From: Pendulispora albinea
Lineage (GTDB): Bacteria; Myxococcota_A; Polyangia; Polyangiales; Polyangiaceae
Reading direction: 5' to 3' (one strand)
Length of the DNA stretch: 32,000 bases
Assembly (NCBI RefSeq): GCF_037157815.1
Contig: NZ_CP089984.1
The translations under genes and the position numbers were made by a program. Position 1 is the stretch's first letter. Each line of letters opens with the position of its first letter. The notes below the pieces were generated by a model. The model ran no database searches. It saw only the letters and a list, made by a program, of their open reading frames with translations, and was not told where the DNA came from. Shown in pieces: positions 1-32,000 of the stretch.

Positions 1-806
1 AACAAGATGCCGTACATGGCGTCGTTGAGCAGCATGTCCAGCCGCTCCACCGCCGCCATCCACGCGATCTCCGACATGCACAGGCCCGACGAATAGTTCG
101 TCTGGTGGATGTAGCGGCCGTACTCGTTGGTGGCTTCGTCGGTGGCCCGGCGGATGATGCGGAAATTTTCTTGGGTCGCGAAGGTGCCGCCGTAGCCCTC
201 GGTGGTCGCGCCGTGGGGCACGTAGTCGAGCAGCGACTGCGCCGTCGCGCGGATGACCGCCACGATGTCCGCGCCCGCGTAGGCCGCCGCCTTGGCTTGC
301 ACCGCATCGTCGTAGATGTTGCCGGTGGCTACGATGACATAGCGCAGCGGTGAAGCCCCCGGCACGACCCGCGCCTTGAGCGCCTCGCGCTCCGTGCGCG
401 CGCGGTCGATGCGCTCGATGGCCGCCGCGGTGTGCGGTGCCAGCGCGCCGCGGACCTCTTCGATGGATGGCCCGCCCTCGCCCGAGTCCAGCTCGTGGCC
501 GTATGCCAGCCGCTCGGCCGCGTCTTGAATGGTGCTCGAGCCGTCGAGCAGCGCGCGGCCGAGAAAGTACGTCATCCCGCGGCCGAGCAGACCTGCCTTG
601 TGGTACCGGTCGACCGCCAAGTTGACGAGCGGCGCGCCTTGATCGTCGACGCCGTCGACCCCGTAGGCGCGCAAAAAGGTCCGTTCCGCGCCGACCGTGG
701 TGTGGCGGTCGATATAACGCTGTACGTCATCGGCGATGTCGGAGGCGAGCGCACGGCATTCCGCGACTTTGCGCTCGTCCATGGGTACGGTCGGCATGAT
801 CGGCAT
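1..806 (-). CDS. kamD: D-lysine 5,6-aminomutase alpha subunit (KamD family), N-terminal ~268 aa; the C-terminal part runs off the window
   Basis: Absent from the ORF track because it is open at the window edge. My reverse-strand translation from ATG 806 reads MPIMPTVPMDERKVAECRALASDIADDVQRYIDRHTTVGAERTFLRAYGVDGVDD...PLRYVIVATGNIYDDAVQAKAAAYAGADIVAVIRATAQSLLDYVPHGATTEGYGGTFATQENFRIIR...NYSSGLCMSEIAWMAAVERLDMLLNDAMYGILF. This follows remembered clostridial KamD motifs (YVIVATGNIYED, GADVIAVIR, SLLDYVPYGATTEGFGGTYATQENFR, LCMPEIAAMGAIERLDVMLNDALYGILF) almost motif for motif. Confidence 0.85.
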   Translation of the reverse strand, partial: MPIMPTVPMDERKVAECRALASDIADDVQRYIDRHTTVGAERTFLRAYGVDGVDDQGAPLVNLAVDRYHKAGLLGRGMTYFLGRALLDGSSTIQDAAERLAYGHELDSGEGGPSIEEVRGALAPHTAAAIERIDRARTEREALKARVVPGASPLRYVIVATGNIYDDAVQAKAAAYAGADIVAVIRATAQSLLDYVPHGATTEGYGGTFATQENFRIIRRATDEATNEYGRYIHQTNYSSGLCMSEIAWMAAVERLDMLLNDAMYGIL

Positions 807-839
807 TTGCCATGACCATGCCTTCGTCCACAACCCCCG

Positions 840-1463
840 TCAGGAGATGCAGCCAAGCGCGGCGAGCAGCGCGCCCGCCGCGACGAGCCCGAATGTCAGC
901 GCCGGTGGCCATCGCTGCGGACCTTGCATGAGGAGCGAGCCGATCCCGAGGTAGAAGAGCAGCCCCCCCGCGCCCAGGGCCGCGTAGGCAAAAAGGCCGG
1001 GGCGCTCGTCGCGCGCGAGATCCTCCTGCAACTGCGCCTCGAGCGAGGCCGCCGTTTGGTCGGTGTCCGCGGCCCGGTGGTTCGCGCCGATGCGTGCAAG
1101 CTGCACATTCGCCTGGCGCAAGCGCTCGCGGCCGTCTTCCGCGCCCACCCGCGTCGACAGCGCCGCCGCGCGCACCGCCCGCCACGCGCGCGCCGCCTCG
1201 GACCAATGGCCCTCCTGCTCCGCCTTTTGGGCCATCGCCACCAGCCGCTCGTAGCCGCGCGCAGGGTAGGGGCTCCCCGGCGCGCGCGCCTCCGCCGCGG
1301 CACGCGCTTCATCGATGGCGGCCGGAATGTCGCCGCGCGCGAGGGCCGCGTCGCTCGCGACCATGGAGCGCGCGCCGATACCGAATTGACGCGCGATCGC
1401 CACCGCAAAGACGATGGCCATCGCCAGGAGCAATCGGAGAGCGATGCGCGGAACGCTTTTCAC
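840..1463 (-). CDS. Membrane protein of unknown function (N-terminal TM anchor, Ala/Arg-rich helical middle, two C-terminal TM helices)
   Basis: ORF track 207 aa. The GTG start at 1463 overlaps the TGA of the upstream CDS (GTGA at 1460-1463). Hydrophobic segments are IALRLLLAMAIVFAVAIA, LFAYAALGAGGLLFYLGIGSLL and ALTFGLVAAGALLAALGCI. No enzymatic motif recognised. Confidence 0.55.
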   Translation of the reverse strand: MKSVPRIALRLLLAMAIVFAVAIARQFGIGARSMVASDAALARGDIPAAIDEARAAAEARAPGSPYPARGYERLVAMAQKAEQEGHWSEAARAWRAVRAAALSTRVGAEDGRERLRQANVQLARIGANHRAADTDQTAASLEAQLQEDLARDERPGLFAYAALGAGGLLFYLGIGSLLMQGPQRWPPALTFGLVAAGALLAALGCIS

Positions 1464-2395
1464 GGGAGGTCACGCCGCTGAAACAGGATGGCCGCCAGAG
1501 TGACGAACAGGAGCGCGTACATCAACGCATTTTGCGCGGCAGAAGCGACGAAAGACCAAACGGGCATCTCCGGCACCTGCCCCAGGAGCAGCGCCCGCGG
1601 CGGAACATAGAGCTGCAGGTTCGGCACGGCGTGGGCGAGCGCCTTCCCGACCGCCCGAAACGTGGGGCCGAGCGGGCCAAACACGCGCGCGGGCAAGTTG
1701 CCCAACGCGTCCGCCTCCCGCCCGGCCACGAAGGCCCCCAACGTGAAAACCGCCGTGAGCGCAGGCGACGCAAACGACGCAAAGAAGCTCGCCAAGGCGC
1801 ACACGATGGCCACCTCGGACACGGCCAGCGCGCACGAGGCGAGCAACAACCGACGCTCCCCGTCCGCCGGCACCAGCGCCGCCATGGCCGCAAACCACAC
1901 GAACGACCACGGAACGACCGCGTCGGTGCTCCGCCGCGGCATCCACCGCGCGACCACGACCAGCGCCGCGACCAGGGCGGCCGACACCGCGAGCGCTTGG
2001 CCGGCCGCCCCCGACTCCGCGGCCAAAAAACCGAGCGCGCAGCCACCTTGCAGCGCGATGAACACGACCAACGTGAGCAAGGTCCCGAGGTATTTTCCTA
2101 CGAGATACTCGTGTCGCCGCAGGGCGCGGGTCAGCATGGGCACGATGGTTTTGCGCTCGATTTCGCGGTGAAGCGTGGTCGATCCCAGAACGATGGCCGC
2201 CAGCACCGCGCCGAGCGAGGTGGACGCCGCCCCGAGGTCGGCCACCACGCGCCGCTCCTCGTGGATGGACAGCGCCCCCACGAACAGCGCGTACACGCTC
2301 GCGGCGAACCCCAGCGCGAGCATCGCGTGCAGCACGCGCGCCCGCACCGCCTCGCGGTACGCGTTCAGGGCGACGGCGAGGACGCGCGCCATCAT
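1460..2395 (-). CDS. ABC-2-type transporter permease-like polytopic membrane protein (no cognate ATPase in the window)
   Basis: The track ORF is 372 aa, but its first 61 aa are Arg-rich and overlap the upstream CDS. I place the start at MMARVLAVALNAYREAV (ATG 2395), which gives an ATGA overlap with the stop of 2392..3045. Multiple hydrophobic helices are present. HREIERKTIVPMLTRALRRHEYLVGKYLG resembles the E-x-E-x-x-T...L-x-G-K loop of ABC-2/NosY-type permeases. Confidence 0.55.
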   Translation of the reverse strand: MMARVLAVALNAYREAVRARVLHAMLALGFAASVYALFVGALSIHEERRVVADLGAASTSLGAVLAAIVLGSTTLHREIERKTIVPMLTRALRRHEYLVGKYLGTLLTLVVFIALQGGCALGFLAAESGAAGQALAVSAALVAALVVVARWMPRRSTDAVVPWSFVWFAAMAALVPADGERRLLLASCALAVSEVAIVCALASFFASFASPALTAVFTLGAFVAGREADALGNLPARVFGPLGPTFRAVGKALAHAVPNLQLYVPPRALLLGQVPEMPVWSFVASAAQNALMYALLFVTLAAILFQRRDLP

Positions 2396-3045
2396 CGCCT
2401 GCGCGTGCGCGCCACGTAGTCGCGAAGCCTCTGGGGAAGCGAGAGCATGGCCACCCGGATGCGTTCTTCGTAGAGCGAGCGCACGATGCCGTTTCCGAGG
2501 TTCACCAGCGCGCCGTACGTCAGCAAAACCCGCGGCCCGCCGTCTCCGGGCAGCGCGGCGTAGCGGAAGTAGCCCCACGCATCCTCGAGATCGTGCGGTC
2601 GCGAGAGATCGACCCAGAAGCGGATGCGCGCGTGCTCGGGCTCCTTTTTGAGGTGCAACGTGTACGCCGCGTCGATCAGCGCATTGCCATGGTGGACTTC
2701 CATGTACGCATCGCGGCTCGCGTCCGGCGTGGATCGATCGCGCGTGCGATCGAGACGCCGCACGAACTTGGCGCGCGGCAGGACCTGCCCGTACGCGCTC
2801 TCGTCATCCATCAGCGCCGTGAGCTCCTCCGGCGTGGCCGCCACGATGGTGTACGTCACGCCGCCGACATACCGGTGGCCCTCGAGATCGAGCGTCTGCG
2901 GCCGCACCACCGTTTCGCCCCGTTCGATGCGCAGAAGCTCGGCTTGCGACAAGCCCTCGGCCCTCGCCTCGCGGCACCCCACCGCCGCCCCGAGGGGCGC
3001 CAATGCGAGGGTCAAGAGAAGCGTCCTTCGCGTTGCGCTCGCCAT
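2392..3045 (-). CDS. Lipoprotein, possibly SRPBCC/START-like fold
   Basis: ORF track 217 aa. The signal peptide carries a lipobox-like LGAAVGC. Length and beta-rich pattern (VGGVTYTIVAATPEEL..., AYTLHLKKEPEHARIRFWVDL, WGYFRYAAL) suggest a cyclase/dehydrase-like fold. The fold call is weak. Confidence 0.5.
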   Translation of the reverse strand: MASATRRTLLLTLALAPLGAAVGCREARAEGLSQAELLRIERGETVVRPQTLDLEGHRYVGGVTYTIVAATPEELTALMDDESAYGQVLPRAKFVRRLDRTRDRSTPDASRDAYMEVHHGNALIDAAYTLHLKKEPEHARIRFWVDLSRPHDLEDAWGYFRYAALPGDGGPRVLLTYGALVNLGNGIVRSLYEERIRVAMLSLPQRLRDYVARTRRR

Positions 3046-3137
3046 GTGCGATGCACTCTAGCGACAACGCGCGACAAAGCGTCGCGAAACCACGCAGCGT
3101 TCATGCGAAGTTCATGCAAACGTGCTCGAACGTTGGC

Positions 3138-4121
3138 TCACTCCTCCGAGCCGACCACGATCTTCACGCGGGGCCCGACCGCGATGGGGAGCTCCCCGCG
3201 CAGCTCGTGCAGATCGCCGTCGATCATGTACCGCATGGTTCCATCGGCGCTCTCGATGTACGCCCGATCGGAGGTCGCCTCGAGCGTCTTGCCCGCCCGC
3301 ATCGGCTCCGCGCGCCAGATACGCGGTAGCTCGCGCACGAAACCCATCGGTGACGCCGTGATGCCAAGCATGTGAAACGACTGCGGCCGCTCCGCATACC
3401 GATAGAACGGCCGGAACCCCAGCCCGATCTGATCGATGGTCCCGCCGGCGACGGCGAGGAAGTCGCGCTTCTCCCAGCGCGTTCCATCGGCGAAGGTGAC
3501 CTGCCCGCGGAAAGGTTGGGCCATACGCCGGATCATCTCGCCGCCGACCAACGTGCTGCCCACGCCGCGCGCCAAGGTCTTGGCCGCCACCAGCGGGGTC
3601 GGATCGCCGCCGCGGTAATACTCGGCGAGAAACCCGTGCACCACGCCCGTGCCAAAGAGAAACCCGTAGTGCTCGCCGATGCGCATCACATGGCGCTCCA
3701 CATTGAGCAGCGGCCGGGTGGCGCGCTCCGCGTAATCGCGAATGAGCCGCCCGAGCAGCCCCTCGGGCTTGCCCCGCCGGATGCCCACCGAGTTGGCCAC
3801 CGTGTTCATGGTGCCGCCGCGCAAGAAGGCGAGCTGAGGTAAGGCGCTGCCGTTGTAGACGTTGATGAAACCGGTAATCGTGACGTGGTTCGTCCCGTCG
3901 CCGCCGCTGATGCCGAGCACGTCGATCTTGAGCCGCTGGAAGTCCTCCGCGATGCGGTGCAGCTCATCGATCGAGCGCGCCTCCCGCAAAATACCGTGAT
4001 CGCCGAGCGCGCGCGCCAGACGACGTGCGGCGCGAGGGTCGCGCGAATTTCGCCTGCTGCGGGGGTTGAGGACGACTCCGATTCCCGACATGACCGCTTG
4101 GTATGACGATTGTGGGCTCAT
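3138..4121 (-). CDS. Diacylglycerol kinase-family lipid kinase (YegS/LCB5/BmrU-like)
   Basis: ORF track 327 aa. DAGK catalytic-domain signatures are VLGISGGDGTNHV (GGDGT) and FLRGGTMNTVANSVG. An alternative start at ATG 4091 (MSGIGVVLNP) is possible. Confidence 0.8.
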   Translation of the reverse strand: MSPQSSYQAVMSGIGVVLNPRSRRNSRDPRAARRLARALGDHGILREARSIDELHRIAEDFQRLKIDVLGISGGDGTNHVTITGFINVYNGSALPQLAFLRGGTMNTVANSVGIRRGKPEGLLGRLIRDYAERATRPLLNVERHVMRIGEHYGFLFGTGVVHGFLAEYYRGGDPTPLVAAKTLARGVGSTLVGGEMIRRMAQPFRGQVTFADGTRWEKRDFLAVAGGTIDQIGLGFRPFYRYAERPQSFHMLGITASPMGFVRELPRIWRAEPMRAGKTLEATSDRAYIESADGTMRYMIDGDLHELRGELPIAVGPRVKIVVGSEE

Positions 4122-4185
4122 CGGTCAAGAGCCGCGGTAGCCCGAAGCGAAGCGTGAGGAAGCCGCGAGCGCCTCGCGCACACTC

Positions 4186-5190
4186 GTGCTTATGATGCCA
4201 TTCATGGTGACTTCCTCCCTTTCGGGGTCCAGCTTTTCGCCCGAGCCGAGCCTATCCAGCCAAATCGAGCACGCCCGGCGCGCCGCGCTCCTCGTTCGCG
4301 CGACCGACCTCGCGGTCATCGTCGTAACCGGTGGCGACCGCATCTCGTGGCTCAACGGTCTGGTCACGTGCAACCTCGCGAACGTGACCCCTGGCCACGC
4401 CGTCTATGGCCTCGCCGTCCAACTGAAAGGGCGAATCGTCTGCGATGTCACCGTGCTCGTGGCCGAGGATCGCGCTCTGGTCGTGGTCCCCGCATCGGCC
4501 CGCGAAGAGCTTACGCAAGCCTTCGATCACTACTTGGTGATGGAGGATGTGGAGCTCGCACATCTGCCATTTGCCATCTGGCAAGCGCATGGCCCTCGCG
4601 CACGCGATCTCGTCGCCCCCGCGCGTGCCGCATCCCCCGCCATCGCCGCCGCGGAGATCGATTTCACGGGTCTCGGCGGTGCCATCGTGCTCGCGCCCGA
4701 GTCCGAGGAGGCGGCCGCCTGGCACGCGCTCGAGCCCACCTTGAAGTCCGCCGGTGGTCTCGTAGGCGACGACGCGGGCTGGGAAGCCTTGCGCCTCGAG
4801 CACGCGGTGCCGCGCTTTGGAAAGGACTTCGACGCCACCACCTATCCGCAGGAGGCCACCTTGGAGCGCCGCGCGGTGTCCTTCGACAAGGGCTGCTACC
4901 TCGGCCAAGAGGTCGTGTGCATGCTCGAGATGCGCGGCCGGGTCAAACGCAAGCTCGCGCCGCTCGTCCTCGCCAACCACGATCCCGGCGATCCGCCCGC
5001 CAAAGGCACCGCCGTCTTCGACACGACCGGCAAACAAGTGGGCGAGGTCACGAGCAGCGCCCCCAGCCCCACGTTGCAAACGCACATCGCCTTCGCGATG
5101 CTCAAAGCCGCATCCGCCGCCGCCGACACCCTCGTCAAAGTCGGAAGCCGCGACGCGCGCGTCGTCGACAAACCCGCGCGCGCGGGCTGA
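4186..5190 (+). CDS. ygfZ: Folate-binding GcvT-fold protein YgfZ/CAF17 family
   Basis: ORF track 334 aa. Motifs: DLAVIVVTGGDRISWLNGLVTCNL, EALRLEHAVPRFGKDF and VSFDKGCYLGQEVVCMLEMRGRVKRKL (K-G-C-Y-x-G-Q-E is the YgfZ signature). The true start is uncertain (GTG 4186, or ATG 4192/4195/4204). Confidence 0.8.
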   Translation: MLMMPFMVTSSLSGSSFSPEPSLSSQIEHARRAALLVRATDLAVIVVTGGDRISWLNGLVTCNLANVTPGHAVYGLAVQLKGRIVCDVTVLVAEDRALVVVPASAREELTQAFDHYLVMEDVELAHLPFAIWQAHGPRARDLVAPARAASPAIAAAEIDFTGLGGAIVLAPESEEAAAWHALEPTLKSAGGLVGDDAGWEALRLEHAVPRFGKDFDATTYPQEATLERRAVSFDKGCYLGQEVVCMLEMRGRVKRKLAPLVLANHDPGDPPAKGTAVFDTTGKQVGEVTSSAPSPTLQTHIAFAMLKAASAAADTLVKVGSRDARVVDKPARAG

Positions 5191-5206
5191 TCGCCCGTCG
5201 CTAAAC

Positions 5207-5305
5207 TTGCCAGACCTGCGCGAGCTGCCAGATCTGCGCGACCTGTCAGATCTGCGCGATCTGCCGGCCTTGCGCGATCTGCGCGACCTGGCAGACCTGC
5301 ACGAG
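5207..5305. repeat. 18-bp tandem repeat, about 5.5 copies, between the convergent stops of ygfZ and CDS 5323..6120
   Basis: Units read directly: TTGCCAGACCTGCGCGAG / CTGCCAGATCTGCGCGAC / CTGTCAGATCTGCGCGAT / CTGCCGGCCTTGCGCGAT / CTGCGCGAC (half) / CTGGCAGACCTGCACGAG. Several units contain the palindrome CAGATCTG. Confidence 0.9.
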
Positions 5306-5322
5306 AAGCGAGCGAGACGCGG

Positions 5323-6120
5323 TTAGAGCTTGCGATCGAGGCGAAAGAGGCGCTTGTCGCCCACGGGCGCCAAAGGCTGTACGCGGAGCATTTCCAATGC
5401 GATTTCGCGGATGCGGCTGTCTTTTCCGACCCGCAGGTGCAGGCGGTCGCCGTCGCTCTTGAGGACCTCGCACCGGCCGAAGGCGAAGTGATCGACCAGA
5501 TCGCCGGCCTCGGGAAAGAGGGTGTCGAAGTCGTCGGAGCCGCGGCGGATGGGGCGCGGTGGAACGGGGGCGTTCGTGCCGACCACTTCCCGCACGCCGG
5601 TGGAGGCGGCGATGGCGTCCGACCAGGTGGTTGGCGGCTGGATGCGTTCTTCGGCGGCGGGTGCCGGGGTGGCCGCGGGGCTCGGGACGGCGGTGACGGC
5701 GGGCACGGGGGGAGCGAGCGGATCCGTGCGCTCGGCGCCCGCCCCGTCGAGCGCGGTGGCGATGGCCTCGAAGGTGACGATGCGCGCGGCCACGATTTCA
5801 CCGGCGAGCGTGTCCATGCCGCGATCGGTCTCGCGGGCGAGCACCCCGCGCAAGGAGAGCGCGGCGCCCTCGGCGATGCCCAGGCTCCCCTCGAGAAACA
5901 AGAGCTGCACGGGCCCGGCGATGCGCCGGAGAACATCCGGTGCGCCGGCACCTTCGCTCACGGTGCGGAGCACGACATCGGACACGACGCCGCTGCCGCG
6001 CAACCAGACGCGTGTGATGCCATGATCGCGGCAGGCGGTGGCCACCGCGTCGGGGAGGGGCTCCCCGCGGGTGCCGTTGAGAAGCAGATAACGAACTTTT
6101 TCGCTCAGGGTCGTTTTCAT
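5323..6120 (-). CDS. Hypothetical protein; N-terminal PPC/DUF296-like region (weak), Pro/Ala-rich linker, small C-terminal domain
   Basis: ORF track 265 aa. The ATG at 6120 overlaps the TGA of the upstream CDS (ATGA at 6117-6120). The sequence has sensible amino-acid composition, unlike the overlapping shadow ORFs. No catalytic motif recognised. Confidence 0.6.
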   Translation of the reverse strand: MKTTLSEKVRYLLLNGTRGEPLPDAVATACRDHGITRVWLRGSGVVSDVVLRTVSEGAGAPDVLRRIAGPVQLLFLEGSLGIAEGAALSLRGVLARETDRGMDTLAGEIVAARIVTFEAIATALDGAGAERTDPLAPPVPAVTAVPSPAATPAPAAEERIQPPTTWSDAIAASTGVREVVGTNAPVPPRPIRRGSDDFDTLFPEAGDLVDHFAFGRCEVLKSDGDRLHLRVGKDSRIREIALEMLRVQPLAPVGDKRLFRLDRKL

Positions 6121-7253
6121 CGCATCATTGGGAACATCGAGGCCGATGCCGCGTGCTGTGCAGGCGCGGTGGGCGTGGTGGAAGAAGAAGCAGCGCGTGG
6201 TGCTCTGGGCGCATACACGATGCCCAGGGTGAAGCGAAAGCGCGGCGTGGTGACCGCGTCATCGCCGAAGGGAATGGCGCCGCCTCCGCCGATTTGAAAG
6301 GCCACGTCGGCCTGGGCGAAGGGGGCGCTCCGAAGCGCCGCGGTCCACTCGGCGGGCACGATGTGTTTTCCGTTCGGTTCGCTCCCGAGGAAGGCGCCCC
6401 TTTGCACGAGCCCGTGTTGTTCGGTGAAAATTGGAAGCACGCGGCCCTCGCCGCTCACGCTGAGGAGCTCCCGCGGCAGAATGTCGAAGCCCGCGCCGAG
6501 CGCCGCGTACCCCTGCGTGCCGATGCGCGCGCCCACGAACTCCGAGGTTTGCCGCAGCCGCGCGCCGAGCTCGACCCCGCCAAAGAACCGACCGAGCCGC
6601 AGATCGGCCGCGAGCGACGGCACGAAGACCGCGCCTTTGTCGCCGGCGAATTGCCCCGTATCCCCCGTGGGGGCCGACACGACGAAGCGCCCCGCGAGCG
6701 ACCACGGTCGCACCTCGCGCGCATCGCCTCCCTTGTCGCGCGAAGTCCCCGAATCCCGGGATGGCGCAGGGCTTTCGCGGGGGACGATGGCGTAGGTGAG
6801 CCCGAAGCGCAAATCGCGGCGGGCCGTGTCGCGCAAGGGCTCGCCGGCGGTGATGCCGCTGACGCCGCTGCCGCTCTGGACCAAGGTGAGCGGCATCGCC
6901 GCATCGAGCTCCAGCCGTTTGGTCAATCCGTAGGCGAAGAGGAAGGTGGCGTTGACTTGATTGTCGACCGCGTTGACGTCCGTGCCGGTGGGCCCCGGTG
7001 TCGGCAGGTGCAGAACGATGGGGCGCGATAAGTACGACGTGACGAGCCCGAACCCGATGTGTCCCGGTGCAACCGTCTCGGTGCCGCCCACGCCCACGAA
7101 GCGCGAGGGTCCGGCGTGGGGCCAGAGCGTATCGCTGTCGATGCACGTGTTGGTGAGCGGGTTGTCGCAGCGCGCATGGGCCGCGCTCGGCGCGAACGCC
7201 GCCGCGAAGGACCCGAGGACGAAGGGAAGCACGAAAGGCCGCGATCGGCGCAT
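6117..7253 (-). CDS. Secreted protein, possible outer-membrane beta-barrel
   Basis: The track ORF is 463 aa, but its first 85 aa are junk-like. I place the start at ATG 7253 (MRRSRPFVLPFVLGSFAAAFAPSAAHA, a clear signal peptide). The rest alternates Gly/aromatic-rich beta-like stretches (FGLVTSYL, ATFLFAYGL, LRFGLTYAI, RFRFTLGIVYA). The function call is weak. Confidence 0.5.
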   Translation of the reverse strand: MRRSRPFVLPFVLGSFAAAFAPSAAHARCDNPLTNTCIDSDTLWPHAGPSRFVGVGGTETVAPGHIGFGLVTSYLSRPIVLHLPTPGPTGTDVNAVDNQVNATFLFAYGLTKRLELDAAMPLTLVQSGSGVSGITAGEPLRDTARRDLRFGLTYAIVPRESPAPSRDSGTSRDKGGDAREVRPWSLAGRFVVSAPTGDTGQFAGDKGAVFVPSLAADLRLGRFFGGVELGARLRQTSEFVGARIGTQGYAALGAGFDILPRELLSVSGEGRVLPIFTEQHGLVQRGAFLGSEPNGKHIVPAEWTAALRSAPFAQADVAFQIGGGGAIPFGDDAVTTPRFRFTLGIVYAPRAPRAASSSTTPTAPAQHAASASMFPMMR

Positions 7254-7347
7254 GCGCGGGCACGTTATCATGGTGCACATTGGCGCTCGTTGATTTAGAA
7301 CGCCCGGCGTGTCGTTCTCATCGTCGGACCAACCTACGCCTACACGA

Positions 7348-7944
7348 ATGGCCGCGGCGCGATTGGTTTTGGGCAGCGGCTCGCCCCGCCGTCGCGAGAT
7401 CCTCGAGTCGCTTCGCATTCCGTTCTTCGTGCGCATCCCGCACGTCGACGAGACCGTGCAACCCGGCGAGGGCCCGGACGCGTACTTGGAGCGGGTCGTA
7501 GGGGCCAAGCTCGGCGCCGTTCATGCTTTGCTCGACGAGGCGGAGCAGCAAACGGCCGCTATCATTCTGGTGGCCGACACCAGCGTGATCCACCGCGGCG
7601 AGATCCTCGGAAAGCCTGCGAACGTGGAGCACGCCGAGGCCATGGTGCGCGCGCTCGCCGGCGACACCCACGAGGTGAAGACGCGCTTTGCGCTCGCATC
7701 CAGCGCGACGGGCTTGCCCTTTCACGCGGAGACCGTGACGACCAAGGTCACCTTCCGCGCGCTCTCCGACGAAGAAATCCGCGACTACGCGGCGAGCGGG
7801 GAGGGGGCGGACAAGGCGGGCGCGTACGCCGTCCAAGGCTTTGGCGCATCGTTCGTCTCCCGCATCGACGGCAATTATTCCAACGTGGTGGGCCTCCCCG
7901 CGTGCGAGCTGGTGGTCGCGCTGCAACGCCACGCGCCGCGATGA
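7348..7944 (+). CDS. maf: Maf-like nucleoside triphosphate pyrophosphatase
   Basis: Motifs: RLVLGSGSPRRREILESL, ILVADTSVI, ILGKP and DKAGAYAVQGFGASFVSRIDGNYSNVVGLP. The track starts at GTG 7309. ATG 7348 (MAAARLVLGSGSPRR) fits the usual Maf N-terminus better. Confidence 0.85.
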   Translation: MAAARLVLGSGSPRRREILESLRIPFFVRIPHVDETVQPGEGPDAYLERVVGAKLGAVHALLDEAEQQTAAIILVADTSVIHRGEILGKPANVEHAEAMVRALAGDTHEVKTRFALASSATGLPFHAETVTTKVTFRALSDEEIRDYAASGEGADKAGAYAVQGFGASFVSRIDGNYSNVVGLPACELVVALQRHAPR

Positions 7945-9803
7945 AATACGGCGCCGCGCTGGCCTCGGCGCTCGCGTTGGCCGTCCGCCTCGCGACCGTC
8001 GTGTGGGCGTGCGATCGCTTCCCGCCCGCAGGCGACGGGACCTACTACCACGTGTTGGCCACGCGCATGGCGGAAGGTCACGGCTACACCTGGCTCTGGC
8101 CCGATGGCGCGGTCACGTATGCCGCGCACTACCCGGTGGGCTACCCGGCGCTGCTCGCGTTGGGGTATGTGGTGTTTGGCGCGCGGCCCGTCGTGGCCAT
8201 GGTGATCAACGCGCTGCTCGGCGCGGCGATGACCTTCGCCGTGTACCGCTTGGTCGACACGGGTGCGCCTGCGCCGGGTTCGCGGAACGGTGCGCTGGAT
8301 TCGCGGAGCGGTGCGCCGGGCTCGCGGAGCGGTGCGCCGGGTTCGCGGAGCGGTGCGCTGGATTCGCGGAGCGGTGCGCCGGGCTCGCCGATCGGTGCGC
8401 TGGATTCGCGGAGCGGTGCGCCGGGCTCGCCGATCGGTGCGCCGGGTTCGCGGAGCGGTGCGCGGGAATCGCGGAGCGGTGCGCCGGACTCGCCGATCGG
8501 TGCGCCGGGCTCGCGGAGCGGTGCGCCGGACTTGCGGATCGCGGCGCCGGACTTGCGGATCGCGGCGCCGGACTTGCGGATCGCCGTGCCGGACTCGAGG
8601 ATCGCTGCGCCGGGCTCGCGCATCGCCGCGTTGGGCTCGCGGATCGCGGCGCTGGGTTCGCGCATCGCCGCGTTGGGCTCGCGGATCGCGGCGCTGGGCT
8701 CGCGCATCGGCGCGCTGGGGTTGCGCGTCCGCGCACCGTGGATCGTGCCGCTTGGCGCCGCGCTGGTGGTCGGGCTTCACCCCGCGCTGGTTCCGTACAC
8801 GGCGGCCGTGATGACGGAGGGTGTGACGGCCGCGTTTCTCGTCTTTGCCGCGGCGATTGCGGCGCCGGCGCGCTCGGTGGTGCGCACGCGAAGCTTGGCG
8901 CTTCGTCTGGGCGCCGCGGGCATCGTGATGGGGCTTGCGACCCTGGTGCGCCCGCAGTCGCTGGTGCTGGCCCCCGTGCTCGGGGGGCTCGCGCTCGGCC
9001 CGGGCTTCTCCGTTCGCGCGCGCGCGTTCGCGGCGGCCTTCGTGTGCGCGTCGACGGTTCTCGTGTGCGCGCCTTGGACGGTGCGCAATTGTTTGCATAT
9101 GCAACGATGCGCGCTGGTGAGCGTCAACGCCGGGTGGAACCTGTTCATCGGCGAGGAAACGAAGAGCGGCGCGTGGGAGGAGATCCGCTTTCCCGACGCG
9201 TGCAGCACCGTGTGGGACGAGGCGCAGAAGGACGTCTGCCTGGAGCGGGTCGCGCGCCGAAATATCCGGGGAGCGCCCGTAGGCTGGCTCGCCCGCATGC
9301 CCAAGAAGCTCGCGGTGACCTTCGACTATTTCGGCGCCGCGCCTTGGTACCTCCACGTCTCCAATTCGCAGGCCTTCCCCGAGCGCGCCAAGGTGGTGCT
9401 CGGCGCGATCGAGACGGTGGTCTCGCGCCTTCTCCTGATCGCGGCCCTCGTCGCCCTCGCCGCGCGCCAAGGTGCACGGCGCGCGATGCGCGTGGCCTTG
9501 GGTGTCGCCGGCATCGCGCTCGCCTTGTCGCCCTCGGGCTGGCCCGCGTACCTGGTGCTGGCGCTGCTCGCGGCCGAGCGCGCCCTCGAACACGACGCCG
9601 CCGACCGTTTTCTCCTGGGCTGGACCGCCGCCGTCATCGCCGCCACGGCCGCGACGCACGCGGTGTTCTTTGGCGCCGGGCGGTACGGCCTGGTGGTCGT
9701 ACCGTTCGTCTCCGCGCTGGCGTGTGGGGTGCTCGGATCAGGGACCGGGGCCGGGAAAGCGTCCCGTGAGGGCGAGACCGCCGGGCACCTCGAGATCCTT
9801 TAA
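7941..9803 (+). CDS. GT-C fold glycosyltransferase, family 39 / ArnT-PMT_2-like, carrying an internal heptapeptide repeat insertion
   Basis: The ATG at 7941 overlaps the maf stop (ATGA at 7941-7944). The N-terminus MKYGAALASALALAVRLATVVWACDRFPPAGDGTYYHVLATRMAEGHGYTW...YPVGYPALLALGYVVFG is typical of GT39/PMT_2 proteins. Many hydrophobic helices follow the repeat as well (PLGAALVVGLHPALVPYTAAVMTEGVTAAFLVFAAAI...). Confidence 0.8.
   Translation: MKYGAALASALALAVRLATVVWACDRFPPAGDGTYYHVLATRMAEGHGYTWLWPDGAVTYAAHYPVGYPALLALGYVVFGARPVVAMVINALLGAAMTFAVYRLVDTGAPAPGSRNGALDSRSGAPGSRSGAPGSRSGALDSRSGAPGSPIGALDSRSGAPGSPIGAPGSRSGARESRSGAPDSPIGAPGSRSGAPDLRIAAPDLRIAAPDLRIAVPDSRIAAPGSRIAALGSRIAALGSRIAALGSRIAALGSRIGALGLRVRAPWIVPLGAALVVGLHPALVPYTAAVMTEGVTAAFLVFAAAIAAPARSVVRTRSLALRLGAAGIVMGLATLVRPQSLVLAPVLGGLALGPGFSVRARAFAAAFVCASTVLVCAPWTVRNCLHMQRCALVSVNAGWNLFIGEETKSGAWEEIRFPDACSTVWDEAQKDVCLERVARRNIRGAPVGWLARMPKKLAVTFDYFGAAPWYLHVSNSQAFPERAKVVLGAIETVVSRLLLIAALVALAARQGARRAMRVALGVAGIALALSPSGWPAYLVLALLAAERALEHDAADRFLLGWTAAVIAATAATHAVFFGAGRYGLVVVPFVSALACGVLGSGTGAGKASREGETAGHLEIL
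8262..8729 (+). repeat. 21-bp (7-aa) in-frame tandem repeat, about 22 units, inside the GT39 gene
   Basis: Units lie at 8289+21k (k=0..20), plus one irregular first unit. Examples are GGTGCGCCGGGCTCGCGGAGC and GCGGCGCTGGGCTCGCGCATC. They translate to GAPGSRS / GALDSRS / GAPGSPI, then AAPDLRI / AALGSRI. Partial 42-bp higher-order structure is visible. All six frames are open across the array. Confidence 0.95.
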
Positions 9804-10748
9804 GAACTCGAGGAGCAGATCGTTCTCCTCGCTCCCGCGCGCCGTGCGGAGCTCGCGCAACGTGGGCGGTGTCGCGTGGCGCGCGAGCGCCTTGTACTGA
9901 AAGAAGCGGATGAACGTATTTTTGTCGATGCCGGTCTCGATCCCGCCGAGCCAGGGCCGATCGGGCGCGCTGGCCATGGCGACGGCGTTCCAGGCGGCCG
10001 CGCGCGAGACATCGTCGAGATCGCGCCGGTGGGCGGCGTCCGCGAAGGGGCGTACGGTCTCCGGATCTTGGGTGAGCGCGGCGGCGCCGGCGGGGGTGTC
10101 GTTGACCCCGGCCAGCTGGCGCTCGGCGTCCTGATCGGCGAACACACGGGCGGAGGGCTTTCCCTCCAGATCGAGCACGCGGATGGCCAGATCGCTGGCC
10201 AGCTCGCGGGTCATGTCGCTGATGGCGCGGTCGGCGAGGATCTGATCCATCACGCTCGAATCGGAGAAGTACTGGAGCGTGCCGAGGGCCGCGCTGCGGC
10301 CGCGAAGCTCGCCGCGCCAGACGGGCGCCTGGTCGGCCTTGCGTTTCACCTCGCAGCCCAAGTCCGCGTAGACGATGACATAGCCGTGCCCTTTGTCCGA
10401 GGCGCGCCGCAGGGCGAATCGATCCAGCCGGCAGCGGGCGACATACCCGCCGGGCTCGCCGCCGTGAAACGCGCGCGCCTCGATTTCACTGCGGATCCCG
10501 CTAGCCAGCACGGCCGCCGGCCCCGGGGCTCGAACCCCGCCGGGCACCACGATGGCCGCCTCGGGATCGAGCGGGGGGCTGATGGGCTCGAAGTCCAGCA
10601 CGGGCGGGCCTTGCCGCGGGTTGGGGCTGAGGGTCGGCGTGTGCAAGGCAAGGGGGCCGGAACCGCAGCCGGTCGCGAGGGTCGCGGAGGTCGCGAGGGT
10701 CGCGTAAGCCGCGAGAGAAAGCGTCCATGCAATCGTCTTCGTGCGCAT
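9738..10748 (-). CDS. Lipoprotein of unknown function
   Basis: The track ORF (428 aa, to 11024) would run antisense through rnpB. I place the start at ATG 10748 (MRTKTIAWTLSLAAYATLATSATLATGCGSG, signal peptide plus lipobox LATGC). The remaining 310 aa have a normal composition. The 3' end overlaps the GT39 3' end by 66 nt. Confidence 0.6.
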   Translation of the reverse strand: MRTKTIAWTLSLAAYATLATSATLATGCGSGPLALHTPTLSPNPRQGPPVLDFEPISPPLDPEAAIVVPGGVRAPGPAAVLASGIRSEIEARAFHGGEPGGYVARCRLDRFALRRASDKGHGYVIVYADLGCEVKRKADQAPVWRGELRGRSAALGTLQYFSDSSVMDQILADRAISDMTRELASDLAIRVLDLEGKPSARVFADQDAERQLAGVNDTPAGAAALTQDPETVRPFADAAHRRDLDDVSRAAAWNAVAMASAPDRPWLGGIETGIDKNTFIRFFQYKALARHATPPTLRELRTARGSEENDLLLEFLKDLEVPGGLALTGRFPGPGP

Positions 10749-10773
10749 CGCGCGCGACTTAATCACGCTTTCA

Positions 10774-10806
10774 TTGCGAAGCGTCGCGCAAAGTGCCACT
10801 TTGCGC
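10774..10806 (+). promoter_or_regulatory. Candidate rnpB promoter (-35 TTGCGA 10774-10779, 17-nt spacer, -10-like CACTTT 10797-10802) overlapped by a perfect 10-1-10 palindrome (10786-10806)
   Basis: GCGCAAAGTG-C-CACTTTGCGC read directly. The predicted TSS, about 7 nt after the -10, falls at ~10809, where the rnpB P1 helix begins. The hexamers are weak matches, so this is inference. Confidence 0.35.
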
Positions 10807-10807
10807 T

Positions 10808-11226
10808 TCGTCGACGCCGAACAAGCGATCGCCGGTTCGAAAACGACGGCCTCCGGGCCCACTTGACGAACGGGAGGAAAGTCCGAGCTCCAAAGAGTGC
10901 GATGCCGGGTAACGCCCGGTGGCGGAAACGCCCAGGAGAGTGCCACAGAAAACAAACCGCCTCGCCCCGGCGCACGTTCGTGCTCCGCGCGAGGTAAGGG
11001 TGAAACGGTGGGGTAAGAGCCCACCGCATCGGCGGCAACGTCGATGGCATGGCAAACCCCATCGGGAGCAAGGCCGCGTAGGCAGGCGCTACAAGGGCTA
11101 CTCGCCCAAGCCTGCGGGTTGGCTGCTCGAGGCGTCCGGTAACGGCCGCCCTAGAGGAATGATCGCTGCCGCGCAAAGGGCAACCCTTGCGCGGAACAGA
11201 ACTCGGCTTACGGACGACGTCGACCA
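10808..11226 (+). ncRNA. rnpB: RNase P RNA, bacterial type A
   Basis: Universal conserved blocks are present in the right order: GGGAGGAAAGTCCGAGCTCC (P4 5' strand, ~10872), GAGAGTGCCACAGAAAACAAACCGCC, GGTAAGGGTGAAACGGTGGGGTAAGAGCCCACC (10993-11025), GGCAAACCCCATCGGGAGCAAGGCC and ACAGAACTCGGCTTAC (P4 3' strand, 11196-11211). P1 pairs GTCGACG (10810-10816) with CGTCGAC (11218-11224). P2 pairs AGCGATC with GATCGCT. The ends are good to about +/-5 nt. Confidence 0.9.
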
Positions 11227-11228
11227 CG

Positions 11229-11271
11229 CGCCTGCGTTTCCCGCGAGGGAGCGCAGGCGTCGTGCTTTTTT
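11229..11271 (+). terminator. Hairpin plus T-run directly after rnpB (candidate intrinsic terminator)
   Basis: CGCCTGCG (11229-11236) pairs perfectly with CGCAGGCG (11252-11259). The inner stem is TCCC/GGGA, closed by a GCGA (GNRA) tetraloop. Then comes TCGTGC and T6 (11266-11271). The 6-nt gap between stem and T-run is atypical. Confidence 0.55.
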
Positions 11272-11620
11272 GCGGCCGCGTTCCGCGAGGGGTCGCCGGC
11301 GTCGTGCTTTTTTGCGGCCGCGTTTCCGCGAGGGGTCGCAAGTGTCGTGCTCTTTGCGCCCCGTTCACCGCGAGGGGGTCGCCGGTGTCGCGATTTTTTG
11401 CGGCCACGTTCCGCGAGGGGTCGCCGGCGTCGTGCTTTTTGCGCCGCGTTCACCGCGAGGGGTCGCCGGCGTCGTGCTTTTTTGCGGCCGCGTTTCCCGC
11501 GAGGGACCGTGTCGTGCTTTTTGCGGCCGCGTTCCGCGAGGGGTCGCCGGTGTCGCGCTTTTGCGCCCGTTCACCGCGAGGGGTCGCAAGTGTCGTGCTT
11601 TTTGCGCCCGTTCACCGCGG
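11259..11620 (+). repeat. Tandem array of 8 full and 1 partial ~42-bp (40-43 bp) units reiterating the rnpB terminator module
   Basis: Unit starts: 11259, 11301, 11344, 11387, 11429, 11471, 11511, 11552, 11592. Consensus is GTCGTGCTTTTTTGCGGCCGCGTTCCGCGAGGGGTCGCCGGC. Two subtypes exist: ...GCGGCCGCGTT(T)CC(C)GCGAGGG and ...GCGCC(C)CGTTCACCGCGAGGGG. Units abut head to tail with no unique spacers. The last unit supplies the stop codon of the convergent SDR gene. Confidence 0.95.
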
Positions 11621-12508
11621 CGGGGACGTATTTTCGAGCCAGGCGACGATGGACGGATGGTGCGGTTTCCACCCGAGCTCGGCGCGGGCTCGCTTGGCGC
11701 GCACGCGGCTGTTGGACGCAAGGTGAAGGTGCGCATCGGCGAAGCCCCAGAAGCGCGCGGCCTCCTCGATCGAAAGGCTGGCCGCCGGCAGCCCAAGCCG
11801 CCGCCCGACGGCGGTGACCACGGTCTTCAGGTCCGCTTCGCCGTTTTCGGCATAGTAGAACGCACCCCCGGGCGCCTTCTCCAGCGCGAGCAGGTACAGA
11901 TCGGCCAGGTCCTCTACGTGGACGTTGGACCAGACGTTCGCACCCCGCCCAATCCAGTGCGCCGCGCCGCTCGCGCGCGCCTCGCGCTCGATGTTCGGGA
12001 TCTGGATGCTCTCCACCTTCAGCCCCAGGCCGTCGCCGTACACCATGGTCGGGCAGATCACGATGGAGTGGACCCCCTGGTTCGCCGCGCGCTGCACGGC
12101 GCGATCGGTGGCGACGCGATCGGCCTTGTCCGCGATGGGCTCGTAGTCCGTGTCCTCGTCGAAGACGTCGGCCACGAGCTCGCCCTTGGCGTCCGTGGAG
12201 ACGATGCTCGAGCCGCTGGTGTGAAGGAACCGCTTCCCCGAGCCTTCCACCCCGCGCAAGAGCGCGTCGACCGAAGCCCGATGGTCGGCGTCGGCCGCGC
12301 TGATCACGGCGTCCGCCTCGCGCGCCGCCTCCGTGAGGGCGGCCAAGTCCGAGAGGCTCCCGAGCACGGGCTCGATGCCCCGCGCGCGCAGCGCCGACGC
12401 GCGCTCCTCCGTGCGCGCGAGCCCGCGCACCCGATGCCCCGCCCGCCGAAGCCGCTCCGCGACCGTCCCGCCGATGTACCCCGTCGCACCCGCCAAAAAG
12501 ATGTTCAT
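11612..12508 (-). CDS. NAD(P)-binding SDR-family protein (NAD-dependent epimerase/dehydratase or NmrA-like)
   Basis: ORF track 298 aa. It opens with the Rossmann motif MNIFLAGATGYIGGTVAERL. It is divergent from a LysR gene. Confidence 0.8.
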   Translation of the reverse strand: MNIFLAGATGYIGGTVAERLRRAGHRVRGLARTEERASALRARGIEPVLGSLSDLAALTEAAREADAVISAADADHRASVDALLRGVEGSGKRFLHTSGSSIVSTDAKGELVADVFDEDTDYEPIADKADRVATDRAVQRAANQGVHSIVICPTMVYGDGLGLKVESIQIPNIEREARASGAAHWIGRGANVWSNVHVEDLADLYLLALEKAPGGAFYYAENGEADLKTVVTAVGRRLGLPAASLSIEEAARFWGFADAHLHLASNSRVRAKRARAELGWKPHHPSIVAWLENTSPPR

Positions 12509-12601
12509 GGTCCGCCTCCTTTGCTGCCCCGGACCTTAGGTCGCGCCATTTACGCTCGATAGACCCGTTTCTTTCGCAGGACTCGTTCCTAGAATTCGCG
12601 A

Positions 12602-13498
12602 ATGACCATCCTTCAAGAGCCGCTCACCGGCCTCGCCGCCTTCGTCCACGCGGTGGAGACCGGGAGCTTCAGCGCGGCCGGGCGCCTGCTCGGCGCGTCG
12701 CCCTCGGCCGTGAGCAAGGTGGTGGCCAAGCTCGAGAGCCGCCTGGGCGTGCGCCTCCTGCAGCGCACCACGCGCGCGCTCCACCCCACGGCCGAGGGCT
12801 TGTGGCTCTACGAGCGCGGCCAGCGCATCGTGACGGAGCTCGCCGAGACCGAGGTGGCGCTGCGCGAGGCACACGGCCCGCGCGGGCTGCTCCGCATCAC
12901 GGCCCCCGTCGATCTGGGCCGCCACTGGCTCACCAAGCAGCTGCCGAAGTTCTTCGCGCAGTACCCCGAGATCACCTGCGAGCTCAGTCTCACGGATCGC
13001 TTCGTCGATCTGGTGGACGATCGCTTCGACGTGGCGCTTCGCATGGGCGAGGCGGCCGACGGCCCGCTCATCCGGCGCAAGCTCGGTCCCACCCGAACCT
13101 CGATCTGCGCGGCCCCGCGCTACTTGCGAAGGCGCGGCACCCCGCGGCACCCCAAGGATCTCGCGGCGCACGACTGCCTGCCGTACGCGCGCGACGGCAA
13201 ACGCCAGACGTGGACCGTCGGCAATGTCACCGTGTCGGTCACCGGCCCCTTCGCGGCCGACAACTGCGACGCGCTCCTGGCCATGGCGCTCTCCGGCGCA
13301 GGCGTCGTGCTTCTGCCGCGCATCGTAGCCGCGCCCGACGTGGGCGCGGGTCGGCTGCGCGCGCTCTTTCCCAAGTACCCCTCGTACGGGCCCAACGTGT
13401 ATGCCGTTTATCCGGAGCAGCGGCATCTCTCGCCGCGCGTGCGCGCCTTCGTGGACTTTTTGGCCACCGAGTATCCGCGGTCGCTCGATGTCCTCTGA
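12602..13498 (+). CDS. LysR-family transcriptional regulator
   Basis: ORF track 298 aa. N-terminal wHTH: LAAFVHAVETGSFSAAGRLLGASPSAVSKVVAKLESRLGVRLLQRTTRALHPTAEG. A C-terminal substrate-binding domain follows. The gene is divergently paired with the SDR gene across a 93-bp spacer containing AGGA-N5-TCCT (12578-12590). Confidence 0.9.
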   Translation: MTILQEPLTGLAAFVHAVETGSFSAAGRLLGASPSAVSKVVAKLESRLGVRLLQRTTRALHPTAEGLWLYERGQRIVTELAETEVALREAHGPRGLLRITAPVDLGRHWLTKQLPKFFAQYPEITCELSLTDRFVDLVDDRFDVALRMGEAADGPLIRRKLGPTRTSICAAPRYLRRRGTPRHPKDLAAHDCLPYARDGKRQTWTVGNVTVSVTGPFAADNCDALLAMALSGAGVVLLPRIVAAPDVGAGRLRALFPKYPSYGPNVYAVYPEQRHLSPRVRAFVDFLATEYPRSLDVL

Positions 13499-13515
13499 CG
13501 TGCGTCGATGGTAGA

Positions 13516-14469
13516 ATGAGCGCCGTCATGCGGCCGCTCTTTGCCGATCCTCGAACCGACTACGCATTCAAGGCGATCTTCGGTACGGAAGAGCACAAGC
13601 CGTTGCTCGTCGCGCTGCTGAACGATCTCTTGGAGCTCGACGAGGCGCATCGGGTGGTGCAGGTGGAGTTGCTGTCGGCAGAACAGCGTCCGAAGGTAAG
13701 TGAGCTCAAACACTCCATCGTCGACGTGAAGTGCCGCGATGCACGCGGCACCACGTACGTGGTCGAGATGCAGGTGCTCAATGTGGAGGGCTTCGAGAAG
13801 CGCGTCGTCTACAACGTGGCCAAGGCCTACACGAGCCAGCTGGGGATCGGGGAGCATTACCCGACGCTGAACGACGTCATCGGCGTGACCATCTGCGATT
13901 TCAACCTCTGGCCGGAGGCGGAGGTGCCGCTCTTGAGCCGCTGGCGCATGCAGGAGCAGCACACGCGGCGGGTCGGCTTGCCCGAGCTCCAGTTCGTCTT
14001 TTTGGAGCTGCCAAAGCTCGACCGAACGCGCGAGCCGCAAACGGTGATTGAAAAGTGGGCCTACTTCTTCCGCGAGGCCTCGAAGCTGAAATCCGTTCCG
14101 CCCGTGCTCGCGCAAAAACCCCACCTCGACGCGCTGGATGCTGCCCGCACCGCCCGATTCTCCGAGGAAGAGTGGGAGGCGTACATCCGCGCGGGCATGG
14201 CCATTCAAGACGAGCGCGGCGCGCTCTCGCTCGCCCGGCGGGAGGGGCGCGAAGAGGGCCACAAAGAGGGGCACAAGGAAGGGCACACGGAGGGCCAGCT
14301 TATCCAAGCTCGCACCACACTGCGCCGCGTGCTGCGCGCACGCGGGCTCGCCATCTCCGCCGAGGACGAGGCCCGCATCGATGCGTGCTCCGACCTCGCC
14401 ACCCTCGACCAATGGCTCGATCGCAGCCTCACCGCCGACACGGTCGCGGCCGCCCTCACATCGGCATAG
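13516..14469 (+). CDS. Rpn-family (YhgA-like, PD-(D/E)XK) recombination-promoting nuclease / putative transposase
   Basis: The in-frame part of track ORF 12802..14469 starts at MSAVMRPLFADPRTDYAFKAIFG. It continues ...SIVDVKCRDARGTTYVVEMQVLN...VIGVTICDF...LQFVFLELPK (D...D/E-x-Q/K nuclease core as in TIGR01784-type proteins). The C-terminal helical tail contains EGHKEGHKEGHTEG. Confidence 0.8.
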   Translation: MSAVMRPLFADPRTDYAFKAIFGTEEHKPLLVALLNDLLELDEAHRVVQVELLSAEQRPKVSELKHSIVDVKCRDARGTTYVVEMQVLNVEGFEKRVVYNVAKAYTSQLGIGEHYPTLNDVIGVTICDFNLWPEAEVPLLSRWRMQEQHTRRVGLPELQFVFLELPKLDRTREPQTVIEKWAYFFREASKLKSVPPVLAQKPHLDALDAARTARFSEEEWEAYIRAGMAIQDERGALSLARREGREEGHKEGHKEGHTEGQLIQARTTLRRVLRARGLAISAEDEARIDACSDLATLDQWLDRSLTADTVAAALTSA

Positions 14470-14478
14470 ACTCGGCCG

Positions 14479-15393
14479 CTAAGCGGCTTTGCCGGTCGTC
14501 GCAACAGGCGTCTCCGCCTCGGCGACCATCGCGCCCTTCATCTCCAGCTCCTGACCGAGACGCCGGCGCAACTTCATCTTGGCACGCGACTCGATTTGGC
14601 GGGCCCGCTCGCGCGACACGCCCAGGCGGCGTCCGATTTCGGCGAGGCTCAGCTCGTCGGGATCGTCGGCCATCACGCGGACGGTGACGATGTAGCGCTC
14701 GCGTGGATCGAGCTCGTCGAGCGCTTCGCGCACCCGGTGCTCGATCTCGTGCGTGCGCTCGTAGCGCAGAAAGCGCTCTTCCTGCGAGGGAAGCGGGGAG
14801 GGGAGCGCGTCGACAATCGATGCGGTCGTATCGTCGTGGGCCTTGGTGTCGAGCGACAGATCGCGCGCCTCCACCCGCTGCGCGAGCTGCGAGATCTTTT
14901 CCTTGGTGGTGCCAAAACGGCTCGCGAGCTGTTCGGCGACTTCGTCCGAGTCGGAGGTGAGCGCCGAGATTTTTGCTTTCTCCCTTCGGAGTCGAAAGAA
15001 CACCTTGGAGCGCAACGGACCGGCTCCAACGCCCACGATGCTCCACGCGCGAATCACGTAGTCGAGAATGTACGCGCGGATCCAGTGCGCGGCGTAGGTC
15101 ACGAAACGCGTTCCGCGGTCGGGATCGAATTTCCGAAGGGCGGTCATCAGGCCCACATTTCCCTCGGAGATCAGATCGGCAAGGCGCAGTCCGTAGCGGC
15201 GGTAGGTCAGAGCAATCGCGACCACGTGCCGCAAATTCGCCTCCACCAGCGCCCCCACGGCCTCGGGATCGCCGAGGTCGCGCACCCGCACGGCGAGTGC
15301 CCACTCGTCTTCGCGCGATAAAGCGGGTGCTCGCTGCACGCGCGCGATGTACCGCGAGACGCTCGAATTCGGATCGAGGGAACTCTTCATCAT
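14479..15393 (-). CDS. rpoH: RNA polymerase sigma factor, sigma-32 (RpoH)-like group 3
   Basis: ORF track 304 aa. Region 2: LVEANLRHVVAIALTYRRYGLRLADLISEGNVGLMTALRKFDPDRGTRFVTYAAHWIRAYI. RpoH-box-like: LRSKVFFRLRREK. Region 4: LSLAEIGRRLGVSRERARQIESRAKMKLR. Confidence 0.8.
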   Translation of the reverse strand: MMKSSLDPNSSVSRYIARVQRAPALSREDEWALAVRVRDLGDPEAVGALVEANLRHVVAIALTYRRYGLRLADLISEGNVGLMTALRKFDPDRGTRFVTYAAHWIRAYILDYVIRAWSIVGVGAGPLRSKVFFRLRREKAKISALTSDSDEVAEQLASRFGTTKEKISQLAQRVEARDLSLDTKAHDDTTASIVDALPSPLPSQEERFLRYERTHEIEHRVREALDELDPRERYIVTVRVMADDPDELSLAEIGRRLGVSRERARQIESRAKMKLRRRLGQELEMKGAMVAEAETPVATTGKAA

Positions 15394-15746
15394 GGTCGCT
15401 CCCTCCGCATCTCGGCGCCCCGTGCCGAAGAAAGGACGATGCTGGCGTTGTCCACGCCGCGCATCGATGCAGGATCAGTGCGAGCAGTCCGTCCACGCTC
15501 CCGTCGTCAAGGACTTGACGTGGCGTCGGCGAAAAACCGCCACCTCAGCAAGTCGACGCATCGCGCTAGCCGCCGTCTGGCATCGTTCGCCACGTGGCAA
15601 TCTTGCCCTCCCGTGGCAGTCCGGCGCCCGCTTGCGGTTCGCCCAATCCGCGACTTTTTCAGCGCCGCGACCGTAGAACCGCCGCGCGTATCCCGCCCTG
15701 CACCGCCCCCGCGGCGACGCTTCAAAAACGGCGCGCCGCTCCACGC

Positions 15747-15796
15747 AAAACCGCCGGTCATCGCAACGCGTTCGTACGCGCGCGCGACACCGGCGG
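15747..15796 (-). terminator. Candidate intrinsic terminator after erpA
   Basis: On the minus-strand RNA, CCGCCGGU (15796-15789) pairs perfectly with ACCGGCGG (15758-15751). The stem encloses a sub-hairpin CGCGU-ACGA-ACGCG and is followed by UUUU (15750-15747). The site is ~47 nt downstream of the erpA stop. Confidence 0.4.
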
Positions 15797-15843
15797 CCTT
15801 TCACAACGAAAATGTACGCGAGCCCGCGATCAGCCGGGGCCGA

Positions 15844-16167
15844 TCAAGCCGAAAAAGACGACCCGCAACCGCAGGTGCCTTTGACATTCGGGTTGTTGAA
15901 TTTGAACCCGGAGCCGTGCACGCCCTCGACGTAGTCGATCTCCGTCTCCTCCAGGTACTGGTGGCTGAGCGGGTCGACATACAGCTTGACGCCGTTGGAC
16001 TCGTATTCCTCGTCCATCTCGCCAACCGCGTCCTCGAAATAAAGGTCGTAGCTGAAGCCGGCGCAACCACCGCCAACGACGCGCAAACGCAACCCTTGCC
16101 CCTCGAGGGCCTCGGCGGAGGCGATCTCTTTGACCTTCGTGGCGGCTTTCTCAGTGATGGTGATCAT
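15844..16167 (-). CDS. erpA: A-type iron-sulfur cluster carrier (ErpA/IscA, HesB family)
   Basis: ORF track 107 aa. Motifs: LRLRVVGGGCAGFSYDLYF and C-terminal GTCGCGSSFSA (the three conserved Cys). A perfect TATAAT lies on the minus strand at 16181-16186, 14 nt upstream of the ATG. Confidence 0.9.
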   Translation of the reverse strand: MITITEKAATKVKEIASAEALEGQGLRLRVVGGGCAGFSYDLYFEDAVGEMDEEYESNGVKLYVDPLSHQYLEETEIDYVEGVHGSGFKFNNPNVKGTCGCGSSFSA

Positions 16168-16257
16168 AGTGATTGTGGCGATTATACGGACGGAGCCGCA
16201 TCCGCGCCAGGGGAGCCCCCCGAGATTCCCGCGCCGCGCTGCCCCTGCGGCTCGCGC

Positions 16258-17550
16258 CTAGCGCCCCGCGGCCTCGGCACCGACGACCTCGACGAGGTTC
16301 CCCGTGTCGGACACCACCACGAATCCATCGCGCGTCGGCGCCATTCCCACGATATTTCCGCTGCGCGGCTTGCCCGCCGCGGTGATGCGCGTGGCCCAAG
16401 GCGTCTCGCCCAACAGGCGCACGCCGGTGTTGGCGGATGCCACCCCAATGAATCCCTCTGGGGTCGCGAACGCGACCGTTCCCGCGCCATCGACGAGCAC
16501 GCCCGAGTGCGTCGGCGCCACCAGCGCCAGCTGCCCACCGTCCGACAGGGCCATCGGGGCAAAGGTCGAGACGGGATGGCGGGCGAGCTCTTGCCCCGCC
16601 CCATCGATGGCCACCAGCAAGGTTCGGCCAGGGGACATCGAGAGCAGATGCGCAACCTCGCCCTGGAGCGCGGGCGGCCCGAGGTAGACCCCCGCTTGCA
16701 CGGACGAGCGCGTCACCACCGTACCGTGCGCGAGGTCCATCGCCGCGAGCCGCGTTCCCTCCACCACGGCCAGCAAGGTCGAGGGGCCCCCAAGCACCGC
16801 GCTGCCATCGATGGGCGCGCCGAACGTGCCGATTTTTTGCGCCTCCCGCCCCGGGATCCACCCGTACACCGCGCCCGTCGCGCTCACCGCCAGGACCTGT
16901 CCGCGCGCCGCCAGGAGCGGCGTCGCCAGCGGCTCCGGCACCGAGGCCCGCGCCCGCACGCTCCCCTCGGCGTCGAGGGCCGCGAGCTCGGTCGACGTGG
17001 CCACCACCACGCCGCCGTCCTCCAGCGAGAGGGGCGATACGCGCCCGGCCAGCGAGCGCTCCCCGCCAAGGCGCGTTCGAAAACGCACGGTCCCATGGCG
17101 CACCCCAAGCGCCTCGCCGGCCGAGTTGACCGCCACGATGGTCCCGTCGGAGAGCGCCGTGAGGGGGCCCAGCGCGCCGCCCCCGAGCAAGCCCACGTAC
17201 TTGGGCGTGCGATCGCCGGCGAGGAGCACCAGCTCGTTGCGGTTCACCACCACCGCGATGCTGCCATCGTCGAGCACCAGCGGCGCGTGCTCGATGACCT
17301 GCTCGAACGCGTGACGAAAGCTCGTGCGCAAGCCGGAAGCCGGGAGCCGCGTGCGTGAAAAGCCGCTGCGGCGCGCGTCGACCCGATCGGTGGGCGCCAG
17401 CGCGCGCGAGGCCCCGACGATCACCGTGCGCGGCCTCCCCGGCTCGACCCGTTGGGCGGAGGCCGCGGCCGCGATGCCCAGCGCCGCACCTCCCATGACG
17501 CCGACGAGCGCCGCGCGCCGTGCCCAGCTCGCGCGGAAGGCGCGGATCAC
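16258..17550 (-). CDS. Secreted PQQ-like/BamB-like beta-propeller repeat protein (weak fold call)
   Basis: The track ORF is 499 aa. I place the start at GTG 17550, overlapping the TGA of the upstream CDS (GTGA at 17547-17550). This gives VIRAFRASWARRAALVGVMGGAALGIAAAASAQ as signal peptide. Repeated DG-x-hydrophobic-beta motifs occur (LDDGSIAVVV, LSDGTIVAVN, LEDGGVVVAT, ATGAVYGW, LSDGGQLALV, TRDGFVVVSDTG). Confidence 0.5.
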   Translation of the reverse strand: MIRAFRASWARRAALVGVMGGAALGIAAAASAQRVEPGRPRTVIVGASRALAPTDRVDARRSGFSRTRLPASGLRTSFRHAFEQVIEHAPLVLDDGSIAVVVNRNELVLLAGDRTPKYVGLLGGGALGPLTALSDGTIVAVNSAGEALGVRHGTVRFRTRLGGERSLAGRVSPLSLEDGGVVVATSTELAALDAEGSVRARASVPEPLATPLLAARGQVLAVSATGAVYGWIPGREAQKIGTFGAPIDGSAVLGGPSTLLAVVEGTRLAAMDLAHGTVVTRSSVQAGVYLGPPALQGEVAHLLSMSPGRTLLVAIDGAGQELARHPVSTFAPMALSDGGQLALVAPTHSGVLVDGAGTVAFATPEGFIGVASANTGVRLLGETPWATRITAAGKPRSGNIVGMAPTRDGFVVVSDTGNLVEVVGAEAAGR

Positions 17551-19319
17551 TTCGACTTCCTGCCGTTCGAAGCGCCTTGCTTCGCGCGCAGCACGAAATC
17601 GGCCTCCACCTCGGGGATCGGCTTTCCGCCCGGGGTCGCCGCGTCGCTGGGGCTGAAGCCGCGCGTCACGCGCCCGTAGGCTTTCAGCTCCTGCCGCGGC
17701 TGCAGATCGAGATCCCCGCCGTACAGGACGCGCACCAGGCAAGGGTGCTTCGCGCACCCGCGCGCGTCGTCCACGATGATCACCGTCTGGTGGTTCACCG
17801 TTCGGGCCTGGCGCACCTCGCCCTCGATCGCGATGTCCTTGCCGATGTGCCCCTCGATGTTCGCCGCCACGGCATCGTAGCCGAGCGGGTTCGCGGCCTC
17901 GAACGACTTGGCCTCCGCCTCCAAGCTCGCCACCCGCCGCACCGAATAGCGTGCCGTGCGCGCGGCTACGTGCGGCGCGGAGGCGCGGATCTCCACCGGG
18001 GTCTCCTTGCCCGCCGGCAGCTCGAAGGTGCCGAAGAAGATCCCGGTGCCCGACTCGATGGGCCGCCCGTTCACCGTCACGCTCGCGCCCTTGGCCGTGC
18101 GCCCCGCCACCACGAACCGATCGAGGTCCGTCATCAAGCGCGCGCTGGGGGCGTCGATGTGCAGCGGCACCACCCCGAGCCGCGCCGTGAGCGTCCCGCG
18201 TTCGGTGGCGCTGCCCTTTGGCGTCACCTCGTAGGGGATCGATTTCTCGAGGACCTTGCCCTCGTCCGAAGCGCCCTCGGTCTCCGCGCGCACGTCCACC
18301 GGCTGCGCGCCGCGCCCCTCGCCGTCGAGCGCCACGTCGCGTCCATCGACCTTCACGACCGTTCCGGGCAATGTCTCCACCCGCACCACGATGGGATCGG
18401 TCGTGCCCGACAGATCGACCTTCATACGGTAGGGCACCGGGATCGATGCCTTCACCGACTCATCGCGCCCCATCCCGGGCCGATCGAGCCGGATCTCCAG
18501 CGGGTTGTCGCCGACCTTGAGCGGGCTCGTAAGCTCGAGCAACGCCTCCTTGTCCTTGAATGTCGCGCTCGCGCCGCCGAGCGCGGCCGTCGTTCCATCC
18601 GGACAACTGGAGCACACCAGCTGCAGCTGCTCGTTTCCTTGCGCGCCCAAACGCGGCCGCACCACCAACGGTGCGCCCGCCCTCCAGAAGAAGTAAACCG
18701 CGACCCCCGCGCCCGCGACCAACACCGCGATGAGCCCCGCCACCACCCCGAGCGGAAATCCGCCCTTCTTTGGCACCACCGGCGCCTGCGGAAGCGGCTC
18801 CTGCAAGAGCGGGGGAGGAGGCGGCACGATGGGCGGAATGGCCGCCGGCGCCAGCGGCGCACGCGCGATCGGCGCCATGGGCGCAGGCTCCTGCGTGGGG
18901 GCAATCCCCGGCATGGCTACGCCCAGCATGGTGCGGTTCTCGCTGCGCATCGGCCCGGCACCAGGTGATCCGGGTGCGGCCGGCGCAGGCGAATCCGCCG
19001 CGGGCCTCGTGGGCGCGATCCCCGGCATGGCCACCCCCAGCATCGTCCGATTCTCGCGCACGGGCGGCGCCGCATGCGCAGACTGCGCCGCATGCGCGGA
19101 TTGCGCGGCCATCGGCACCGTCTGCTGCTGCGCGGGAAAGACGTCCGCAGCCGACAGGCCAATCATGGTGCCGGCTGCGGGTCCACGCCCGCTCGGTGAT
19201 GCCGCGGGCGCTTGGGGTGCGGCCTTCTCCGCCTCTGCGATCAGGGCGCCGCAGCGACCACAGAAGCCAGCGTTTTCAACGATCTCGGTTCCGCATTGCG
19301 GGCACGATCGGGTGGCCAT
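17547..19319 (-). CDS. Zinc-ribbon, Pro-rich, single-pass membrane protein with large extracytoplasmic domain
   Basis: ORF track 590 aa. N-terminal CPQCGTEIVENAGFCGRCG zinc ribbon. Duplicated ENRTMLGVAMPGIAPT motif and AAQSAHAAQSAHAA. TM helix FPLGVVAGLIAVLVAGAGVAVYFFW. The remaining ~380 aa are beta-rich. Confidence 0.65.
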   Translation of the reverse strand: MATRSCPQCGTEIVENAGFCGRCGALIAEAEKAAPQAPAASPSGRGPAAGTMIGLSAADVFPAQQQTVPMAAQSAHAAQSAHAAPPVRENRTMLGVAMPGIAPTRPAADSPAPAAPGSPGAGPMRSENRTMLGVAMPGIAPTQEPAPMAPIARAPLAPAAIPPIVPPPPPLLQEPLPQAPVVPKKGGFPLGVVAGLIAVLVAGAGVAVYFFWRAGAPLVVRPRLGAQGNEQLQLVCSSCPDGTTAALGGASATFKDKEALLELTSPLKVGDNPLEIRLDRPGMGRDESVKASIPVPYRMKVDLSGTTDPIVVRVETLPGTVVKVDGRDVALDGEGRGAQPVDVRAETEGASDEGKVLEKSIPYEVTPKGSATERGTLTARLGVVPLHIDAPSARLMTDLDRFVVAGRTAKGASVTVNGRPIESGTGIFFGTFELPAGKETPVEIRASAPHVAARTARYSVRRVASLEAEAKSFEAANPLGYDAVAANIEGHIGKDIAIEGEVRQARTVNHQTVIIVDDARGCAKHPCLVRVLYGGDLDLQPRQELKAYGRVTRGFSPSDAATPGGKPIPEVEADFVLRAKQGASNGRKSK

Positions 19320-19421
19320 GGGGGTCGATACTAGTCAACCCACACGGCCCTGGACCATTTCTCATTTTTGTCATTTTTCGCCTTGGCTCGCTCACGGCGC
19401 GCGCGCTCGGCCTTTGCGGGC

Positions 19422-19760
19422 CTACGGCTCGCGCGCTTCCGAGCTCTCTTCGGAGGTCTCGCGTGAGCTCGCGCTCGTGCGAATCACACCGTTGAAGCGT
19501 TGCCATCGGCGTTCGAGCGCCTTTCGGTCCATGCCGAGCACGCGCGCTGCCTCGCTCTTGTTGTGACCACAGTTTCGCATCGTGACGGCGATGGCCGCGC
19601 GTTCGATTGCTTCTAATTTGCTTCCCAAGCTGCCTGGGAGGGCGAGCAGCTGGGTCGCCATCGCCTCCAGCTCACTCGTCGTGGAAAGCGCCACGATCGC
19701 TTGAGCCGATTCGCGGCTCCCGTCCATTGCATATTCGTCCTCGACAATCGGAGCGCTCAT
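19422..19760 (-). CDS. Stand-alone Fis-type helix-turn-helix DNA-binding protein
   Basis: ORF track 112 aa. The C-terminal LEAIERAAIAVTMRNCGHNKSEAARVLGMDRKALERRWQRF matches the Fis/NtrC C-terminal HTH pattern. No AAA+ or receiver domain is present. Confidence 0.6.
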   Translation of the reverse strand: MSAPIVEDEYAMDGSRESAQAIVALSTTSELEAMATQLLALPGSLGSKLEAIERAAIAVTMRNCGHNKSEAARVLGMDRKALERRWQRFNGVIRTSASSRETSEESSEAREP

Positions 19761-20105
19761 GTGAAGTAAGAGGGCACGCGAGCTGAAACAGAGCCGTAGA
19801 TGCCCGTGATATTCCTAACCCTTTTTGGGCGCAAACTTCAAGCAATCACGCTTCGACATCGCGATCGATCGACGGATGTCGTCGAAACACCGAGAAAATG
19901 CGTGGTTGCCCCACGGCCAATCCCGTCCATTCTTTGGACGAATTCGGGCGAGCGATGATTCCGTGCAGGGTTGTTGTCGCCCTTTCCCAACAAAGTAAAC
20001 TGGCCCGACCAGTTCTCGAAAGGTTCCGAAAGCCGCCTTTGAAAGCTGTCCCCCGAAAGCTCTCTGAAAAGCTCCCTAAAAAACCTATGCAAACGGCGAG
20101 CCCCC

Positions 20106-21269
20106 ATGTCATCCGTTGAGCTCCATCGTGCCCGTACGCTCGTCGCCGATCCGAAGGAAGCGGCGGAGCGTCTTCTCGAGCAGCTGCCCTCGGCCGCGAC
20201 GCCGAAACTCGTCACCGTCTTCGCCTCCCGAGGCTACGACCAACTCGCCTTGAACCGCGCCCTGCGCGAACGCCTCCCCAAGGGGACGCGGATCGTGGGG
20301 ACCACCAGCTCCGCGGAGCTCGACAACGAAGGTATCCATGAGCGCTCCATTGTCTTAGGGGCGTTGTCGGGGGACTTCGAGGTGGGCTTGGGCGTGGGGC
20401 GCGACTTGTCCCAAGACGCCATCGTATCCGGAAATGTGGCCATCTCCTCGGCCTGCGATCAGCTGGGCATCGCCCCGGTGAACCTCGGTTCCCGCCACGT
20501 TGGAATGGTGATCGACGACGCCTTTCGTTACAAGAAGGAGGAGTTCCTTCTCGGGATGCTGGAACCCAACCCGGCGCTGGTCCTGGTCGGCGGCGGAGCG
20601 TCCGATATGGAGCTCGATCCCGCCAAACAGAGCGCGCAGATGCACGTCGATGGCGACGTGGTCACCGACGCCGTCGTCGTCGCGCTGTTCAAGACCGACG
20701 TGCGCTGGGCCGCGATGCGCTCGCACTGGTACGTACCCACTGGCCGCACCTTGCGCGTGACGCGGGTGGACGAGACGTGTACGCGCGCCCTCGAAATCGA
20801 CGGAAAGCCTGCCGCCAAGCGTTACGCCGAGCTGCTCGGCGTGTCGCCGGAGGATCTGGAGTTCGGCAAGCCCCGTGGCTTCGCCACCCAGCCTACGGCG
20901 CTGCGCGTCGGACGCGAATACTTCGTGCGGGCGCCCTGGAAGCCGCTCGACGATGGCTCCATCCTCTTCGCCAACCTGCTCGAGGAGGGGACGGAGCTCG
21001 AGATCATGCAGCTCGGCGACATCGTTCGCTCCACCACGCACTTTTTTCAAGAGGAGCTCCCCTTCCGCGTCGGCAACCCCAGCGCGGTCCTCCTCTTTCA
21101 GTGCAGCGGGCGACAATGGTTCGCCGATGCGACCGGTCAGCGGGCCGAGCTGGCCAAAACGTTCGCGGCGGCGCCGCCGGCCGTCGGCTTCAATTGCTAC
21201 TTCGAAATATACTGCGGGTTCCATATCAACACGACCCTCACCGCGCTGGCGTTCGGATCCACCTCGTGA
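20106..21269 (+). CDS. FIST-domain sensor protein (FIST_N + FIST_C)
   Basis: ORF track 387 aa. FIST_N-like: KLVTVFASRGYDQLALNRALRERLPKGTRIVGTTSSAELDNEGI. FIST_C-like: AVLLFQCSGRQWFADATGQRAELAKTF...AVGFNCYFEIYCGFHINTTLTALAF (F-x-C-x-G-R and G-E-I...H-N-x-T patterns). Confidence 0.8.
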   Translation: MSSVELHRARTLVADPKEAAERLLEQLPSAATPKLVTVFASRGYDQLALNRALRERLPKGTRIVGTTSSAELDNEGIHERSIVLGALSGDFEVGLGVGRDLSQDAIVSGNVAISSACDQLGIAPVNLGSRHVGMVIDDAFRYKKEEFLLGMLEPNPALVLVGGGASDMELDPAKQSAQMHVDGDVVTDAVVVALFKTDVRWAAMRSHWYVPTGRTLRVTRVDETCTRALEIDGKPAAKRYAELLGVSPEDLEFGKPRGFATQPTALRVGREYFVRAPWKPLDDGSILFANLLEEGTELEIMQLGDIVRSTTHFFQEELPFRVGNPSAVLLFQCSGRQWFADATGQRAELAKTFAAAPPAVGFNCYFEIYCGFHINTTLTALAFGSTS

Positions 21270-24079
21270 AGAAAATCGTCGTCGCACAGTCTCGAATCTC
21301 ACCACCTGGCACGCCGCCGCGCCTCCTCGTCGCGCTCCCTTCGGGGGATGCCGTCGCCGCCGTCTCCGAGGAGCTCGCGCGCTGGAACGTCACCTCCGAG
21401 AGCCGGACGGTGCACACCGCCTCCGAGCTCGAGGAGGCGCTCGCGAGCGCCTGGGATCTGCTCGTCTTTGGCGCGGAGTTCTTCCCCGCCGTCCGAGCTG
21501 GGGCCCACGAAGGGCGCTCGGTGCTCGTCACCCGCGCCCACGATCCCGCGCTCGAGCGCGAGGCCATCGCGGCCGGCGTTCGGGACGTCATCGAGCTGGG
21601 TCGCATCGGCCGGCTCACGGCCGTCCTCGAGCGCGAGATCGCGTGCGTCCGCCGCCACGGTGCCTTGGCCGCCAAGGCGACCCTGCTCGAGGGCGCCATC
21701 GATGCGCTCCCGTTCATCGTCTTCGTCAAGGAGGCGGCGACCCTGAAGCAGGTCTTCGCCAACCAAACCTTCGCCGACGCGTTTCATACCACCAAGGACT
21801 GGCTGGTCGGCAAGCACGATCACGAGTACTTCCCCGAGGACCAGGCGGAGTCGTTCGCCGTCATCGACCGCGAGGTGCTGCGCAACCAGGAGATGAAGAC
21901 GTTCGAGGAGATCGCCCGCACCGACGGCATCAACCGCACGTACCTCACGCGCAAAGCGGCGCTCCTCGACGAGCACGGCAACTCGGCCTATTTGCTCGGC
22001 GTCACGGAGGATATCACCGAGCGCAAACGCACCGAGGAGGCGCTCCGCCGCACCCGCGAGCTCTCGGCCCGCACCTTGGCCGGCTACCAGCGGCGCGTGC
22101 TGCAGATGGAGATCATCCGCCAGCAGAACGAAGATCTGGAGCGGCTCTCGGCCGACTTGGTGCGCGCCAAGCGCATCGAGGAGGAGCGCGCCCGCGAAAT
22201 CGAAGCGGCCGCGCGCCTCAAGAGCGAGTTTTTGGCGAACTTCTCCCACGAGATCCGCACCCCGCTCAACGGCATCCTCGGCTACTGCGATCTCTTGATG
22301 CGCGGCGAGGGGACGCGCCTCACGCCGCACGGCCGGCGCGACTTGAACGTCATCAAGACCAACGCCAAGACGCTCTTGTCCCTCATCAACGACATCCTCG
22401 ACCTCTCCAAGATCGAGGCGGGCCGCATCGAGATCGTGCGCGAGCGGGTCGACGTGACGGAGCTCATCGAAGAGTCGGCCGCCACCATCAAGGAGCTGAT
22501 TCGCAGCAAGGACGTCGAGCTGGTCACCCACGTGGCCGACAACGCGGCCCTGGCCTTCACCGACTCGCTCAAGCTGCGGCAGATCATCCTGAACCTGCTC
22601 TCCAACGCCGCCAAGTTCACCGACACCGGCGAGATCCACGTGTCGGCCAGCGCCACCGGCGACGATCTGGTCATCGAGGTGGAGGACACCGGCGTGGGCA
22701 TCCCCGCCGAGGAGCTCCGCAACATCTTCGAAAAATTCCGCCAGGTCGATGGCTCCAGCACCCGCCGCGCCGGGGGCACCGGGCTCGGTCTGGCCATCGT
22801 GCGCGAGCTCGCCCGCGTGCTCGGAGGCACGGCCTCGGTCACCAGCGCCGTCGGCCGCGGCTCCAAGTTCACCGTCATTCTACCGGGCGCCATCGACGCC
22901 GGCCGGGTCACCCCGCCCGTGGAAAATCCGAATGTCATCGCCCGCGCCCTGCCCGTCGACGGATGCAGCGTGCTCGTGGTCGACGACGATCCCATGGTGC
23001 AAACCCTCGTCCGCAGCGAGCTGGAGACGGCCGGGTTCACGGCCATCGTGGTGGGCGACGGGGTGCAGGCGCTCCAGCAGGCGCGCGCCCGAAGGCCCAA
23101 TGTCATCTTGCTCGATCTGCACCTGCCCAAGCTTCACGGGTGGGACGTGCTCACCGAGCTCAAAAGCGATCCGGCGCTCTCCAGCATCCCGGTGGTCATC
23201 GTCTCGGTGGAGGAGCAGCGCGCCCGCGGCTTCTCCATGGGCGCGTGCGAGTACCTGGTCAAACCCGTGGAGTCCGACCACCTGGTCAGCGTGGTGCGCC
23301 GCGTGATTGCGCCCGGCGGCGGCGAGGTCCTCATCGTCGACGACGACGCGGCCACCCGGGAGCTCGTGACCCGCGTGCTGCAAGGCCACGGCTTCCCCAC
23401 CGCCGATGCGCGCGATGGCTCCGAGGCGCTGGTTCGGATGAAGGTCAGCCCGCCATCGCTCCTCATTCTCGATCTGGTCATGCCCAAGGTCGATGGCTTC
23501 GAGGTGATTCGCCGCATGCGGGCCGAGGGGCCCAATGTCCCGGTGGTCGTGCTCACCGGCAAGGATTTGAGCAAGGTCGAGGAGCAGGAGCTCTCCGAGG
23601 CGTTTACCCGCATCGTCCGAAAGGGCGGGCTCGCCATGGCGGACTTGGTCGCAGAAGCTCGCCGGTTGGTGGTCGAGCAGCGGGTCCAGCAGAAGGAGCG
23701 CCTGCCGCGCATCCTCTATGTGGAGGACTCCGCGCAGAACCGCGACATCGTGCGCCGCTATTTGGAGCCGGAGTTCAATGTTTTCGAGGCGGAGGACGGC
23801 GAGCACGGCCTGGAACGTGCTCAGCGCGATGCCCCCGATCTGGTGCTCATGGATTTGTCGTTGCCACGAATCGACGGGTGGGAGGCCACCCGACGTATCA
23901 AGTCAGACCCTAGACTTCGCCACCTCCCCGTGGTTGCACTCACAGCCCGCGCAGGCACCGAGGACCGCGAGCGGGCCGACAGCGCCGGGTGCGCGGACTA
24001 CTTGACCAAACCGGTCGAACGCGAGCTCCTCATTTCCACCATCCGCAAACACCTCCGGGGGCGCGCCGGGCATGGATAA
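21266..24079 (+). CDS. Hybrid sensor histidine kinase: N-terminal pseudo-receiver, PAS, coiled coil, HisKA, HATPase_c and three receiver domains
   Basis: The GTG at 21266 overlaps the FIST stop (GTGA). PAS: LPFIVFVKEAATLKQVFANQTF...YLLGVTEDITERKRTEEAL. H-box: FLANFSHEIRTPLNGILGY. G-boxes: VEDTGVGIP and GTGLGLAIVRELARVLGG. REC1: VLVVDDDPMV...VILLDLHLPKLHGWD. REC2: VLIVDDDAATRE...LLILDLVMPKVDGFE. REC3: ILYVEDSAQNRD...LVLMDLSLPRIDGWE...YLTKPV. The N-terminal ~130 aa look receiver-like but lack the DD pocket and phospho-Asp (LLVFGAEF). Confidence 0.9.
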   Translation: MKKIVVAQSRISPPGTPPRLLVALPSGDAVAAVSEELARWNVTSESRTVHTASELEEALASAWDLLVFGAEFFPAVRAGAHEGRSVLVTRAHDPALEREAIAAGVRDVIELGRIGRLTAVLEREIACVRRHGALAAKATLLEGAIDALPFIVFVKEAATLKQVFANQTFADAFHTTKDWLVGKHDHEYFPEDQAESFAVIDREVLRNQEMKTFEEIARTDGINRTYLTRKAALLDEHGNSAYLLGVTEDITERKRTEEALRRTRELSARTLAGYQRRVLQMEIIRQQNEDLERLSADLVRAKRIEEERAREIEAAARLKSEFLANFSHEIRTPLNGILGYCDLLMRGEGTRLTPHGRRDLNVIKTNAKTLLSLINDILDLSKIEAGRIEIVRERVDVTELIEESAATIKELIRSKDVELVTHVADNAALAFTDSLKLRQIILNLLSNAAKFTDTGEIHVSASATGDDLVIEVEDTGVGIPAEELRNIFEKFRQVDGSSTRRAGGTGLGLAIVRELARVLGGTASVTSAVGRGSKFTVILPGAIDAGRVTPPVENPNVIARALPVDGCSVLVVDDDPMVQTLVRSELETAGFTAIVVGDGVQALQQARARRPNVILLDLHLPKLHGWDVLTELKSDPALSSIPVVIVSVEEQRARGFSMGACEYLVKPVESDHLVSVVRRVIAPGGGEVLIVDDDAATRELVTRVLQGHGFPTADARDGSEALVRMKVSPPSLLILDLVMPKVDGFEVIRRMRAEGPNVPVVVLTGKDLSKVEEQELSEAFTRIVRKGGLAMADLVAEARRLVVEQRVQQKERLPRILYVEDSAQNRDIVRRYLEPEFNVFEAEDGEHGLERAQRDAPDLVLMDLSLPRIDGWEATRRIKSDPRLRHLPVVALTARAGTEDRERADSAGCADYLTKPVERELLISTIRKHLRGRAGHG

Positions 24080-24479
24080 AAAGCGGGCCCGCATCCTCGC
24101 CGTCGACGACGATCCTTTGCAGTTGGACCTTTTGTACAGGGGGCTTACCCTGGAGGGATTCGAAGTAGCCACCCACGAGGGTCCCATTGGCGTCACCAAC
24201 ATGGTGCGCGCATTTCGCCCCGACATCGTACTCTTGGACCTCAACATCCCGAGCTTGCGCGGTGACCGGCTCATCGAGCTGATTCGCCGCGCCGCCGGGC
24301 CGAACACCAAGTACTTCTTGCTTTCCGCCAGCGACGAATCGGAGCTTCGCTTACGCGCAGCCGAAACGAGTGCTCACGGTTGGCTCTCGAAAAGTCTTAC
24401 AATGAACGAGATTGCCCATCGACTTCGAGAGATCCTATCGCCTCCATCGGAAGGTCCGGTATCGAGGCGTCCACGGTAG
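24072..24479 (+). CDS. Single-domain CheY-like response regulator receiver
   Basis: ORF track 135 aa. Motifs: RILAVDDDPLQLDLL and DIVLLDLNIPSLRGD. There is no output domain. The ATG overlaps the kinase 3' end by 8 nt. Confidence 0.85.
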   Translation: MDKKRARILAVDDDPLQLDLLYRGLTLEGFEVATHEGPIGVTNMVRAFRPDIVLLDLNIPSLRGDRLIELIRRAAGPNTKYFLLSASDESELRLRAAETSAHGWLSKSLTMNEIAHRLREILSPPSEGPVSRRPR

Positions 24480-24485
24480 CATCCG

Positions 24486-24517
24486 CCGTATGAGACGTAG
24501 TATCGTCCGTACGAGAC
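24486..24517 (+). promoter_or_regulatory. Direct repeat CCGTA(T/C)GAGAC x2 with 21-bp register in the 67-nt gap upstream of the TDO-like gene
   Basis: CCGTATGAGAC (24486-24496) and CCGTACGAGAC (24507-24517), with a third GAGAC at 24522-26. A good SD (GAGGGGG) precedes ATG 24547. The functional assignment is inference. Confidence 0.3.
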
Positions 24518-24546
24518 CAGCGAGACTGGGGTAGAGGGGGATAAGC

Positions 24547-25467
24547 ATGGAAAGCATTTCCTCCAAGAAAGCGTTTCGGAGTGCGCGGGCCGAGACGCTG
24601 AATACAGCGCTCCAAGCGCCACTCGAGAACCGCTACTTGGGAAGGCCCGTGGGGGCGGGCCTGCTCGATTACGAGATTTACCTGCGGACGTCGGAGCTGC
24701 GCTCGCTGCAGTCGTCGCCCAGCGATCTCGTCGTCCCCGACGAAATGTTGTTTCAAGTGACGCACCAGAGTCAGGAGCTCTGGCTCAAATTGGCCGCATT
24801 CGAGTCGGTCACCCTCGTCGAGGCCATCGACACCGACGACCTTTGGGCCGCGTGCGAGACCTTGAAGCGCCAGGTGCTGGTGATGCGAAACCTGGAGCAC
24901 GAGCTGGGGGTCATCTCCACCTTGTCGCCCGAAGCGTTCCTCGTCATACGCAAATTCCTCGGAAATGGCAGCGGGCTCCAATCGCCAGGCTACTTCGAGT
25001 TGCTCCTCGGGGCCGAGAGCTGCAACGAAGCACTGCATCAATTGCTCGAACGGCGCGCGGCCAAGCTTCGAGACGTGTACGAGTCGCCCTCCCGATATCG
25101 CGATTTGCACCACATATGCGAGCTGTTTCTCGATTGGGACGCCGGATTCCAATTGTGGCTCACCGCGCATTTTTCGCTGGTCCGTCGCACGTTGGGCATC
25201 GATCGCACGGTCAAAGCGCTCGACGGCTTCCCCACGGTTGCCCTCGGTCCCCGCACCACCAAGCCGCTGTTCCCCGCGCTCTGGGAGATTCGCGTCGAAA
25301 TGTCGCGCGTCTGGACCCGCGAGGGCGGCCCGACCCCCGGGGCCCGACCGCGTTCGCCTTCGGAGGGCCGCGCGCCCAGCCACCCCAGCGTGGTGGCCAG
25401 TCCGCTGGTGGCCTGCGACGAAGACAGCGCATCGGGCGTGCGCACCGGTTTCCGGAACCGGAAATGA
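24547..25467 (+). CDS. Tryptophan 2,3-dioxygenase (TDO)-superfamily heme protein, divergent
   Basis: ORF track 306 aa. LDYEIYLRTSELRSLQ...DEMLFQVTHQSQELWLKL matches the TDO L-x-Y-x-x-Y-L...DE-x-LF-I-x-HQ-x-x-ELW-x-K block (distal His). LSPEAFLVIRKFLGNGSGLQS aligns to F-R-x-Y-L-x-x-x-SGFQS. WLTAHFSLVRRTLG aligns to W-R-x-x-H-x-x-M-V-x-R-x-x-G (proximal His). The following GTGGSSG motif is absent. Confidence 0.7.
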   Translation: MESISSKKAFRSARAETLNTALQAPLENRYLGRPVGAGLLDYEIYLRTSELRSLQSSPSDLVVPDEMLFQVTHQSQELWLKLAAFESVTLVEAIDTDDLWAACETLKRQVLVMRNLEHELGVISTLSPEAFLVIRKFLGNGSGLQSPGYFELLLGAESCNEALHQLLERRAAKLRDVYESPSRYRDLHHICELFLDWDAGFQLWLTAHFSLVRRTLGIDRTVKALDGFPTVALGPRTTKPLFPALWEIRVEMSRVWTREGGPTPGARPRSPSEGRAPSHPSVVASPLVACDEDSASGVRTGFRNRK

Positions 25468-26630
25468 GCGAGGCGCTCGACGTCGTACGATTGCGGGCGC
25501 AGTTCCCGCAATTGGAGCAGTGCGTTTATCTCAATAGCAACTCCACCGGCATCGTGCCGAAGGGCGCCAAGGCGGTGCTCCAGGACTATTGGGAGACCCT
25601 CGCCCATTGGCGCGATGACGCGTGGGCCGTCTGGTGGACCGAGCTGCACCGCTACGCCGACGATCTGGCGGCTTTTCTGGGCGCCCCCGCCGGCTCGGTG
25701 ATCTGCGACGTCAATGTCGCCACCTTGCTGGGCCGATTCGCGAGCGCGCTCGACTACACGCCGAGCGGCCCCGCGGCGAAGTACCGCATCGTGACCAGCG
25801 ATTTGGAGTTTCCGACCGCCAAGCCCCTCTTTCGAGGCTTGGCCCGCGCGGGCGCGGAGACGGACGTCGTCCCGTCACGCGATGGTTTCAGCATCGACGA
25901 ACGAGCCGTGATCGACGCCATCGATGCGCGCACGCGCCTCGTTTTTCTCTCGCTCGCCACCTCCAATACCGGGGCGCTGCTCGACCTTTCGGGCATCGTC
26001 GCCAAGGCGCACGAGGTGGGCGCATTGGTGGCGGTCGACGCCTATGCCGCGCTGGGAATCGTTCCGCTGGACGTCACCGAGCTGGGGGTCGACGTCCTCT
26101 TCGGCGGCGCCAGCAAATGGCTGTGCGGCACCTACCACGCGGCCTTCATGTACATCCGGCCGGAGCTCACCGCCACCCTTACGCCGCTCACCCCCGGGTG
26201 GATGGCCACGCGCGAGCCGCTCACCTTCCAGCCCCAGGGCGAGCTGGCCGAGGGGGCGCGGCGCTTTGCCGGGGGCACGCCGCTGGTGCTTCCTCTTCTG
26301 ATCGCGCGGGTCGGCTTCGAGTTGATGCGCACGTTTGGCATCGTCCACCTTCGGGCGCTCTCCCTCGCGCACACCCAGCGCGTGATCGACCACGCGGACG
26401 GCGCGGGCCTGACGGTGGCCACCCCGCGCGAGCCAAGCCGGCGCGCAGGGATGGTCTGCCTTCGGTTCGAGGGCGACGAGGACGTGGCGCGCGCGCTCGT
26501 GGGGCGCCAGATGATCTGCAGCTACCGGGGCGGGTTGCGCATCGGGCCGCACGCATTCAACACGGCGGGCGAAATCGACACCTTTATGCGCACCCTCATC
26601 GAGCTGGCCAAGGCCCGGGGGCGTGGGTGA
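25464..26630 (+). CDS. Kynureninase-like PLP-dependent enzyme (aminotransferase class V fold)
   Basis: The ATG at 25464 overlaps the TDO-like stop (ATGA). It is colinear with remembered Pseudomonas kynureninase: LRAQFPQLEQCVYLNSNSTG vs LRQQFALPEGVIYLDGNSLG; YRIVTSDLEFPT vs RVIVTETSNFPTD; VDAYAALGIVPLDVTELGVDVLFGGASKWLCG vs [33 protein letters not shown] (PLP Lys); TPGW; RRFAGGTP vs ARYLCGTQP. Confidence 0.7.
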   Translation: MSEALDVVRLRAQFPQLEQCVYLNSNSTGIVPKGAKAVLQDYWETLAHWRDDAWAVWWTELHRYADDLAAFLGAPAGSVICDVNVATLLGRFASALDYTPSGPAAKYRIVTSDLEFPTAKPLFRGLARAGAETDVVPSRDGFSIDERAVIDAIDARTRLVFLSLATSNTGALLDLSGIVAKAHEVGALVAVDAYAALGIVPLDVTELGVDVLFGGASKWLCGTYHAAFMYIRPELTATLTPLTPGWMATREPLTFQPQGELAEGARRFAGGTPLVLPLLIARVGFELMRTFGIVHLRALSLAHTQRVIDHADGAGLTVATPREPSRRAGMVCLRFEGDEDVARALVGRQMICSYRGGLRIGPHAFNTAGEIDTFMRTLIELAKARGRG

Positions 26631-27676
26631 GCGGCGAGGCCGCCGAGCCGTTCTCACCGCGGGCTCTTTTGAGCCTGCTCTTCAACGCCAGCAAAGGCCT
26701 CGATGTAGTTCGTGCCTCGCTCGATCTCGGCGTTCTGGCGCGCCTCGATCGGGGCCCCGTCACCTTGGGCGAGCTGGCGCACGAGACGGGCGCGGTTCCG
26801 CTGCGGCTTTACAAGCTGCTCGACGCGCTGGAGACCTTGGGCTTCGTTCGCCGCGAAGATCTCGGAAACGAGCTCGAAACGACGCGCTACACCGCGCGCG
26901 AGCCCTTGGAGGCCGCCGCGCGCGCGGTCTTGGGCGAGGGCTCGATCGAGCGCGATCGGGACAAGTACCCCTGGCGCATCCTGGAAGGAAAATTGCCCGC
27001 CACCTTGCGCGGCGAGCATCACATCCCCCGCGCGGCGTTCGACTGGCCTCCGTCCACCTTCGAGCAGTTCGAGCAGTTCGAGGCCAGCATGGCCGCGGGC
27101 GTCCCACCCATCGCCGAGGCGTTTCGTGCGGCGCACGATGACCTTTTTTCCTTTGGCGGCGCCGGCGCGGATCCCGTGCGCTGGCTCGATATCGGCGGCG
27201 GCGATGGGGCGCTGGCCGCCTCGGTCCTCGCGGCCGACGCCCGCGTCACGGCCGATGTGTACAACCTCGGCATGACGGAGCCGCTCGTGCGAAAGCGCGC
27301 GCGCGACGCGGGCCTCGAGGGCAGGCTCGGGTTCGTGGCCGGCGATTTCGCGAACGAGGAGCTCCCGGGCGGCTACGACGTCGTCTCCTTCGTGCGCGTG
27401 CTGCACGACTGGCCGGCCCCGTTCTCGCGCATGCTGCTCGACAAGGCCACGCGGGCGCTCGCACCCGGAGGCCGCCTCGTGGTGTGCGAAGAGTTCCGAA
27501 CGCGCGAGCGCTTGGCGATTCAATTTTTCTGGACCTATTTTCTGATCGGTGTCGATTCGTGCGTGAGCCGCTTGCGCGAGGTCGAATTCTATGTCGGCGA
27601 GCTCGCGAGGCGCGGTTACCGCGATCTCCTCGTGCGCCCCGGTGCGTTCGATGTCCTCGTCGCGACGCGCGCGTGA
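26627..27676 (+). CDS. Class I SAM-dependent O-methyltransferase, family 2 (COMT/ASMT-like, with N-terminal wHTH dimerisation domain)
   Basis: The GTG at 26627 overlaps the preceding stop (GTGA). N-terminal: DLGVLARLDRGPVTLGELA. SAM motif I: WLDIGGGDGALA. Also FVAGDF, and catalytic-His block SFVRVLHDWP typical of Methyltransf_2 O-methyltransferases. Confidence 0.8.
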   Translation: MSGEAAEPFSPRALLSLLFNASKGLDVVRASLDLGVLARLDRGPVTLGELAHETGAVPLRLYKLLDALETLGFVRREDLGNELETTRYTAREPLEAAARAVLGEGSIERDRDKYPWRILEGKLPATLRGEHHIPRAAFDWPPSTFEQFEQFEASMAAGVPPIAEAFRAAHDDLFSFGGAGADPVRWLDIGGGDGALAASVLAADARVTADVYNLGMTEPLVRKRARDAGLEGRLGFVAGDFANEELPGGYDVVSFVRVLHDWPAPFSRMLLDKATRALAPGGRLVVCEEFRTRERLAIQFFWTYFLIGVDSCVSRLREVEFYVGELARRGYRDLLVRPGAFDVLVATRA

Positions 27677-28034
27677 GTCCATCGAACGCCAAAGGTTCCC
27701 GTCTTCCATTCGGTTGATCGCGGAAGCGTGCGCGCGCGCCGGCGCCGCGCGGTCGGAAACGTCCACCTACAGCGGAGTTGGACGGACACAAATCACCTTC
27801 AAATTTTCGTGATTGGAAATCATTCAAGTAGAAACTCACGGTTCAGCACCGTATTGTTTGGATATCGGGTTCTTCCGGTGCGGGATCACTTCGGTATTGC
27901 CCCGCGTCCGGGTTGCGCTGGATCCCGACAGAACCAGCGAACCTTCGTACTCGAGGGTGCGTGCATTCACGTGCCTTCGGGGGTAACGAAAGAACGCGCC
28001 GGGAGCGGCGAGCGGCGACGAAAGGAAAACTGAA

Positions 28035-29831
28035 ATGGGGCGGGCAAATGCGGCTTTCTATCTCGCGTTGGTAGCGAGCGTGTCGGGAGGACTGCTCAGC
28101 GGTGCGTGCGTTTCGGCGGACGCGGGCGAGTCCAATGCGGCGTCCCCCGATGAGGGCGCCGCTTCTACGGTTGAAGCGTCATTGATGTCCCACGCACCAA
28201 CCACGCGCCAAACGCCGATCGCGCTCGCGCTCGACGTGGACAATGGAAAAGGGACTCCCATCCAGGTTCGCTCGGGGCAAACGTTCTTTCTCAATCAACT
28301 CGATTTGCGCGCAGGCTTCGACACCGACGTGGACGAAGGCCTCGACGGACTGCGTCGTCACGGTGACTTCTCCGATCTTTCCTGGCGGGGGCTCGAAAAG
28401 GCGGACGAATCCGCCCTGGACGCGCCGGATGCCACCACCCGCTTGTTTACCAATCGCCGTTTCTATCGCAATGCGCGGTGGATGAACGAGCGTTCGTTTT
28501 TCGTCCTCGAGCAGCTGGACACGCGCGGCCGGCCCACATCGTTCCCCCTGCTGTACGACGCGGGGGTGGATCGGGACCGGCGTGATTCGGATTCCTTTTT
28601 CGTGCGAAGGACGCGCGGCATTCAGTGGACGTTCGATTGCGCCACCCGAACGGATTGCCGCAGGGCAAAGCGATTTCGCGAGGAGGCTTTGGTCGAGCTG
28701 CGCAACACCCTCCACCCGGAAAAGACCTTCGTCATCGCCAAGGCGACCACGCAATTCCGATTGACTTGGTCGCTCCATCCGACCCGCAGCTACACCATCC
28801 CCGTCGCGCAAGATCCATCGCCTGCCTTCGATTACGGATTTCAGATCGACGTGAAGGCGCTCACGGCGCCCCGGGCCGATGGAACGTACCCGCCGGGATC
28901 GAATATCAAATTCAAATTGACCCTCCGGGACGGCGCCGGCAATCGGCTGCACCCGGAGGGCTCGCTCCCGACGTACAACGATGTGCGCTTCGGGCGTGTA
29001 GATAGTGGCATATATTATTATCGCGCCTTCTTCGACGCGACCACCACGTACTACCGCCGCAAGCACCGTGAACGGATGCTCATGAGCACCTTGGAGGGGC
29101 CGGCCCAGGATATCCAGGCTGGACGCAATATCGTCCCCGGGAGCCTCTTCTTCGATCCCGAAATCGATGTTCAGCCCACGGCGCTGCCCGAGCGCGACGG
29201 CTTCCTGGCGGAGTTCCGGACGTTCCCCACCTCCCACGATTTGTTCGGGGGCGAGCGATTCTGGGACAATCCGGTGACCGATACGTGGGAATACCCCATT
29301 CCCGCCAACGCCAAGCCGGGCACCTATTACGTCACCACCAAAGGCCGCCGCGTCTACCGCGGCGAAGACATTCCGGCCACGCAAACGCTGAAGATCCAAA
29401 TCGGTTCGCCCGAGCCCACGACGACCCCCTTGCCCACCGGTCCGTGCAACACGTGCCACGCGGGCGGCTCGTCGCTGGCCGTGGTGGCCCACGCCAACCC
29501 GGATCGCGCCACCTGCACCGGGTGCCATGTGCCGTTGGAGTTCGAGCTCGAGGGGCCCGTCTACGTGCGCACACACTTCATCCATTCCCGCTCGAACCGG
29601 GTCGACGCGCGCATCGACCAATGTGAGAAGTGCCACCTCACGGCCGACAGCATCCAGCGCACCAGCAAATCGGCGTGCCTCTCGTGCCACAAGACCTACC
29701 CCCGCTGGCACGTCCAACGGTTCGGGCCGATTGACAACATGTACGTGGGGGAAACGTCGCAGCGAAGCTTCGACCAATGCACCTCGAGCTGCCATGCGAC
29801 GCACCCGGGGAGCAAACTCGGGCGGGAGTAG
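28035..29831 (+). CDS. Multiheme c-type cytochrome (probable lipoprotein) with a ~470-aa N-terminal domain of unknown function
   Basis: ORF track 598 aa. Signal peptide MGRANAAFYLALVASVSGGLLSGAC. The last ~130 aa carry CNTCH, CTGCH, CEKCH and CLSCH (four CXXCH) plus CTSSCH (CX3CH). SD AAAGGAAAA precedes the ATG. Confidence 0.75.
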   Translation: MGRANAAFYLALVASVSGGLLSGACVSADAGESNAASPDEGAASTVEASLMSHAPTTRQTPIALALDVDNGKGTPIQVRSGQTFFLNQLDLRAGFDTDVDEGLDGLRRHGDFSDLSWRGLEKADESALDAPDATTRLFTNRRFYRNARWMNERSFFVLEQLDTRGRPTSFPLLYDAGVDRDRRDSDSFFVRRTRGIQWTFDCATRTDCRRAKRFREEALVELRNTLHPEKTFVIAKATTQFRLTWSLHPTRSYTIPVAQDPSPAFDYGFQIDVKALTAPRADGTYPPGSNIKFKLTLRDGAGNRLHPEGSLPTYNDVRFGRVDSGIYYYRAFFDATTTYYRRKHRERMLMSTLEGPAQDIQAGRNIVPGSLFFDPEIDVQPTALPERDGFLAEFRTFPTSHDLFGGERFWDNPVTDTWEYPIPANAKPGTYYVTTKGRRVYRGEDIPATQTLKIQIGSPEPTTTPLPTGPCNTCHAGGSSLAVVAHANPDRATCTGCHVPLEFELEGPVYVRTHFIHSRSNRVDARIDQCEKCHLTADSIQRTSKSACLSCHKTYPRWHVQRFGPIDNMYVGETSQRSFDQCTSSCHATHPGSKLGRE

Positions 29832-29867
29832 CGGCGCTCTTCCACGTGTACGGGGAGGGGGAGCCAG

Positions 29868-30737
29868 GTGTACAGTGCGCCCGTGCGCGTCTGGATCCTG
29901 GGAAGCGGCTCGAGTGGCAACGCCACGATCGTCGAGGCCGGTGGCGCGCGGGTGCTCATCGATTGTGGGATGGGCCCGCGCGCCCTCGCGAACCGCATGG
30001 CGGCGCACGGGGCGGGCAAGCTTTACGCGGGGGATCTCGACGCCATCGTGGTCACCCACGAGCACCAGGATCACGTGGCGCATCTGGAGGCCCACGCCCG
30101 CACCTTCGATGCGCCTGTGTATTTGCACCACGGCATCGCGGCGCGCGAGGTTCGAGACCGCTACGAGGTGCGCCCGTACGAGGCGCGCGCGCCGTTTCGG
30201 GTGGGCCCGTTCTCCATCGAGGCGCTGTCCGTGCCCCACGATGCGCCGCAGGTGGCGCTTCGCATCGCCACCGAGCAACACGCCTTTGGCTTGGTGACCG
30301 ACGTGGGGCACGTTCCGCCGGACCTCGCGCCGTTTCTGGGCACGTGCGATGCGGCGTTGGTGGAGGCGAATTATTGCCCCGAGCTCCTTTGGATCGGGCC
30401 CTATCCGACGTTTTTGAAGCGCCGGGTCTCGGGTGGTCTGGGGCACCTGGCGAACCATGAGGCAGCCGAGCTGGCGTCCCGTTTGGTGGGAACGCGTCTG
30501 GCGCGCTTGGTGTTGGGGCATGTCTCGCGCACGAACAATGAGCCGGAACGGGCTCTGGCGGCCGTGCGGCAGAGGTCTGGTCCCCTCGATGTGCGAATGG
30601 TACGTCCTGGTGCTGTGTCCGTGCTCGACATGGCCTCCCTCGAGGCGGCTGCGTCGTCCGGAGCGCGTGGCAGCGTCACGAAAGCCGGCAAAAACGCCCG
30701 AAGAAGCGCAGCGGCGCAACTGACCTTCGGGTTCTAA
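29868..30737 (+). CDS. MBL-fold metallo-hydrolase, YycJ/WalJ-like
   Basis: ORF track 289 aa (GTG start). Motifs: VWILGSGSSGNATIVEAGGARVLIDCG, VVTHEHQDHVAHL (HxHxDH), SVPHDA, LVTDVGHV, EANYCPELLWIGPYPTFLKRRVSGGLGHLANHEAA and LGHVSRTNN. These run parallel to remembered B. subtilis YycJ blocks. Confidence 0.85.
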   Translation: MYSAPVRVWILGSGSSGNATIVEAGGARVLIDCGMGPRALANRMAAHGAGKLYAGDLDAIVVTHEHQDHVAHLEAHARTFDAPVYLHHGIAAREVRDRYEVRPYEARAPFRVGPFSIEALSVPHDAPQVALRIATEQHAFGLVTDVGHVPPDLAPFLGTCDAALVEANYCPELLWIGPYPTFLKRRVSGGLGHLANHEAAELASRLVGTRLARLVLGHVSRTNNEPERALAAVRQRSGPLDVRMVRPGAVSVLDMASLEAAASSGARGSVTKAGKNARRSAAAQLTFGF

Positions 30738-30767
30738 GCTTTCGAAGGCTTGGGATGGCATCGGGCC

Positions 30768-30800
30768 GGATTGGCCCGCCACCGCTCCTGGATTGGCCCG
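30768..30800 (+). promoter_or_regulatory. Perfect 11-bp direct repeat GGATTGGCCCG x2 (22-bp register) upstream of yggX
   Basis: Read directly at 30768-30778 and 30790-30800, which is 64-96 nt upstream of ATG 30864. The function is inferred only. Confidence 0.3.
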
Positions 30801-30863
30801 TCATGGCGCTGTCATTGCCCTGGGGTGGAACGACGGAGGAGCGAGTGGTAGAAGCACAACGCC

Positions 30864-31154
30864 ATGTCAGAAGAACGGATCGTCCATTGCCGCCTGCTCA
30901 AGAAAGACCTCCCTGGCTTGCAGAAGCCACCCTACAAGAACGAGCTCGGGCGACAGATTTACGAGCAGGTCTCCAAGGAGGCGTGGGACCGATGGTTGAA
31001 GGACTCGGTCAAATACATCAACACCTACCGCCTCGACCTCGCGTCGCCCGAGGGGCAAAAGTTCATGCTCAAGCAAGCCGCCGTCTACTTCGGCTTCGAA
31101 GAGGGCGATTTGGCCCCCACGGCCTTCGTGCCGCGCGACGACGAATCGAAGTGA
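30864..31154 (+). CDS. yggX: Fe(2+)-trafficking / oxidative-damage protection protein YggX
   Basis: ORF track 96 aa. RIVHCRLLKKDLPGLQKPPYKNELGRQIYEQVSKEAWDRWLKDSVKYINTYRLD parallels E. coli YggX ([52 protein letters not shown]). Confidence 0.9.
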   Translation: MSEERIVHCRLLKKDLPGLQKPPYKNELGRQIYEQVSKEAWDRWLKDSVKYINTYRLDLASPEGQKFMLKQAAVYFGFEEGDLAPTAFVPRDDESK

Positions 31155-31207
31155 CCTAGCTCATGTAGCGAATCTCAGCGCATTGCAGCGCAAAACCGAG
31201 GGGAACG

Positions 31208-32000
31208 ATGACCGCTCATCCCGACACCGCCACCGCGCCGAGCGACGGACAAGGTCCCGAGCTCCACCTGGGCATCCCCGGGTTCTCCTACGAAGATCTG
31301 TACGATCCGGCGCGCCTCGCCGAGCTCCACGCCATCTTCGACCTGGACTTCGCCCAGCGCGCGCCGGAAGCGTACGCGCAGTTCGACGCTTACCGGCGGG
31401 TGCGCGGTGAAGGGATGACCCCCGAGCAAAAGAGCGAAGCGCTGCTCGCCGCCGCCCCCCACGTGAGCGCCTTCGTGGGGCGCCTCTTCGGGGTCGAAAA
31501 GGAGCTCGCCGTTCTGCGCGATCAGATCGCGTCGCGCGGGCCGCTCTGGCAATTCAAGCACGAGTTCGCGAAGAAGCGCGTGCTCGGCCCGAGCGCCGGC
31601 AAGGCCTGGAAGGCCCTCGGCTACGACTCCGAACGCGCCGCCAACGTGTCGCGCCTCGCGCTCACCACCGTGCTCGGTGGCAACGGGCCGCTGGAAGCCG
31701 ACGAGGAGCTCGCGACCGCGCGCGCCGTCCTCGCTTTATTCGAAATCGACGATACGGCGCGCAAGGTGAAGAAGGGTGGCGGCGCCACCTGGACCGACGA
31801 GCTTCGCGACCGCGCCCATGCCGTGGCCGAGGCCCTTCGCGGCGCGGGCTTGGCGGGCGAGCCCTCGGCCAACCTCGACGACGCGGCCTTGGTGGCGCAC
31901 GCGCTCGACGCCATCGAGGCCTACCTGGCGAGCCGCTACGCCGATCACCACGATCCGGTGTCGGACTGGCCTTCGCTCCACCAGCCGAAGAACCTGGACT
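31208..32000 (+). CDS. Partial CDS (N-terminal 264 aa), unknown function; continues beyond the window
   Basis: Not in the ORF track because it has no stop in the window. My translation from ATG 31208: MTAHPDTATAPSDGQGPELHLGIPGFSYEDLYDPARLAELHAIFDLDFAQRAPEAYAQFDAYRRVRGEGMTPEQKSEALLAAAPHVSAFVGRLFGVEKELAVLRDQIASRGPLWQFKHEFAKKRVL... It has protein-like composition and G/C-rich third codon positions. I do not recognise the family with confidence. Confidence 0.6.
   Translation, partial: MTAHPDTATAPSDGQGPELHLGIPGFSYEDLYDPARLAELHAIFDLDFAQRAPEAYAQFDAYRRVRGEGMTPEQKSEALLAAAPHVSAFVGRLFGVEKELAVLRDQIASRGPLWQFKHEFAKKRVLGPSAGKAWKALGYDSERAANVSRLALTTVLGGNGPLEADEELATARAVLALFEIDDTARKVKKGGGATWTDELRDRAHAVAEALRGAGLAGEPSANLDDAALVAHALDAIEAYLASRYADHHDPVSDWPSLHQPKNLD

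Follow-up and report, generated by a model that had tools for sequence, protein, structure and literature searches.

Tandem repeats in the 3′ flank of rnpB, the gene for RNase P RNA, are known from Escherichia coli K-12, where a unit of 113 bp was reportedly described by Reed and Altman in PNAS in 1983. In the K-12 genome (NC_000913.3), rnpB lies at 3270216-3270592 on the minus strand and is followed by 3.5 copies of the 113-bp unit with 96% identity, as the initial annotation of the locus treated here had stated; the repeat begins about 22 nt inside rnpB, and each full copy carries an intact terminator, AAAAACCCGCTTCGGCGGGTTTTT. Other systems share one or another of these traits. At E. coli tyrT, 178-bp tandem repeats behind the gene reiterate the tRNA 3′ end together with the terminator region. 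Tandem terminators, both natural and engineered, for example rrnB T1-T2, consist of a few distinct terminators, each of them strong individually. Bacterial intergenic minisatellite or VNTR loci are exemplified by mycobacterial MIRU-VNTR, MIRUs being a dispersed family, and a VNTR is defined by copy-number variation between strains.

The locus to be compared with these systems lies in a window of 32,000 nt, the whole stretch of contig NZ_CP089984.1 of Pendulispora albinea that was analysed, and all plain coordinates are positions in this window. An rnpB gene is followed by its intrinsic terminator, here called u0, and behind u0 by eight full copies of 39-44 bp, which extend to 11603, and one partial copy, the units being delimited at T-run/GCG boundaries:

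10813-11225, plus strand: rnpB, bacterial class A RNase P RNA (Rfam RF00010, 279.6 bits, E 1.5e-90, model positions 1-367)
11226-11271, plus strand: u0, the rnpB intrinsic terminator and master copy of the repeat, a hairpin with a GCGA loop followed by T6 (terminator-scan call)
11272-11313, plus strand: u1 (TRF and unit alignment, as for all units down to u8)
11314-11355, plus strand: u2, in which CTCTTT replaces a clean T-run
11356-11399, plus strand: u3
11400-11440, plus strand: u4
11441-11483, plus strand: u5
11484-11522, plus strand: u6
11523-11562, plus strand: u7
11563-11603, plus strand: u8
11604-11619, plus strand: u9, the partial unit that closes the array, GCGCCCGTTCACCGCG, matching nt 1-16 of u8 exactly (sequence and unit alignment)

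TRF places the array at 11238-11619, with a period of 42, 9.2 copies, 82% matches, 10% indels and a score of 443, and it also detects an 85-bp super-period over the array (4.6 copies, score 476); beyond the first 16 nt of u9 (11604-11619) there is no clear match to the unit. The head-to-tail arrangement of terminator-like units behind rnpB, proposed in the initial annotation, is borne out by TRF and the unit alignment, and the latter also supports the proposal that the copies reiterate the rnpB terminator. Their polarity is that of rnpB, as had been noted: all the T-runs followed by GCG are on the plus strand, with starts at 11266, 11308, 11353, 11394, 11436, 11478, 11518, 11559 and 11599, and the AT skew across the array is -0.55. 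A T-run had been claimed for every unit, which holds for eight of the nine units u0-u8 and fails at 11314-11355, where only CTCTTT is present; in the copies u1-u8, the T-runs span 3-6 T, and the run directly after the stem is T4-T6 in seven of the eight and CTCTTT in the remaining one. The identity of u1-u8 to u0 ranges from 63 to 78%, and among themselves from 65 to 95%. The unit alignment reveals mosaic subtypes, with 5′ and 3′ variants recombined between units, which fits the several rounds of duplication suggested previously, and the 85-bp super-period fits the two irregularly alternating subtypes.

Tandem repeats are prone to copy-number errors, and the sequence comes from a single-contig long-read assembly, so that an assembly artefact or a misjudged copy number has to be considered. 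This explanation is exceedingly unlikely, since the units are set apart by numerous substitutions and indels with a structured, mosaic distribution, a pattern that collapse or expansion does not give, and the array, of about 390 bp, is far shorter than a long read.

The first unit, u0, begins 1 nt past the Rfam end of rnpB. Its stem, as folded by RNAfold, comprises a 10+3-bp core with the GCGA loop and three outer pairs, and T6 follows two nt past the stem; the strong hairpin with a GCGA loop and T6 recognized earlier just after the RNase P RNA is thus confirmed, the core being close to the 8+5 bp given then. The folding energy of u0 is -28.5 kcal/mol, with a z-score of -4.4 against 300 dinucleotide shuffles, and u0 therefore has what characterizes an intrinsic (Rho-independent) terminator, that is, a GC-rich hairpin that beats the background, a T-run directly next to it and a position at the 3′ end of a gene. 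The hairpin is present in both same-genus genomes, with 19 predicted pairs when the three sequences are compared, and one pair shows a compensatory change, from C-G in the same-genus genomes to U-A here. On the strength of this hairpin and of its genus-wide conservation with a compensatory change, u0 is predicted to be the still-working terminator of rnpB.

Downstream of u0, P. albinea departs from its closest relatives in gene content, the following features being involved:

11612-12508, minus strand: NAD-dependent epimerase/extended-SDR gene, 298 aa, convergent, opening the cassette (PF01370 3.3e-17, PF13460 8.1e-13)
12602-13498, plus strand: LysR-family regulator, divergent from the epimerase gene (PF03466 4.6e-43, PF00126 3.6e-19)
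13516-14469 (start approximate), plus strand: PD-(D/E)XK nuclease ('transposase' PDDEXK_2, Rpn-like), closing the cassette (PF12784 1.6e-43, residues 250-474 of the long ORF 12802-14469)
11268-14524, no strand: segment without counterpart here in the two same-genus genomes (blastn of oriented rnpB loci)

Homology with the same-genus loci extends up to genome position 2910264 (window 11268) and is found again from 2913520 (window 14524) (blastn). The synteny break at 11268 is the end of the first T-run, and the start of the array is the left edge of a 3.2-kb cassette composed of the epimerase, LysR and nuclease genes, which occurs only in P. albinea among the three same-genus genomes; the GC content goes down to 0.60-0.65 over the PD-(D/E)XK nuclease gene. 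Where P. albinea has the array and the cassette, the other two genomes carry a co-directional peptide-deformylase-like gene, and this swap directly behind rnpB indicates that, in this genus, gene content changes on the 3′ side of rnpB. The sister genomes lack an orthologue of the epimerase, the best matches there being 53-54% identical and located at other loci, and an exact-protein look-up found no other assembly with an identical epimerase. Site-specific integration of an island at rnpB was rejected, as the far boundary of the cassette shows neither the rnpB end nor the unit as a direct repeat. In the sister species, a short direct repeat, GCGC...TTT-GCGC, brackets the single terminator, and the unit boundaries coincide with it.

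The array had been described as abutting the stop codon of the convergent SDR gene, and the contact is in fact closer: the stop codon of the epimerase gene (TCA on the plus strand, 11612-11614) and its last two codons are inside u9. The translation ends in ...NTSPPR before the stop, and this C-terminal tail is unlike those of its homologues. Either the duplicated segment took in the end of the epimerase gene, or the gene now ends in repeat-derived sequence. The locus thereby offers a case of a neighbouring gene drawing its stop codon from a tandem repeat.

The copies u1-u8 have kept their T-runs, whereas their stems have dropped to the stability of any GC-rich sequence. The hairpin parts of these copies fold at -10.9 to -15.1 kcal/mol and their dinucleotide shuffles average -11.5 to -17.2 kcal/mol (z-scores of -0.6 to +1.8), none of the eight exceeding the background. 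When the u0 stem is mapped on the unit alignment, 73.6% of the pair cells are paired versus 64-65% in some slid controls, and covariation in the stems of u1-u8 is at shuffle level only. The partial stem complementarity previously attributed to every unit is therefore not upheld, since the energies equal those of dinucleotide shuffles and the pairing does not exceed what composition would produce. Variability in the alignment peaks in the two stem halves, and the most conserved columns are the 'loop' CCGCGAGGG and the GTCGYGC-Tn tail, a distribution opposite to that expected from selection on hairpins.

These features bear on the possibility that the array is a selected stack of fail-safe terminators or an insulator, whose copies were retained after the arrival of the cassette and catch RNA polymerase that reads through, shielding the convergent gene from antisense transcription and collisions. 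Such a role would agree with the T-runs all having the polarity of rnpB, with the array exactly filling the gap between rnpB and the convergent gene, the next gene in the sister species being co-directional, and with 4-5 of the copies still being called terminator-like by a lenient site finder. Nevertheless, the copies show shuffle-level hairpin stability, no covariation and their greatest variability in the stem halves, the upstream u0 is already very strong (-28.5 kcal/mol, T6), and no relative has such a stack, so that selection for fail-safe termination is unlikely. If it were nevertheless true, the array would represent a simple, evolvable insulation of newly acquired convergent genes from a strong promoter.

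Set beside the systems described above, the array resembles the E. coli rnpB repeats in layout only. In both species the repeats are head to tail, stand at the end of rnpB with its polarity, reiterate a Rho-independent terminator and are non-coding. However, the E. coli unit measures 113 bp and is present in 3.5 copies with 96% identity, compared with 39-44 bp, 9 copies and about 78-82% here; it begins within the mature RNase P RNA, whereas the array in P. albinea follows the Rfam end at 11225 and its units consist of the terminator only; and three E. coli copies keep intact terminator hairpins, the distal copy being decayed, in contrast to the decayed stems past u0 here. The E. coli and P. 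albinea units lack sequence similarity, which points to independent origins, so that the head-to-tail order is shared, and neither a segment of mature RNA in the unit nor common descent is. With E. coli tyrT, the array has in common a stable-RNA gene followed by tandem repeats of its own 3′ end or terminator region, although the tyrT unit is much longer, includes part of the mature RNA and belongs to a different gene. As in rrnB T1-T2, several terminator modules follow one another behind a stable-RNA gene with high expression, but here one strong terminator is followed by decayed copies of the same terminator. With bacterial minisatellite or VNTR loci, the locus shares a non-coding, head-to-tail, single-locus array, a unit within 10-100 bp, diverged units, a higher-order period and absence from sister species; the unit, unlike the dispersed MIRUs, is confined to one locus, the comparison covering one strain of the species.

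Searches of the 12.24-Mb genome with six individual units and a consensus dimer (blastn-short) returned only chance matches of up to 21 nt outside the locus, and the whole array matched nothing but itself. In public collections of genome and metagenome contigs, a degenerate core pattern of 24 nt matched once per collection, by chance and in neither case with a T-run or an array. Within the genome, the unit is confined to this locus and does not qualify as a REP-like element; the genome-wide scatter that the initial annotation had named as the observation that would speak against a link with rnpB is not seen, and a dispersed REP, BIME or REPIN element is ruled out. That a dispersed REP/BIME-like or mobile repeat just happens to adjoin rnpB thus has practically no probability, the public scans having yielded chance hits only.

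Other classes of repeat were also rejected. A coding repeat is ruled out because units of 39-44 bp shift the frame and no periodic peptide results; the spanning ORF, 11187-11726, overlaps rnpB and the epimerase gene and contains no repeated peptide. A CRISPR array is likewise ruled out, since the units abut without spacers and the whole 42-bp period repeats.

A role at the RNA level would make the array part of an rnpB 3′ trailer that acts as a processing substrate, an exonuclease buffer or a source of small RNA. The primary rnpB transcript of E. coli has a 3′ trailer that undergoes processing, and this precedent and the rnpB polarity of the array are consistent with such a role. On the other hand, the strong u0 lies upstream of all the copies, which themselves lack stable or covarying structure; an Rfam search of the array gave no match even at E ≤ 1, and the array is conserved in none of the relatives, all of which makes a function of the transcribed array very improbable.

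The T5-6 tracts between 11266 and 11603 are spaced 40-45 bp apart, with a mean of 41.6 bp or about four helical turns, on one strand, and this phasing could in principle yield intrinsically curved DNA. A DNA-level element, either an array of protein-binding sites or intrinsically curved DNA, would account for this spacing and for the best-conserved columns being the 'loop' and the GTCGYGC-Tn tail and not the stems. The recent common descent of the units would, however, also give conserved blocks, the motif occurs nowhere else in the genome, a preferred period of 42 bp is absent from the non-coding arrays of the genome and the array is not conserved in relatives; a DNA-level element is accordingly a most unlikely explanation.

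The comparison of related rnpB flanks, suggested in the initial annotation, was carried out in 170 Myxococcota genomes, comprising the present genome, its 29 nearest relatives (two of the same genus, 16 of the same family and the rest of the same order) and 140 further ones. A single hairpin with a T-rich run and no array stands behind rnpB in all 29 nearest relatives, and in none of the 169 other Myxococcota, both same-genus genomes included, is the hairpin-plus-T-run module repeated behind rnpB, so that the array is limited to P. albinea in this survey. In the same vein, among the 169 genomes of the 170 with a long enough 3′ flank, P. albinea alone has at least three terminator-like sites within 420 nt of rnpB. 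Tandem arrays near rnpB (period of at least 15, within 600 bp) were found on the 3′ side in 9 of the 170 genomes and on the 5′ side in 21, which indicates that tandem repeats are not enriched 3′ of rnpB, and a general tendency of Myxococcota rnpB 3′ flanks towards tandem repeats was discarded as an explanation. In four other genomes an array follows directly behind the terminator, none of them repeating the hairpin-plus-T-run module:

Genome G064, behind the rnpB terminator: two-copy hairpin module
Genome G115, behind the rnpB terminator: 29-bp GC-rich unit, ended by the contig end
Genome G106 (L071), 3′ of the rnpB terminator: about five tandem 18-bp GCGCTTCGCGC UUCG mini-hairpins and a 27-bp x 2.2 array, T-run not repeated
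Genome G154 (L153), 3′ of the rnpB terminator: 300-bp array of GGGGCC/GGGAGCC type, 19 bp x 15.7, T-run not repeated

A further array was observed on the other side of the gene in a genome of the same family (G008, L027), where about seven units of 31/41 bp (GCGGTGCTTTTTGGCTCTTCGGCTGACGCC...) with T5 runs on the rnpB strand lie 40-340 bp 5′ of rnpB, in the gap that separates it from the stop codon of the preceding gene.

Within the P. albinea genome, arrays of this general kind are frequent. TRF identified 197 non-redundant arrays with a period of at least 25 and at least 4 copies, about 16 per Mb. At least 64 of these are non-coding for certain: no open frame crosses them, and their periods are distributed evenly modulo 3. 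Among five other Myxococcota genomes, the density was 0-21 per Mb in small samples of 120-400 kb each. In a TRF-independent search for clusters of at least three hairpin-plus-T-run sites on one strand, with a cut-off of 6 pairs in the site finder, 18 clusters were recovered compared with about 3 expected under uniform placement (1.45 simulated for one strand). Eight of the 18, counting the one at rnpB, show regular spacing or fall on a TRF array, each having its own unit sequence, and at least seven arrays elsewhere in the genome, none at a locus connected with rnpB, contain hairpin-plus-T-run modules with unrelated unit sequences. The best-defined examples, in genome coordinates, are:

8994018-8994589, minus strand: 74 bp x 7.8 copies, at least three units with a hairpin of -23 to -26 kcal/mol and T4-5; located between convergent ORFs and overlapping the end of the plus-strand ORF, as at the rnpB locus
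11573563-11573752, minus strand: at least six 52-bp units with an 11-bp stem, TCCGTACGGCG/CGCCGTACGGA, and T4-7
9980033-9980255, plus strand: 38-bp units with hairpin and T-run; a sigma-factor-like gene stops directly before the array, and a convergent ORF ends 4 bp away
10895026-10895287, minus strand: about ten 27-bp units with a GGCCC-GCGAA-GGGCC hairpin and T4, downstream of an apparent gene end; found via TRF, its 5-bp stems being below the 6-pair cut-off

In the last of these, three units have GACCC/GGGTC, a compensatory replacement of G-C by A-T that keeps the stem, and the pattern suggests an 81-bp super-unit. Terminator arrays with their own sequences at several loci indicate that minisatellites of this type are a recurrent feature of the genome, independent of rnpB. 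By a rough estimate, the share of the terminator type among about 100 non-coding arrays is approximately what random intergenic seeding would produce. A consistent context of convergent gap and matching polarity was sought for the other terminator-like arrays, and the results obtained with a crude ORF caller were mixed, some arrays showing it and others not. Two other hairpin-plus-T-run arrays in convergent gaps with matching polarity are in line with selected fail-safe termination, while the mismatched polarity of other terminator-like arrays of the genome speaks against it. A broader version of the same idea would see in the stacks of hairpins and T-runs a recurrent selected device with which this myxobacterium insulates convergent neighbours, the stack at rnpB having been kept once a convergent cassette had inserted downstream of a gene with very high transcription. 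It is based on the stacks at no fewer than eight loci, each derived from a different local terminator, and on the stem kept by a compensatory variant at 10895026-10895287, and it is considered improbable.

Taken together, the array is probably a minisatellite that is neutral and specific to this lineage, had the rnpB terminator as its seed, borders an accessory cassette and gives at most weak back-up termination: only u0 has the features of a working terminator, no relative has the repeats and about 200 other arrays exist in the genome, which makes an ordinary repeat produced by slippage the most likely interpretation. The functional reason for the array invoked in the initial annotation finds no support, the copies being at background stability without covariation, the array absent in relatives and arrays common genome-wide. 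The repeat would have originated by tandem duplication of the rnpB intrinsic terminator via replication slippage, followed by unequal recombination, and the substrate for slippage may have been the GCGC...TTT-GCGC bracket that surrounds the single terminator in the sister species. The copies being closer to each other than to u0, and the mosaic subtypes with the 85-bp super-period, suggest that an early duplicate of u0 probably decayed and was then re-amplified in several rounds. Under this scenario, nearly all rnpB transcription should stop at u0, and u1-u8 would be a by-product, whose effect would at most be weak back-up termination and a spacing of 350 bp to the convergent gene.

Some considerations weigh against regarding the copies as a by-product. 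With T-runs retained on the rnpB strand in eight of the nine units u0-u8, a hairpin of about -14 kcal/mol followed by T5-6 may terminate to some extent, and additional termination could be useful at exactly this place, with a strongly expressed stable-RNA gene on one side and a recently arrived convergent gene on the other. The units are only about 78% alike, which implies that the array has persisted for some time and has not collapsed. By analogy, the independent repeats at the tail of E. coli rnpB could also reflect a shared cause. Nevertheless, if the ladder behind rnpB is a private minisatellite with decayed copies, convergence with the E. coli repeats is by itself no argument for function. 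What looked like a striking ladder of terminators behind an essential ribozyme gene thus turns into a private minisatellite of one species whose copies have decayed; the value of the analysis resides mostly in what it rules out, together with the natural example of an intrinsic terminator flanked by microhomology that seeds a tandem array at a rearrangement junction.

Several further repeats were observed in the course of the survey. A GGCGCCAGGG / CCCTGGCGCC-type motif is common to the consensus units of several otherwise different arrays, for example those at genome positions 2007305-2008165, 4055560-4056146, 1193328-1193800, 8600202-8600493, 9039076-9039430 and 10468032-10468424, and may mark a dispersed repeat family in the genome. 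At 6498030-6498622 of the genome, a 119-bp x 5 array without a T-run lies 117 bp downstream of a tRNA-Asp gene, and at 1925037-1925500 a 99-nt 'tRNA-Ala' called by ARAGORN falls inside a 30-bp x 14.7 array and is probably a false positive. Within the window, a 21-bp x 21.4 array with 84% match at 8270-8719 is contained in the plus-strand ORF 7902-9803 and corresponds to a GAPGSRS-like heptapeptide repeat.

Follow-up and report, generated by a model that had tools for sequence, protein, structure and literature searches.

Why should the genes of a sensor, a soluble kinase and a receiver stand in one row, knit mostly by overlaps, with three enzyme genes that recall tryptophan catabolism? The question is raised by a 32,000-nucleotide stretch of the Pendulispora albinea genome (contig NZ_CP089984.1; hereafter the window), in which genes for a FIST-domain protein, a hybrid histidine kinase and a single-domain receiver are followed on the same strand by genes for a tryptophan dioxygenase (TDO)-like haem protein, a kynureninase-like PLP enzyme and a methyltransferase. 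Sequence comparisons lead us to favour, at a probability of about one half, the view that the locus belongs to a gene neighbourhood conserved in myxobacteria, in which haem-based signalling is linked with a small set of biosynthetic enzymes that act on tryptophan; the three enzymes probably turn the amino acid into a small methylated molecule.

Operon layout and a seventh conserved gene

All six same-strand coding sequences of the original prediction are present, and all five of its junctions are exact. The FIST gene (20106-21269, + strand, 387 aa) meets the kinase gene (21266-24079, +, 937 aa) in a GTGA overlap at 21266-21269, and the kinase gene shares 8 nt, ATGGATAA, with the receiver gene (24072-24479, +, 135 aa) at 24072-24079. 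After a gap of 67 nt, which carries a GAGGGGG ribosome-binding site before the ATG at 24547, the gene for the TDO-like protein (24547-25467, +, 306 aa) runs into that for the PLP enzyme (25464-26630, +, 388 aa) through ATGA at 25464-25467, and the latter into the methyltransferase gene (26627-27676, +, 349 aa) through GTGA at 26627-26630. A search of the 67-nt gap revealed no terminator-like site, and this, together with the exact overlap junctions, was counted in favour of an operon structure. P. rubella and contigs from soil metagenomes have identical gene order and overlaps, and the gap before the TDO-like gene measures 29-108 nt across the Pendulispora clade (29 nt in locus L002).

Upstream of the FIST gene, a non-coding block at 19968-20004 (+ strand), GGGTTGTTGTCGCCCTTTCCCAACAAAGTAAACTGGC, is near-invariant in P. 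albinea, P. rubella and one soil contig, while the neighbouring bases vary. It holds an inverted repeat, TTGTTG-N11-CAACAA, and a TTGTCG-N16-TAAACT arrangement, which make it a candidate promoter/operator of the FIST gene. Divergent from the operon lies a gene for a stand-alone Fis-type protein (19422-19760, - strand, 112 aa; Pfam HTH_8, 43 bits), previously described as the only nearby DNA binder. Its identity holds, but relatives have another such protein close by: the HTH_8 gene is kept in the same place in the three closest loci only (L001-L003), and Myxococcaceae-type loci carry instead a REC+GerE (NarL-type) regulator 3′ of the enzyme genes.

Further downstream lies a seventh conserved member of the neighbourhood, missed previously: the gene for a pentahaem lipoprotein cytochrome c (28035-29831, +, 598 aa). 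The protein has four CXXCH motifs and one CX3CH motif, all of them, like Cys25 of its lipobox (LSGAC), invariant in 28 homologues, and it scores 27.6 bits against Pfam Cytochrom_c3_2; its beta-rich N-terminal part of ~450 aa has no Pfam match and gave generic Ig-like fold matches only. Of 46 Myxococcota loci 34 have the gene, as do 8 of 15 from Acidobacteriota. In most of the myxobacterial loci it immediately precedes FIST, in Pendulispora and L043 it has moved downstream, and in Acidobacteriota it adjoins the three enzyme genes. As the cytochrome is exported and the FIST protein and kinase are cytoplasmic, any link between them must be indirect.

A NosP/NahK-like signalling half

The FIST protein matches Pfam FIST (105 bits) and FIST_C (54 bits), and no solved structure related to it was detectable by sequence. 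The NosP model of NCBIfam (NF041558) spans its full length (164.6 bits, E = 3e-48), making NosP a better comparison than the amino-acid binder that the FIST protein had been presumed to be. NosP binds haem, senses NO or haem and partners a hybrid kinase encoded co-cistronically with it; in the systems known, autophosphorylation of the kinase is under the control of the FIST protein (PMC8846402, PMC11784011). The predicted FIST protein and kinase of the window resemble NosP/NahK, at scores below the curated cut-offs (164.6 against 450 bits for NosP; 224.7 against 400 for near_NosP_CTERM, the NahK/ErcS-family C-terminal model; 155 against 1500 for NahK), and a haem- or NO-sensing role of the FIST protein is suggested by this likeness, with a score far below the NosP cut-off. 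The co-cistronic arrangement of FIST and kinase genes is kept in every myxobacterial locus with the pair.

The soluble kinase comprises PAS_4, HisKA and HATPase_c domains and three Response_reg stretches scoring 82, 76 and 91 bits; Pfam revealed neither an Hpt domain nor an output domain in it. Its N-terminus is without Pfam match even at E ≤ 1, but a profile of eight orthologous N-termini aligned to the receiver profile over 103 columns with 95% probability (hhalign, E = 3.4e-8). Since this receiver fold match has an invariant Gly in the phospho-Asp column and lacks the DD pocket, the region is best described as a pseudo-receiver, in agreement with the predicted architecture of a pseudo-receiver plus three receivers. 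The single receiver (Pfam Response_reg, 69.5 bits) has the DD pocket, the Asp (in LLDLNIP) and the Lys.

Three divergent enzymes

All three enzymes fall short of the curated thresholds for kynA, kynU and every named methyltransferase. The haem protein passes Pfam PF03301 (Trp_dioxygenase; 85.5 bits versus 34.9) but gains 111.2 of the 390.7 bits set for the KynA model TIGR03036, with a best stretch of residues 40-158 only, and is placed in a distinct short subfamily of the TDO superfamily; it is ruled out as an ordinary KynA. The PLP enzyme, with 69.2 of 246.4 bits for TIGR01814, is likewise ruled out as an ordinary KynU, so that the suspected divergence of both from the housekeeping forms is supported.

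These scores bear on a live but less likely reading, namely that the locus is a divergent kynurenine branch whose product the signalling half regulates or responds to. The TDO-like protein would then be a true dioxygenase that opens the indole, giving N-formylkynurenine or a similar compound; hydrolysis of this by the PLP enzyme would yield an (N-formyl)anthranilate-type acid and alanine, and the methyltransferase would act on the carboxylate or amine of that acid, leading perhaps to a volatile or a signal precursor of the methyl-anthranilate kind. By sequence, the best solved relative of the TDO-like protein is X. campestris TDO (E = 2.5e-27), whose distal His-Gln helix is almost identical, and Y42 and Y45 (YxxY), H73 (distal), R135 (carboxylate) and H208 (proximal) align with that enzyme and are invariant among 30 family members. 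In sequence the protein is much closer to authentic, ring-cleaving TDO, which forms N-formylkynurenine from L-tryptophan and O2. Against such a reaction, the GTGGS ammonium-binding loop, kept in the canonical TDOs searched, is replaced in the family by an invariant LDGFPT, and about 35 residues present in TDO between the Arg and the proximal His are missing.

The PLP enzyme (Aminotran_5, 89 bits; KYNU_C, 36.5 bits against a cut-off of 27) also points both ways. Its best solved relative is the kynureninase of P. fluorescens (1qz9, aligned over residues 8-356, E = 1e-29; next best 3e-12), and it retains the PLP Lys, the C-terminal (alpha-carboxylate) Arg in LRIGPH and the FPT motif; in kynureninase the Phe of FPT(D) stacks on PLP. 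Tyr226 and Asp132 of the P. fluorescens enzyme, which we take to be functional sites, are replaced by Ser and Ala. An in-frame fusion of the PLP domain to the TDO-like domain (P0241) speaks for a kynurenine branch, as do a DLH-family alpha/beta hydrolase, encoded 3′ of the methyltransferase in 13 Myxococcaceae loci, that could act as a formamidase, and the existence of N-methylating family-2 methyltransferases such as PhzM and plant anthranilate N-methyltransferase. Counting against it, the PLP gene is absent from 19 of the 82 loci surveyed, where the pair of haem-protein and methyltransferase genes is still present; the same PLP subfamily serves a second cassette that has no TDO-like gene; and clustering of open reading frames in the first 85 loci, with recurrent clusters scanned against Pfam and NCBIfam, gave no recurrent kynB-type formamidase neighbour. 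Pfam scans of the coding-looking open reading frames of the window upheld the reported lack of formamidase, kynurenine monooxygenase and 3-HAA dioxygenase.

The methyltransferase belongs to the family-2 SAM-dependent type (Methyltransf_2, PF00891, 57.9 bits versus 22.3; Dimerisation, 24.1 bits, just below 25.6), and its acceptor may be O, N, C or a carboxylate, with O-methylation putative. The VLHDW motif with the expected catalytic His is present; the best named model is BchU (77 bits against a cut-off of 276), and the solved relatives (BchU-like, MmcR, DnrK, DsyB, SibL and ASMT) are all weak. It had been argued that such an enzyme needs a phenol that a TDO would not make. This argument leaves aside known homologues of TDO: the pairs Arg5/Arg4 (argyrin), OhmK/OhmJ (ohmyungsamycin) and BifE/BifF (biffamycin) make 4-methoxy-L-tryptophan, Arg5, OhmK and BifE hydroxylating tryptophan beside an O-methyltransferase (PMC8719831, PMC6920865, PMC13285481), as established by deletions for OhmK/OhmJ (PMC6920865) and in vitro for BifE/BifF (PMC13285481). 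The TDO-like protein of the window, however, falls outside that hydroxylase clade. Membership was rejected on a BLASTP score of 20.4 bits (E = 0.065; 25% identity over 167 residues) against BifE, a verified tryptophan 4-hydroxylase, which has a hydrophobic residue, Val, at the position of the distal His73; the family core of about 270 aa is also short compared with the 359-384 aa of OhmK, Ecu2 and BifE, and lacks the added length N-terminal to the TDO-like domain. The methyltransferase is 25% identical to BifF, a generic relationship only.

Conservation of the neighbourhood

We surveyed 82 non-redundant loci anchored on the TDO-like gene. The methyltransferase gene adjoins it in 79 of them, the other three having less than 0.8 kb of flank, and the PLP gene in 63. 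The pair of TDO-like and methyltransferase genes, usually with the PLP gene, occurs in Myxococcota, Acidobacteriota, Actinomycetota and one cyanobacterium, and is an autonomous cassette. Among the 28 Myxococcota loci flanked by 6 kb or more on each side, 24 have FIST and kinase genes next to the cassette, a positive outcome, in this phylum, of the neighbourhood test proposed originally; the signalling and enzyme halves are neighbours in most Myxococcota having both. No signalling genes were found beside the cassette in any of the 35 loci from Actinomycetota (20) and Acidobacteriota (15), and Archangium gephyra and A. violaceum have the signalling operon without the enzymes. As both halves also occur alone, the coupling is frequent but not obligatory, and the proposal of a self-contained module has to be given up.

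A second association emerged from metagenome loci anchored on the cytochrome. Besides cassette A (TDO-like, PLP and methyltransferase genes; ~23 loci), the cytochrome-FIST-kinase-receiver unit is linked in 13 loci, from other lineages, to a cassette B, composed of an indole prenyltransferase (Trp_DMAT), a haem-oxygenase-like iron enzyme (Haem_oxygenas_2) and a PLP enzyme (Aminotran_5 + KYNU_C), and ~9 loci have neither; these counts were made by inspection and include some near-duplicate contigs. Six look-ups of genomes or long contigs gave cassette A in three, cassette B in one and none in two. A tryptophan halogenase gene lies next to cassette B in L091 and L120, Trp_DMAT is fused to the iron enzyme (Haem_oxygenas_2) in L127, and in L091 the PLP domain is fused to the Trp_DMAT domain; this PLP domain matches the window PLP enzyme with 206 bits, whereas the latter matches authentic kynureninase with only 107. 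Thus, the signalling unit is repeatedly coupled to tryptophan-tailoring chemistry, and either half can occur alone. The second cassette lends weight to the link, proposed originally, to a molecule derived from an aromatic amino acid.

It is improbable, in our estimate, that the adjacency reflects no more than a shared genomic neighbourhood, in which a NosP/NahK-like unit would sense NO, haem or redox state for unrelated ends and the enzyme cassette would have inserted independently at a site that tolerates insertions, after the receiver gene and before the following regulator. The two Archangium species lack the cassette at exactly that site and others have it, three other phyla carry it autonomously, and the approximately nine cytochrome loci without a cassette have enough flank to show one; these observations fit an insertion. 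Nonetheless, inversions and changes of order in several myxobacterial families have left the neighbourhood together, with a divergent layout in Labilithrix (L022, L035) and a convergent one in L083, and the intergenic gap in the Pendulispora clade is short. Two unrelated tryptophan cassettes that share a PLP subfamily and the same signalling unit are hard to explain by a permissive site, and the cytochrome lies beside the enzymes without FIST or kinase in eight Acidobacteriota loci of the genome set and in four metagenome loci (L097, L107, L148, L165); L102 and L114 end after the TDO-like gene.

A model for the locus

In the reading that we prefer, coupling of haem-based signalling to tryptophan chemistry, the haem enzyme would oxygenate the indole ring of L-tryptophan, hydroxylation being favoured, the methyltransferase would cap the new hydroxyl, and the PLP enzyme would rework or remove the amino-acid side chain, leaving a small methoxy-indole-type molecule. 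The FIST protein would read this molecule, or a redox, NO or haem state that it reports, and would modulate kinase autophosphorylation as NosP does for NahK. Phosphate might then pass from the kinase to its internal receivers and the single receiver, with output through protein-protein contacts or a separate regulator (Fis-type HTH here, NarL-type in Myxococcaceae), and the periplasmic cytochrome would oxidise or reduce the metabolite outside the cytoplasm. Tryptophan as the substrate class is supported by the invariant haem-ligand His208, distal His73, Arg135 and YxxY of the haem protein and by the PLP Lys and alpha-carboxylate Arg of the PLP enzyme, and the fusions in P0241, L091 and L127 tie individual steps together. 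Hydroxylation has evidence against it: the TDO-like protein lies outside the verified clade, keeps the distal His and is much closer to ring-cleaving TDO, and its PLP partner is most like kynureninase, the canonical substrate of which is ring-opened.

Least probable is a maremycin-like logic, in which the PLP enzyme would transaminate tryptophan, the methyltransferase would C-methylate indolepyruvate and the haem protein would mono-oxygenate the modified tryptophan, as MarG, MarI and MarE do in the beta-methyl-tryptophan/oxindole steps of maremycin: the trio matches the Mar gene set, MarE is the best fold match of the predicted TDO-like model (E = 5e-6, target TM-score 0.66, slightly ahead of TDO, the next match) and loss of the PLP gene would be tolerable if a housekeeping aminotransferase substituted, but by sequence MarE is a weak match (E = 2e-4, against 2.5e-27 for TDO), the PLP enzyme is kynureninase-like and not a recognised aminotransferase, the solved relatives of the methyltransferase include no MppJ/MarI-type keto-acid methyltransferase, and no cupin epimerase lies nearby.

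Comparison with known systems

Our literature search found no description of this combination of a FIST-kinase-receiver unit with tryptophan-tailoring enzymes, and the locus is best compared part by part. With the NO- and haem-responsive NosP/NahK systems (with NarR or HptB) of Pseudomonas, Legionella, Vibrio and Burkholderia it shares a stand-alone FIST_N+FIST_C gene directly upstream of, and overlapping, a hybrid kinase gene. It differs in its kinase, which carries three receivers besides the pseudo-receiver and for which no Hpt partner is known, in having a bare receiver and not a GGDEF/EAL protein as output, and in its association with genes for a multihaem cytochrome and biosynthetic enzymes. 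The soluble hybrid kinase RodK of Myxococcus xanthus also has three receivers and a single-domain receiver as its signalling target; the window kinase is similar in its solubility, its three receivers and its putative single-domain partner. The rodK gene (MXAN_0733) lies close to socE (MXAN_0731), a neighbourhood unlike that of the window (PMC2129111, PMC4320627).

On the enzyme side, KynA/KynU and the window have in common the two superfamilies, gene adjacency, haem ligands, carboxylate Arg, PLP Lys and FPT motif; unlike them, the window cassette has no formamidase, has an obligatory methyltransferase partner and can dispense with the PLP gene in many loci. Aetokthonotoxin tailoring employs a halogenase, a PLP enzyme and a haem-oxygenase-like iron enzyme. 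Cassette B, with tryptophan as its putative substrate, is similar in its ring-decorating prenyltransferase (sometimes with a halogenase), iron enzyme and PLP enzyme, and differs in PLP fold class, being class V and kynureninase-like. Luz15, grouped with the haem-dependent tryptophan hydroxylases, likewise shows the YXXY motif and a TDO-like fold, in a domain described at its C-terminal end, unlike the short window family (PMC13091554). Arg5/Arg4, OhmK/OhmJ and BifE/BifF share with the window a TDO-superfamily gene that adjoins a family-2 SAM methyltransferase gene; BifE keeps a GSGGT loop where the window family has LDGFPT, and the three pairs lie inside NRPS clusters without the kynureninase-like partner that completes the window trio.

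Gene organisation of the cluster

The genome of the myxobacterium Pendulispora albinea spans 12.2 Mb, and the window has a G+C content of ~68%. All six coding sequences that the original prediction had joined into one unit were present, with every junction exactly as claimed. On the + strand, the FIST gene (20106-21269) and the kinase gene (21266-24079) share GTGA (21266-21269), the kinase and receiver (24072-24479) genes share ATGGATAA (24072-24079), the TDO-like (24547-25467) and PLP (25464-26630) genes share ATGA (25464-25467), and the PLP and methyltransferase (26627-27676) genes share GTGA (26627-26630). The 67-nt gap between the receiver and TDO-like genes carries a GAGGGGG ribosome-binding site followed by the ATG at 24547, and a search of this gap for a terminator-like hairpin returned none. 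Gene order and overlaps are the same in the sister species P. rubella and in two soil contigs, where the receiver-to-TDO gap measures 108 nt and 29 nt, respectively.

Upstream, 345 nt separate the FIST gene from its divergent neighbour (19422-19760), which Pfam assigns to HTH_8. This intergenic region contains blocks conserved across the Pendulispora clade, one of which (19968-20004) combines an inverted repeat with a sigma-70-like arrangement. A sigma-54 promoter, an idea tied to the Fis-type HTH, was rejected because the pattern scan returned 7 matches against 11.4 expected, which is chance level, and periodic GAAAG(C) repeats at ~20020-20090 were dropped since they are not conserved in relatives.

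Elsewhere in the window, a 633-aa ORF with many hydrophobic stretches and no Pfam match (7902-9803, + strand) contains a tandem repeat (8270-8719; 21-bp unit, 21.4 copies, 84% match, 74.6% G+C, strong AT skew) encoding the heptad peptides GAPGSRS / IAALGSR. A non-coding tandem array (11234-11619; 42-bp unit x9.2 or 85-bp unit x4.6, 82% match) sits between two ORFs on the - strand (9738-11024 and 11612-12508), and an 18-bp repeat of ~5 copies (5208-5300) occupies the intergenic space from a GcvT-like gene (4186-5190) to ORF 5323-6120. The long ORF 12802-14469 (+ strand, provisional start), which carries a PD-(D/E)XK nuclease-family transposase-like domain (PF12784, 149 bits) at aa 250-474, adjoins and overlaps a LysR regulator gene (12602-13498). 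Small iron/haem-related genes surround the cluster (29868-31154 and 15847-16257), encoding metallo-beta-lactamase-fold, Iron_traffic (YggX-like) and Fe-S_biosyn (IscA-like) proteins; conservation of the first two is confined to the Pendulispora clade (L001-L003).

Three modules recur together in Myxococcota

Neighbourhoods anchored on the TDO-like gene were gathered in a one-genome-per-species scan (80 loci) plus five look-up loci, mapped by tblastn with the window proteins and reduced to 82 non-redundant loci; loci were sampled in order of similarity, with some near-duplicates among them. The methyltransferase gene adjoins the TDO-like gene in 79/82 loci, the remaining three extending <0.8 kb downstream. 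In 63/82 the PLP gene is adjacent as well; loci of Myxococcus, Pyxidicoccus, Cystobacter and Archangium lack it, as do two from Acidobacteriota. The supposed association of these enzymes with the signalling genes held within Myxococcota and did not extend to other phyla: FIST and kinase genes were found in 24 of the 28 Myxococcota loci with at least 6 kb on both sides (46 Myxococcota loci overall), in 0/15 Acidobacteriota loci and in 0/20 Actinomycetota loci. Homologues of the pentahaem cytochrome encoded at 28035-29831 occur in 34/46, 8/15 and none of these loci, respectively, and the lone cyanobacterial locus (L028) has the trio without a FIST, kinase or cytochrome gene.

The neighbourhood withstands rearrangement. 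The cytochrome gene usually lies directly upstream of FIST and is found downstream of the methyltransferase gene in Pendulispora and in one further locus (L043); the enzyme and signalling units run divergently in Labilithrix and convergently in L083. In Myxococcaceae, genes for a DLH-type hydrolase and a REC+GerE regulator follow the trio. A CrtI/CrtO-family flavoprotein gene (Amino_oxidase, 535 aa) adjoins the trio in eleven Actinomycetota loci (nine Nocardia, Jiangella and Microlunatus), at ~12942-14560 in L053, L057, L059, L070, L073, L077, L081 and L085, at ~8334-9962 in L071 and L076, and at 18790-20361 in L082, where it is on the opposite strand and further from the trio, which points to a four-gene form of the cassette in part of the Actinomycetota.

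Look-ups anchored on the cytochrome covered six genomes or long contigs. Archangium gephyra (L086, 10001-17278) and A. violaceum (L087, 9001-16231) carry cytochrome, FIST, kinase and receiver genes with a NarL-type (REC+GerE) regulator immediately after them and no TDO-like, methyltransferase or other cassette enzymes; other Archangium loci (L024, L030) have TDO-like and methyltransferase genes in that place, which indicates that the cassette was gained or lost within the genus. Hyalangium and one JGI contig have the full trio beside the cytochrome unit, and Vitiosangium has the TDO-like and methyltransferase pair only. At a further locus (L091, 1-8428), FIST is the first gene of an operon that also encodes a Haem_oxygenas_2 iron enzyme and a FAD_binding_4 oxidase, adjoined by a Trp halogenase and a Trp_DMAT-PLP fusion whose PLP domain shares 36% identity with the PLP enzyme of the window (206 bits).

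A metagenome scan for the cytochrome added 79 loci, given without taxon labels, in which cassettes were counted by inspection, some contigs being near-duplicates. Cassette A (TDO-like, usually PLP, and methyltransferase genes) is present in ~23 of them, cassette B (Trp_DMAT, Haem_oxygenas_2 and the same PLP subfamily) in 13, in several orientations and sometimes with FAD_binding_4 or halogenase genes, and neither in ~9 with enough flank. Cassette B accompanies cytochrome-FIST-kinase-receiver homologues in L091, L120, L126-L128, L131, L135, L136, L139-L141, L147, L158 and L160; in L127, Pfam identifies a Trp_DMAT+Haem_oxygenas_2 fusion followed by an Aminotran_5+KYNU_C enzyme. The cytochrome gene adjoins cassette A without FIST or kinase in L097, L107, L148 and L165, and also in L102 and L114, whose contigs end after the TDO-like gene. 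The cytochrome, the FIST-kinase-receiver set and the Trp-type cassette are thus three modules, each of which can be missing, that occur together far more often than not in Myxococcota. The two cassettes are parallel in build, each combining an O2-activating enzyme, an enzyme transferring an alkyl group (methyl or prenyl) and the same PLP enzyme.

The signalling proteins and the cytochrome

Pfam assigns FIST+FIST_C to the first protein of the cluster, PAS_4-HisKA-HATPase_c and three receivers to the kinase, and one stand-alone receiver to the third, and the same scan found neither an Hpt domain nor an output domain in the signalling half. The kinase N-terminus has no Pfam match; a profile of eight orthologous N-termini matched a receiver profile (95% probability, E 3.4e-8) with an invariant Gly in the phospho-Asp column, bearing out the pseudo-receiver proposed for this region. 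For the FIST protein, no solved structure was detectable.

The cytochrome (28035-29831, + strand) has a lipobox with an invariant Cys25 and four CXXCH motifs plus one CX3CH motif, all invariant among 28 homologues (51-79% identical). Its N-terminal part of ~450 residues is beta-rich and has no Pfam match, and its fold pointed to no function, the matches being generic Ig-like ones only (TM-scores <=0.34). The NCBI annotation (548 aa) starts ~50 codons later, leaving out 28035-28184, and would remove the signal peptide and lipobox. Invariance of Met1 and of the lipobox Cys25 in the 28 homologues favours the long form as the probable product.

Chemistry of the enzyme cassette

Pfam identifies the haem protein as Trp_dioxygenase, the PLP enzyme as Aminotran_5+KYNU_C and the third enzyme as Methyltransf_2 with a borderline dimerisation domain. 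The haem protein and the PLP enzyme had been described as divergent from housekeeping forms, and their scores against the curated models agree: 111 against a cut-off of 390.7 for TIGR03036 (kynA) and 69 against 246.4 for TIGR01814 (kynureninase), so far under the cut-offs that an ordinary kynA/kynU identity is ruled out. The closest solved sequence relative of the TDO-like protein is X. campestris TDO (E 2.5e-27). Proximal His208, distal His73, Arg135 and a YxxY motif do not vary among 30 homologues; relative to TDO, an invariant LDGFPT takes the place of the GTGGS loop, and ~35 residues are absent between the Arg and the proximal His. The AlphaFold model (pLDDT 73) matches MarE, a 2-oxindole-forming mono-oxygenase, slightly better than TDO. 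The PLP enzyme is closest to P. fluorescens kynureninase (E 1e-29; next solved relative 3e-12), retaining the PLP Lys, an FPT motif and the C-terminal Arg, with Tyr226 replaced by Ser and Asp132 by Ala. The methyltransferase carries the LHDW His; its solved relatives are weak and generic, and its best named model, BchU, scores 77 against a cut-off of 276.

A full search of 1.84 billion representatives yielded 108 proteins at E<=1e-30 for the TDO-like family, which fall, on the basis of fetched sequences, into three groups: the close family, including a clean 650-aa fusion to the PLP enzyme (P0241); short proteins of ~240-260 aa with a single-stretch profile match; and canonical TDOs with the GTGGS loop, matched in two stretches. 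An apparent second TDO-PLP fusion (P0251) reads as a frameshifted artefact. Short TDO-like proteins of ~240-260 aa (P0252, P0257, P0260, P0291, P0295) form a broader, uncharacterised tier with a G.GT.SLKG loop instead of GTGGS or LDGFPT, and long N-terminal regions fused to this domain look, by eye only, ATP-grasp-like in P0291 and like an NAD-dependent epimerase in P0260.

We tentatively favour a route in which the haem protein hydroxylates the ring, the new group is O-methylated and the PLP enzyme reworks the side chain, at a probability of about 0.4 for the question of chemistry alone, confidence in any full explanation being lower. This preference arises because the haem protein and methyltransferase form the invariant core, the PLP gene being dispensable, because the methyltransferase carries a His of the kind usual in O-methylation of phenols, and because three characterised pairs of a TDO homologue and an adjacent O-methyltransferase yield 4-methoxy-tryptophan: OhmK/OhmJ, as shown by gene deletion (PMC6920865), Arg5/Arg4 (PMC8719831, PMC6902895) and BifE/BifF, in vitro (PMC13285481). 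Luz15, a 5-hydroxylase, likewise has a TDO-like fold and a YXXY motif (PMC13091554).

Ring cleavage by the haem protein is a serious rival, if a somewhat less likely one: the haem protein is closer to true TDO, its partner is kynureninase-like, a TDO-PLP fusion exists, and Myxococcaceae may possess a formamidase. Against this, the PLP subfamily of cassette A also serves cassette B, which has no ring-cleaving enzyme. Trp halogenases and Trp_DMAT-family prenyltransferases work on intact indoles, and for both these reasons the shared PLP enzyme most likely takes an intact-indole amino acid in cassette B, which makes it less likely that the window pair is simply a TDO/kynureninase couple. Some other chemistry takes up what probability hydroxylation and cleavage leave.

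A possible indole-type signal circuit

By analogy with NosP/NahK, a known pair of FIST haemoprotein and hybrid kinase, haem, NO or the metabolite may act through the FIST protein to tune autophosphorylation of the kinase, and phosphate would be shared out among the three internal receivers and the stand-alone receiver. The cytochrome, being exported, cannot touch the cytoplasmic proteins; the two would be connected most simply by a redox-active product that diffuses. The locus could be a circuit for a self-made, membrane-permeant, redox-active signal of the indole type, in which swappable cassettes make lineage-specific Trp-derived molecules, the periplasmic cytochrome oxidises or reduces them, and FIST senses the molecule, not NO, thereby setting how active the multi-receiver kinase is. 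We put this forward as a speculative and decidedly improbable scheme; if true, it would constitute a previously unrecognised autoinducer or redox-signalling class in myxobacteria and provide a small-molecule ligand for FIST domains.

Social behaviour in bacteria is studied in myxobacteria as a model, yet to our knowledge the chemistry of few of their diffusible signals has been established. A widely conserved locus joining a multi-receiver phosphorelay, an exported multihaem cytochrome and Trp tailoring is a concrete and genetically testable candidate for a diffusible signal or redox mediator, and would provide a new physiological context for the poorly understood FIST/NosP domain. It also defines two uncharacterised enzyme subfamilies, present in at least four phyla: the short TDO-like haem protein with the LDGFPT loop, and the kynureninase-like PLP enzyme that also partners a prenyltransferase. 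The cassette is only 3.1 kb long, and its product can therefore be sought directly by heterologous expression.

Comparison with known systems

In a literature search on FIST or NosP in myxobacteria and on TDO-like/PLP/methyltransferase sets, most subscription papers lying outside its reach, no description of the module came up. RodK was compared by neighbourhood alone; its locus tags place rodK beside socE, unlike the window locus. Direct comparison with BifE and BifF used sequences from the paper's supplement. Membership of the TDO-like protein in the verified tryptophan-hydroxylase clade was rejected, the match to BifE being insignificant (20 bits, E 0.065), and the distal position is His in the window protein and Val in BifE; the methyltransferase is 25% identical to BifF, a generic match only. 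Over its full length the FIST protein aligns with the NosP model (164.6 bits, E 3e-48) without reaching its cut-off of 450, and the kinase scores 224.7 bits against the NahK/ErcS-family model, below the cut-off of 400. NosP, a haemoprotein of the FIST type, responds to NO and, in one species, to haem, and it controls a co-cistronic hybrid kinase (PMC8846402, PMC11784011). NosP/NahK is the nearest described system for the signalling half of the cluster.
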